Positions 1-64,000 of a stretch of 64,000 nt of DNA are shown here, one piece after another. The DNA lies in the NCBI RefSeq assembly GCF_006345805.1, contig NC_043002.1:70556001-70620000 (forward strand). Direction: 5' to 3'. The notes under the pieces are model-generated. The model did no database searches, had not been told where the DNA came from, and saw only the letters and a list, made by a program, of their open reading frames with translations. Numbering within the stretch: the first letter of the stretch is position 1; the number at the start of each line of letters is the position of its first letter. This stretch comes from Octopus sinensis (Eukaryota). Both the position numbers and the translations under genes were made by a program.

Positions 1-616
1 GTTACAAGTGTGGCCTGAGGGGTCACATAAGAGCCTTCTGCCCTCCCCCAGGGAAAGAAATGGATTCCGAACCAGAGAGAGAGAAGCAGAAACCAGAGGA
101 GAAGGAAACAGAAGAAGAGAATACACAGAAATGGAAGGAAGCTGGAAGTAAGAGGAAGAGAAGAATACGTGGAAAAGAAAATAATATGGAACTCCAATCC
201 ACCCCAAAACCACCCACGCCCTCTGAGTCCCACCCTATCCATGCAGACATTGAACCCACCCGCTCCCCCCCAACAAGAAAACAAAGAAAAAAAAGAATAC
301 ACACACACAAGAGATTGAAATCGATATCAGGCCGTACATTTGTACTATGACTGAACAGAAAGAAGTTAAAAGTCTAATGGAAGAGTATAAATGGTATGAT
401 GTTGGTGAGACTAGGTATGCTGTGATTGAAAAGAAGAACATAGGTGAGTTTATGGGGAGGTGTGAAAGGAAGAATTGGGAGGTGAAAGATATAAGAATGA
501 GCGATGAATTCGTGGAAAATATGGATGAGTATTTCGGAGTAAGAATGGATATGGAATTTATTCGTATTGGCAAAGAACATTCAAGTGACTATGAAAAACA
601 AAGGACAGGTAAGTGA
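1..616 (+). pseudogene. 3' part of Tx1-like ORF1 protein copy 1, frameshifted
   Basis: Near-identical to the C-terminal half of ORF 953-2368. One A is missing in the A-run near 281-296 (ACAAAG vs ACAAAAG), splitting it into ORFs 60-350 and 347-616. This could be a homopolymer sequencing error. Confidence 0.75.
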
Positions 617-952
617 TGCTGACGGACGGGGCCGTTGGTATCGCTTTCATTTTATCATTTTTTCGTTTAACAATTCATTTTCATAAAGTTTAATTATAAT
701 GTTCTATGTCCCCATGTCTTTTGGTGTCCCCTTCTGTGTCGCCCCTAGTGGGTAATAAAGAAATCAAAAACACGAACCATTTGGTCGGTTGTGTTTTTTT
801 ACGCTCGTAAAATTCGGTAAAAAAGAACAAAAAGCGTTGTTGTTGTTGTGGAAATTCTGAACGGCGTTGACGCGGTTTCGCGTTTCGCTCGTTCAGCGCG
901 TTAAACTTTTTTCTGTTTTGGCGGCCGTTTTCGGTCTGTCAGACAGAAGGAA

Positions 953-2368
953 ATGGACTATGAGTCTCTAACAGACTTGTCCACGACAGATGAGGAACTG
1001 GAACAGGCAATTGCAATGAAGCTGATGGAAGAAAAGCCTGGAGTTTTCGAGTCTTTATCAGACTTGTCTACGTCTGAGAGGGAGCTAGAAATGGCAGCAA
1101 GGAAATTGGAAGAGAAGCTGAGTTATACCTATGCCGGTGTAACCAAGAAGGCGGAAGAGAAAGGGGTCGACTTGGCCAAGCTACCAAGTTACCAGAAACA
1201 CATGAAAAAGGAAAGCGGTGAGGTGGAACTATCACCGACACCCAGGAGAAAAGAATGGTATGATAAGAGGACCATTGTTTACAGGGTGTTCGCAAACGAA
1301 AGGAAGAGGGTAGAAGTTGTAACCATGGAATGGATAGAGGAAGCCCTGCGAAGAACTGAGGAGGAAATAAATTTTCTGACTCGAGGATCCAAGTATGGGA
1401 CCGTAGTTGTGCACTTTAAAAGTGAATCTGCAGCGAGGAAGATGGCAGCGAAGGCGGTGAAGTCGGAAAAGGTAACACTGTTACCTACGTATTTAAACAG
1501 GAGGATTACACGAATAAGGGTGGAGGGAGTGCCACCAAACGTGGAGGCAGAATGGATTGTGGCGGCTGTGATCAGCGGCCACGAGGACGAAGTGGATATT
1601 CTCCATGCCTCGGTTAAGTCCGAGGGCTGGAGAGGCGTAACAGTGGAGCTGAACGTACAGGCAGAGACCGAGGTACTGGTGGACCTGACGGAAAGCATCA
1701 GACTGGGAGAAGTGATCATGAGAGTGTGGGTGGAGGGCAGGGCTCCACGTTGTTACAAGTGTGGCCTGAGGGGTCACATAAGAGCCTTCTGCCCTCCCCC
1801 AGGGAAAGAAATGGATCCCGAACCAGAGAGAGAGAAGCAGAAACCAGAGGAGAAGGAAACAGAGGAAGAGAATACACAGAAATGGAAGGAAGCTGGAAGT
1901 AAGAGGAAGAGAAGAATACGTGGAAAAGAAAATAATATGGAACTCCAATCCACCCCAAAACCACCCACGCCCTCTGAGTCCCACCCTATCCATGCAGACA
2001 TTGAACCCACCCGCTCCCCCCCAACAAGAAAACAAAAGAAAAAAAAGAATACACACACACAAGAGATTGAAATCGATATCAGGCCGTACATTTGTACTAT
2101 GACTGAACAGAAAGAAGTTAAAAGTCTAATGGAAGAGTATAAATGGTATGATGTTGGTGAGACTAGGTATGCTGTGATTGAAAAGAAGAACATAGGTGAC
2201 TTTATGGTGATGTGTGAATGCGAGAATTGGGAGGTGAAAGATATAAGAATGAGCGATGAATTCGTGGAAAATATGGATGAGTATTTCGGAGTAAGAATGG
2301 ATATGGAATTTGTTCGTATTGGCAAGGAACATTCAAGTGACTATGAAAAACAAAGGACAGGTAAGTGA
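953..2368 (+). CDS. Tx1/L1-clade ORF1p-like nucleic-acid-binding protein (471 aa; RRM-like core, CCHC knuckle CYKCGLRGHIRAFC)
   Basis: Intact ORF with a CX2CX4HX4C motif. It aligns by eye to ORF1 of the LINE at 26.8-27.3 kb (KRTIVYRVFAN vs KRTIIYKIINK; VHFKSESAARK...LLPTYLNRRITRIRVEGVP vs VVFHTEELAKR...LIPSYRGQKVTKITLNNVP; VWVEGR vs VVVDGR). Confidence 0.85.
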   Translation: MDYESLTDLSTTDEELEQAIAMKLMEEKPGVFESLSDLSTSERELEMAARKLEEKLSYTYAGVTKKAEEKGVDLAKLPSYQKHMKKESGEVELSPTPRRKEWYDKRTIVYRVFANERKRVEVVTMEWIEEALRRTEEEINFLTRGSKYGTVVVHFKSESAARKMAAKAVKSEKVTLLPTYLNRRITRIRVEGVPPNVEAEWIVAAVISGHEDEVDILHASVKSEGWRGVTVELNVQAETEVLVDLTESIRLGEVIMRVWVEGRAPRCYKCGLRGHIRAFCPPPGKEMDPEPEREKQKPEEKETEEENTQKWKEAGSKRKRRIRGKENNMELQSTPKPPTPSESHPIHADIEPTRSPPTRKQKKKKNTHTQEIEIDIRPYICTMTEQKEVKSLMEEYKWYDVGETRYAVIEKKNIGDFMVMCECENWEVKDIRMSDEFVENMDEYFGVRMDMEFVRIGKEHSSDYEKQRTGK

Positions 2369-2706
2369 TGCTGACGGACGGGGCCGTTGGTATCGCTTTC
2401 ATTTAATCATTTTTTCGTTTAACAATTCATGTTCATAAAGTTTAATTATAATGTTATATGTCCCCATGTTTCTTAGTGTCCCTTTCTGTGTCGCCCCTAG
2501 TGGGTAATAAAGAAATAAAAAAACACGAACCATTTGGTCGGTTGTGTTTTTTTCGGCTGCTGAAAATTCGGTAAAAAAGAAGAAAAAGCGTTGTTGTTGT
2601 TGTGGAAATTCTGAACGGCGTTGACGCGGTTTCGCGTTTCGCTCGTTCAGCGCGTTAAACTTTTTTCTGTTTTGGCGGCCGTTTTCGGTCTGTCAGACGG
2701 AAGGAA

Positions 2707-4128
2707 ATGGACTATGAGTCTCTAACAGACTTGTCCACGACAGATGAGGAACTGGAACAGGCAATTGCAATGAAGCTGATGGAAGAAAAGCCTGGAGTTT
2801 TCGAGTCTTTATCAGACTTGTCTACGTCTGAGAGGGAGCTAGAAATGACAGCAAGGAAATTGGAAGAGAAGCTGAGTTATACCTATGCCGGTGTAACCAA
2901 GAAGGCGGAAGAGAAAGGGGTCGAGTTGGCCAAGTTGCCAAGTTACCAGAAATACATGAAAAAGGAAAGCGGTGAGGTGGAACTATCACCGACACCCAGG
3001 AGAAAAGAATGGTATGATAAGAGGACCATTATTTACAGGGTGTTCGCAAACGAAAGGAAGAGGGTAGAAGTTGTAACCATGGAATGGATAGAGGAAGCCC
3101 TGCGAAGAACTGAGGAGGAAATTAATTTTCTGACTCGAGGATCCAAGTACGGAACCGTAGTGGTACATTTTAAAAGTGAATCTGCAGCGAGGAAGATGGC
3201 GGCGAAGGCGGTGAAGTCAGAAAAGGTAACACTGTTACCTACGTATTTAAACAGGAGGATTACACGAATAAGGGTGGAGGGAGTGCCACCAAACGTGGAG
3301 GCAGAATGGATTGTGGCGGCTGTGATCAGCGGCCACGAGGAGGAAGTAGATATTCTCCATGCCTCGGCTAAGTCCGAGGGCTGGAGAGGCGTAACAGTGG
3401 AGCTGAACGTACAGGCAGAGACCGAGGTACTGGTGGACCTGACGGAAAGCATCAGATTGGGAGACGTGATCATGAGAGTGTGGGTGGAGGGCAGGGCTCC
3501 ACGTTGTTACAAGTGTGGCCTGAGGGGTCACATAAGAGCCTTCTGCCCTCCCCCAGGGAAAGAAATGGATTCCGAACCAGAGAGAGAGAAGCAGAAACCA
3601 GAGGAGAAGGAGACAGTAGAAGAAGAAGAGAATACACAGAAATGGAAGGAAGCTGGAAATAAGAGGAAGAGAAGAATACGTGGAAAAGAAAATAATATGG
3701 AACACCAATCTACCCCAAAACCACCCACACCCTCTGAGTCCCACCCTATCCATGCAGACATTGAACCCACCCGCTCCCCCCCAACAAGAAAACAAAAGAA
3801 AAAAAAGAATACAAACACACAAGAGATTGAAATCGATATCAGGATGTACATTTGTACTATGACTGAACAGAAAGAAGTTAAAAGTCTAATGGAAGAGTAT
3901 AAATGGTATGATGTTGGTGAGACTAGGTATGCTGTGATTGAAAAGAAGAACATAGGTGAGTTTATGGTGAGGTGTGAAAGGGAGAATTGGGAGGTGAAAG
4001 ATATAAGAATGAGCGATGAATTCGTGGAAAATATGGATGAGTATTTCGGAGTAAGAATGGATATGGAATTTATTCGTATTGGCAAAGAACATTCAAGTGA
4101 CTATGAAAAACAAAGGACAGGTAAGTGA
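2707..4128 (+). CDS. Tx1/L1-clade ORF1p-like protein, copy 3 (473 aa)
   Basis: Intact paralog of 953-2368 with a few substitutions and a 2-aa insertion in the acidic linker. Confidence 0.85.
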   Translation: MDYESLTDLSTTDEELEQAIAMKLMEEKPGVFESLSDLSTSERELEMTARKLEEKLSYTYAGVTKKAEEKGVELAKLPSYQKYMKKESGEVELSPTPRRKEWYDKRTIIYRVFANERKRVEVVTMEWIEEALRRTEEEINFLTRGSKYGTVVVHFKSESAARKMAAKAVKSEKVTLLPTYLNRRITRIRVEGVPPNVEAEWIVAAVISGHEEEVDILHASAKSEGWRGVTVELNVQAETEVLVDLTESIRLGDVIMRVWVEGRAPRCYKCGLRGHIRAFCPPPGKEMDSEPEREKQKPEEKETVEEEENTQKWKEAGNKRKRRIRGKENNMEHQSTPKPPTPSESHPIHADIEPTRSPPTRKQKKKKNTNTQEIEIDIRMYICTMTEQKEVKSLMEEYKWYDVGETRYAVIEKKNIGEFMVRCERENWEVKDIRMSDEFVENMDEYFGVRMDMEFIRIGKEHSSDYEKQRTGK

Positions 4129-4561
4129 TGCTGACGGACGGGGCCGTTGGTATCGCTTTCATTTTATCATTTTTTCGTTTAACAATTCATTTTCATAAAT
4201 TTTAATTATAATGTTCTATGTCCCCATGTCTCTTGGTGTCCCCCTCTGTGTCGCCCCTAGTGGGTAATAAAGAATCAACAAACATGAACTATTATTGTTC
4301 TTAAATGTGACAGGAAAGGGGAGGCTGATTCGCTGGTGCAAATGTAATACATATAGTCGCGTTAGCAAAGAGATGAGTGTTTGACACCTACGCAGACAGG
4401 CAAGTCTTTTTTTCCGTGAGGGCTTTTATACTTCATTTATTAGACTATTTTCATGAGTCATTGCACGTTGATCACAATAAGATTTAAGTTTATATAAAAA
4501 TATCATTAATATTATTTACAGGAATGTAAACGGCGCCGTATAAAAAGAACCATTCGCACCG

Positions 4562-4606
<45 letters not shown>

Positions 4607-4607
<1 letters not shown>

Positions 4608-4780
4608 TATATTAAATTAGAGACAAAACCACTATTAGGCAAATCAAACAATGAAAGACTTAAGCCTTATTTTTTTAATAATTGCTACATATTTAAATAA
4701 TATAAATTAATTTATGTATTGGCTTAAGTCTTTCATTGTTTGATTTGCCTAATAGTGGTTTTGTCTCTAATTTAATATAA
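4607..4780. repeat. Foldback inverted repeat (60-bp perfect arms, 54-bp spacer) within (TA)n
   Basis: 4607-4666 is the reverse complement of 4721-4780. (TA)n tracts lie at ~4566-4606 and ~4847-4862. Confidence 0.9.
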
Positions 4781-4863
4781 TATAATATTGGATTCAATCC
4801 TAAATCTGATTTTTCCCTGTAAGTTTGGATTTATTCCCTAATATTTATTATATATATATATAT

Positions 4864-5192
4864 GAAGACTCAGTGGTTAGAGCGTCGAGCTTACGATCGT
4901 GAGGTTGTGAGTTCGAATCCCGGACCGGGCTACGTGTTGTGTTCTTGAGCAAGACACTTTATTTCACGTTGCTTCAGTTCACTCAGGTGTAGAAATGAGT
5001 TGCAACATCACAGGAACCAAGCTGTATCGGCCTATGTCTCTCCCTTGGATAATACTGTTGGCGTGGAGAGGGGAGGTCGGTATGCATAGGCGACTGCTTG
5101 TCTTCCATAAACAGCCTTGCCCGGACATGTGCCTGGGAGGGTAACTTTCTAGGTGCAATACCACGGTCAGTCATGACCGAAGGGGGTCTCAA
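4864..5192 (+). mobile_element. tRNA-derived SINE (family E here)
   Basis: A box TCAGTGGTTAGAGCG and B box GAGTTCGAATCC, followed by the body GTGTTCTTGAGCAAGACACTTTATTTCACGTTGC. Antisense fragments of the same body occur at ~13935-14075 and ~48810-48945. Confidence 0.8.
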
Positions 5193-6500
5193 CATATATA
5201 TATATATATATATGCATAAACATACATGTGTGTTTGTGTGTATCCATTTATCTGTGTATACCTGTATGGGGTCATTATCAGATATCGAAAAGTAGCACTT
5301 CCTGTAGTTTTGGTATTTCTCCTTACAATTAATTCTATGCAATATTAGATTGGTTTCTTGCTAATTGTACGCCGTGTGTATTCGTAGCGATGAAAATTCC
5401 CAATCACAAATTCGTAATGACAACAGCAAAAGGAATACCAGCATTTATCTCTGCTTCATAAATTGGTATTGTGCCCAAATGATAAACTACTACTAAGAGA
5501 AAAAAAAATCGTAGAAACGAAATAGCAAATGGATTATGGTAATGACATAAAAAACTATACACTAAAAATCGTAATATTTTTATTTTGATTATTGCACCAT
5601 GAAATGAAATGCAGCCCTCACTTAAAACACTGAATACGAAATACATATATCTCATTTAAAACAGAATCAATATTTTTTTCGAGATTAATGCATTTTAGAA
5701 ATATATTACTTTTCTAAATCGAAACCATACATAATAAATAAATTATTAAATACCTGAATGGCATTAAACAACGTGCCTCTGGCTGTGCTTAAATGGAAAA
5801 TAGCTTTAACGACTCTCTGACGGCATTTAAAAAACAAAATATGAAATTTAATAGTTTCATACTGTATTATTATATATTCCACCATAAAATTCACTTTATT
5901 ATTCTCAAATTCCTTTAATATTTTATAACTAGTTCTATTATTTTTATGAATGTAATCAGTGGAATTTGCAGTTTTGCTTTCTCTTTGGTCTCTGCTTTAC
6001 AATTTACCTTTCTCGAGCAATTGAAGCAACGTGCACACGACCTAACCCGAGACTTTTGAACTTGTGCGTGTTAAAAGTACTGAAAAATTTTTTTTTCAGC
6101 TTACGCATATTATATATTCAAACACCTTTCTTTAATAAAGTAAACGTTAGATATCCATTGGCTGTGTTACTTGAGGTAATTAGAACCTAGTTTGAAATGT
6201 AGTATAAACCGGACTTGCTGCTGAATTCCATATTGCTATTTGAATTAAGAAATGTACGCTATAGAAAAAAGGATTTAATGATATTTCACTTTGATGACTT
6301 GAGCAACGAACCCGTATTACTTCATAGTACTTATTCACGGTGCAATTGTGATTTAGGCTGAGTGAAGTTAAATGCAATATGCACTTGATCATTTCTGCCA
6401 ACACACTACGTTTGAATTTTTGACATATCTTGTGACCTAGGGAGAGAAAATAGGAAGTAGTGATTCGCATGATTTCTGAAAAGGTATATTAACCCTATGG

Positions 6501-6884
6501 TTGGAAAAACTCCGTCGGTTACGACGATGAGGGTTCCGGTTGATCCGAATCAACGGAACAGCCTGCTCGTGAAATTAACGTGTAAGTGGCTGAGCACTCC
6601 ACAGACACGTGCACCCTTAACGTAGTTCTCGGGGATATTCAGCGTGACACAGAGTGACAAGGCCGGCCCTTTGAAATATAGGTACAACAGAAACAGGAAG
6701 TAAGAGTGAGAGAAAGTTGTGGTGAAAGAGTACAGCAGGGATCACCACCATCCGCTGCCGGAGCCTCGTGGAGCTTTTAGGCGTTTTCGCTCAATAAACA
6801 CTCACAACGCCTGGTCTGGGAATCGAAACCGCTATCCTATGACCGCGAGTCCGCTGCCCTAACTACTGGGCCTTTGCGCCTCCG
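6501..6884 (-). mobile_element. tRNA-derived SINE (family A here) with 13-bp TSD
   Basis: The tRNA head lies at the right end. TSD ATTAACCCTATGG is at 6488-6500 and 6885-6897. Homologous copies are at 15738-16115 and 45047-45432. Confidence 0.88.
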
Positions 6885-6895
6885 ATTAACCCTAT

Positions 6896-7215
6896 GGAGG
6901 CGCAATGGCCCAGTGGTGAGGGCAGTGGACTCACGCTCGGAGGATCGTGGTTTCGATTCCCAGACTGGGCGTTGTGTGTGTTTATTGAGCAATACACCTA
7001 ACGCTCCATCTGGCTTCGGCAGGGGGTGGCAGTGACCCCTGTTGTACTCTTTCGCCTCAACTTTCTCTCACTCTTTCTTCCTGTTTCTTGAGTAACGCTG
7101 CGATGGACTGGCATCTCGTCCAGCTGAGGTGGGAGGAACACATACGCCACAGAAACCGGGAAACCGGGCCCATGAGCCTGGCTAGGCTTGAAAAAGGCGC
7201 ATAAATAAAATAAAT
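6896..7215 (+). mobile_element. tRNA-derived SINE with family-A head but a different 3' half (V/Meta-domain-like)
   Basis: Shares about the first 190 bp with the adjacent antisense copy, then diverges into GCTGCGATGGACTGGCATCTCGTCCAG...CCACAGAAACCGGG, which resembles V-SINE/MetaSINE central domains (from memory). Tail is (TAAA)n. Confidence 0.7.
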
Positions 7216-7847
7216 ACGAGACTTATACATTTAGTGAAACAACCAGTCATCAACAAATGATCGGTACTATACTGGTTCATAAAGGGCAGTTGTATGTATG
7301 ATAACTAGAGTCCTATTCCATCTCCCTGTTTAGAATCTATTTGTTTATTTTCTTTAACTGGGTTCAGTCCATTAAACGCTTTTGGACCAGGGTTCCAGTC
7401 CGAAGATAACGCAGCAAATTAATTCAATTTTCCATAGTGTATCAATGAAACACTTGTGATTTCCTCGTCTTCTTTTCACCCAGAAATCGTGGAAACAGAG
7501 TTACGAATGCTGCTCTTTTGTAAGGTACTAAGATAGAAAATATATTGAGAAGACGTATGGAGATAATCGTAAAATGAAACACTGAACTATAATCCTTTCA
7601 AGATATATATGTGTTAATGCATATATGGTTTCATATTCTCATTTGAACTTCTTAAGCCTAAGCCTCGAAATCTACCTTTTATTTTACTGTAAGAGACAAA
7701 ATATATTTCAATAGTGAACGCTTGTGTTTATATGCTAAATCCTACACCATCAAACAAAAGCACAGTATTCTGTTTATTTAATAGAAACCATTATAATATT
7801 CCATCGCATCATCAGGATATATCCACAGAATTAATTTACGGTGACGA

Positions 7848-8250
7848 TAAGGCGGCGAGCTGGCAGAAACGTTAGTACGCCAGGCAACATACGTATCCGT
7901 ATTTCGTCTGCCGTTACGTTCTGAGTTCAGATCCCGCCGATCTCGACTTTACCTTTTATCCTTTCGGGGTCGATTAAATAAGTACCAGTTACGCACTGGG
8001 GTCGATATAATCGACTTAATCCGTTTGTCTGTCCTTGTTTGGCGTCTCTGTGTTTAGCCCCTTGTGGGTAGCGAAGAAATAGGTATTTCGTCTGTCTTTA
8101 TGTTCTGAGTTCAAATTCCGTCGAGGTCGACTTTGCCGTTCATCCTTTTGGGGTCGATAGATTAAATGCCAGTTGCGCACTGAGATCGATCTAATCGGCT
8201 AGCCCCTTCCCCCAAAATTTCAGGCCTTGTGCCCGGAGTAGAAAAGAATT
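7848..8250 (+). mobile_element. Dimeric tRNA-derived SINE with two Deu/Nin-like domains (family B)
   Basis: Head TAAGGCGGCGAGCTGGCAGAAACG, two copies of GAGGTCGACTTT..CATCCTTTCGGGGTCGAT..AAGTACCAG, and an internal Tx1-like tail CCCCTTGTGGGTAG. Confidence 0.8.
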
Positions 8251-11200
8251 AATGGTAACGATGAGTCCCATATACGCTATGACGACGGACTAAATTTAAA
8301 GAATAATTTCGGTTTGTCCTTCTAGATTCTAATATGGAATCCTGAAATTGCTGAATTTGTCATCAACGCGGGGTCGACGAAATATGTACCAACCACACAC
8401 AAAGGCCCACTTAATCGATAATATTTCATCATGTGAAATAAACAGGCGGACGTTTGCTTCTATGCAAAGAGTTAAATTTTGAGAACGGAAGATTAATGGA
8501 AACAGTACAGCTACGATTTGGTGTCCTACCACAATAATTCGCTCTGAATTGAATTTACTTTTTGACCCTTAACTATTTTCCCCTACTTTGCATTATAAAA
8601 TGACTTTGTCTCATGGGGAAAGAATTCATTAAATATATTAACTTATTATATTAAACTCTGAACAATTGCTTTAAACAGTTTCTTCTATAAAGATCGATGT
8701 GAAATAGTTTTGTTGATATATTTGCAAACATTCAACCAAGCTATATTGATATCTCGGGTTTCATTAAGCAACTACATTTTCTCATTATTTATTTATTAAA
8801 AGAAAGCAAACAAAGAAATAAGACTTTTGCTATATTTAAGCTGTAATTAGGCAGACTAAATTTAGTTCTGTAATAATCACTTCTGAAACGACTCAAAAGA
8901 TATTACAACCAGCTATTTTAAACAATCACTGATGTTTGAATTCTTTTTCTTTCTCGATATGGTTTTATGTGTTTTTGTGGTAGGTATCCTTTCTTTTCTT
9001 TTATTAAGCTATTGTGTTTTTCCCCCCAACATTATCAGGTTAATAGATCTTCAAATGTGTCTCTGAACTGATAACGACTTCGATAATAGACAAACTATTT
9101 TCCCCATTGATATAAGATAATTTTAATCGGATAGATATTCTGAAATTCAAAGAACAGAAATGCTTCGTATTTCCTGTTTCAATACACGGCAAGATGTATT
9201 ACCAAGGAAATCTTGAAACATAAATAAAAGTAATAATTATCATAAAAATCACTTATTTATGGACAGGAAAATATGTTACACTTGTCTGTTTTAAATAATG
9301 GCTACATATATTACAGACAACATTTCTTAGTAATCAATTATACAGACAGATCGAAGAAAATCTATTTTCGTTCATTTTATCCCGAACTTTATCAATAGAA
9401 TTGTAGTGTTTAAAATATTTTGGCCTAATGTATTTTGAGTTTCAATGAAGAGTGTTTATGTCTTTTTAAGTCACCTGTTCGTGATATTCAAGTGAGAATT
9501 AGGTGCACAATTATATAACTGTTGGTTAAAATAGTTCCTTAGCTGATTTCTTCACATCGTTGTTATTTAGATATTAATAGGAATTCGGAAGTTAAACCAT
9601 CCTTTCATTGTTATTACTTTTTAATACTAACGTGTACTTTCGTACATGTATATTTCATAACAGTAAATCCATCTCCTCTCTTCTTTTCATGGAGATTAAC
9701 AAATAGGTTAAATATGAAACGAATGTTTATGACATTCGTAGTTGTATAAATCTGCAGGTCAGAGAAAATCTGGGCGAGAAAGGAATCCTTTGATTTCTTT
9801 TATGTACAACATTGCAGTGATCAAATAGATAAAGTGTGAACCTTCACCTCATGCCTCTAGAGATTACGTGTAGTTATTGTAGCCGCGGTGTATCTTTTCG
9901 TTAAAGCATTGAACAATTCATACTTCATCTTATCTTACCATAAATTATGTGTCAAAAGTGGACAACTCGTATACAGATGCAGAAATCTCTCGAAATAAAC
10001 GAGGTTTTCGATGGTTTATAGTTTTAATATCGTAACATGCCTATGTTATCACAGAATTTAATATGCCGGTAGAAATAGCTGTTGCCAGGTTATAAAATAT
10101 CTATAGAAACGCTTTATTAGGGGTGAGGGAACTTTTGATTTATGCATTTCAAGAAAAAAAAATCGCCCGCCTTATCATTCTTTCAATATTTTAATAGTTG
10201 CCGTTCATTCTCTTTGTTCGTCAGCCTGTTTTCATTGGATACATTTATTTGATAAACACTCTCTCTTAGACTTAAACATTATATACATCAGATTCTCTAC
10301 TTAGTTTATTTATATAACTGATGCGTCTTTTTGCCTGACGTCATTATCCTTTACATTTCCTTCGACTTTCTCATGTCTCATCACGTTACGATAGAGATTT
10401 AGATTTAATCGCATGCGATAAGATTTTATAGCACTTCTGACTTTATCTAACTCAAACCAAATACTACACAGTGATAACAAAACATTCAACCGAAAGCTAT
10501 AGTTATAATAAAGATGTGCCATTAATTCGGCTCTTCTTTTCGTCACCTCAACTTAATAATCTATGAAAAGACACGAGGGCTAATGGTTAGGCAACTGGGA
10601 TCTCGAATCCCTGACAGGAGGGTTCGTGCCCCTGTAGTCTATTCAGCTGACACAATGTATGTCAAGAGCGACATGGAAGGGTGTGAAATATTTTTAGAAA
10701 TATTTTTATGGTTAACAGCACATAAACCATACTTCATTTGAATTTTTTTGTGAATTTGATTGTTGCATATCAAATCATGCATTGATATAGTTCTGAACGT
10801 GTTTGGTGATGCCTGTAAAATAACAAAGTATAAAAGAAAGCATACATCCGGGGATTACTCTCATTTAGGAGTTAATTTAATAGAGAAAAATAAAGGAATA
10901 TAATCTGTTAGTTGTTAGCAGAAGAAATATGAAAGAGGCTACTCTTTTGAATCACAAATATGAGACTACTGAGTATTATCATTCTAGGGAAGCTATTATG
11001 GAAATGTAATTTTTATCCATAAGTATGAATTTTATAATTCTTACTTCACTGAAACTATTTGGCCATTTAATTAGAGGTACGCTAAAAGGCTGCGAACTGG
11101 TAGATTCATTAGAGCGGAGACAAATGCCTCACGGTATTTTTCTTGGTCCTTTAAATTTTGTGTTCGAATCGATCTTTGATTTTTATTTCTGTCGATCAAT

Positions 11201-12374
11201 AATTACAATACCAGCGAAATACTAGGGTAGATATCATCGATTGACTCCTCTGTCATTCAGGAACCAACGAACAAAATATTCATTACTTACGTAAAAACCG
11301 AAATAGAAATTTCGTGGGGAGAAGAAGAGACAGTCATATCAATCTTAGTACTTCATTGGTTTTTAATTTCAGAATTTATAGTGATGCGGGTAAATATCTC
11401 AAGCCATTTTCTCCGTCAGTGTCACTTTTGTCACACTATCACCCTTGTTATGGATATGACGATAGCTTCAAATATAGCGTCAAGACTACATTTGTTGGAA
11501 GGGGTCTATCGATTTAATTAACCTTAGCAATTGTTCGCTACTTACTTCATGGTTAAAGGAATATTAGTTATTAACGCACCTTTCCTCTTCTGGCTAATTT
11601 TCATTACATGCTAAGTTGTATGTATGATTCAAGAACGCGTTACGTTATTTAACGGAATATAATGCAACGACCAATACAATAAAATACTTGAAACAGGCAT
11701 CTCTATTAAATATGATTCTTTACAAAAATTGATAAGAATTTCATAAAATGTCACAAGAACACTTAGTTAAAGATTGGGGAAATAGAATTAATTGAAAGAA
11801 CAAATGTATATATTTCACCAATCTAACAAGGATGCGAACACAAAGATGACGATAGTATTCGGACTCAGAACGTTGATTATCATTTTGGCAGATGATGTAC
11901 AGTTTCTTTGATTTAACTGTAACGACCCTCAGCATGATAAAAAGTTTTTGTATTTTTGGTCAATTTGTTTGACCAGTCATCACTCACAACTCAATTTAAT
12001 ATAAATGATAAAGACTCCTTCTCCAGTCCTATGAACTCATTAACGTTCGTTTACCCGGTTTCCATGGCGTGTATACAGACTTGGACAAAATAATGGAGCA
12101 GATGAGAAAAATAGAGACTATGATTGAAAATAATTTACTTAATAATTGAAAATAATTTACTTAATAATTGAAAACAGTACAATAAATATCTTATCAATAA
12201 TTAGCATTCGACTTATCCTAATTTCGCTTTTATAACCGCTTTTATGCGTCTATGCATACTTGAGACTAAGATGGTGCAAGTGCCTGGGTCAATTTTATGC
12301 CAGTCATTGTGGAAATTTTCTGCCACTCATGAAGTGAATAACTTATTGATAACTTATCGACGTTAAATATTTAC

Positions 12375-12739
12375 TTTATTACTCTTTTACTATTTCAGTC
12401 ATTTGATGCTGGAGCACCGCCTTTAGTCGAGCAAATCGACCCTATGATTTATTCTTTGTAAGCCTAGTACTTATCCTATCGGTCACTTTTGCCGAAACGC
12501 AAAGTTACGGGGACGTAAACACACCAGTATCATTTGTTAAGCGATGAGGAGGGGGGGGCGCAAACACAGACACACAAATACATACATATATATACATATA
12601 CACATATATACGACGGGCTTTTTTCAGTTTCCGTCTACCATATCCACTCACAAGGCTTTGGTCAGCTCGAGTGCCACGCAGTGGAACTGAACCCAGGAAT
12701 ATGTGGCTGGTAAGCAAAATACTTACCACACAGCCACTC
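12375..12739 (-). mobile_element. tRNA/CORE-like/Nin-like SINE (family C) inserted inside the Tc1 element
   Basis: Homologous to the copies at 38678-39075, 40229-40650 and 52034-52448. Contains an internal (CA/TA) microsatellite and a (AGAGTAA)-type tail. Confidence 0.82.
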
Positions 12740-12744
12740 TGAAA

Positions 12745-13810
12745 ATGTCTCCGAAGTAACGGATTCCTGAAGTTCAAAGTGCTTGAATCTTTGCATTATT
12801 CTGTGAATGATTCTCTTATGTTAGTATTGCAAGAAAATTGAAATACTAGAGGGAAGGTGTCGAAACAACCATCAGAAGTTACAGTGAGACCAATTCTTTT
12901 AAATACTGTAAGGGATGATGTCGCAAAGTATACAACCATAAGCGAAGACAGGTTGCTGAGAGGACATCTCTGGCCGATAGGAAAAATACCTCTTCTGACG
13001 TAACTTTTGTGTTTCGGATTGCAATAGCCAAAGAGATATCTACTCGCTCAGTGAGAAGGTTGCTAGAAAGTAGGCTCAAAGGATGTATTGTCAGAAAGAA
13101 GCCGTATCTGTCTGAGATGAACATGAAGAAATGATTGTCTTGGGAAAAAGTGAATGAAAATTGGACTGATGGTGTTTGGGCTAAAGTTGTTTGGTCTGAT
13201 AAAAGTAACTTTGAGGTAGGTTCTCCATATTCATTTCCACCACTTTTCTAGACATAATTGAAATTCTTACGCTTTTACAAAAATGAACCCTTGGAGCTGT
13301 TTATATTCACCGTAGAGGTGGAGATGCTTATCAACCTGGATAAAATTTGGAGGAGGCATAAGGTTTTAGGGCTGCATGTCATCTTCAGGAATGTTGTTCA
13401 CTTGTGAGGGTAGAATGAATTCCAACACTTACACCAGCATGTTAAATCAAGTTTATTTACCTTCCTTGGCTAAAATTCTCAATTATAACATCCCAGACTG
13501 TGAAATCTTTCAACAAGACAATGCTCCATGCCACACATCCAAAGGGTCAATGACTTGGTTCGAGGAGAAAGGAATGAGGATGATGAAATGGCTCCCTCGG
13601 TCTCCAGATCTCAATCCCATTGAACATTTGTGGTCACACCTAGGTAGAAGAGCGAGGGTGCACAAATGTCCTTCAAAAAGTGAATTAGAAACCATAATTC
13701 ATGAATAGCAGCAGAGAATTGACCCAGACACTTGTGCCAACTTAGTCTCAAGTATGTAAAAACACATAAAAGTGGTTATACAAGCAAAAGGAGGACAAAT
13801 CAAATACTAA
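12745..13810 (+). pseudogene. Tc1 (DD34E) transposase pseudogene
   Basis: HTH remnant (SYVSIARKLK), RKKPYLS, WSDKSNFE, FQQDNAPCHTS, WLPRSPDLNPIEHLW and KGGQIKY*, with multiple stops and frameshifts. Confidence 0.88.
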
Positions 13811-15737
13811 TTGTTCATGGGGTAGACTCTAGAAAGTTTATTATACTGATTTCAATTATTAAGTAAATGAGTTTCAATCATATTTCTATATTTTTCCATA
13901 CCTGCTCCATAATTCTGGCCAAAGCTGTATATTTACCAACTAGACGGGACTGGAGCAACGTGAAATAAAATGTTTTGCTCAAGAACACAACGCCTCGCCC
14001 GCTCCTGAAACTGGCCTCACAATCTGATAATTATGAATCCAACATCCTAAGCATTAATCCACACGCCCCAACAACGCAAGTCATTTACAACAACCAATAG
14101 AAACGGGGATTTACAATATACATATTATTCACGGCGTACATAGCATCTCTTACTTTAATGCAATAGCAAAGTGATGTTAATGTCGCGTGGGATTGAAGTA
14201 TTTACTGAACCTTCCTACGTTAAAAGTTGAATATGTGTCCAATGGCACAAAATGTGACACTTAAAATTTGAATAATGAACAGTGCGATAAGAACCAAGCC
14301 AACAAATTTCAATTTTACACCTACAAACACATACACAGATACACGCATCGCGCGCGCGTACTCACACACACACACGTATACGCACGCACACACACGCCAT
14401 CAAAAACGTTCTGATGAGTTTTCAGAAATACAAGTTTCCTTATAGACTTTTAAAGAGCCATTTGTGTAGTAATATATGTCACTGTTAAAAGCAGAGACAC
14501 AGTAAACTTTGTAAGGCTTTACAGTTTTATACTTTGAATACTCCAAATACATGATCAGAAGTGGAGTAGCACTTTAACGATCTGCGAAACTACTCCACAT
14601 CGCTAGACATGTTTTTGAACCGTCTAATGTGAATTTAGAAGAGATTTAGGTTTATGCTATGAGGCAGTAATTAACTATATAGATTTTTAGTAACAACATG
14701 TATGGCGTCAAACCAACATAATTAATTTGAGCGAATAAGCTAATGTACCATATAATTTGTAATTTCATCTTTGTTAATATTTTTATTAGGAGTATGCCAA
14801 AAATGAATTGTGAACGTCTAACATTTATCATTGCCAGCACTAAATATTAATTAATTAAACCTTATATGCCATGCCATGAAAATGATGGAATAATTTTCAT
14901 GAAACCAAAATAAATAAATGAATAGATAAATAACTAAATAAAACAAGAAAGTTTAATAAATTTGTTTCAAATGAAACTAAATTTGTTTTTGTATGAATAT
15001 TTTTAAAACTATGTAATTTTAATTTCGTAATAAATTGAAGTGGAAATAGTATGAATTTATTTTGCTTTGTTGACTTTAATACGTGTGATTTGACTTCACC
15101 TCAAGCAATATCATCTTTAACTGACTTTGTATTTTTAACATTCTAATAAGTTTGCCTAAATTCAAGAATGATATTACCGGAATTAAAATATTGAAAATAA
15201 ACAGAATCATAAACAAGAACAGCAAACAACGTCAAAAACGAAACTAACAAATGACCAAGATTAGCTTGGAAATATAAAACACGTGTTGATGTTTCCATAA
15301 CACCATTTTTATAAACGCTGCGACATCAGTGGTAATTTGGAGTGAATGTTTTGTTCTTGTAATTGATACGGCTTCCTGTAACGTACACGATTAGATACGG
15401 TATTTAACAGAGAACTAACACAAGTTAAACATGTTTATCATTAATATTAATAAAACATCATCACTGACATCGATAAATGGTGCTTTTTTTGTTATTTGTA
15501 AACGAATTATAAGGAATTGCATTAGAATCTTGTATCCATAATAATGAGGATGTTATACAACCAAATTATTCCGTTCTGAAGTATTATTGTCGCATTGTCT
15601 TCTAACGCTTTATGATATGCGCAGACGTCTATATATCTCATTGAAAAGATGTGTAATTATAAGATCATAACATTTTACTTTGCATTTCGAAGAAGACAAA
15701 TGAGATATAAATGAGGCAAGTAGTAATATATTGTGGC

Positions 15738-16115
15738 CTTCCGCCAGTTACGACGACGAGGGTTCCAGTTGATCCGATCAATGTAACAGCCAGCTGCTCG
15801 TGAAATTAACGTGCAAGTGGCTGAGCACTCCACAGACACGTGTACCCTTAACGTAGTTCTCGGGGAGAATCAGCTTGACACAGAGTGTGAGAAGGTTGGC
15901 TCTTTGAAATGCAGGTACAACAGAAACGAGAAGAAAGAGTGAGAGAAAATTGTGGTGAAAAAGTATAGCAGGGTTCGCCACCACTCACTGCCGGAGCCTC
16001 GTGAAGCTTTAAGTGTTTTCATGCAATAAACACTAACAACGCCCGTTTTGGGAATCGAAACCGCTATGCTACGACCACGAGCCCGCTGCCTTAAACACTG
16101 GGCCATTGCGCCACC
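15738..16115 (-). mobile_element. SINE family A
   Basis: Colinear with 6501-6884. Confidence 0.85.
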
Positions 16116-16442
16116 ACAGTAATGTATATGTGTTAAATGTATGTATGTGTGTCTGTATGTGTGTGTATTATGTTTGACACCCATCACTATTAGTTAAATC
16201 ACGTCTTCGCAAATTAGGGATTCGGCAAAAGAGATCGATAGAATAAACAGCAGGCTTAAAAATGAGTATCGGAGTTGATATGTTTGATTACACATTTTAA
16301 AAACTAAAAAAAATATTCATGCATACCTAAATAAAGGGAAATGATTTCATCCATGAATAAAATTCTCATAGCAGCATCAACCTAAGAGAAAGCAGCTGTA
16401 TGATAGGTTGACTGAAAGAGCCGTCATATTTCTTTTACGTTA

Positions 16443-17245
16443 AGCGGCGAGTTGGCAGAAACGTTAGCACGGCGGGTGAAATACTTAGCGGTATTTCGTT
16501 TGCCTCTACGTTCTGAGTTCAAATTCCGCCGAGGTCAACTTTGCCTTTCATCCTTTCGGGGTCGATTAAATAAGTACCAGTTACGGACTGGGGTCGATAT
16601 AATCGACTTAATCCGTTTGTCTGTCCTTGTTTGTCCTCTCTGTGTTTAGCCCCTTGTGGGTAGTAAAGAAATAGGTATTTCGTCTGTCTTTACGTTCTGA
16701 GTTCAAATTCCGTCGAGGTGGACTTTACCTTTCGGGATCGATAAATTAAGTACCAGTTACGTACTGGGATTAATCTAATCGAATGGCCCCGTTCCCTCAA
16801 AATGTCAGGCCTTGTGCCTAGTAGAAAAGAATAATTGTAGCTTGAAAGGCGGGGATCTGGCAGAAACGTTAGCATGCCGGGCGAAATGCTTAGCGGTATT
16901 TCGTCTGCCGTTACGTTCTGAGTTCAAATTCCGCCGAGGTGGACTTTGCCTTTCATCCTTTCGGGGTCGATTAAATAAGTAGCAGTTACGCACTGGAATC
17001 GATATAATCGACTTAATTCGTTTGTCTGTCCTTGTTTGTCCTTTCTGTGTTTAGCCCCTTGTGGGTAGTAAAGAAATAGGTATTTCGTCTCTCTTTGCGT
17101 TGTGAGTTCAAATTCCGGCGCAGTCGACTTTGCCTTCAATCCTTTCTGGGTTGATAAATTAAGTACCAGCTGCATGCTACGCTCGATCTAATCGACTGGC
17201 CCCCTCCCTCAAAATTTCAGACCTTGTGTCTAGAGTAGAAAAGAG
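16443..17245 (+). mobile_element. Two tandem family-B SINE dimers within one 16-bp TSD
   Basis: Copies at ~16443-16836 and ~16846-17245. TATTTCTTTTACGTTA occurs at 16427-16442 and 17246-17261. Confidence 0.85.
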
Positions 17246-17800
17246 TATTTCTTTTACGTTACACGTAGACTACTCCAAAAGGTCGTCGCAGACAGCGTAA
17301 TGAAATACTTGATGTGTATGTCTGAAAAAAAGACGGAGCATCGGAATAAACCGGAAACATAGATCTATTACTGTTTTGTTCTAAATTCAAATACCACTCA
17401 AACCAATTTACTCTAATTTCTTCTAGGTTCAATGAAATACGTTCTGTTTGGTGTTCGTTATTGCAACAGTCGAATATTAACAAATTTATGATCAAACCTA
17501 CCGTCTTGTTTACTAACACCATATCATTTGAGAGAGAAATTTGTCTACTATTCCTAACTGATAAAGTGACCGAATAAATACTACCAGTGGAAGAGAGCGG
17601 GTGTAATATACTCACCCACTTCTATTTTAAAAATTATGTTCTGCAACATAGTTTGTGAGAATCCTATTGATCTGATAGTGAAGAACTAATACATTTGTAA
17701 CACGCACTGGAAAAGGCGTGGCGGCATTTCTCAGACATGTTCTTTATTATGGTCTGATTGCTAAGGATTGCTTATTCACACACACACACACACACATATA

Positions 17801-17831
<31 letters not shown>

Positions 17832-18090
17832 TTAATGACGACACCTGACTTAGTGGGATTATCTCCAAGGTCGAGCGACGTTTTGTGTCCTTGAATAAGG
17901 CGTTTCATTTCATGCTGCTCTAGCCTTCACAACACAAACTACCAGTACAGGCCTTGTCACCCTCCAACTATTACACCCTCAATATTCCGCTATGTCAAGA
18001 AGGAACAGGCTGGAAATCTATCTATTTCTGGTTGCGATTGCGCAACAACTTACAACAATTCTCACAACGAGGCCGCAGTAAATGTCGAGT

Positions 18091-18323
18091 AAGGAGGCGA
18101 GCTGGCAGAAACGTTAGCATGCCGGGCGAAATGCTTAGCGGTATTTCGTCTGCCTCTACGTTCTGAGTTCAAATTCCACCGAGGTCGACTTTGCCTTTCA
18201 TCCTTTCGGGATCGATTAAATAAGTAGCAGTTACGCACTGGAATCGATATAATTGATTTAATCTGTATGTCAGTCCTTGTTTGTCTCCTCTGTGTGTTGT
18301 CCCTTGTGGGCAGTAAAGAAATA
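18091..18323 (+). mobile_element. Monomeric family-B SINE ending at the Tx1-like tail, 14-bp TSD
   Basis: AGTAAATGTCGAGT occurs at 18077-18090 and 18324-18337. Confidence 0.88.
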
Positions 18324-20197
18324 AGTAAATGTCGAGTGACGACTATAGTTTCGTTTATTATGGGTTATTTCATGAAACAGATTGCCACCAACGTTGGTTA
18401 CAACGGAACAATCACCAATTTTATACATTCCTGACGAAGAGAAGATGAGAGTGATATAGGAAGGACAAGAACTCGCGACAGAAGTAATATCAAACATTCA
18501 TCTGATAGTATTGCACATATATATACAGAGCTGCCCCCCCCCCCACGCACGAATATATAAACTATGGGCATGCGGTTTTCATGTTCCAAATTTGGTCAAC
18601 TCGAAACTATCATAGAAAACACTCGAACAATGGAATAGAACACAGAACTACGTGATTACATTGCGATCTTCTCAATCAACCAACTATATTTACTTTCATG
18701 TTATAACGCTTAAAACTAATTAACGAACCAATCACATATGGAATACTAAACCGTTAGGTAAATATTAATTTATTTCTTAGATAAAATGAATTAACATATC
18801 ATTTTACTTGGCATTATTTGCTGAACAGAAATTTGGATTCGAAACAATTCTGAACGATACTTCACTTCGAGATTTCCATATTGTTATATTTAAACATTTT
18901 CCTCCATACTTATTTTCCATTTATTTAAACAGGGAGAAATTTTATTGTAATTCTGTTGTTATTTCATTAAATTTTACATTCCGAGCTTCTATTACGATAA
19001 TACTTTGCTTCTAGGCCACATAGCTCTTATTTTTAGGACATTGCTTCCAATTTGTTGACCAATAATTCACTCGGCGACTGGTCTTTGTTATCTTTTAATG
19101 TTTCTTCGCTGCTGACTGTAATTCCGAAAGATTATATCTTTAATTCTAGATTTACAACTAATTTCTTGACTTACACATTTATAAGAACTTCATTTCTTTA
19201 AACTGCAGACATTAGATACAGTGAAAGATTTTAAAACGTTTTTACTTTTGTTGCCTGAAACTCTATTTCGTTAGATTATGTTCGTTGATGAATAATGGAG
19301 AAGAGAAAGCTAAAATGTAGAAAATAACATATAGAAGTGAAATAAGTATAAAATAAAGTATAATGTAATAAATGACGTGAAAGAAACTTCGAAAACGAGT
19401 GTATGAATCTGAGTGTAATTTACTGAATTCAACAAGAACCACAACAGTAACATCAACCACAACAACAACAAGTACTGAAATGCAACGAACATATACTGAA
19501 TTGTTTGTTCTTCGTATGCTTTTTACTGAAAGTAATGATTACGAAGCCATTCGAAGCATATTAAGGGATTCATTTATATATTTTGTTACTTTTTATTATT
19601 GTTATGCTGTATTATGAGTTTGTTTATTCTTCAGTAAAAATTGGTTCATCAACAAGTAATCATTTCTTAGCAGAAATACAAGGAACTGAGTTTTCAAATG
19701 TTATTATGGTTAGTCTACTTTGTATTCCGTGTAGAAGTATATTAGCTGAAGAAAATTAATGTTTTATTATCATTCTAATCATGTATAATACTCATCTGCG
19801 AGAAGAATGTTTTAGTAATGTGATCTGCAGACAGATTTACATAACGTAATTTGGTTGCTCTGTAACAACAAATGACGGTGACAACTGTAGCTAAGAATGT
19901 GTAACATCAGTTCAATGCTATGTTGAAATCTATGAATAAAAGTTAGATAAATTGATATCTACCTACCTCTTTGATAGTTGCAGATAAAGAGCTCGGTAGT
20001 GATACTGGAAATACACTGAAGGCAGGAATTCAGCGTACAGTTACTTGCAACGCATTATGTACTGCTAAATATCTCCGCCACAGTTAAAGGTTCAGTTTAT
20101 GCAGTCGTAAAAATGTAACTTCGTCAGAGAAATTTTATCCATATAAATATTTGTTTCGAGTATACCTATTTGTTTACTACCCACAAGGGGTAGTAAA

Positions 20198-20905
20198 GGA
20201 ACTTGGAGCTGCGGAACAAGCAAGGACATCCTTCTTAATCATGTTTACCTTCGACGTTTTGCCTTCACCGGCAAATTTAGTCCGGTGGAACGTACAAACG
20301 ACTGATGAATGTAGAGGCGGAGAGAAAGCGAAGGTGAGATATGTTCTGTCAAACTGCAGGCTAGCACTAGACAGGTAAACATGGCGTCACAACGAAGTCC
20401 TCGGTCTCATAACCGCAATACTCAAGGAGAAGATCGAGAGATATAATAGGAGAGAGTACCCAAAAGTGGAAAAGCACGGGAGGATATATTTCCATGAGGG
20501 AAAAGGACATAAGACCAGGCCTCCAAAAAAGTATACGAAACAGACGAAAGATGGATACTCGGAGCTGGCCGCGGATTTGAAAAGTCTGTTGATATTTTCA
20601 CTCGTAAAAACAATAAAAATACTGGACTTAATTTTATTGCACACAAAATGGAAAATTGGAATTTTGCTAGAGCTGAGAGTGCCATGGGAAGAGGACACCG
20701 CTAATGCCGAGCAACGAAAGGAGAGGAAGAATGAGAGATTAATCGAAGAGTGCAAGGAACAGGGGTGGACTGTCGAGTATTACCAGCTGGGAAATCGTGA
20801 CGGTGGGCCAAGTGAACCATCTCGTTCATTGCAAGGGGATGAGGGCCGCCACGCCGAAAACGGTAGAGGAATAGGGACAGAATACGGACGGGGTTCCTCC
20901 TGGTG
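20198..20905 (+). mobile_element. 5'-truncated HERO-clade-like non-LTR retrotransposon (zinc finger plus restriction-like endonuclease remnant)
   Basis: FLIMFTFDVLPSPANLVRW...VLSNCRLALDR*TWRHNEVL...LDLILL...LLELRVPWEE...ERK...ECKEQGW matches the C-terminal pattern of HERO/R2-superfamily RLE elements. Confidence 0.75.
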
Positions 20906-22291
20906 ATGTCCTTAGCTACTGGAAACTATAAAGGAGCTGTTGCGGTAGCGAACCAAGAAACGTGGTTGGAATTCCCTCCTCTGAAACTAGCAAATCAATG
21001 GAATTATATAGAATATATTAACGTCTCCATCAATTTCCAGAGTTGCGCTGCTATACTGAACTTGATATACTGTCACTCTTTGTGGGACTCGATTCCATCT
21101 CGGATGTTGTTTGGCGAAAAAATACCATATTTCAGGGATGCTCTCCATCCCATGAATCCACTATGGTTAAACTGAATTTTTTCCAGAATTCTATAACCCC
21201 TGATTTATAATCCCTCATCAATTAATTTTATGAGTTATTTGAAAGTCCTCAGATAATATGACTTGAGTAATTTAGGATAATATTACACACTGACATTATC
21301 AAAACTGGTGGATAACTTCACTGGGGACTTTGAGCATTGTGTTAGTCTCGACACTTCCTTTTATCAGCAGAGCAAATTATGTTCGTAAAGCAGTCTTAGA
21401 AATGACATGTAATTCACAATTTCTAAAATGGCCAATCGTAGGAAGATCGATTGAACTTAATGTAGCAACTGGAATCTGTTAGGAATTTCGAAGGGTACAC
21501 AGCCATGAACCATACTGTAATATCATCAGTGTTTATCGTCCCACATGATAAGTCAAGCGAGTTCTGGACTCTGAAAGCCTGAAGATGATTCTCTTTTCTC
21601 AGTAGAAATATAAGCCTTGCTCTGCATGCGCTTCCAGAGTAACATTTTTATTAGATTTGTACACATTTTCCTGTTTATTACTTAAACCAGGAAGTAACGT
21701 GGTTTTTCAGCAACCCAGAATAATTACTGGTACCCGCATTACTGATAATTTACATTGGTAGTTTTATCGCTGGAAACCTTTCAAATCAGCCTTGACTAAC
21801 AAGATCCTCATAGAAAATTTTAGCTACCGCTTGAATCACATTAATGTTTATCAGCACATTACGTTCTGTCTGTCTGATCGGGATCCACTTAGAAAAGTGC
21901 TGCTACATTTTAATCATCATTTTAGAACTTTGAAAAAACAAAATGAGAAAATCAATGTTCGAGTAATTAACAGAGTAACTATTTGAACGCTCGAACTAAT
22001 TTTGTCTTTATTGCCACGTTTGCAAGTGTAAGTGCTTTTGAAGATGACTGAACTTTTCTGCCGCTATAAATATTTGTAAAACTTCACGTTTTACACAGAG
22101 TGTAGTATTTTTTCGTCTACAATTTGCGCTACAGGTTTTATTTTGAATTGGTTGTGACTTTGCAGCTATATTTAAGAAAAGCAACACAAAGTATCTAATG
22201 CATACATAATATATATGTGTTAGTAGTTAAATTCAATATCCGTCGGGTTCGAGAAGGAACCCCATACCAAATATAAGCCTGCCGTATCCTA

Positions 22292-22646
22292 GTTACCTCT
22301 CCCTTCGCTAAAACGGAGGTATTGTTTTCACTCGTATTTGTTTGTTTGTCTGTAGACAAGATATTTTAAGAATCGCTGCATGAATTCGGATGAAATTTTC
22401 AGGGCTGGTTGGCTTTGTAAATGGTATTACGTGATTAGATTTTGACATCAATCCAATATCGGAAAAGGATTCTGGATTATTTTTCTTGATTTTTGAGAGC
22501 GGTCGTGTTCATTTTTAGTATTCTCGTTTGTGAGAGCAGTCGAGTTTATTTCAGGTATTCTCATATTACAAATAATTCCCGCTTAATCGTTGAGAGCCCG
22601 TCAGTGTTGACCTGGCAGAGGTTTGCTCTCTCTGAGTGCTCTTGTT
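22292..22646 (+). mobile_element. Non-autonomous Helentron/Helitron-like (HINE/DINE-type) element
   Basis: TTACCTC...GGAGGTATTGTTTTCACTCGTATTTGTTTGTTTGTCTGT...GATGAAATTTTCAGG...GGCAGAGGTTTGCTCTCTCTGAGTGCTCTTGTT resembles this family's layout (recalled, not searched). Confidence 0.5.
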
Positions 22647-23435
22647 AAACGTTAAATTACTTTGTGGGCAAAAATTAGTTATAATTTAAACAAAAAAGTA
22701 TCAGTGAGAAAACGTGTTGCGGGAATGAAGTTGAAAGAAGTACTATTGGATTAAAATGAAATAGGAAGAGAAATTATTTACGATTGGTATATGCTCAAAA
22801 ATAATAAAACAGAAACCAATAAAGGAGCAAGCGTATGCTGGAAAATATGTCGAGATCAATAAAAACAAGCTATATGCACAAAGCATGTGAAGAAGAAAAA
22901 CACGTTAGGCACTGGAGTTATTAAAAAATGAGTATTTTTATTTTAGATTTTAGAATGCCAAAATTTTACTGCAGATTGTGTGAGGATTAAATTACGGACC
23001 GTATCTAGGAATTTGCGGGTATGATTAACAAACTATATAATATATGATCGAGATTCTGTATCGCTTGAGGTGCCGGCATTTACACGATCTTTTTGGCACT
23101 TTTGCATCTTATTTTCGACTTATTAGTGATGCATGCAAAGGGTTGTCGTTTCCTAAGTATAATGAGTAAAGTATCACTAGAAACACTTACCTATTACATC
23201 GTCTATTGTATGAGATCCGATGCACATGTATTTGTAATCTCAGAATTATATTCTCTTAACAAAGACTTACAGTTCAGCAGATTTATTTTCCATAAATATT
23301 ATTGTAAATGTCGCTTACTCATTGTTTATTTGTATCTTCCGATGATATACATTAAGACTACGATATTCTAGCTTCTAGAAATATGTTCAAATCATTATGG
23401 ATATGGGTATGGAAATAGCCATGACATACGGAAAT

Positions 23436-23810
23436 ACTGTTCTCAAATTTTGGCTCAAGTCAGCCATTTCATTGGCGGGTAAAGTGGATTATGTCGACCC
23501 CAGTTCCTAACTGACACTTATTTTATCGAACCCTAAGCGATGAAAGGCAAAGTAGACCTCGACGGAATTCCAACTCAGAGCGTAAAGACAGATGAAATAC
23601 ATATTTCTTTACTACCCACAAGGGGCTAAACTCACAGAGGACAAACAAGGACAGACAAACGGATTAAGTCTATTATATCAACCCCAGTGCGTAACTAGTA
23701 CTTAATTTATCGACCCCGAAAGGAATTTGAATTCAGAACGTAACGGCAGACGAAATACGGCTATGCAATTCGCCCGGCCTGCTAACGTTTCTGCCAGCTC
23801 GCCGCCTTAT
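23436..23810 (-). mobile_element. Family-B dimeric SINE with variant second tail, 11-bp TSD
   Basis: CATACGGAAAT occurs at 23425-23435 and 23811-23821. Confidence 0.82.
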
Positions 23811-24626
23811 CATACGGAAATTTTGATGGTAACATTGTAGCATTGATAAATAAGTATGTTCTTCTGAGCATAGGATTTTTATAAGATTTATAGTCAATGC
23901 ATTCTCAATTATTTGTGATTTTCTCTACTCACTTGAGCCTACAAACAGCTTGTCAGAATAGGAGGTGCTCGTTGGCTCCCTTTTCACCTTCACGATCAGA
24001 CCTCATGATTAATACGGAATGAGTATCGCAATAAATTGAATATTGATTTTCAGTATATTTTCTGAAAAATACAACCATGCGAATTAGGTCAGGGTTTGCA
24101 ACACTTATTATACGGCATGTAAAACTATCAGAAATATGGAGTCATCTTCAAAACTAAGGTAAAATTTTGATAAAAAAAAAGATACATGAAAATTATACGT
24201 GAAAGATGGAGGTCAAATTGAACATATTATCTATGGTTTATTATGATTTGAAAATAAAAGTTATAACATTTTGTTTTATTCTGCTTTGTGATCTTTGAAT
24301 TCATTTTAATTTGTTTTATAAAATACATGAACTTATATATATATATATATATATATATATTTTTCTCATGCATTTTAGGTTTTAATTTTCTAGATTTATT
24401 ATTGATCTATACATCTAAAAAACATGTTTAATATATTTATTACTTTGTTTTTCATTTAATTATATTTGATATATTTATTTTAGCTTCCCTTTCATGTCAA
24501 TATGTTTTATATTTTTTGCCAATATAAGTGTTTATTTAGTTCATTTGAAATTACTAAAACGTTTGTTTAAATTCTGTTTTATTCTATATGCTTATTAGTT
24601 ATTTTATTTCATCCTATTCACAGTAT

Positions 24627-24747
24627 TTCTTCTTCTTCTTCTTCTTCTTCTTCTTCTTCTTTTTCTTCCACTTCTTCTTCTTCTTTTTCTTCTTCTTCTT
24701 CCTCTTCTTTTTCTTCATCTTCTTCTTCTTCTTCTTCTTCTTCTTCA

Positions 24748-24793
<46 letters not shown>
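24627..24793. repeat. (TTC)n followed by (TTA)n microsatellite
   Basis: Directly visible. Confidence 0.95.
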
Positions 24794-25345
24794 GAGGGAA
24801 AAAGCAGTGCATGCCATCAGAATGACACTGGGGTAAAATATACAAAGCCCAGTATACCAATCATGATTACCCATCTGGTAAGGATATATTAGGCACATGA
24901 ATCACAACCATACGTGCGCAACATGGTGATCTCATATCAAGATAAACGGTGCATAAACTTGCAGGTGGGGCCCAAGTTAAACTTTTCTTCACGTCGAGTA
25001 CTCTATTTTTCTCAAATGGCCCTTGTTTAAGGATTAAGAACGAAGTACCCATGTTTCCAGAGGGGAATTATTCAAACTCCAATGAATCCCTCTCCTCACA
25101 TGGTGATGATGCTCCACCACTACTTTTGCTCCCGATCAGAGATGCACATATCCTCAGCCACAAAGAGACATACTCAAATGGTTATGGTTAAACGACCAAC
25201 AAGCAAATCTGTGGTATCGAGCAGAATATTTGCTGTAGCCCATCCTTTATACCAGTACAAAACATGTACAAGGTAAGATTTCCAATCAATGAAGATCAGA
25301 AGCCATGAGAGTCAGCACCTGGTACTACATCAAGGCATTAACATA
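24794..25345. mobile_element. Unclassified interspersed repeat (family D), copy 1
   Basis: 24794-25242 is a diverged reverse complement of 57652-58116. It is bounded by (TTA)n and (CAT)n/(AAT)n tracts. Confidence 0.7.
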
Positions 25346-25386
25346 ATCATCATCATCATCATCATCATCATTACTATATTTATTGT

Positions 25387-25417
<31 letters not shown>

Positions 25418-26189
25418 ATTATTATTATTATTGAATATACGTAAACGAAGATGTCTAAGCAGGTTTGACTCTTAGATCAGTTCCTGCTAAGCAGCGTTCA
25501 TGCAATTTGTAAATGCCCTGGTTCATTTGGTTCACAGTGAGGCGCGTTTCTATCTCCGCTATCCAAGGATCAATCAACATCGGCCTAGTGAAATAGTAAT
25601 ACTCCAGCCATTCACAAAATCATATTTACTCTTAGATTCGGCTCTTCCCTCATTAAGTTATCAATTGAAATATTTTCTGCTTCCTTTTGAAGTTCTTGAA
25701 TCCCTGATCTGACGTCAAACCTAAATTCAGTATGACGCAGGAAAAGTTAATAATACTTACATTCTAGTGACTCATGTGATGTATAGATCAATAATGAACT
25801 TAGAACATTAAAACCTAAAAGGCAAGAGAAATATATCTCTATCTCTATCTATATCTATCTATCTATCCATCTACGGACGTGCTGTCACTTCGGCTCCGAA
25901 GGTAATCTTTTATTTTGACTATTTATAGCCCATATTTTGTGTACAGTTTTGTAAATAAGGTGTGTAAGGCACCCAACTTTCGTTTGAGTGCTTTTCCGAG
26001 GGAGGAATTCGCCCCTAGGGGCAGTTTCAACCCTATTTAATTTGTGTAATTTTCTTCTCGACATTTTGAGAATGTCGAGAAATTGTATTGTAGAACGCTG
26101 GTCGCGTTCCTTTATCGACCAACATTTTCCTAGTTTGGAAACGCTAGAAGAAAAAAAGAACTCATGCACGCAAAGTGCAAACCTGAATG

Positions 26190-28787
26190 ACATGGCAGTG
26201 AAAGCTGGAACCACTTGCGATAACAGCACTGTCACCACCACCACTAACAACAACAACGAGACTACTACTGCTACCACCACCGCCTCCACCACCACCACCA
26301 CCACCACCGCCACCTCATCCATTACCTCAACTACCAACAACAACAACAATAACAATGACAACAGGAATAACAACAATTGTGCCACCATTTCGACATCTGC
26401 TGCCACGGCTGTCTCTTCTGCCACTGACACCACCACCAACACCAACAACAAAAACAATAACAACAACAACAATTCCGTTCATACCTTGTTTTCTCCAACA
26501 ACAAGAACTGAAGGGAATAAACAAAAGACTGTGACCACCAAACAAATTGACAAAAGCTGCTCGAACACAGGGACAAACTATGCAAATAATTTTCCACCCC
26601 TTCCTACTTGCACAATCAAACCAAATACACCGATTTTACCAACTGCAGCCAACAGCAACATCACCACCAGCAACAACAATAACAAAACAACAACAAATTT
26701 CGCCGAGGCGATAAAAGAAAAAAAGACAACAGTATATTTTACTGCACAACAGATAAAAGATACGAAAATTTTAATAACGGAAGTAGATGGTATAGTAAAA
26801 ATAAACATACCACAAGAAATATTAGAAAATGAAAAAAAAAAGAACTATTATATATAAAATAATTAATAAGAAAACAAAAAGTCCAGAGAAGGCTAATACA
26901 AGCAAAATCGAAAAATGCTTGAAACCCATCTGGAACTACAAAGAGCATGTGACCTGGTGGAACAAGTTCGCACACATACAAGTGGTCTTCCACACTGAAG
27001 AGTTAGCAAAACGTTTCTCAACGCTAACTCTTCATTCAGATGAACTCACATTAATACCAAGCTATCGTGGACAGAAAGTGACTAAGATCACTTTAAACAA
27101 TGTCCCCAAAATAGCGAACAATCTATGGCTAGTAAAGGCCTTATGTGTGAAAATGGAAGATTTCACTATTTTAGAAACTACGGTCACGGAACACAAAAAC
27201 TGGATGGGAAAAAGAGTAGAATTTCTACTACACATAAACCAAGATGAGATAAAGAAAATACCCACCCAGATATGTGTATCAGAAGACCACAAGTTATATG
27301 TGGTCGTCGATGGCAGAAGATTGCAAATATGCCGCAAGAAAACAACAGCAACAACAACAGCAGCCGGAAAAAAACAAAATAGCCAGCTTTACTACCCACA
27401 CCACAATTTGTACAAACAGGACTAATCACAGAAAAAAAAAAAAAACCTCACCAACCAAACAACCACACCAACTGCATCAAGAACAGAAGCAACACCAGCA
27501 ACAACAACCAAGAATAAACCAACTCCCAAACCAAGGACATCTGCCAAAAAGACACTCATCGAAAATGAAGAAACAATTACTACTCCAAATCCCCACAAAA
27601 TTGACACCCCAAACAACACAACAATCATCATCATCATTGTTCGACCGTGGTCGAGACAATGGAATTTACCATGTTGCGCCAGACTTCACGGTCCATCATA
27701 GCATTACGGAGGTCCTGTTGCTGGATGCCTGTATCCCTGGAGATTACATCAGGGTAGGAGAGTGTGCGCCCTCTGGTGTTGCGAGTAGATGGCTTCCAGA
27801 GGAGAAGAGTAGAAATTACTTCTTTTTCAGCTCTACAACAATGTCCAGCAAACTGGACTCTCCTACCTTTCACAAGAGATGACACAGGTGGTAATTTCCC
27901 ATATAGTTGCATTTTAGTTGGATGGCGCCTCCACGAGAGATTTTGAGCTCTCATAAGGAGGCGAGTGTAGGTTCCATCCAACCGCCTCTCAAGCTTCTTT
28001 GATAACGTCCAGGTTTCTGAGCCATATAGTAGGATTGGTTCGACTGTGGCTTTGAATATTTCAAGTTTGAAGTCTCTACTTAGATTTGATAACCAGATCT
28101 TATGCATGTCATTACAGGCTGACCAGGCCATACCCTTTCTAGTTAGAAAGTCTTTTCCAGATGATGACAATACCTACAATCACTCAAACATAAAATACCC
28201 ACACCCCACCTCCAAAACCCCATACACCACAATCTAACGCTCACCAACCAACACCAACAACAAAATCAACACAGTCTACAATAGACCCCAATATTTTCCC
28301 CCTCCAAAGCTCTGATTCCTCTGATTTGTCATTAGACGAAGAAGACACAGAAGATTGGCAAATAGCCACAGGGGGGAGAAGAAAAAAGGGAAAAAGAAAA
28401 GAAAAGATAACAAACAAAGCAGGAAGATTCACCACTCCCGAAACAAAAACATGCACAGAAAACAAACACATCAACACAAACACACCATCATCAAACCCCC
28501 CAACAATGTTGACAGCCATAAACACAAACAACCACGACCTAATGGAACACATTAGGTCAAACACCAACATAACTGAAAACGACATAAAAACAAATAACCA
28601 CCCACGCACAACACCACCACAACACATTAAGATAATACACGTAACACAGAATACATACAGCACCCTGAAATCTCTTTACCCTGATGCAGTAGGGAGATTT
28701 CAAAAATATTCACCAAAGAAACTATATAAAAACCTCATGGAAGAAGACTGTGAGGTGAAAAACAAAGGACTTTCGGACAACAAGTAA
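26190..28787 (+). pseudogene. Tx1 ORF1 (disrupted): Thr/Asn-rich N-terminus, RRM-like core, eroded zinc knuckle, interrupted by RTE
   Basis: ORF pieces 25988-26857, 26829-27425 and 28326-28787. There is a frameshift in the A-run near 26831-26840. Homologous to the tandem-array ORF. Confidence 0.72.
27624..28169 (-). mobile_element. 5'-truncated RTE-clade LINE 3' end nested in Tx1 ORF1
   Basis: Open frame 27634-28170 reads KATVEPILLYGSETWTL...RRVQFAGHC...DREVWR, typical of the RTE C-terminus, with a (TGA)n tail. Confidence 0.88.
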
Positions 28788-28853
28788 CCTTTTCTCTCGA
28801 TCTTTCCTTTTTGCATTTTCTTTTCGTGTGTAAAACACAATTTTTATCGGAAC

Positions 28854-31800
28854 ATGCTCAGAATAGGCAGTATAAATGTACGTGGCTTGGGGTCGCCTTG
28901 GAAACAAAGGATACCTGTTAAATGACATCAAGTCACTAAATCTGAATATCATAGCCATCAGTGAGACCAGACTCTACAGCTCGCGGGCACTCCAGCACAT
29001 GTTCGGTACACATTTCAACATTTATTTTTCTCCGTGTCTACCGAGAATGGGCGGAGATGGCACCGCGGTGCTTCTCCGAAAGAGTCTGGATCTCAAAGTA
29101 AGAGCAATTTTCCTAGACCCGGAGGGTAGGTCGGTCGTTTTGGATGTCGATGGCAGCAATGAGTGTGCTTTTCGACTGATAACAGTTTATGCTCCGTCCT
29201 TAACAGACCGACCAGATTTCTTTCGACGTCTAGAGTCTTTCATGGGAACGTCTCGTCCTTTACTTTTAGTGGGGGATTGGAATGCCACCCTGGACACGCA
29301 TCTAGACTACGTGGGCAGAGATAGCAATAAAAGGGGATGCAAATGCCTCAAAGACCTGCTCAGACGTTTCCAACTGTCTGACAGGTACCGACTAGACCAC
29401 CCGAATGTGCCAATGTGGACATGGAGTAACCGCATCGGGTCGTCCAGATCATACTTAGATAGAGTATTCTGTAGGACAATAGATAAAAATAGTGTAGGTT
29501 GTCCACAATTTCATATAATCAGTTACACAGATCACAAGTTTGTGACTTGTACACTTGACTTAGATAAGACACATAGGCAGGGTCCTGGTTACTGGAAACT
29601 GAACGCGGCTTTTACAGCACGACAGGTTTACAGGGACCGTATCAGCACATTAGTTAAGAGAGCTTTGACGGGTACCATCATTAACAACAGATGGTGGTAT
29701 GCCCTAAAAAAAGCAATTAAAGCAGAATCAGTCAGATACAGTAAAGCCCTAGCATTAGACCGAAATAGAATAGAGGGAGAATTAGTTAAGGTTTTAGAAG
29801 AGGCACTTAGAACTGGCATCGCGTCCAACGTGCTGGCGGCGAGATTGGCCCTCGACCAACACCTCAACGCCAAACACGAGGGATGCGTTGTCAGAGCTAG
29901 GATGCGTGCTCTGAGGAACGAAGGAGTTGGAGCCGCCCAAGAGGCCCTAGTGGTGGAGACGCAACGAGGCAACAGAGCCACCATCAAGTTTCTTATAGAT
30001 GAACAGGGGCGCAAATTACTCGAGCCTAAAAGGATGTGTGGGGCTTTTCAACAACACTTCACCCAACTGTTTGGGACAAGTGGTGGGTCAGAACGCAGAG
30101 TGGACTTTAGTGCCTACCTGCATGCCTTGCCACGACTCTCAGCAAGAGAGGTGGAGTCTTGTGAAAGGCCTATCACAGCTGCGGACGTACAGGATGCGAT
30201 GGAGGGCTGCGCGAGAGACAAGCCACCAGGCTTGGATGGTCTGCCCTACGAACTTTATTGTCATATGCCAGACTTGTTTGGAGGCGTCTTGGCAGCTGTT
30301 TACTGCAACTGGCAGCAAAACGGGAGTATTCCTGCTTTTGTAAAGCGGGGAGCAGTGGCACTGATTAAGAAAGACCCAAACAAGGGGGACGTCATAGATA
30401 ATTTCAGGCCCATCACTCTGCTCAACGCAGATTTGAAAATTTTGGCCAAGGTGTTAGCCGAGAGATTGGCGCTTGTCATCAAGAAACTAATCGACAAGGC
30501 GCAAACATGCGTCGTGCCGGGTAGTAGTATTCATGACAACCTCCATCTGATGCGCTACATCATAGACAGGGTAGTTAAGAATCCTGACATGAGTGGGGCG
30601 CTGATCAATTTGGATCAATCAAAAGCTTTCGATAGGGTAGACCATCACTACTTGGAGGCTGTCCTTAAAGCGGCTGGTTTCGGTCCAGTTTTCTGCGGTT
30701 GAATCGCTGCCTTATACAGCGGCATCCGCTCAGTATTTCGCGTAAATGGTCATCTATCCAGACCTTTTAACATCATGCGTTCGGTTCGTCAGGGATGCCC
30801 CCTCTCATCGCTGCTGTATGTATTGACTCTTGAGCCACTACTACGGAATCTGGCGACGCTGAGGGGCATCCCACGAGAGCTGGGATGCGGGAGGAGCGTG
30901 TCTGCATACGCGGATGATGTCACCGTCATAGTGTAGAGCTAACAGCACATCGAGCTGGTCGGCGAGACACTAAAAGAACACGAAGCGGTAACGGGAGCAA
31001 AAATTAACCGGGAAAAGTCAGTGGGCTTGCGTCTCCATCGTGGGACGCTGGACGGACGGACCGGTTAAATAGCTCGGGGTCTGGTTCGGTCCGGACCTCC
31101 AAATGGAGAAGAACTGGGGCGAGATAACGACTAGGGTGGCTACTCTCACCCAGAAATGGGCTGAGAGAAAGCTATTCCTAAAAGGTCGGGCGGAGGTGGC
31201 GAACGCGTACATCGCATCCGTCATCGAGTATCGTCTGACTGTCGTGCCTTGTCCCGACCCTACCATCACCAAACTGGAACGTATACTCTTCCGCTTCCTG
31301 TGGAAGGGAAACGTTCCGATGGTTAGGCGATCCATTTGCTGTCAACACCCGCTAAATGGAGGGCTGGGCATCCCGTGGTTGATGATGCGCAGACATGCGC
31401 TGAGACCGCGACATCTCCGGCGCTTCATAAACGACGGTGATCAGGTGTGGTCGCCTTTTGTGCGGCGCGCTTTCCCGCAGCTCGTCTCCATGGACGAACT
31501 ACAGTCATGGATCAAGCAGAGACCGAGGCTAGGCGAATGGCACCGCGAGTGTCGCGTTGCTCTCAAGCAACTCTGCCGTCCGGGATCGAACTTGTGCGAC
31601 TCCATCACAACAAAGGCATTCTATAGAGGATTAGTGGAGGGGAGGTGCGACGACGAACTCGGGCAGAGTCTGGGCGTCGACGAGGAACACCTGACCCGCG
31701 TGTTCAGGACAACTTTCGGGCCGGGACCTATGAACAATCACCAAAGATCCCTGGCCTGGCAGTGCTATCGAGAAGCATTACCTGTTCGGGATAAGCTCTA

Positions 31801-32251
31801 CAGACACGGTTCCAGACACACTGGACCGACTTGCCCGAGATGCGGTCAGAGCGACGAAACCGTTCTGCACGCACTCGTGCAATGTCCAACCATTTCAGAC
31901 CTGTGGGCTTATGCCGAACGGCTGCTGTAACGTGTGGGACGAATCCGCCTATCGGCCGAGTCTGTCGTGAGGATTGCTCCGCCCCCTTCCCTCAACCGGG
32001 AAGGCAAGGCAGTTTTCATCGTACTGGTGGCCATGGTGAAAGAATGTGTGTGGTGGACCCGAGCGAAAGGACTAGAGACAAACACTTACCTCTCTGGCCA
32101 ATCGCTCATCAACTTTTTCAAGTACCACTTGAAAAGGAAGGTGAGAATGGAGAGGGAAGTTTTGTCTCGCGAAAGATTAAAAAAAAGATGGGTGAATGTT
32201 GCAAAGATGGTGCGTGCGAGTGACGAAACCATTTTGAGCATGACCCTGTAA
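28854..32251 (+). pseudogene. Tx1 ORF2: APE endonuclease, reverse transcriptase and C-terminal CCHC (disrupted)
   Basis: MLRIGSINVRGL start (frameshift ~28905), ISETRL, GDWNA, SDHK-like YTDHK, FRPITLLNADLK, LDQSKAFDRV, RQGCPLS, YADD and CPRCGQSDETVLHALVQC. Stops occur at ~30700, ~30935 and ~31928. Confidence 0.92.
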
Positions 32252-32552
32252 ATCGTAAAAAAGAAAGAGAGAGAGCATTTTGCTCTCATGTGGTTATTTC
32301 CTCCCTGACTGAGGTTCCCGTGGTCTTTTCTGTAGGCTTTTCTTCCCATGGATGAACCCCATCTTGTTTTATCAATGTTTTTAATCAATGTTTCTGTGAT
32401 ACACGATTTCTTTCCTTTTTTTCTTTTTTTCCTCTCGATCCCTTTTGATCGCAATCTTACATTTATTTCCTTTTTTCTACCCTCGAAAAGAAAAGCTCTA
32501 CATTTGTATTTGTCCCCTCTGTATTCAGCCCTGTGTGGCTAATAAAAGAAAG

Positions 32553-32619
<67 letters not shown>

Positions 32620-33289
32620 CTATATATACATGTATTTTATAAAACAAATTAATATGAAAAGGAAATAAGAAAAGGAAATAAGACATTCCTTCATATTTGA
32701 GGCTTTTCCTCCTCACATATGCATACTGTGTATTGTGATACTAATGTTACGTAAACTATAAGAACATGGGTATGGTTTGTTGTTGGGTGCTGTGATTTCT
32801 TGAGATAACGCAAGAGGAATTCTTTACATTATATGTTGGATCTTAGAAAAACTGGAGATACCGTCTCAATTCTTCACACTTAGTACAACGTTCCATTATA
32901 TTTATCTCAAAATTTTCACTTACATTAAACGACTATAAAAATTTTAAGGGACAACCTTATATCATGAAACATCGCTCCTACCTTCCCCAAGGAGCTAACA
33001 AGAAGCAGCTGCATAATTCTATAAGTGATAATAAATCACTTCCTAAATATTAAAAGTTTTTATCTATTGGCCAATCTAATTTTATCACTTTCAATAGACT
33101 GTTTCTCGAGGTATTCCCAACAATAATATTCCAATATAAATGTTCATAGAGTTTAAATCCCGCTCCGAAGTAATAAAGATACCAACGAGGTATCGTTAGT
33201 CTATAAATATTTGTTTACACTTGATTCCTATATTTTGCAATTATTGCAAAATGTGGATATAAAGAATATATGTAAGCATAATATATGGA

Positions 33290-33308
33290 CGCATACATAC
33301 AAATAAAT

Positions 33309-33344
<36 letters not shown>

Positions 33345-33395
33345 ACACACACACACATACAGATACACCTGCCTATGTATGTTTATATATTTACT

Positions 33396-33427
<32 letters not shown>

Positions 33428-33537
33428 ATACATACATATATGCATATATACGTTATATATGCATACATGTATATGCAACTATATGTATGTACACATTCCC
33501 CGCATTATATATTCACATATTCATGTCTGTCTGTCTG

Positions 33538-33620
<83 letters not shown>

Positions 33621-33860
33621 GGTTTATATGTAGTATATATTTACTCATATATATATATATATACATATGGTTTATATGTAGTATATATTTACTTATATAT
33701 ATATACACATATGCATATATACGTTATATATGCATACATGTATAGGCAACTATATGTATGTATGTATGTACACATTCCCCGCATTATATATTCACATATT
33801 TATGTCTGTCTGTCTATCTATCTATCTATCTATCTATCTCTCTATATATATATACATATG
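33290..33860. repeat. Compound microsatellite/minisatellite with internal ~110-bp and ~45-bp duplications
   Basis: ATATGCATATATACGTTATATATGCATACATG...CCCCGCATTATATATTCACATATT occurs twice (~33437, ~33709). ATACATATGGTTTATATGTAG occurs twice. Confidence 0.85.
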
Positions 33861-34572
33861 ATGAGATTATGCTTCTGGTTTATATATAATACAAGGTAAT
33901 AATTAAAATACTTGCCCTTCTGCGATGTATGTAGTATAAGCAGATGAAATCATTTACATCTGTATGCGTATATTTGTAGATGTGCATGTATTTACTCTAT
34001 TAATCTTACAGTACACCAAAGGAATGCTGTCGATTTTATAACAAAAACAAGTGGTTATATACAAGACACTGACTAACATATATACACAGAAGTATACACA
34101 GACAATCACCGGCGTACACAGTCACATGCATACTCAAACACACGTATGCGTAGATATAGATATATATATATTTATGTATGTAGGCGCAAGCATATGCTTT
34201 CTACATGTTAAAGTACGCATATTTGATTTGCGCACGTGTAACTGTGTATATATACGTATGATGCAAAGAGTAAACCTACATATAAACCGTGATAATAAAA
34301 TAACATATATACTCTATGATATGCACGTATGAATGTATCTAAATCTATTTTATTAATATATATATAATAGATTGGTAGCCACTACCCACATTTTATTCTC
34401 TCCTTGTTTCTTTCCTTGTTTCTTTCTGAGTTTCTTTTGTGTGGAAGAGCGTAGGCTTGAAACTTTAAAGACTTTTTCAATTCACGAGTGTTATACTAAT
34501 ACAGCTGTTTGTTTTCTACACCACCTGTCTTCGTCTTTGGTTTTTTTTCGTGAATTCTCCCTATATATATAT

Positions 34573-34609
<37 letters not shown>

Positions 34610-34642
34610 TAATACATAAACACACACACATATGTATGCATA

Positions 34643-34715
<73 letters not shown>

Positions 34716-35659
34716 ATAGAGAGAGAGAGAGAGTATAAATATATACATAGAAATATATATATATATAATATATATATATACATATATATGCATTTATATA
34801 TATATACATACATATGTATATGTATATATGCGTGTAAGCATATGGTGTGTGAATATTTGTGTGTGTGCGTGTGTTTGTCTATGTGAGAACGTGAGGGGTG
34901 TGTTAGTGAACTAGCTTTACATCTAAACCAAAGTTCAGAATATTTAGCCAAACAGACGATCAAAAACAAAAACACTCAAAATAGCAGAAAACAGATGTTT
35001 CCAAAAGTATTGGAATGGTTAATATTCGATTGAATAGTTGAGTAACCCGCGGGGTTGCGATATATATAGTAATGAAATATTGATTTTATCTTTGCCATCA
35101 GAATATCTTGCATAATTATCGATTTCCTTCGAAATAAGATTCTAAAACTTATATGCTTTCTGGTGTTCTCTATCGAGATACTTGAAGAGTTTTTTGGTAG
35201 GTTTTATTCACCCTCTTAGAAAATAGACATCATCCTACATTTCTCTTACTACTGCTTCTGTTTCAGTAGCTCAGAGAGATAAAGAAGCATTTGCACAAAC
35301 ATAGACATATGATGAGATATCTTCAAGTATATGCATACATTCAAATGTTACATATTTATGAGTGCGCAGAGATACCTGATTGTCTCTTTGTTTATCTCAC
35401 TCACTCTCTCTCTCTCTCTTACTGTCTACACATACACGCGTGCGCGCGGAAACACGCACACACACACACACACACATATATATATGTATATATTATATAT
35501 ATATATATACATATATACGGACACACACACGCACATACATATATAAAACACATTGAGTCGTCCCATATGTAATGCTGTATTTTATACTACTTCTTTTATT
35601 GTTCAAAATTAAGATAAACAAATTTCTTGTTCAATCTAAAATATATTCTCCTTCATTTT

Positions 35660-36076
35660 CTACAATGCTCTTCCATCAATCTAGTACACTTGCGAGGCTC
35701 CACCTCTTTCAAAGTTCACTTGTCCACGACGAAATATACCCCTGCAGTACTGTTCTGACCTTGTCTACAAATTTCATATTTTTTCTGTCCAAATGATTTT
35801 GTAGTCTGCGGATTAAATGTTAATCAGATGGGGCAATGCCCGGTTAATATGGTGGGTAGCGCATCGTTTCCTGTTCAAATTGCTCCAGCCTTTGGAATGT
35901 CATTCTCGCTGTATGTGGCCGAGCATTATCCTGATGGAAGAACACTTTTCGTCTTGAAATGAAAAGTAGTCGTTTTTCTTGAGCTGCTCAGGCTGGTCGC
36001 AGTAGATCTCCTGGTGTTATTGTTTGGTTTGGGTTTAAAAGTTCAACGTGGACTAAACCTTTCATATCCCACCAAA
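35660..36076 (-). pseudogene. Mariner (DD34D) transposase C-terminal remnant
   Basis: The reverse strand reads VWWDMKGLVHVELL...FHQDNARPHTAR...YPPY*PGIAPSD*HL. Confidence 0.8.
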
Positions 36077-36476
36077 CTTACATATTTTTTCATAATATTT
36101 TACCTCACAACTTTTTTAATACAAATTCTTGTTGCATGGAAACAAAACTATGAAATTCTTCATGCATTCTTCTATCGTTGAAGCTAAGATACATCAGTTA
36201 TTTAGATCTAAACTTGATTGGTGGCCTTACTCACTCTCCTATAACGTTGCTACAGATTTTGATGTAAACTTTCTGCAACAGGATCAAACCTCAATTTTAT
36301 GCCAAAACGTAACTAAGGACCAGCCGTCTTCAACAATGTTAACACTTTTCAACTTGGTTAACAACTGAATTACCGACAAGCTCTGAAAGATGTTACATGT
36401 GAGTAAAGATATTATTCATCTACTACAGTAGTTGAATAATTTATGTATTTTCTCATTCTCTCTCTCTCTCTCTCCC

Positions 36477-36561
<85 letters not shown>

Positions 36562-36577
36562 TTATCTATATCTATCT

Positions 36578-37035
36578 TTCAGAAATTGAAAACAGAGGGT
36601 TCCCCACTTGCAAACAAATGTGGTAACATATAACAATATTGACCAAGGTTACCGTGGTCTTTTTCGTAGGCTTTTCTTCCCACGGATAAACCTTACTTGC
36701 TTTCCCCTTTACACCATATATCATAACACTGTGATACACGATCCCTATTGATCGTTTTTTTTTCCTCTTCCCCTTTTTTCTTCTTTTTTCATTTCTCTTT
36801 TCTTGTGTTCCTTTTCCTTTTCTTTTTTTTCTTTTTATTTTTTAATTTTTAATTTTATTTATTTAATTAAATTTTTTTTTCTTTTCTTCCCTTTTACGAT
36901 CCCTCTTAATCGAAAACCTACGCCCCCCCTTTTTTGTTTCTTTTGCTTTTTGTTTTTTCCATCCCCCAAAAGAAAAGCTCTACCTTGTAACTTGTCCCAT
37001 CTGTGTGCATCCCTGTGTGGCTAATAAAGAAACTT
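36578..37035 (+). mobile_element. 5'-truncated Tx1 3' UTR inserted in (TCTA)n
   Basis: Homologous to 32300-32553 (CCGTGGTCTTTT..GTAGGCTTTTCTTCCCA; CCCTGTGTGGCTAATAAAGAAA). TCTA arrays lie on both sides. Confidence 0.82.
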
Positions 37036-37036
37036 A

Positions 37037-37071
<35 letters not shown>

Positions 37072-37116
37072 ATATCTATCTACCTAACTACCTACATACT
37101 TATCTATCTATCTATT

Positions 37117-37192
<76 letters not shown>

Positions 37193-37218
37193 AATTTATC
37201 TATCTATCTATCTATCTA

Positions 37219-37268
<50 letters not shown>

Positions 37269-38677
37269 CCAGAACTACTTACCTCCCTTACAAATAATCT
37301 TTTTTCTCAGGAACTATAAACCTGACACCGTATATTAACCGGTGTTGTTCAAACGATGAATAGCCTTCGCGTAAAACATCGTTTCGTTTTGTTCTCTTAC
37401 TTTATTATCATCTTATAATCATCTCATAATAATGACCTTTATGACTCGTATTACTACCTCAGTCAATCTAAATGTATATATTTGTCACTACCTGTCATAA
37501 ATAGCTTTTTTCTATTTGCAATATGCATTTTCGTTGATTTTTCATATTTTACCCTTACATTTCCAAGTGTATTTTATATTTTCTTTTTGTATCATATTTC
37601 TACTATATATATATATCTGTGCGTAGGTCTGTCTCTGCGTATATACATAGGTGTAGATACGCACATACGCACACATGCATATATGTATGTATACATACAT
37701 ACGTTTATATACATAGATATATGTATGTTTATATTTAAACGTCTACCTAGCTTCAAGAACATTGAATGAATGTCGTTGTTAAACATTGAATGAATATTTA
37801 ATAACACATTATTTTTATAGATGACCATTTTATAGATGACTCTCTGCGTAGATTCAGGTTCAATCTACGAGAAGCAAGCATATTTATTAAAAAAAAACAT
37901 TCCAGCTGTGACCATCCAAATTCATTTTAACGTTCTATCAATATATTCAGGACGAAATTATCCTACGTTGATGTGCTGTTCTTATATATTTTCTCTATTC
38001 AAGATAACTCTTAAAGTCATCTGAACGTTAAACTCCTCAAAACTCACAGGTACTTTCCGAAGCCATATTGTTCAGGATACACCTGAAGTATGTTTAGGCT
38101 GATTGGAGGCAGGATATAAAGTAAAGAAAAAAAAAGATGCTGGTAAGAAATATACCAAGTCTGCTAATATATAAAGCTTACCAATTCACTGACGTCGTAA
38201 CTATACTCTCAGCTGGTGCAACAAGTGTAGGAATCAGAAAGTTGTGCTGCCATTAGTAAGCTTGTTCTGAAACTGAACTTTCATAGATATGTGTTGTACT
38301 GTTCTACTATACGAAGTACATATGCAATTAAGAGTTTGGTATTGAAAAACTTTATTTGTTCGAGCAATGTGTTCAACTTTTAGAATGTTAGCATGGCTTT
38401 GCCACTTACGGATGATAGCATGAGAATGGTTGTTGCAATTTTGAGGAATTTCTGTTTCGTACATGGGCTGTATTGGGAACCGCGTACGATTCATTTCATA
38501 ATATGTTCCCGTTATTTCATGCTTTTTGATTAGAGGTTTCAACCTTTTCCACATCTCTATGTTTTAGAAACGATTATCGCCTACTCTGTGATTTATAGAA
38601 GAGTTATCCATGTGTGACGTTAACAATTAGCGAGATAAATTGACCCACATCGCTATTGCAAAACACCTTAAAATCCA

Positions 38678-39075
38678 TACTCTTTACTCTTTTACTTGTT
38701 TCAGTCATTTGACTGCGGCCATGCTGGAGCACCGCCTTTAGTCGAGCAAATCGACTCCAAGACTTATTCTTTGTAAGCCTAGTACTTATTCTATCTGTCT
38801 GTTTTGCCGAACCGCTAAGTTACGGGGACATAAACACACCAGCATCGGTTGTTAAGTGATGTTGGGGGGAACAAACACAGACATACAAACACACATATAC
38901 ATATATATGCATATACATATATATGCATATACATATATACGACGGGCTTCTTTCAGTTTCCGTCTACCAAATCCACTCACAAGGCTTTGGTCGGCCCGAG
39001 GCTATAGTAGATGTGGACTGAACCCGGAACCATTGTTGGTAATCAAGCGAATTAACACACAGCCACTCCTGCGCC
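38678..39075 (-). mobile_element. SINE family C
   Basis: Colinear with 40229-40650, with an internal deletion in the head. Confidence 0.85.
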
Positions 39076-40228
39076 AGTAAATATTCATAATATTCAACTG
39101 TCACATATCGCCAAGCCAACGGCTTTCAGTTTTTTTAAACCGATTTCGTGTTCAACATGGACCACTAAAACTCCTTTCCCGAAAAACATACACACAGTCA
39201 CACGTAGACATTCGTGCATGCATACGTTCACGTAAACACAGAGCTTAAAATAAGACAGACATATGTCTTCAGTAAGTACATGAATTCAATTTAATATTAA
39301 GTGAAAAAGTCATTAAAAAACTCCTTTCTCTTACATTCTGTGTATTGTCACTAGTGTAGTTTTTACAATAAAACAGCAAATAATGGGTTGTCGTTCTTTG
39401 TTCAGCTGTTATATAGCAACTTCTTCATTAAGTAAAACACTGAAAGCACTGAAAATTCCATTACTGAGTCCACGGATAAAGAATTAAATTCAGTGACATC
39501 CCTGATAAGTACCAAAGACGTGTTCATTCGAGTCACTGTAATTTGTCTATTCAACTTCATTTTATTTCAATTCAGCTAATTGAAATACTATACAAATCCT
39601 GGAAAAAAAATTAAACCAGGTCTTATTATGCATGCACATAGGTTCTGAGAATTAGTAAAACTTACTTTTCAAATGTAGAGAACCAAAAGTGCAGTGGAAG
39701 ATTGCTGGGAGCAGGAGAAATAACGTTGAATGCATTATCTGTTATTATTTATATTATGTTGTTCTGTGTAAGTAATGACGTCATCGCGTAGATTTTTCAA
39801 ACATGCCAATCAATACGTCACTGATCTTATAATGGTGATGATGATGTGTGATTGTACGTGTGTATATGAGTTCATGTGTATGCATATATTATTATTATTA
39901 TTATTATTTCGCTGAGATATAGTAATACTAATGACATGTTAGAATTTAACATACTAGTTGTGTACATTAGCAGTAAGCTAAAGAAATTTATGATATAATT
40001 TTTTATCCTTTTGTCATTCCAATTGTCATGCAAACATATACATGAGTAAGCACATAAATGCAAAACAAGGTGGAGAAAATAGTACTCGAATACTTAAGGT
40101 AGAGCAATGTACTTTTTGCAAAACTTTCAGAAAACTATTACTATGAGTTTCATGTTCCCCTTCGTTGGTCACTTGTGATGAATATTGTTTGCGTGTGCGT
40201 ACATGTATAAGTATATATATATGCATGT

Positions 40229-40650
40229 ATACTCTTTACTCTTTACTCTTTTACTTGTTTCAGTCATTTGACTGCGGCCATGCTGGAGCACCGCCTTTAA
40301 TCGAGTAACTCGACCCCGGGACTTATTCTTTTTTGTAAGCCTAGTACTTATTCTATCGGTCTCTTTTGCCGAACCGCTAAGTAACGGGGACATAAACACA
40401 CCAGCATCGGTTGTCAAGCAATGCTAGAGGGACAAACACAGACACACAAACACACACACGTACATATACATATATATACATACATACGACAGGCTTCTTT
40501 CAGTTTCCGCCTACCAAATCCACTCACAAGGCTTTGGTCGGCCCGAGGCTATAGCAGAAGACACTCGCCCAAGGTGCCACGCAGTTGGACTGAACCCGGA
40601 ACCATGTGGTTGGTAGACAAGCTAGTTACCACACAGCCACTCCTGCGCCT
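40229..40650 (-). mobile_element. SINE family C (full length)
   Basis: tRNA head (AGGCGCAGGAGTGGCTGTGTGG...GGTTCAGTCC), CORE-like CCTTGGGC.AGTGTCTTC, Nin-like domain and (AGAGTAA)n tail. Confidence 0.88.
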
Positions 40651-40779
40651 GTATATATAAATATATACCTTTTTTATTTTATTTTCCTCTTTTATTCTTT
40701 TTTATTTTCTTCTTTTCTCACCTATTCCTTTTGCACATTCTCCTCATTTTCACATACATATCTATTCTCTTCTCTCTAT

Positions 40780-41240
40780 CTACTAAATACTACCACTACG
40801 TTCACAAAATTTCATTCACATCACGAGACACATTTGAAAGAACAGCACGTGGAATCTATGTCTCCATACTTTCCATTTGTAATAACAAAATATGAACGCC
40901 TACCGGAATTTACATATCACGGACAACAAACATTTCTACCATTTCTACTCACCACTTTCATTGGATAATGGAACTGCAAATCTAGCATCCTACATATATT
41001 TTTACTTTTATTTTGATTCTCTTTAATATCCCCTTATACTTCTTATTTCTACCATTTTCCAACAGAACTCTTTATATTGAACTCTACTATTTCCTTCTAT
41101 TTAACTCTCTCACATCGTCTCTGATGAAGGGATATCCCTAACATCCCAGAAACAGCTGTAAGATTAACTTTATCTTTATAAATGCCCTGAAAATTCAACA
41201 CAGGTTTGGATTTGTTGTCTCAATTTATTTAACACATACC
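40780..41240 (+). mobile_element. Probable Penelope-like element 3' remnant (GIY-YIG C-terminus-like plus pseudo-LTR)
   Basis: The weak peptide HWIMELQI*HP resembles the WI..L.T..P end of PLE GIY-YIG domains and is followed by a hammerhead motif at 41118-41163. Confidence 0.45.
41118..41163 (+). ncRNA. Minimal type-I hammerhead ribozyme motif
   Basis: TCT-CTGATGA-A-GGGAT(loop)ATCCC-A-GAAAC-AGCT-GT-A-AGA gives an intact core, stem II, palindromic stem III, GUA triplet and a 3-4 bp stem I. Confidence 0.65.
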
Positions 41241-41400
41241 CACACTCATACGTATATATATTGTTTACAGTTCAAATATATGGCTCTGTGGTACGAAGCC
41301 TACTTCCAAACAACATGGTTCTGAGTTCGGTTCTACTACAATCCCGACCAAATCCTTGTGAATTAACTTGGTAGACAGAAACCGAAAGAACACCCCGTCG

Positions 41401-41434
<34 letters not shown>

Positions 41435-41918
41435 ATATATACATATTATTTACACATTAATATATATATATATATATAATTAGTTTCGTGTTTTAAGATA
41501 CATATAATTGACATGTTATATGTATATAACATGTCATCTTTCTCGGCTCAATCTTTCCGGCTCAGGTCATACGCTAGCTGTATTTTCATAACAAGAAAAA
41601 CAAGACTATGACATACCATGAGGAGAAAAAAAAACGGACGCAAAAAACCCCCCAAAAAACCAAGGCTTATGCAAAAGTGCAATGAGAAGAAAGAAAATAA
41701 AAGTAAGAAAGCTAAGATTTCCGCTCTCTTTGACTGTAGAAACTTTAATAAAGGTAGCCAGCGCAGAATATAACAGAAATGAGGCCAATGTAGGCGAAAT
41801 AGCAACTTAAACTTTTCTTTGTCCTTGTTCCACATTTTGCATCATTTTGCATACACACACACACACAGACACACAGACACAGACACACAGACACAGACAC
41901 ACAGACACAGACACACAC

Positions 41919-41980
<62 letters not shown>

Positions 41981-41981
41981 C

Positions 41982-42325
41982 TATCAAAACGCCCCTCGTA
42001 CAATGGACGTTGCTGAGTTGTCAAACATTTAAACCAAATTTTCTCAAAACAACTTGTCCGACCGTCCCATAGGCCTCCCCTTTGAGAAACACTGATTTAA
42101 TCTAAATTTGAGACACCAAAGAGGCCTTTTTTTGCGCAAAATGCACGTTCCCACGGCTTTATCCATTGCGTTCTCACCTGGAATAAATTTTTGTACATTT
42201 TCAAGACTTGAACACGCCCTGATACCGTCGGTATCTACATCTCAAATTTGAGCGCAAACGGATGTAGAATGCCCGAGATCCTAGAAGATACACATACAGA
42301 CAGACAGAACAGATTTATATATGAT
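41982..42325 (+). mobile_element. Possible non-autonomous Helitron-like element
   Basis: Lies in (TA)n. The 3' part TCAAATTTGAGCGCAAACGGATG...ACATACAGACAGACAG resembles Lep1/DINE-type Helitron ends (recalled). Confidence 0.4.
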
Positions 42326-43118
42326 ATATATATATATAAATATATATATAGCATCATTAAATGTTGTATATATATATATATATATTAATATGAATATATG
42401 TATGTATATTTATATATTTGTATGTATATAAGTTTGTATATATATATATATGTATATATACACACATATATATATATATACATATATATATACATATATA
42501 TACATAATATATATATATATACGCACATACATACATACATAAATACATACTTACATACATACATATATGTATACGTATTTATATCTACGTATATGTAGGT
42601 GTGTGTCTGTCAGTCTGATTACATAAATACCTATTTACATGCTATGCCAAACATTTTACAACTATTATATATAAGTTAATTTTGCAAATTAGACACACGC
42701 TCGACTGTAAAATGCTTTATTTATTCTGAATAATTCGTTCAACAGTCACTGTTCATGATGTCAGGGGATATTGATGTTATTGAAGTAATTTTTCATTGTG
42801 CACAGGCAGCCGACTGTTGTAGAAGAATTCAAATTATGAAATCAGGCAGATTATTCCTCTGCAGACTATGACGTATTGGCGGAGACAATGAGTGAGTTTT
42901 GGAAACATCAGTAGCGAAGAAAAAAATTGAAATGGACCAGTGATTCTTGTATTTTTTCTTCGACGGTCGATTCTATTTCTCGATATGCGTCTAGGGTAAA
43001 CCTGATTCTGTTTAGTAGTATCATATTTTATCTCTTACAAATTATTTCTCTGTGTACGTAAATATTATACCGTCGTTTACACATACATGCACAAAGATAA
43101 ATATTTGTATATATATAT

Positions 43119-43153
<35 letters not shown>

Positions 43154-43651
43154 GAGTAAGTGTGTGTGAGAGGGCGATAGAGAGATACATAGATATAATG
43201 TGATATTTCTGATGGCAATAACACTAATGTATAGAAGTCTAACTTACATAATATATACAAGACAATGCAGCATTGAAAGCAGTTACCAGAGGCAAAAGTT
43301 TCAACTACTTCTTGAATAAAGGACAGATAAATATAAATCATTTAGTTCGACGTTCTACTGTTCTGACAACTTTCAGCCTAGACATATGCACATAGTCACT
43401 AGAAATTACGGAAAATATCTTTTGTTTAATATCGGAAATTTATATCCCTCTCGAAAGGGTGGTCGGTGAACTTTGACTTCCATTATTTTTATAGAGTTTT
43501 TACATGCTAAAGAAATAAAAAAAAAATACATATATACCAAGAAATATCTTTCTGATGCAAGACTGAATTCTTTCTCTGCTGTGAATTGATATATCAATGT
43601 TTTAAAATCATAATCTTCATGTTTATAGGTATCTTTTTAGTATGTAAGAAC

Positions 43652-43682
<31 letters not shown>

Positions 43683-43701
43683 CTATCTATCTATCTATCT
43701 A

Positions 43702-43740
<39 letters not shown>

Positions 43741-43773
43741 GCCTGTCTGTCAATCTATCTATCTATCTATCTA

Positions 43774-43818
<45 letters not shown>

Positions 43819-44106
43819 TTGTCTGTCTGTCTCGCTCTCTCTATATATATATCCTATATATGTGTTTGTGTATATATTATCACCACACAGACACACATAC
43901 ACACTGATACACACACACATACACATACCCTCACTCACACACATATGTATGTATACATGTGTATGTATATATGTATGTGCAGATATATCTGCTTATGCAC
44001 GCGTTAATTTTCTGAAATCTTCAGAAAGTACTTGTCTCGACAGCTAGATGTTCACACACTTTTACATTTCCATACCGTGATGAACATGTCATAACAAGTG
44101 TCAATT

Positions 44107-44609
44107 GGTACAGTTATACATTTAAGAGTTGAGGAATTATGTAAATTATTTACATTATTTATATGATTTACATTCAAGGGATATTTGTCCTCATCTTGTT
44201 TGTTCTTAACACAAAGTTTCGGCTGATATACCCTCCAACCTTCTTCAGGTGTCTTAAGGAAATTTCGAACTCGCGTTCTTATTCCTAAGGTATTCTTCGA
44301 TATTATTATTATTATTATTATCATTATTATTATAATTATTATTGTTCAGGTAATATGCCCATGGGCATATGGCGTAGTGGTTTAGAGCGCGGGGTACTAA
44401 CCCCAAGATTCAGAGTTCGATTCCAAGCAGTGACCTGAACAATAATAATTATAATTATAATATCATCGAAGAATACCTTAGGAATGAGAAACCGGGTTGG
44501 AAATTTCCCCAAAATACCCGAAGAAGGCTGGAGGGTGAAACAACCGAAACGTTGTGTTAACAACAAACAAGATGAGGACAAATATCCGTCGAATGTAAAT
44601 AATGTAAAT
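44107..44609. mobile_element. Head-to-head inverted dimer of a tRNA-headed, hammerhead-containing SINE-like unit, 11-bp TSD
   Basis: Arms ~44107-44357 and ~44360-44609 are reverse complements. The centre is the palindrome ATATGCCCATGGGCATAT. A/B boxes TGGCGTAGTGGTT and GAGTTCGATTCC are in the right arm. AAGTGTCAATT occurs at 44096-44106 and 44610-44620. Confidence 0.85.
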
Positions 44610-44670
44610 AAGTGTCAATTAGGTTATGCAGAATAGACATACGTGCGCGCGAATATATAAATATAAATAA

Positions 44671-44702
<32 letters not shown>

Positions 44703-44829
44703 ATGTGTGTTCTTACTACCGGTATCATCTGCCTATGTTATCCCTGGGCATGGGTATGCAAGCACACTGTGCTCATATGATGCAGGTAATAACGGAATAA
44801 ACAAAAGTTTATCAGGACTCAAATTTAAA

Positions 44830-45030
44830 TAAGCAGAAAATGGAGAAAACTTTTGGTCAACAAATTGACCAACATCGGCTAATTAAATTTTAATACAAAA
44901 CATAACATAACATTAAATAACATTTCTTACGGCCGTTACGGCAACCAATGTCTATCGGTGCTTACGAAGAAAATTCTGAAAATAATACTAACCATTCTTA
45001 TAACACATTCTATCTAGTATGTGGTCTCTT
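44830..45030 (-). mobile_element. Older copy of the repeat found at 46100-46300
   Basis: Diverged reverse complement of 46100-46300 (GGAGAAAACTTTTG, ATTGACCAACATCGG, CATTTCTTACGGC, GAAAATTCTGAAAATAA). Confidence 0.7.
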
Positions 45031-45046
45031 GAATATTTCAGTAAGT

Positions 45047-45432
45047 TTTGGAAGCACTCCGTCGGTTCCGACGACGAGGGTTCCGGTTGATCCGATCAAC
45101 GGAACAGCCTGCTCGTGAAATTAACCTGTAAGTGGCTGAGCACTCCACAGACACGTGTACCCTTAACGTAGTTCTCGGGGATATTCAGCATGACACAGAG
45201 AGTGACAAGGCCGGCCCTTTGAAATACAGGTACAACAGAAACAGGAAGAAAGAGTGAGAGAAATTTGTGGTGAAAGAGTACAGCAGGGATCACCACCATC
45301 CCCTGCCGGAGCCTCGTGGATCTTTAGGTGTTTTCGCTCAATAAACACTCACAACGTCCGGTCTGGGAATCAAAACTGCGATCCTACGACCGCGAGTCCG
45401 CTGTCCTAACCACTGGGCCATTGCGCCTCCAC
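45047..45432 (-). mobile_element. SINE family A with 12-bp TSD
   Basis: ATTTCAGTAAGT occurs at 45035-45046 and 45433-45444. Confidence 0.88.
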
Positions 45433-45844
45433 ATTTCAGTAAGTACACCGTTATAAAACTCTATGGGTTCGGTTTTGGATAAATATTAATTATCTCTATT
45501 TACGAAATTATAATTACTATTCGTTTTCCAGACCGGTTTCGATTCCCAGACCGGGCGTTGTGAGTGTTTATTGAGCGAAAACACCTAAAGCTCCACGAGG
45601 CTCCAGCAGGGGATGGTGGTGATCGTTTTCTAGATATATTGGAGATTACTGTTTTTCTTCAGGACTAGTTTTATCCTACTACTGTTTATACACTCTCGTA
45701 CCCCTTCATAAATTTTTTTCTCTATCGACTTCAATCTTCATACTGCAAAATGATATGGTTCTAATATATTGAGCCTTCTGGCCTCATCTCGAGGCCCTGT
45801 TTTTACATCATCCCTCCTCCCTTCGTTTTTTTTATATGTATTTG

Positions 45845-45901
45845 TATTACACCTGCTTGTTGTTTGCACACCTGACTTCGTCTTTTGTTGTTTGTAAATT
45901 C

Positions 45902-45932
<31 letters not shown>

Positions 45933-45937
45933 GTTTG

Positions 45938-45971
<34 letters not shown>

Positions 45972-46415
45972 TGTATGTATGTATGTATGAGCAGAACATG
46001 GAGAAAACTTTTGATCAACAAAGAAATTGACCAACATCGGTTTAATACATTGACCAACAAAGGTGTAATACATATTAATACATATTCACCCTGATGAAGC
46101 TCCATGTACTAGACAGAATGTGCTATAAAGATGGCGACTGTTATTTTCAGAATTTTCTTTGTAAGCACTGCCTGACATCGGCAATCGAAACAGCCGTAAG
46201 AAATGTTACGTAATGTTATGTTATGTTTTGTATTAAAAAAGAATTAACCGATGTTGGTCAATTTCTTTGTTGATCAAAAGTTTTCTCCATGTTCTGCTCA
46301 TACATACATACATACATACATACATGCAAACATATATATATATATATATATATTATTGGAATTTACAAACAACAAAAGACGAAGTCAGGTGTGCAAACAA
46401 CAAGCAGGTGTAATA
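45845..46415. repeat. Long near-perfect inverted repeat (arms 45845-46042 and 46246-46415, ~200-bp spacer)
   Basis: The arms are identical except for the lengths of the embedded (TA)n and (TATG)n tracts. Confidence 0.9.
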
Positions 46416-46494
46416 GTTTAACGCTCGGGAAGGTGACAATGTCTTTCTCGTTTCGAGCCTAGGCTCTTCAAAATAAAAAAACACACGAGAAAAT

Positions 46495-46529
<35 letters not shown>

Positions 46530-49038
46530 AAAAAGAAAGCTTTAGTAGCTAGTGGTCAATCATGGCGATGGTCGTTCAGAGGTGGTCAGACAGTAATAAA
46601 ATAGTGGTGATCACAAAACGAAGATGCGCGTGGGTGTGTATGTGAGAGCGTGTGTGTGCGTGTGGATAGGGGCTGGTGACCTTAACGTGTGGGTATGTGC
46701 ATGTGTGGGCGTGTGGATGATGGTGTGGGTGCTGGGAAGCGGTCAGTGCTAGTGTGCGCGGGGTGGTGTGATGTGGTGTGGTGCAGTGTGGATAGTGGTG
46801 AGGGAAAACATTGCTCATATGTTGTAAGTTTAGTGTTTGGGTGATTTTTTTGTTCTGCATCATTTGATCGTTTTGAGAATTATGTGACTTTAAAAGAAAA
46901 TTTATATTGTCGCCAATGCTTGGATTGCGACTGTTTGCGGTATTTTATAAATGGAAATATACAAAAGTTGATTGGAACGCCTCAGATGTGAAGGAGGTGT
47001 TTGTATGTGAATGCTTCGTGTAGAGAGTGACGTTATATAAAAAGAAGTTTGGTTTGTAATTGAGAGTAAGGAAATGAATGATGTGTGTAATATGTGGAAT
47101 TCATAACTGGACACTGGTACATAACGGAGTTGATATAATGCACGGCTGGAGAGAAAAGTCAAAAACCGTTTTGTGTCTAGTAAGAAACTTCATGTCCAAG
47201 CAACTAAACACATCCTGAAGCTTATTCTACTGATGTCCTATGTGTAACAGTACAGTAAGTTATATGGGTGGCCTTTTATATGTATTCAGATATTCTTCCT
47301 TTGTGAGACTGCAAATCATCTGTGCAAGAACAATTTGTGTCAGCAATGTGTGAAGCCATAGCTTACATATCCGTTTCAAATACTCATTTACCTGTCTATC
47401 AAAATATGGGGAATCTACTTGTAGATATGGATTTTTTTCTGTAATCAACTGTGTTTTTTTTTCTTTAAGCCAGAGTCACTAAAAGTGCTATAGAAATATA
47501 TTGAAGCTAACGAAATCGACTATTCTGTTGCTGATACACACCTTAGCCTTCTACTTAGTCGAGACAAGCCAATATTTACAGATTTTTATATAATTTCAAA
47601 TATCAGTTTTCAAATAAGTCTACAAAATAAAATTATTGAAACCATTTTCAATAAAAATAAAATTCAATCAATGAATTTCCATTACACCAAGAAATTAAAC
47701 AAAAACCACGCACACACATGAAAAATATTCCAAAATCGTTGCTTAAAATCAGCAAGAAATATTGCATAATGTGCAAGCAATATAATAAAACAGAAAAGAA
47801 AATCTTTCCTTAATACGCTGAGAGAAATGATTTATTGGAAATTTTAAATATATCCGAGTGAAAACATTCTAAAAATATTCTGTTATTTTTTTGAAAATTT
47901 CTGAAAAATAATAAAAAATCAGAAATAAATCTTATATCATAATTAGCCCCAAATATATATAAGAATAATTCCTTTTCCTATTTTACTCTCTGTTTACACG
48001 AAATATAATTTAAGAAATCCTAGGGCAATATTTGGTGATATATTCTTTTTCGTCAGAAATAATCCAAATTAAAGTTTTAGTGCGTGTTGCGACTAAAATG
48101 TTTATGGAATAATTTATACATTTTCTCGATATATTAGTTAGAATTTTTGTACTTCGAAACAGAAGAACTAATTTTTTGAAACCAGACAGTGGTGAAATAT
48201 TTGAAAGACATTATTTGTGCAGCGTAAGGAGTAAATGATTTGGATTCATGTTATAACTTTTAAATAAATGACTGAATTACATTTGCAAATGCTTTAAAAT
48301 ATTGGCCATTACTGGTTCTTGAAAAATGATATTTAACTTTGTTTTAAAAAGAACATTACAAAGGCATTATTAGTTTTTATTGCTGTTCTTTGTTCTCGAT
48401 CAGATAGGCTCTCATTAAAATTACCCCGCATTGCAGCATAAAATATTCTACTCATCATCATCTGATCTTCGTTTAAGTCATACTTTGATGGGGTTACGCT
48501 GTAGTGTGCATTAATCTCTAAAGATTATAGCAGTGCAGCCCAAACTTTTGTGCATGCATCGGTTTCATGTAAGACAGTCTTTCTACGGAGCAGGGGACCG
48601 CATCCATAGCAAAGCACAATAAAGCACATAGATATATAATTTAGTTACTATACATATGCTGGCATTCCGTCGGTTACGAAGACGAGGGACGATTCCAGTT
48701 GATCCGATCAACCGATCAGCCTGCTCCTGAAATTAACATTCAAGTGGCTCAGCACTCCACAGACGCGCGTACCCTTAACGTATATCCTATTGAGATTACA
48801 GGAACTACTCATATTTGCCAGCTGAGTGAATTGGAGCAACGTGAAATGAAGTGTCTTGCTGAAGGATACAATATGTCACCGGTTTTCAAACTCACGACCT
48901 TCCGATTATGAGCCGAATACACTAACCACTTAGTCACATGCCATTACTTACTACATATATGATACTTAAATATTACATATATATTACATACAGGGTTGAC
49001 CAAACGTCACTCGACAGTAAATAAAAATTCCATAAATA

Positions 49039-49578
49039 TTGGGTTGTCTGGAAAGTTCGTACCGATTTATAGTAGCTTACCTTTTGAATTATTTTAGAAC
49101 ATGGTTAAGACAATAAAATAGGATTTGACTACACCTCCATTTTGAGCACAGTTTAATCTATCTTTTCGTGGAAGAAGGTTTATGTTCCTATAACCTGTGT
49201 TAATTCTGTAACCCTTTAAAAGGGAAATAAGAAAGTTCATTTTCGGTACTTGATGTTTGAGAACCAGACAAAAATTGCTGCAGCTCGGCTGGGATGTGTT
49301 ACCCCTCCCTCCATATTCACCAGATATTGCTCCTTCGGATTTCAACTTATTCAGGTCTCTGCAGAATAGTGTTAATGGTAAAAATTTCAAAAAAACTACC
49401 TTGATGATTTTCTTTGCCATGAAACCACCTCAGTTCTGGGAAGAGGGTATTTTCAAGTTCAAGGAAAGGTGGAGACGCATTGTGCAACAAAATGGTTTAT
49501 ATTTGGCTGCTTAAAAATATACTGGCATGTATTTTTTCTTTCCTTTAAAAATCAGCACGAACTTTCCGGACAACCCAA
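49039..49578 (+). mobile_element. Internally deleted mariner (TIRs, TA TSD)
   Basis: TA|TTGGGTTGTCTGGAAAGTTCGT ... ACGAACTTTCCGGACAACCCAA|TA. The transposase N-terminus (NKKVHFRYLM) is joined to the C-terminus (LGWDVLPLPPYSPDIAPSDF). Confidence 0.88.
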
Positions 49579-49786
49579 TACTTAATGTTCAGTTTTATTT
49601 ATTCATTCAAATAATGAATGTTTTGTAATTGAATGCTGTGATTTAAAATCATAGTTCCTTTTCAACATTTGTCTATTTAATAGGGAAGTCCTTTAAAAAA
49701 TAATTTTTCGTTCTAGTCTTGGAATTAAATGGTTTTGATTTACTATCAAGTTACTTTTGACCAACTCTGTATATATTATGTATATT

Positions 49787-49918
49787 CTTTTCTACTCTTG
49801 GTACAAGGCCCAAAATTTTGGGGTAGGGGGCCAGTCGATAAGACTGACCCCAGTGGGCAACTGGTACTTAATTTATCGACACCGAAAGGATATAAGGCAA
49901 AGTCAACCTCGGCGGAAT
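49787..49918 (-). mobile_element. 5'-truncated family-B SINE 3' monomer
   Basis: Reverse complement of the Nin-like domain plus tail seen at 8110-8250. Confidence 0.7.
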
Positions 49919-50414
49919 TATATATTATATATATTACAAAAACGCTTACTAGATAGCGACTGTGACTATAATAAAAATATAATTTAAATTTTTATCTTTT
50001 CTGTGCATTCCGGTACTGGTTGGGGACATCTGGATTATAGGTTATGAAGGAAATTTCATAGACAATTCTAGTAGGTCATATAACGATTATTTAGTGGCTT
50101 GCTGGTCGACTCAGAATGATTATTGATTGTACACTCTGTGAGACACTGCATCTGAAATTTCTCCACATCTGTCAGCAGTAATGTCTTTTAATTCAGTATT
50201 ATCTTATGATTCAGCAATTTTACTGTTTTATACACGTATCTTCACAGCAGTTCTTTGATGACATTAATAATTAGGATGATGATGATGATCATCATGATCA
50301 TCATTAACACCAGTATCATCGTCCTCATCATGACCATCATCATCAACATCATCGACCTCATCATGGTGGTTTGTGGTGGCGGTATTTCATTGTCAGTATA
50401 GTCATATTATAACA

Positions 50415-50717
50415 TTCTTCTTCTTTTTTCTTCTTCTTCTTCTTTTTCTTCTACTTCTTCTCTTTCTTCTCCTTCTACTTCTTCTATTTCTTCTTCTTCT
50501 AATTCTTCTTCTTATCTTCTTCTTCTTCTACTTCTTCTTCTCATCTTCTTCTACTTATTCTTCTCTTCTTCTTCTTCTTCTTCTTCTTTTGCTTTTTCTT
50601 CTTCTTCTTCGTCAATTTCTTCTTCTTTTTCTTCTTCTTCTTCGTCTATTTCTTCTTTTCCTCCTCCTCCTCCTCCTCCTCCTCCTCCTTCTTCTTCTTC
50701 TTCTTCTTCTTCTTCCC
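50415..50717. repeat. Long imperfect (CTT)n/(CCT)n microsatellite
   Basis: Directly visible. Confidence 0.95.
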
Positions 50718-51154
50718 CTTCTTCATCATCAGTATCTTTTATTTAGCAGAAATCCAGATAGACGTTGCTGAAATTTGTCCCATAGTCTCAGATGTTATGC
50801 AGAGGAGACTTAGCAGCACAGGGAAGTCTAGACAGTAATTCCGAAAGCTAACAAAGAAATCGATATTTTCTTGGTTAATAAGTTTAGAAGCAATCTTTTT
50901 CTCCATACATCACCTATTTACTGCAACATGAAACGCAGTGTAGAGCTAATTATCTTGTCAATTGCTAAACAACTGAGTTGCTAACGAGACACAAAGCATG
51001 CTTCTTTTGATAAAAGTTAGATTCTGAAGAAACTGGTGAGATTCCCCGATGCCAAAAATGATACTTTATTTGGCAACATATCATTTGGGTTGTCAGTTTG
51101 CTCAATAGTTTTCCTGGAAGTGTCATGAAGTGGAGCACAAGCCTTTTACCTTGT

Positions 51155-51360
51155 CACTTTTACGCGTTTCAGTCATGGCGTTGGAAGAGGGCCATGTTGG
51201 AGCACCGCGTTGGAGGATTTAGTCGAACGGATCTGCTCCAGTATTTATTCGTTATGTCCGGTACTCGTATTCTTTCACTCCTCTTTGCCGGACCGTTAAA
51301 TTACGGTGATGTAAATAAACAAACACCGACTGTCAAGAGGTGGGGTCAAAATCACAGATG
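51155..51360 (-). mobile_element. Diverged family-C-like SINE 3' half
   Basis: GGCCATGTTGGAGCACCGC...CTCCTCTTTGCCGGACCGTTAAATTACGG matches the family-C tail. Confidence 0.65.
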
Positions 51361-52033
51361 CAGACAGACACGCACACACACGCACACACACATACATCAC
51401 AGGCACTCACACACACACACAAACGCGCGCTCATACAGACACACACAGAAACATCCACACACAGAGATACACTCACCGCTTGCCCAAAAGGTTTTGTAGA
51501 GTAATTCTCAAATATATGTATTCGCATGCATTTTCAGGACTGAAACATCGGTGAAGTTAGAATATTTTCTGCGAATATGTTAGTTCAAGTATTCCTCAAA
51601 TTTACAATACTTTGATGTAAAATGTTCGGCAATTTCCGACGAACGACTCTTGTGCCTGACTTCATTAAATATTTAATATAAATGTTCATTTTTTACAACC
51701 AATATATATCAAATTGTGTTTGGTGCATTCCGGTGTATACACTGAATGGGAATCGTTAAAGGTCTCACCTTCTGTAGGGATCATAACATTTCTGTTATAA
51801 TTTGCGATAGAGCTGACTTGACTCGTGTTATTCCAAAATGAAGTATTTATATCTCCCATGCGGCTGTTTATCGGGTTATAGAGTTCAGGAATTCCAATGA
51901 AGTTTCTACTTCGATTACAATTTCTGCTTAATAGTTCACATATTTTTATTTCGTGTAGATTATAACAGGTGGATAAGAAAGTATTTGTTTGAAACAAGGA
52001 TATATATTTTTTAAGCATGTTGGTAAATTTCAT

Positions 52034-52448
52034 GCAGGAGTGGTTGTGTGGTAACTATAGGCGCAGGAGTGGCTGTGTGGTAAGTAGCTTGCCTACCAAC
52101 CACATGGTTCCGGGTCCAGTCCCACGGCCTGTCACCTTGTGCAAGTGTCTTCTAATATAGCCTCGGATCAGCCAAAGACTTGTGAGTGGATTTGGTAGAC
52201 GGAAACTGAAAAGAAGCCTGTCGTATATATGTATATGTATATATATATATATGTGTATCTGTCCCCCCAACATCGCTTGACAACCGATGCTGGTGTATTT
52301 ACGTCCCCGTAACTTAACGATTCGGCAAAAGAGCCCTATACAATAATAACTAGGCTTACACAGAATAAGGTCTGGGGGTCGATTTGCTCGACTAAAGGCG
52401 GTGCTCCAGCATGGCCGCAGCCAAATGACTGAAACAAGTAAAAGAGTA
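52034..52448 (+). mobile_element. SINE family C with duplicated 5' 20 bp
   Basis: GCAGGAGTGGTTGTGTGGTAA precedes the full head AGGCGCAGGAGTGGCTGTGTGGTAAG. Confidence 0.85.
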
Positions 52449-52812
52449 TCACTTTTGAAATGGTGCCATTTATCTAAAGAAATTTTAAACGTCAAAAATT
52501 TCAATTTGCCATTTACTTTAATTGTCATTCTCTATAGCCGCGTTTGACATAATGGTGCACAAATACATTTTCATGTTTGCGATAATCCCCTATGTCAAAA
52601 TAAAACCGTTCTATCTTCATGTATAATGTGAATGATCGAATCGGCAATGAACATACTTGTAGCATGACGGGCTTTGATAAATCACCCTGTCACTCTTTAG
52701 GCTTCTAAAACCTCAAACTTTGTGTCCGAAAATCTTAAATGTTGGTGTATTTAATATAGTCAATAAATCCATTTTAATTAGAAATTGTATCGTTTTCTTG
52801 TTATTCAATAAA

Positions 52813-52843
<31 letters not shown>

Positions 52844-52846
52844 TTG

Positions 52847-52885
<39 letters not shown>

Positions 52886-53159
52886 TTAATAATAATAATA
52901 ATAAGAAGAAGAAGAAGAAATACACCGGGGACGTTTAACGAAATATAGCAGAGATTTTTAGCAAATAAATCGGGGACGTTTAACATATGAGAGTGATAAA
53001 ACACTGCTCCGAAATCTGTCCAAAACATTAAGAATAAAGACATCATATGGAGCTAAAAGTAACTGACAAATTGTTGAACTATATCCGAGTAAGTAATACT
53101 AATTGAAATTAATTTATATTTTCCAAATGAAATGGTGTATTTTAACTGTATATTATCTC

Positions 53160-56100
53160 CATTGCTCGCACAACACATGTAAACACGCTCACCACATTAC
53201 GATCCAATCAACACCAGAACATCTCCGTCGCCAAACACCATGCACAAAGAATTTTAAATAAATTAAATAATACCGGTATTACTCAGTCCAAGAATAACAA
53301 TCGAGAAGTACGTACTTTAAACTTGTTACACAAAAATAAAGGGAAAAACTACACGTGAAATACCATTTAACACCAGACATGAACGGTCTGGTACCCTACG
53401 AAAATGATGATCGTCAAAATAAAGGGCCGGATGTTATTCCTCATATCCCGCAAATAAAACCTAAAAAGCATAAATGGACACGAGAGGAATATATTTCAAT
53501 CCTACACGTTTATCTTACAGCAGTGCTTTACCCAAAGAACGAAAACACCACAAGATATACATATAAAATCTGGAAGAAAAATAACTTAGATAAAGACTTG
53601 GATACAGAAATGAGCCCTAATAAACTAGCTAACATATGAAGATATATTCTCAAAGCAAAAATATGTCAGAAATATATAGAACACTTAAAAGGAAAAATAC
53701 ATCAGGAAAACGTAGATAGTAACCACACAGCAATGTCAAATATCATGAGCACTGGTACTGTAAAACACGAAGACAGACGTAACATTTCCAATAAAAGCAA
53801 AGTAAACAACAAAAGACAGCAAACCCGGTCCGTAGGAATGTATTATGATGAGCAACAAACACCAAACCAGAACATCACAGAGAAAAATATGAATGGGGTT
53901 GGGGTACGAAACAAATCTCAAACAAGGAAACAGTGAAGGTGAATCTAATGATTATGATACTCCAAAAATGAGCATAATCAAAGAACCGAAAGCCACAGAT
54001 CTCAGTATGAACCACCGATTTTACCTCCCAAAAATTATAATTGATACTAAAACAACATCAATAGTAAATAGCAGGAACCTGTCCGCCACGGAACTAATAG
54101 CCACAGAAACAAATGTCAGTATGACCAGGCTGAATGATATAATATATGCAGCAGCCGCTGTGGCCACAAAAAAAGATGGATACTCCTTCAAACCCATCCA
54201 AATAGGAGTACCACCACTGAAACAAACCCTCTGGATAAATAATTTCCAGAAAAAAAATAGTAAAAAAGAGAAAATATCTGTCAATCCTTAACGAAACTAG
54301 TAGACAATCACCACTACTAAGCAACAAGAAGAGAACAAAAATACTGTGTAAATACAAACTTACAGAAAAAGGTTGAGCTGAGGTAAAAAAAAAAGCCAGC
54401 TAAAGCAAGATATCGTTGCCAAAGCACAAAGAATCAGTCGGTATGAGAAACGCCAACGTTTCTTTGGACAAAACAAACAGTTCAACCCCAAACGATTCTA
54501 CCAAGAACTTGGCAAAAATAAAGTAGACATCAATCGAGCACCAACAGCAGAGGTGGAAGAATTTTGGAAAATATGGTCGGCGAAGGAACAACCTCAGAAA
54601 GGGTCTATCAAAACAACGTGCTCAACACCCGAACAACTTTGTCACACTATAACAATTGCAAAACCGAAGCAACTGGAAGGCACCCGGGCACGATAAGCTT
54701 CCCAACTTCTGGTTAAAATATCTGACAGGAGCAAATAAAAAGCTGGCTGAGAAATTTAATTACATACAAGCGGAGCCAGATACAATTCCTGAATGGCTCA
54801 CGGAGGGGAAAATTATCCTCAGAATTACAGACCAATAACTTGTCAATAACTCCTTACAATTTACAAAGCCTTTACTGGAATAATATCGCCGAGAATGAGC
54901 AAGCATCTGGAAGAAAACAACCCGTTTCCAGAAGAGGAGAAGTGATGTTGCAAGGGCTCATACGGCTGTAAAGATCAACTAATGATCAATAAGGCCATAA
55001 CTGAAGACAGATGCAAAAAGAAGAATCTAAGTATGACCTGGATCGATTATCGAAAGGCTTTTGATAGTATTTCCCACACACGGATCCTAGAAACACTAGC
55101 CACGAACAAGGTAGCACCAATAATCATAAAATATATAACACATTCCATTAATAAATGGCAGACTGTGCTACAGCGCCAAACAAAAGAGGGCCCCATAAAA
55201 ACCAAAACCATCCCCATTAGAAGAGGAATGTTCTAGGGAGACACGCTCTCTCCACTCCTTTTTTGCTTGACACTGACAGCTTTATCTGACATGCTAAACA
55301 GAACTGAATGCCGAAACAACAGTTACGACAAAACAATCCGCCACCTTATATATGTGGCTGACCTAAAACTGTACGCTACAAATCATAAACAGCTGGAAAC
55401 ATTACTACAGACAGTACGTGGATTTATCAAAGAAATATATATGAAATTTGGCTTAGAAAAATATGCCAAAGCAACCTTGAAAAGAGGAAAACTATTTACC
55501 AGTAGCAACATCACACTAGATAAAGCAAATGAAATATGAGAATTAGACAAAAGCTAGACATACAAATATCTAGGAATCAATGAACTAGATACGATACAAC
55601 ACGCACAAATTAAAGAGAAAATAAAGAAAAACAGAATACTATATACGAGTTAGATTAATACTGAAAATAGAGCTCAATGCGATAAACAAGATAATAAGTA
55701 TCAACAATTTAGTCGTTCCAGTTATAAGTTACAACTACAATATCCTTACTGGACATTAAATGAACTAATCAAAATAGACAGGAAACAAGGAAAATAATGG
55801 CAGGATTTAGGATACATCACCCAAAATCAGACACAGAAAGGCTATATATACAACGTATAGAAGGTGGTAGAGGCCTTATACAGCTAGAAAACTATTACAA
55901 AATAAACACTTTAGAACTACAAAAATACTACTTCAGAAGCAAGGAAAACTAATGCAAATAGCCACAAAACACGAACAAAACAAAAACTGTTTTCAGTCTT
56001 TAACGAAGATGACAAATACAAACAAGAAGTCATACTACCTAAGAACAATGAAGAAAAAGAAGAAACAACAAAAGCTATAAAACAAATGAAATCCAAACTA

Positions 56101-56940
56101 AAACTAGAACAGCAACGGATTATGATAAAACGATAGCAAGAAAAACCCCTTCATAGCATTAAACTAAACGCAAAAAATAGACAAAGCAAAATCCCAGCAA
56201 TGGTTGAGAAGCTCAGGACTCAAAGCAGAAACTGAAAGAATTTTAATTGCAGCACAAGACCAAAGCCTCCCTACCAGAAATTACCAAAAACATATAATGA
56301 AAAGAAACATAACAAGTAACTGCAGAATGTATGGAGATGAACAAGAAACAATAAATCATAATGTCTCTGGCTGCTCAGTCCTGCCTAAGAAGGAACATAT
56401 TCACAGACACGACAGTTAGGACCTTCATACACTGGAAGTTATGCCAACAATATGGAATAACAGAAAAAGATGGTATAGGCTCACGCCAGAAAATGAGAAT
56501 GCAGCAATACTATGGGATATGCCAATACACACAGATAGAGAAATTAAAGTTGTGGAGATCATGAAGAAAAAAATACATTTTAAATGATGTATCAATACCA
56601 ACAGATTACAACTTTTCTCTAAAAGAAATGAAGAAACTGGAAATAGCGGTAACTCGAATGTGGAGTCTAAACCAGAAACAATTCGAATCATAGTAGGCGC
56701 ATTAGGTATGATAAAAAAAATATTCAGACAAATACATAACAAAAACACCAGGACTTACAAATATATATAACATACAGAAAATAGCACTGCTAGGCACCGC
56801 ACACATCCTACGTAAAACACTTTCAATAAAATAACTATAAGAGCATCAAATCAAACTACAGCACATACCCAAGGCACACGGAGCTGCGCTCGGTAGTGCA
56901 GTGAAAGCACGTGATAAAAATAAGACTACTGAATAATAAT
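53160..56940 (+). mobile_element. Decayed R4/Dong-clade non-LTR retrotransposon (Myb-like, RT, CCHC, RLE), (TAA)n tail
   Basis: KWTREEY; NWKAPGHDKLPNFWLK; GCKDQLMINK; WIDYRKAFDS; GDTLSPLLF; HLIYVADLKLYA; GLKAETE..IAAQDQSLPTRNY; ETINHNVSGC; ILWDMPIHTDREIK; IVGALGMI. Many stops and frameshifts. Confidence 0.88.
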
Positions 56941-56944
56941 TATA

Positions 56945-57140
56945 AGTATTCAAGATGTGGAGCATGAAGGTAAAAACAATACCAATAATAATTGGAGCAT
57001 TGGGCACAATACAGAAAACATGAACAAAAATGTAGAAGCTATACCCGGCTCCTCAACACTACACAAAAGTCCCTGCTCGCCCAAATGCTCTTCTAGGAAT
57101 AGTCCACATCCTACGCAAGACACTATCAATTTAATGATAT
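56945..57140 (+). mobile_element. Second R4/Dong-like 3' fragment directly after the first element's tail
   Basis: RMWSMKVKTIPIIIGALGTIQK...HILRKTLSI* parallels the C-terminus at 56655-56830. Confidence 0.7.
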
Positions 57141-57480
57141 AGCCTAAACAAAATAGCACACAAATACAAGACACACACTATACAGCAATTACACAGTGAA
57201 ATAAACTTCCATCAGCAAGTTAGATAACCAGCGCGTTACTCATTCAACACTCAATACAAGCAGTAACGCAACAAAACACTGCACCATACATCAAGCGAAA
57301 AAAAATTAACACAATACAATCCCGGCAGAGTTTGCGCACTCTCAATAAAAAAAAAATAGAACACACAATGCTGTACACCCCGCAGCAAGACGAAGTTGTA
57401 GCAGGTGATGCAGTAGAAATTTGCCGCAAACTACAAAATGTTGATCGATTATATGATGATGATTATGATGATAATGATGC

Positions 57481-57516
<36 letters not shown>

Positions 57517-57651
57517 CAATAATTATGATGATGATGATAATAATAATATTAACAACAATAATGATGATGATGACGACAATAATAATAATAATAATAATAA
57601 TAATGATGATGATGATGATAATAACAATAATAATGATGATAATAATAATAA

Positions 57652-58116
57652 TGGGTTACAGCAAATATTCTGCTCAATACCACAGATTTGCTTGTCAGTT
57701 GTTTGACCTTAACCAGTTGACCATGTCCCTTAGTAGTTGACGATATGTGCATCTCTGATCACGAGCAAAATTAGTGGGGGAGCGTCATATCCATGTGTTG
57801 AGAGCGATTCTTAGAGGTTTGGATAATTCACGTTTGGAAGCATGGGTGGTTTGTTCAATATATTTAAACAATCATTATTCAGGGACCTAATGAGCGGGAT
57901 GGGCTACTCGAACAAAAGGAAATTCTAACTGAGCCCCACCTGCAATGTCATGCGCTGTTTATCTTGATATGAGATCACCATGTCGCGCACATATGGTTGG
58001 GATGCATGTGCCTGGTGTACCCTTATCAGACGTGTAGTCATGATAGGTATACTGGGCTTCGTACATTTTACCCCAGTGTCACTTTGATGGCATGCACTGC
58101 CCTCTCACTAAATGCT
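57652..58116. mobile_element. Unclassified repeat family D, copy 2
   Basis: Reverse-complement homolog of 24794-25242. It lies between (AAT/GAT)n and (ACT)n tracts. Confidence 0.7.
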
Positions 58117-58117
58117 G

Positions 58118-58195
<78 letters not shown>

Positions 58196-58329
58196 ATAAT
58201 AATAATAATAATACCTACTGTAGGCACAAGGTTGGGGTCACATTAAACGAGCCATTCTGTTCAGCCCAAACCGAACTGTGACTCTGTTGCCACACTGCTC
58301 CTCCTCCACTCGGGCACAGGGATCATCCT

Positions 58330-60200
58330 TGTGTCAGTTGCAATGAATTTCCTAAGCACGTCGTCTATGTTTCTAACTAGACCGCCCTTTATTATAGATT
58401 TCTCTATTGCTAAAACCTTATTGAGTCTAATCTATTCTACACTAATTGCCCTTTACGGAGTGAGTCACCTTTTGTTGATGGTGAATACCTCCGTCAGTGG
58501 TCGATAAAATAATTCGCTAATTCAATTTCCGTAGCCTATGTACACCTTAAGAAACGCGGTCAGCTTCCTCTATCTGGGCCTCTCTCAATGTAGTTTGTCT
58601 CTACAGGCCACAGCTTTGTGACCTGTGAGGCCAACTATTTTCTCATGTTTACAACCTGTGCTACCCTTATATATGCGCCTACAGTTTGTCTTATCTAATG
58701 ATGACTCATTTCATCTACTGCTGTTCACCTATGTCCACATTGGCACATTTCGGCATTCCAGTCGGTACTTATCAGACAAAAGTCTGAGTAAGTTTGTGAG
58801 TTATTTTACATTCCACCTCCTATAACCCAACCCTACAAAATACAGAACGCACTGCCAAACTGTTTGACTCGTCAGTTTCTAAGTTGACACCAAATCACAT
58901 GCATTTACACTGTCTATTCTGAGCACGACCAAGTTAGACAAGAGAGAGGGAAGCGAAAAATGGTTACCGTACTCCTATGTAAGGACAGTGTGGCGTTCCT
59001 ACGGATATGTGAGTTTTCAAGAGTAAATTTGTATGTGCAATGGAATGCTATTTGCGAATGTAATATAGTTATGATGCATTTGTTCGGTAATTTTATGGTG
59101 GTATATACGTCTATTGGTTCATATCTGTGTGTATTTAAGTCGGTGTTAATGATCTTTTTGGGCTCTAGTTGAGATGTATGATGAGTGCACAAATTAGATT
59201 GTGCTTGTTATAGGTGGTGTAGGAATAGGGATGGTGGTCTTGGTAGTAGTGGTGTTGCTGTTGTTAGTCTTGTGGTGGTACATTGTCGCTCAGAGTTATC
59301 TTCCCTATTTTTCCGTATCTGGTCATTTTTATGTGGGTGTGTTTTTGTTACTTTTTTGTCTTTGCATTGGTGACTGTTTCTTTTATAGGCTTTTCACCGT
59401 CATCGCCACTGAATGACATCTCAATGAGGTCCCAGGGCAGAAGAAGCATGTCTTGAAGGTGATTGTTCAGTTTTTGCTGTTCGGGAAAATTTAGTTGTTG
59501 ATATTCTTGATGTGCCATTTGTGGGAATTTTAAGGGTACCACTTGCAGGCCGTAGTTCTTTTGTCCTTTTTGTTGCTACTGTTTCTACTTTTAGTGATGT
59601 TGTTCGTGTTGTTTCTATCGGTGCTGCGTTCAGTTTTGTATCTGGTGTTACAATTACTGCTGCTGTTCTTTCATGCTATTGTGGTTGTTGAGTTGGTTAT
59701 TTGCGTTGTGGTTGCAGCTGTATTTGCTGGTGTTGACGTCATTAATTTGGCAGTAGCGTAGGTCAACTTTCAGCTCGCATTTTATGTTGTTTTTGAGAGC
59801 CAAAAGCTTTAAATGATTAGTATTTCCACATTTGTATCATCGAGTTCTTCTACTTCCCACCTTCACCTGCATTTAAAACCCTCCTGTGGCCTCTATTATG
59901 TTAGAGATTTTGTCCATGGCTTTGCTTTCATCTGAATTGAAACCCCTACTTCCATTCCAAACCAGTTTTTTTTCCGGAATATTTGTGTTTCTAGGAATCA
60001 TCGAAGCCACACATTTTGCCACCCACCATAGATTTAGATTTGGTCATATATTTGACGGTTTTACTTCATCCACTCTCCACTTCAGGCAAATCATTTCTTA
60101 GCATGGCAACTTAGCAACTAACTCCATCGTAGAGTATAATGCCGGAACAAATACAGCAGAGGATCGTTCCAACCCGCTAAAGATTCTCTCAAACCACCGA
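58330..60200 (-). mobile_element. Decayed antisense Tx1-clade element (ORF1 plus start of ORF2 APE)
   Basis: The reverse strand gives VKVGSRRTR*YKCGNTNHLK (knuckle) and PNLNLWWVAK. The DNA matches the ORF2 start (GTGCTCAGAATAGACAGTGTAAATG vs ATGCTCAGAATAGGCAGTATAAATG) and TACCGACTGGA...AATGTGCCAATGTGGACAT. Confidence 0.75.
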
Positions 60201-60684
60201 TCTAAATAGTTTCTAATTTATGAACAAGCCAAGCAAATCTTGCGAGAAAGGCTTACTCCATACCATCGATCCAGTTGTTTGACTAATATTTATTTCATTG
60301 TCACCGGAACGATGAAATGCAAACCTGAAATCGGCTGGATTTGAAGAATTGCTATGCATCTTATCTGAGGTTCTAGTGATTCTGTTGCTTTTCCAACTTT
60401 TACTTAAACTCCAGTGTAGGTATAAGTTCAGAAATTTTAGAGAAGGAATTAATCGATTATTCTGACCTTCTTGGCTATGGCGGATTTGTACTTCATTTTA
60501 CGACTCCTAAGGGTGACAGATAATGTTCACCTCTGCTAGATTTGAACTTTCAGCATAAAGAGCTGTAAATAAATACCGCAATAACTTTTGTGCGATTCTA
60601 TACAGCATCGCGATTAAACCCTGTACAAATATTACATAATGTTTTATTACAAAAAGCACATAAGCATAAAAAATTAAAGAAAGT

Positions 60685-60778
60685 GTCACGTTCCCAAGGC
60701 ATGCTGAGCTACGGTCAGTAGTGCAGTAACGTCATTCAATAAAAATAAAATTACTGAATTAATAATAGAAAGAACAAG
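60685..60778 (+). mobile_element. Short R4/Dong-like 3' UTR end
   Basis: CCCAAGGCA...GAGCT.CG.TC.GTAGTGCAGT...ATAAAAATAA..TACTGAAT matches 56865-56935. Confidence 0.6.
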
Positions 60779-63700
60779 AAGGGAAAAAAGACTACGAATA
60801 ATAATAAGAAGAAAGAAACGAAATATATTCATGCCATGAATATATCAGCAGTATTAGGCTGCCTGGGGATATAGCTTTATAATAATGGAGTGAAACAGGA
60901 CAGAAATAGATAGAACATTAATAACACAGAGTGTAACATAATTATCTGACCCTCACCTACTGAATATTTCTGAACATGTGTGTGTAAAACTTGACTACAA
61001 TGTATCAAGAGACATTATAAAACAATTCTTAAGTTTGTGCATAGCATTTCTTAGTCACATGTAAAATGTTCCGTGTCACAGAGCAATATAATGACGAGAG
61101 GGTTAATAATTGAACCATCAAAGCGACCTATGCAAACCTAACAATAAATTGTTTTTCGTCTTTAACTGCTTAAGTTTAAATATAATATTTTACACATAGA
61201 AAATAGTAAACTTAATGACCATTTTGAATAAATTAAATCATTAAAAGACGAGTGAACGAGACAGTGTCTATGCTGTTGCTCACACTGTTAGAAACTACAG
61301 CCATATCTAGATCAAATCACCTAGAGATAACCTTAAATAATATAGTCTGGAGTACATAATGGCAGAAGAATTGCATGATGGTCATAATTGAGATATCTTT
61401 GACTATATTTTTTTTGTTTAAACATGGAGGTCATGGATTTAGAAATAAACAAGAGCAGCCACGGTCGACTAAAAATATTAGCCAAGCGTGGCCCTATATA
61501 CACATAACAATTTGAGAAGTACATGCCGGGGAAATATTTGAACAGAGGTCTCCTCATTAAAAGTTGGCTTAGTGTTAACAAACAACAACATAATACTGTT
61601 GTAGCGGTAATTCGAAACCGAATCCCTGGATACGCAGTCAGACATTACGAGCAAACTATCATAGTTACCTGTGATTGATCTGTTAACCGACCAATCGACG
61701 CAAAGCGATGGCGAGGAGAGGGGTTTTATCGAATATTCTAGAATTTTGCTCCGGTCATCTATAAAAAAAACTTTTCGGCGTGCATCTTTATAGTCCGACG
61801 GAGCGGGGGACGACCCAAGGAGATGGCCAAGACTGACCGCACAGATAGATGACCAAGAACATCCATTGCAAGGAAGGTAGCACAATTGATTTCAGATATC
61901 TTTGGCAAAACGCATGTTGCTGTACCCATAACTCTCAATAATTTCAGAGAAGCATCTCTCTCTTCCAGTCTGTAATTATTGTTGTTAACTGTAAAATCCA
62001 ACACAGTTTGTCTTTATTTGCGATCAAAATGTTTCTGTTAAATGTTCGCGCAGAGTGTTCAGTTACTTCAGGCAGCCAAGAAACATATTTCCAATCATTG
62101 ACTCACTCAACCAGCTACCACCAGTCTATGAACGAAACATCATGAGACCACACGTGATACAGGAAAGTATTTCAAATTTTTCGAGTTTCAAAAGTTCAAC
62201 AGATATATTTTTCCGTATGAAAAGGTCTAACAAGAAATTTCTACAAACTAAATCGTCATTTAGGGGCATGATAAGAAGAATACATATAATAGAAGTCACA
62301 CAAGAAAGATGTTATTGAATTCACCACATTCGAAAAATATGTCGTACACTACATCCTATAAATGTAGTTAGAGCGGTATAATCAAGCAGTTCGATTATGT
62401 AAAATTGGAGGATTTTTGTTTTACTGTCTTCCAAAGTCGAATTAATATATATTTCGCATATGAAAGTTTGCTTGGGCTGGGAAATAAAAATGCGAAAATC
62501 TTTAGGTAGCATTTGTGTCGAAACACATTTTAGTTCTCACTATGTACAATGATACATCGTGTTACCTATAACGTTCTAGTAAATATACATGCAGGAATAT
62601 ATAATGTTGGCAATTCATCCTTTTTTATTTTTAGACCATTTGTTCAACATGAATATTTGTATGCAAGAATTTTACGGTGATGCTTCAATGTTCATAATAT
62701 AAGAAATGAATATATATTGCTTTATCTCTAAAATAATAAATGATAATGATGGTAGTTATGACGATTTTCAAAATACCTATGTGGTATCTGAGGAAAAAGT
62801 AAAAACACGTTGAGTTGATGATCATAACAATGAGAATATATTTAAATAACTACATACATTAAAAACAAAACAAAACAAAACGAAAACGAAAATGTCTGTG
62901 TGCTGCCATATATTACCAATTAAAACGTCATTTGGCAAATATATTTTCTGAAATATCTGTCATTATTGTTGTTATTCCCATCTTTAATTTCACTAACATC
63001 TAGAGTATACAAGCTAAGTTTTCGTATAAACATATTTGTGTTACAGTCTGGTAACCAAAACTAATCAATAAAAATCTAACGTTAAACTGGAAGTCTAAAC
63101 TCGTACTTTAACCAACATTGCTCTCCGAAATATTTGCTCTGAGAACCAAACAATGTCTTCACTTCTATTGTTGGTATTAGTAATACACATTACCACCGTA
63201 TAAAGCATCCCCCATCTCCCTTAAAAATCCATTATAAATATGCATTATGCTATATCTCTATATTTGATTTCGTAAGATCTAAATATTTCTTATATTTTAT
63301 ATTTTCATGTCTTCCCCTTTCTCGAATGCCTTACACGTTCAACATTTGTAACCATTCCCAGATATAGCTAAAACTTTCTGTTATTGATTGTACAAATCTA
63401 TACTTATTGCTTAAGAGTAGAAGGCAGTTTCTCATTTCTTCTTTTCTTATTTCAACATACGTTCCACTCCTCCTGAGATCTTATTTTATTTCAGTTGGTA
63501 TTATTTACATACCAAATTTTGTTTTTATATCTGACAATCCCAGGTGCAAGAGAACAAAAAAAAAACAAAACAAAACAAAACAAAAAAAAAATCACAAGAA
63601 TGCTTTGATACACTCTCACTATTACTTTACTGAATCATTGATGGGGTTTCGTAAGAAAATGATTGTTCTCAACCATCAACAGATATTTTTCTTAATGTTT

Positions 63701-63849
63701 TCTTTTGTGAACTGCATTGCTAATGTACGCTAGCAATGATGTAGGTTTCAGTGCAATTCCTTTCTGCTTTACCGATATGCATATATTAATGTTGTCTAAG
63801 CTCACCTCTGAATACATACATAGAAATACATAAGTACGTACATGCACGT

Positions 63850-63879
63850 AATTATATATATATATATATATACATATAT

Positions 63880-63937
<58 letters not shown>

Positions 63938-63962
63938 ACACACACACGCGCGCACACACACG
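63850..63962. repeat. (TA)n/(CA)n microsatellite
   Basis: Directly visible. Confidence 0.95.
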
Positions 63963-64000
63963 TTTCTATGTCTGACCCTAAGAGAAAAAAACACTTTATA

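What the first reader, a model, noticed from the sequence alone, without database searches (positions are those of the whole stretch)
1..4293. Tandem array of an ORF1-only Tx1-derived retroelement with intact reading frames
Seen: at least three head-to-tail ~1.75-kb units, each built like a complete retro-transcript (leader, single ORF, 3' UTR, AATAAA plus A-rich end), with no APE/RT. Both complete ORFs are intact while every other element in the window is decayed. The protein is homologous to ORF1 of the Tx1 LINE at 26-29 kb, and the 3' end matches that LINE's 3' end. Known: Tx1-clade elements are often target-specific and can stack in tandem. Inference: this is either a non-autonomous family that supplies its own ORF1p chaperone and borrows ORF2p in trans, or a domesticated/amplified ORF1p gene family (possibly a dominant-negative LINE restriction factor).
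Basis: partly seen in the sequence, partly recalled or inferred. Interest (0 to 1): 0.85.

Follow-up and report, generated by a model that had tools for sequence, protein, structure and literature searches.

The report
Octopus ORF1-only half-LINE tandem array
The window starts inside a head-to-tail array of an octopus retrotransposon that keeps only the RNA-binding ORF1 protein of an L1-type LINE and apparently borrows the copying enzyme from related full LINEs; this is an invertebrate counterpart of mammalian HAL1 and fly HeT-A, not a new kind of element.

Summary
Window 1-4289 holds 2.44 head-to-tail units of about 1.75 kb, 97% identical. Each has a 5' UTR, one ORF (471 and 473 aa, both intact), a 3' UTR with AATAAA, and no endonuclease or RT. 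The ORF encodes a Type-I LINE ORF1p: two RRM-like domains, a CCHC knuckle, a disordered linker and an orphan 89-aa C-terminal module. The host is an Octopus. The same family forms arrays on several O. vulgaris chromosomes, and it also occurs as 5'-truncated and solo copies in O. vulgaris and O. sinensis. Its last ~45 nt match the 3' ends of autonomous L1-type LINEs and of a tRNA-headed SINE. The two complete window ORFs differ with dN/dS 0.27. They belong to different subfamilies, each with relatives at other loci, so the array grew by repeated insertion and not only by local duplication. Best reading: a non-autonomous ORF1-only "half-LINE" mobilised in trans, functionally like HAL1 and HeT-A. 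A domesticated gene family and a neutral satellite are both disfavoured. The Tx1 clade label is untested; only L1-superfamily membership of the neighbouring LINE is shown. Call it a new member of a known kind, of moderate interest.

The parts
1..777 (+). Partial unit 1, cut by the window edge. It holds the 3' 44% of a unit: from the CCHC knuckle through the linker, the C-terminal module, the 3' UTR, AATAAA (754-759) and the spacer TCAAAAACACGAAC (764-777). A 1-bp deletion in the A-run near 285-300 splits the frame; the module survives as an 89-aa ORF at 347-616.
778..2530 (+). Complete unit 2. 5' UTR at 778-952 (starts CATTTGGTCGG and has a CpG-rich stretch). ORF at 953-2368. 3' UTR at 2369-2515 with AATAAA at 2506-2511. 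Spacer TAAAAAAACACGAAC at 2516-2530. It belongs to the subfamily without the 6-bp insertion, shared with the O. vulgaris arrays L001 and L003.
2531..4289 (+). Complete unit 3. ORF at 2707-4128. AATAAA at 4266-4271. Spacer TCAACAAACATGAAC at 4275-4289, then unrelated flank from 4290. It belongs to the subfamily with the 6-bp insertion (AGTAGA), shared with O. sinensis L005 and O. vulgaris L002.
953..2368 (+). ORF of unit 2, 471 aa. It is an ORF1p with two RRM-like domains (about nt 1202-1732), the CCHC knuckle CYKCGLRGHIRAFC (1751-1792), a K/E/P-rich disordered linker, and an 89-aa C-terminal module with its own ATG (2099-2365).
2707..4128 (+). ORF of unit 3, 473 aa, with the same architecture: RRM-like domains at about 2956-3486, CCHC at 3505-3546, C-terminal module at 3859-4125.
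2361..2368 (+). Consensus 5' splice-site sequence CAG|GTAAGTGA that contains the ORF stop codon. The same sequence lies at 4121-4128 and 611-618. Many O. vulgaris gene models use it as a donor.
4235..4274 (+). Conserved 3' terminal block GGTGTCCCCCTCTGTGTCGCCCCTAGTGGGTAATAAAGAA. It also lies at 723-763 and 2475-2515. It is shared with autonomous LINE 3' ends and with a SINE, and is the presumed recognition site for a partner ORF2p.
26841..32552 (+). Decayed L1-superfamily LINE in the same window. ORF1 remnants lie at 26841-27320. ORF2 has APE and RT at 28876-31062 and zf-RVT at 31103-31930. The 3' end GTCCCCTCTGTATTCAGCCCTGTGTGGCTAATAAAAGAAAG is followed by (TATC)n. It is a distant relative that carries the same 3' block.
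16446..16675 (+). SINE copy with a tRNA-like head, ending in the same 3' block (...GCCCCTTGTGGGTAGTAAAGAAATAG). Further copies lie at 16851-17080, 23803-23600 (minus strand) and 20190-20172 (minus strand).

Best explanation
The array is built from a non-autonomous 'half-LINE' of an Octopus genome. Each 1.75-kb unit is a complete retrotransposon RNA copy that kept the 5' UTR, the ORF1 and the 3' UTR of an L1-superfamily LINE and has no ORF2.

Inferred life cycle:
1. The unit is transcribed and its ORF1p (tandem RRM + CCHC) coats the RNA.
2. The conserved ~45-nt 3' terminal block, shared with autonomous LINEs and a SINE of the same genome, is recognised by the ORF2p of a partner LINE.
3. That ORF2p carries out target-primed reverse transcription.

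Arrays arise because new copies, and other LINEs with the same tail, are repeatedly inserted directly behind the 3' end of a resident copy. Each insertion re-creates the same short locus-specific spacer, which is probably a regenerated target-site duplication. Block duplication by unequal exchange adds further units in some arrays.

Shown here: the anatomy, the homology, the ORF1-only state of the whole family, dispersal, 5' truncation, the shared 3' block, coding constraint, and mixed subfamilies within one array.

Inferred: trans-mobilisation by ORF2p, the role of the 3' block, and the regenerated-target mechanism.
For: Anatomy and repeat structure.

ORF1p identity:
- 27-36% identity to the ORF1 of three full LINEs, E 1e-29 to 1e-45.
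- 372 remote homologues, all over aa ~55-330.
- AF2 core with pLDDT above 90 for aa 70-290, and Foldseek top hits to tandem-RRM proteins.
- A CCHC knuckle.

The family is ORF1-only everywhere. There are 26 full-length units in the window, L001, L002, L003, L005 and L006, and none has APE or RT.

Dispersal: arrays or copies lie on O. vulgaris chromosomes OX597821, OX597827, OX597839, OX597833 and OX597817, and on O. sinensis CM016866. Module-bearing gene models lie on further chromosomes.

5'-truncated units follow complete 3' ends:
- L003 3142-3424.
- L002 about 7830-8320 and 8335-8660.
- L005 10883-11026.
- L001 units that lack 17 nt at the 5' end.

The 3' block is shared with autonomous LINEa, the window LINE and the SINE. 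The motif occurs 7 times in the window against 0.03 expected by chance.

Mixed head-to-tail chains occur, such as LINEa followed by a unit, or a unit followed by LINEb.

Coding constraint between the two neighbouring window ORFs:
- 17 synonymous against 18 non-synonymous changes, dN/dS 0.27, P = 2e-4. P is 0.016 under a conservative neutral expectation.
- The 3' UTR differs by 8.1% and dS is 6.1%, against dN of 1.6%.
- Changes private to unit 3 are 13 synonymous and 9 non-synonymous.

The neighbouring units belong to different subfamilies. In 34 of the 57 columns where they differ, both states occur at other loci. O. sinensis L005 shares the unit-3 state at 42 columns and the unit-2 state at 13.

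Principle: SINEs and LINEs that share a 3' tail share the retroposition machinery (PMC3747384).
Against: - No autonomous LINE with a closely related ORF1 (above 50% identity) was found in the loci I could read, so the direct parent or partner is unidentified.
- Only 6 of 26 full-length units have the fused 471-473-aa ORF. Most O. vulgaris units are frameshifted, chiefly in two homopolymers, which may be decay or assembly error.
- Clear target-site duplications at solo insertions were not demonstrated.
- L001 contains an almost perfect 3-unit higher-order duplication. L001, L003 and L006 share downstream sequence, so some arrays or units arose by DNA-level duplication.
- The 3' block has no covariation-supported structure.
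- Expression and mobility are untested.
Confidence: 0.7

Rival explanations
1. A domesticated or amplified host gene family derived from LINE ORF1, for example an RNA-binding factor or a dominant-negative LINE restriction factor, maintained in tandem copies by selection on the host.
For: Both complete ORFs in the window are intact and differ with dN/dS 0.27. The start codon has a good Kozak context and a 5' UTR that could hold a promoter. ORF1-derived host gene families exist, such as the EKA family (PMC4641428).
Against: The units keep complete retroelement termini and the LINE/SINE 3' block. The family lies at many unrelated loci with different flanks. It includes 5'-truncated copies. Only 6 of 26 units have the full ORF. 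Neighbouring units come from different dispersed subfamilies. Constraint of this size is also expected for an active element whose propagation needs its own ORF1p.
Confidence: 0.1
2. A satellite-like tandem repeat: a dead, ORF2-deleted LINE fragment amplified only by unequal crossing-over or segmental duplication. The ORFs would be intact merely because the copies are young.
For: L001 shows a 3-unit higher-order repeat: u2 equals u5, u3 differs from u6 by 0.1%, and u4 from u7 by 0.3%. L001, L003 and L006 share flanking sequence or a diverged terminal unit. Junction spacers are homogeneous within each array. Many units are frameshifted.
Against: The window units are 3% apart overall and 6-8% apart at silent and 3'-UTR sites. 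They nevertheless have no stop or frameshift and show dN/dS 0.27. They carry subfamily-diagnostic states shared with other loci and another species. 5'-truncated units begin exactly after complete 3' ends. Solo or near-solo copies exist. Heterologous LINEs with the same tail are joined head-to-tail in the same chains.
Confidence: 0.12
3. Arrays are seeded in one step. One route is retrotransposition of read-through transcripts that span several units. The other is RT template-jumping from the 5' end of one RNA to the 3' end of another. Either would replace repeated insertion at one site.
For: O. sinensis L005 is a 144-bp 3' fragment, a junction and a full unit, with the same 20-nt spacer after both. 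That is the structure expected from a 5'-truncated copy of a two-unit transcript. Junctions are precise, 3' end to 5' end.
Against: Units of different subfamilies sit side by side with the same locus-specific spacer in the window. The same subfamilies carry different spacers at other loci. That pattern fits a target-derived spacer better than a transcribed one. 5'-truncated units occur in the interior of chains.
Confidence: 0.08

Closest known systems
HAL1 ('half-L1') of mammals: a non-autonomous L1 derivative that encodes only ORF1p (PMC5753468, citing Smit 1999 and Bao & Jurka 2010)
   Same: An L1-superfamily derivative that keeps the 5' UTR, ORF1 and 3' end and has lost ORF2. It is presumed to be mobilised by the ORF2p of autonomous relatives. 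It is a multi-copy family with coding constraint on ORF1.
   Different: The ORF1p here is Type I (tandem RRM + CCHC + orphan C-terminal module), not the Transposase_22 coiled-coil type. The host is a cephalopod. There is no poly(A) tail; instead a specific 3' block is shared with LINEs and a SINE (stringent-type tail). It forms head-to-tail arrays, whereas HAL1 is dispersed.
HeT-A of Drosophila telomeres (PMC5537684)
   Same: A Gag/ORF1-only non-LTR element with no RT of its own. It lies in head-to-tail, same-orientation arrays mixed with autonomous relatives. Its gag is under negative selection.
   Different: HeT-A belongs to the Jockey group and is strictly telomeric. The O. vulgaris arrays lie 24-93 Mb inside chromosomes of 73-177 Mb. 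No telomere function is indicated here.
Zepp LINE clusters of Chlorella/Coccomyxa (PMC3446292)
   Same: An L1-group LINE that accumulates in clusters by inserting into or next to earlier copies, giving internal chromosome clusters of 5'-truncated and full elements.
   Different: Zepp is autonomous and its clusters are nested, one per chromosome. Here the main component is ORF1-only and the units are cleanly head-to-tail.
SINE/LINE pairs with a common 3' tail, i.e. stringent 3'-end recognition such as eel UnaSINE/UnaL2 (PMC3747384)
   Same: A non-autonomous element carries the last tens of nucleotides of a partner LINE. In this window the same block ends a tRNA-headed SINE, the ORF1-only unit and the LINEs.
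   Different: The non-autonomous partner here is protein-coding and 1.75 kb long.
ORF1-derived host genes: the EKA effector family of powdery mildew (PMC4641428), and mammalian L1TD1 (the latter from my own knowledge)
   Same: Protein families descended from LINE ORF1 that exist without ORF2.
   Different: Those have lost their retroelement termini and mobility hallmarks. The octopus units retain them.

Membership tests
ORF1-only non-autonomous LINE derivative (half-LINE, HAL1-type in the functional sense) | Encodes a protein homologous to LINE ORF1p | tested here: met
   tblastn/blastp against the ORF1 of four LINEs gives 25-36% identity, E 1e-11 to 1e-45. The AF2 model shows tandem RRM-like domains plus CCHC.
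ORF1-only non-autonomous LINE derivative (half-LINE, HAL1-type in the functional sense) | No endonuclease or RT in any family member, not just at one deleted locus | tested here: met
   26 full-length units at 6 loci all run ORF, then a ~160-nt 3' UTR, then the next unit. No ORF2 tblastn hits fall inside any unit.
ORF1-only non-autonomous LINE derivative (half-LINE, HAL1-type in the functional sense) | 3' end shared with an autonomous LINE of the same genome | tested here: met
   A ~45-nt terminal block aligns with LINEa (L002), the window LINE and a SINE. The motif is enriched, 7 occurrences against 0.03 expected.
ORF1-only non-autonomous LINE derivative (half-LINE, HAL1-type in the functional sense) | Retrotransposition hallmarks: 5'-truncated copies, dispersed loci, target-site duplications | tested here: inconclusive
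   5' truncation and dispersal are shown. Unambiguous TSDs at a solo insertion are not shown. The locus-specific spacers are compatible with regenerated TSDs.
ORF1-only non-autonomous LINE derivative (half-LINE, HAL1-type in the functional sense) | Mobilisation in trans by a partner ORF2p | not testable with these tools
   This needs a retrotransposition assay or insertion-polymorphism data.
HAL1 sensu stricto (mammalian L1-derived) | Type II ORF1p (Transposase_22 coiled-coil/RRM/CTD) and a poly(A) tail | tested here: not met
   Pfam finds no Transposase_22, only a weak zf-CCHC hit. The fold is tandem RRM. There is no poly(A). The element is therefore analogous to HAL1, not a member.
L1 superfamily (the neighbouring LINE, and the source lineage of the ORF1) | ORF2 with APE, RT and a C-terminal zf-RVT, collinear with L1 ORF2p | tested here: met
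   Pfam finds Exo_endo_phos, RVT_1 and zf-RVT. phmmer against human L1 ORF2p gives E 1e-33 over residues 18-602, against 1e-7 for R2.
Tx1 clade | RT phylogeny places the element inside Tx1 and not in another L1 group | not tested
   No reference Tx1 or L1 sequences were available. The homologue search returned unnamed proteins.
Tx1 clade | Sequence-specific target (multicopy RNA gene, microsatellite or a defined repeat) | tested here: inconclusive
   The flanks of the window, L001/L003, L002 and L005 insertions differ. The window has no Rfam or tRNA hit. However, insertions lie consistently right after the 3' ends of related elements.
HeT-A-type telomeric retrotransposon | Arrays located at chromosome ends | tested here: not met
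   The O. vulgaris arrays lie at 32.3 of 118.9 Mb, 37.7 of 84.7 Mb, 24.8 of 73.6 Mb, and 80.1 and 93.3 of 176.7 Mb. The chromosomal position of the window is unknown.
Domesticated ORF1-derived host gene | Fixed locus without retroelement termini, with copies uniformly intact | tested here: not met
   There are many loci, the termini are retained, and only 6 of 26 units have the full ORF.
Satellite DNA (neutral tandem repeat) | Units evolve without coding constraint and are related mainly by local duplication | tested here: not met
   dN/dS is 0.27 between neighbours. Neighbours belong to different dispersed subfamilies. Local block duplication does occur in L001.

The most novel reading that the evidence does not exclude
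The ORF1p, through its orphan 89-aa C-terminal module, might direct its own RNP, and those of LINEs with the same tail, to the 3' ends of resident copies. This would be a HeT-A-Gag-like homing function that builds internal 'retrotransposon trains'. Alternatively, the host might use the arrays and their ORF1p as a decoy or restriction system against the autonomous LINEs. The consistent head-to-tail joining of heterologous elements and the coding constraint are compatible with either reading. Neither reading is demonstrated.
Probability: 0.1. Interest if true: 0.7.

Novelty: new member of a known kind. Interest (0 to 1): 0.45.

Why it matters
ORF1-only LINE derivatives are well documented only in mammals (HAL1) and in fly telomeres (HeT-A).

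A cephalopod example from the L1 superfamily, with a Type-I ORF1p, would show that 'keep the chaperone, borrow the enzyme' is a recurrent strategy.

It also offers a natural system in which a coding half-LINE, a SINE and several autonomous LINEs share one 3' tail. That allows tests of cis-preference, tail recognition and the way head-to-tail arrays form.

For octopus genome annotation there is a practical warning. The 89-aa terminal module, with its own ATG and a consensus splice donor, is incorporated into many predicted gene models, and these are probably TE-driven chimeras.

Tried and rejected
- **Pfam on the ORF.** Only sub-threshold hits (zf-CCHC, DUF4833, Ephrin). The Ephrin and Complex1_LYR hits on the C-terminal module are treated as noise.
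- **PDB sequence search with the ORF.** Nothing significant.
- **AF2 of the C-terminal module alone.** Mean pLDDT was 48.6, too poor for a fold search. BLASTP of the module against the C-termini of ORF1a and ORF1b found no similarity, so the module remains an orphan.
- **RNA structure of the 3' block.** Only a 4-bp hairpin with no covariation. I make no structural claim.
- **Exact look-ups of the three window ORFs in the assembly index.** Not on record. I could not extend the array upstream of the window or name the species.
- **Homologue search with the window ORF2.** It was meant to obtain clade names and returned unnamed proteins.
- **Rfam and tRNA scans of the window.** Run to find a multicopy RNA-gene target; no hits.
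- **Telomeric (HeT-A-like) location.** Rejected for the O. vulgaris arrays on their coordinates.
- **The window LINE at 26-32 kb as parent.** Rejected, since ORF1 identity is only 25-28%.
- **Technical limits.** Loci L002, L004, L007 and L008 were not readable by scripts. L002 was analysed through the sequence tools only. L004, L007 and L008 were not analysed beyond their gene tables.

Full report
**1. What is in the window**

Window 1-4289 is a head-to-tail array. Direct repeats recur every 1751-1760 bp. A unit taken from 2525-4290 matches 772-2530 at 96.6% over 1766 bp and 1-777 at 97.1% over 785 bp.

Reading the sequence and the junctions gives these boundaries:
- partial unit 1 at 1-777;
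- unit 2 at 778-2530;
- unit 3 at 2531-4289;
- unrelated sequence from 4290.

Each complete unit has five parts:
- a ~175-nt leader beginning CATTTGGTCGG, with a CpG-rich stretch;
- one ORF (953-2368, 471 aa; 2707-4128, 473 aa);
- a ~150-nt 3' UTR;
- AATAAAGAAA;
- a 14-15-nt spacer (TCAAAAACACGAAC, TAAAAAAACACGAAC or TCAACAAACATGAAC).

There is no poly(A). No endonuclease or RT similarity lies inside the array.

The partial first unit has a 1-bp deletion in an A-run. This puts the last 89 codons in another frame.

**2. The protein**

Pfam gives only a sub-threshold CCHC knuckle.

An exhaustive HMMER search found 372 homologues (E up to 0.001). The remote ones all align to residues ~55-330. Residues 385-473 match only close (61% or more) relatives; those I looked up are all Octopus proteins.

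AlphaFold2 with a 59-sequence alignment gives pLDDT above 90 for residues ~70-290. It gives a disordered linker at 290-380 and a moderately confident small alpha/beta module at 380-447. Foldseek against the PDB returns tandem-RRM proteins first, including U2AF65 RRM1-2, hnRNP A1 UP1 and HuC (E 1e-5 to 1e-3, probability 1.0).

Two RRM-like domains followed by CYKCGLRGHIRAFC is the 'Type I' ORF1p architecture in the Khazina-Weichenrieder scheme. That type is reported for plant L1s and for non-mammalian L1/Tx1 elements (PMC5203782).

Direct comparison confirms the homology:
- 25-28% identity to the ORF1 remnant of the window LINE at 26841-27320 (E ~1e-11);
- 27-36% identity to the ORF1 of three full LINEs in an O. 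vulgaris locus (E 1e-29 to 1e-45).

The C-terminal 89-aa module shows no detectable similarity to the C-termini of those ORF1 proteins. It folded poorly on its own. It remains an orphan.

**3. Organism and family**

All close hits are Octopus vulgaris proteins. More distant ORF1 relatives come from O. sinensis and O. bimaculoides.

Fetching the encoding loci showed that the family is neither a single locus nor a single deletion:
- L001 (OX597821.1, 32.3 Mb) has 9 units plus a diverged (75%) ORF1-only unit.
- L003 (OX597827.1, 37.7 Mb) has at least 9 units and a 283-bp 5'-truncated one.
- L006 (OX597833.1, 24.8 Mb) has 5 units plus the diverged unit.
- L007 and L008 (OX597817.1) show the same ~1.7-kb periodicity of 89-aa gene calls.
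- L002 (OX597839.1) has one full and several truncated units chained with full LINEs.
- O. sinensis L005 (CM016866.1) has a 144-bp 3' fragment plus one full unit.

The flanks of the window array match none of these loci. None of the 26 full-length units carries an ORF2.

The arrays lie deep inside chromosomes, so they are not telomeric.

**4. Link to autonomous LINEs**

The last ~45 nt of the unit are GTGTCCCCCTCTGTGTCGCCCCTAGTGGGTAATAAAGAAAT. They align with three other kinds of 3' end:
- a full-length autonomous LINE in L002 (GTCCCATCTGTGTTCGCCCCTTGTGGGTAATAATAAAACAAC);
- the decayed LINE in this window (…GTCCCCTCTGTATTCAGCCCTGTGTGGCTAATAAAAGAAAG, ending at 32552);
- a SINE with a tRNA-like head, present several times in the window (…GCCCCTTGTGGGTAGTAAAGAAATAG).

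The 19-nt core occurs 7 times in the window against 0.03 expected.

The window LINE has APE, RT and zf-RVT domains. Among solved structures it is most similar to human L1 ORF2p (E 1e-33, collinear over 585 residues, against 1e-7 for R2). It is therefore L1 superfamily. Whether it belongs to the Tx1 clade could not be tested.

A common 3' tail is the classical signature of elements that use the same LINE machinery (PMC3747384). That the tail is the ORF2p recognition site here is an inference. I found only a 4-bp hairpin without covariation.

**5. Selection**

The two complete window ORFs differ at 35 sites, 17 synonymous and 18 non-synonymous. This gives dS 0.061, dN 0.016 and dN/dS 0.27. The excess of synonymous changes has P = 2e-4, or 0.016 if the neutral synonymous fraction is raised to 0.30. 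Transitions and transversions are nearly equal, 30 to 24.

The 3' UTRs differ by 8.1%. The only indel in the ORFs is a 6-bp in-frame one. Changes private to unit 3 are 13 synonymous and 9 non-synonymous.

The divergence between these neighbours therefore accumulated under protein-coding constraint.

Family-wide, omega is about 0.4-0.5. Counts for the C-terminal module are too small to judge.

In the O. vulgaris loci only 4 of 22 full-length units have the fused ORF. About ten have a 372-384-aa ORF plus a separate 89-aa ORF. The cause is 1-bp changes in a C-run and an A-run just upstream of the module's ATG. I cannot tell real mutations from homopolymer assembly errors.

**6. How the arrays form**

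Four observations argue against simple in-situ duplication as the main process.

(a) Units 2 and 3 of the window belong to different subfamilies. Of the 57 alignment columns where they differ, both states occur at other loci in 34. The O. sinensis copy shares the unit-3 state at 42 columns and the unit-2 state at 13. The L001 and L003 units share the unit-2 state about 35 to 21. A 6-bp insertion and the 5'-end variants follow the same split.

(b) Units from arrays on different chromosomes interleave in a distance tree.

(c) 5'-truncated units start exactly after the complete 3' end of the preceding unit.

(d) Other LINEs with the same tail are joined in the same head-to-tail way. Examples are truncated LINEa followed by full LINEa followed by a unit, and a unit followed by LINEb. 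The L001 and L003 arrays abut a LINEa-like 5' UTR.

In every array the short sequence between AATAAAGAAA and the next 5' end is locus-specific, and it recurs at the distal end of the array. The same subfamilies carry different spacers at different loci. The spacer is therefore best read as target-derived, that is, a target-site duplication regenerated by each new insertion at the same nick site. This is an inference.

One-step seeding, by read-through transcripts or by template jumping, is a possible contributor (L005). DNA-level block duplication clearly also occurs: in L001, u2 equals u5, u3 is nearly identical to u6, and u4 to u7.

**7. Comparison with known systems**

Functionally the element is a 'half-LINE', like mammalian HAL1, which encodes only ORF1p (PMC5753468). 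It also resembles Drosophila HeT-A, which has Gag but no RT, forms head-to-tail arrays with autonomous relatives, and has gag under negative selection (PMC5537684).

It is not a member of either family. Its ORF1p is Type I rather than Transposase_22, it has no poly(A), it is not from the Jockey group, and it is not telomeric.

Its clustering habit recalls the Zepp clusters of green algae (PMC3446292). Its tail-sharing recalls stringent SINE/LINE pairs (PMC3747384).

ORF1-derived host genes such as the EKA family (PMC4641428) differ in having lost their retroelement termini.

**8. Verdict**

The domestication reading is unlikely (about 0.1), and so is a purely neutral satellite (about 0.12).

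The finding is a new member, in a cephalopod and with a Type-I ORF1p, of the known class of ORF1-only non-autonomous LINE derivatives. Its array-forming habit is unusual and worth a proper genome-wide study.

Interest is moderate.

No step had to be referred.

Noticed in passing
window 2361-2368, 4121-4128, 611-618; proteins P0001-P0016: The ORF stop codon lies inside a consensus 5' splice site (CAG|GTAAGTGA). At least 12 O. vulgaris gene models use the 89-aa terminal module as an exon ending exactly at ...EKQRT and spliced to unrelated downstream sequence. One model appends it as the last exon of a large ASH/MSP-domain gene (P0003). P0001 and P0002 splice module to module across three array units. 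These are probably TE-driven chimeric models or transcripts.
   Followed up: partly
window ORF nt ~1070 and ~1093 (e.g. window 2022-2050; 285-300 in the partial unit); L001, L003, L006: Frameshifts in the family cluster in a C7-8 run and an A-run just upstream of the module's own ATG. Many copies therefore encode a 372-384-aa RRM/CCHC protein plus a separate 89-aa ORF. This could be a real two-ORF form, decay, or homopolymer assembly error.
   Followed up: partly
L001 20839-22512; L006 ~16115-17259: A second, 75%-identical ORF1-only family sits at the distal end of two arrays. Its 5' half is saturated at synonymous sites relative to the array family (dS above 2), whereas the linker, module and 3' UTR have dS of 0.2-0.45. 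This implies a mosaic origin: the 3' module was exchanged between ORF1 lineages.
   Followed up: partly
window 16446-17200, 23480-23803 (minus strand), 7854-8200 (minus strand), 18096-18327 (minus strand): A composite SINE: a full monomer with a tRNA-like head, ending in the LINE-type 3' block, followed head-to-tail by a 5'-truncated second monomer. It is repeated at least five times in the window. ARAGORN and Rfam do not call the head as a tRNA.
   Followed up: partly
window 4603-4784: A perfect 64-nt inverted repeat (100% complementary, 54-nt loop) lies 300 bp downstream of the array, next to an (AT)n tract. It looks like a foldback or MITE.
   Followed up: no
window 27634-28170 (minus strand): An intact 178-aa ORF encoding the C-terminal part of a different LINE's RT region is nested in antisense inside the decayed L1-type LINE, between its ORF1 remnants and its ORF2.
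   Followed up: no
window 32553-32620: The decayed LINE ends directly in a (TATC)n and then an (AT)n microsatellite. This may be its tail repeat or its target.
   Followed up: no
L002 10554-12848: A different LINE family (ORF1b, 493 aa, intact) is followed after ~400 bp only by the last ~135 codons of an ORF2. It may be another ORF2-deleted half-LINE, or two elements joined head-to-tail.
   Followed up: no
L001 22486-23010 and L003 15629-16130: The distal flanks of two arrays on different chromosomes are 90% identical over ~520 bp and look like a slightly 5'-truncated LINEa-type 5' UTR and ORF1. Some arrays may therefore be paralogous copies of a larger composite, or may share a preferred target.
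   Followed up: partly
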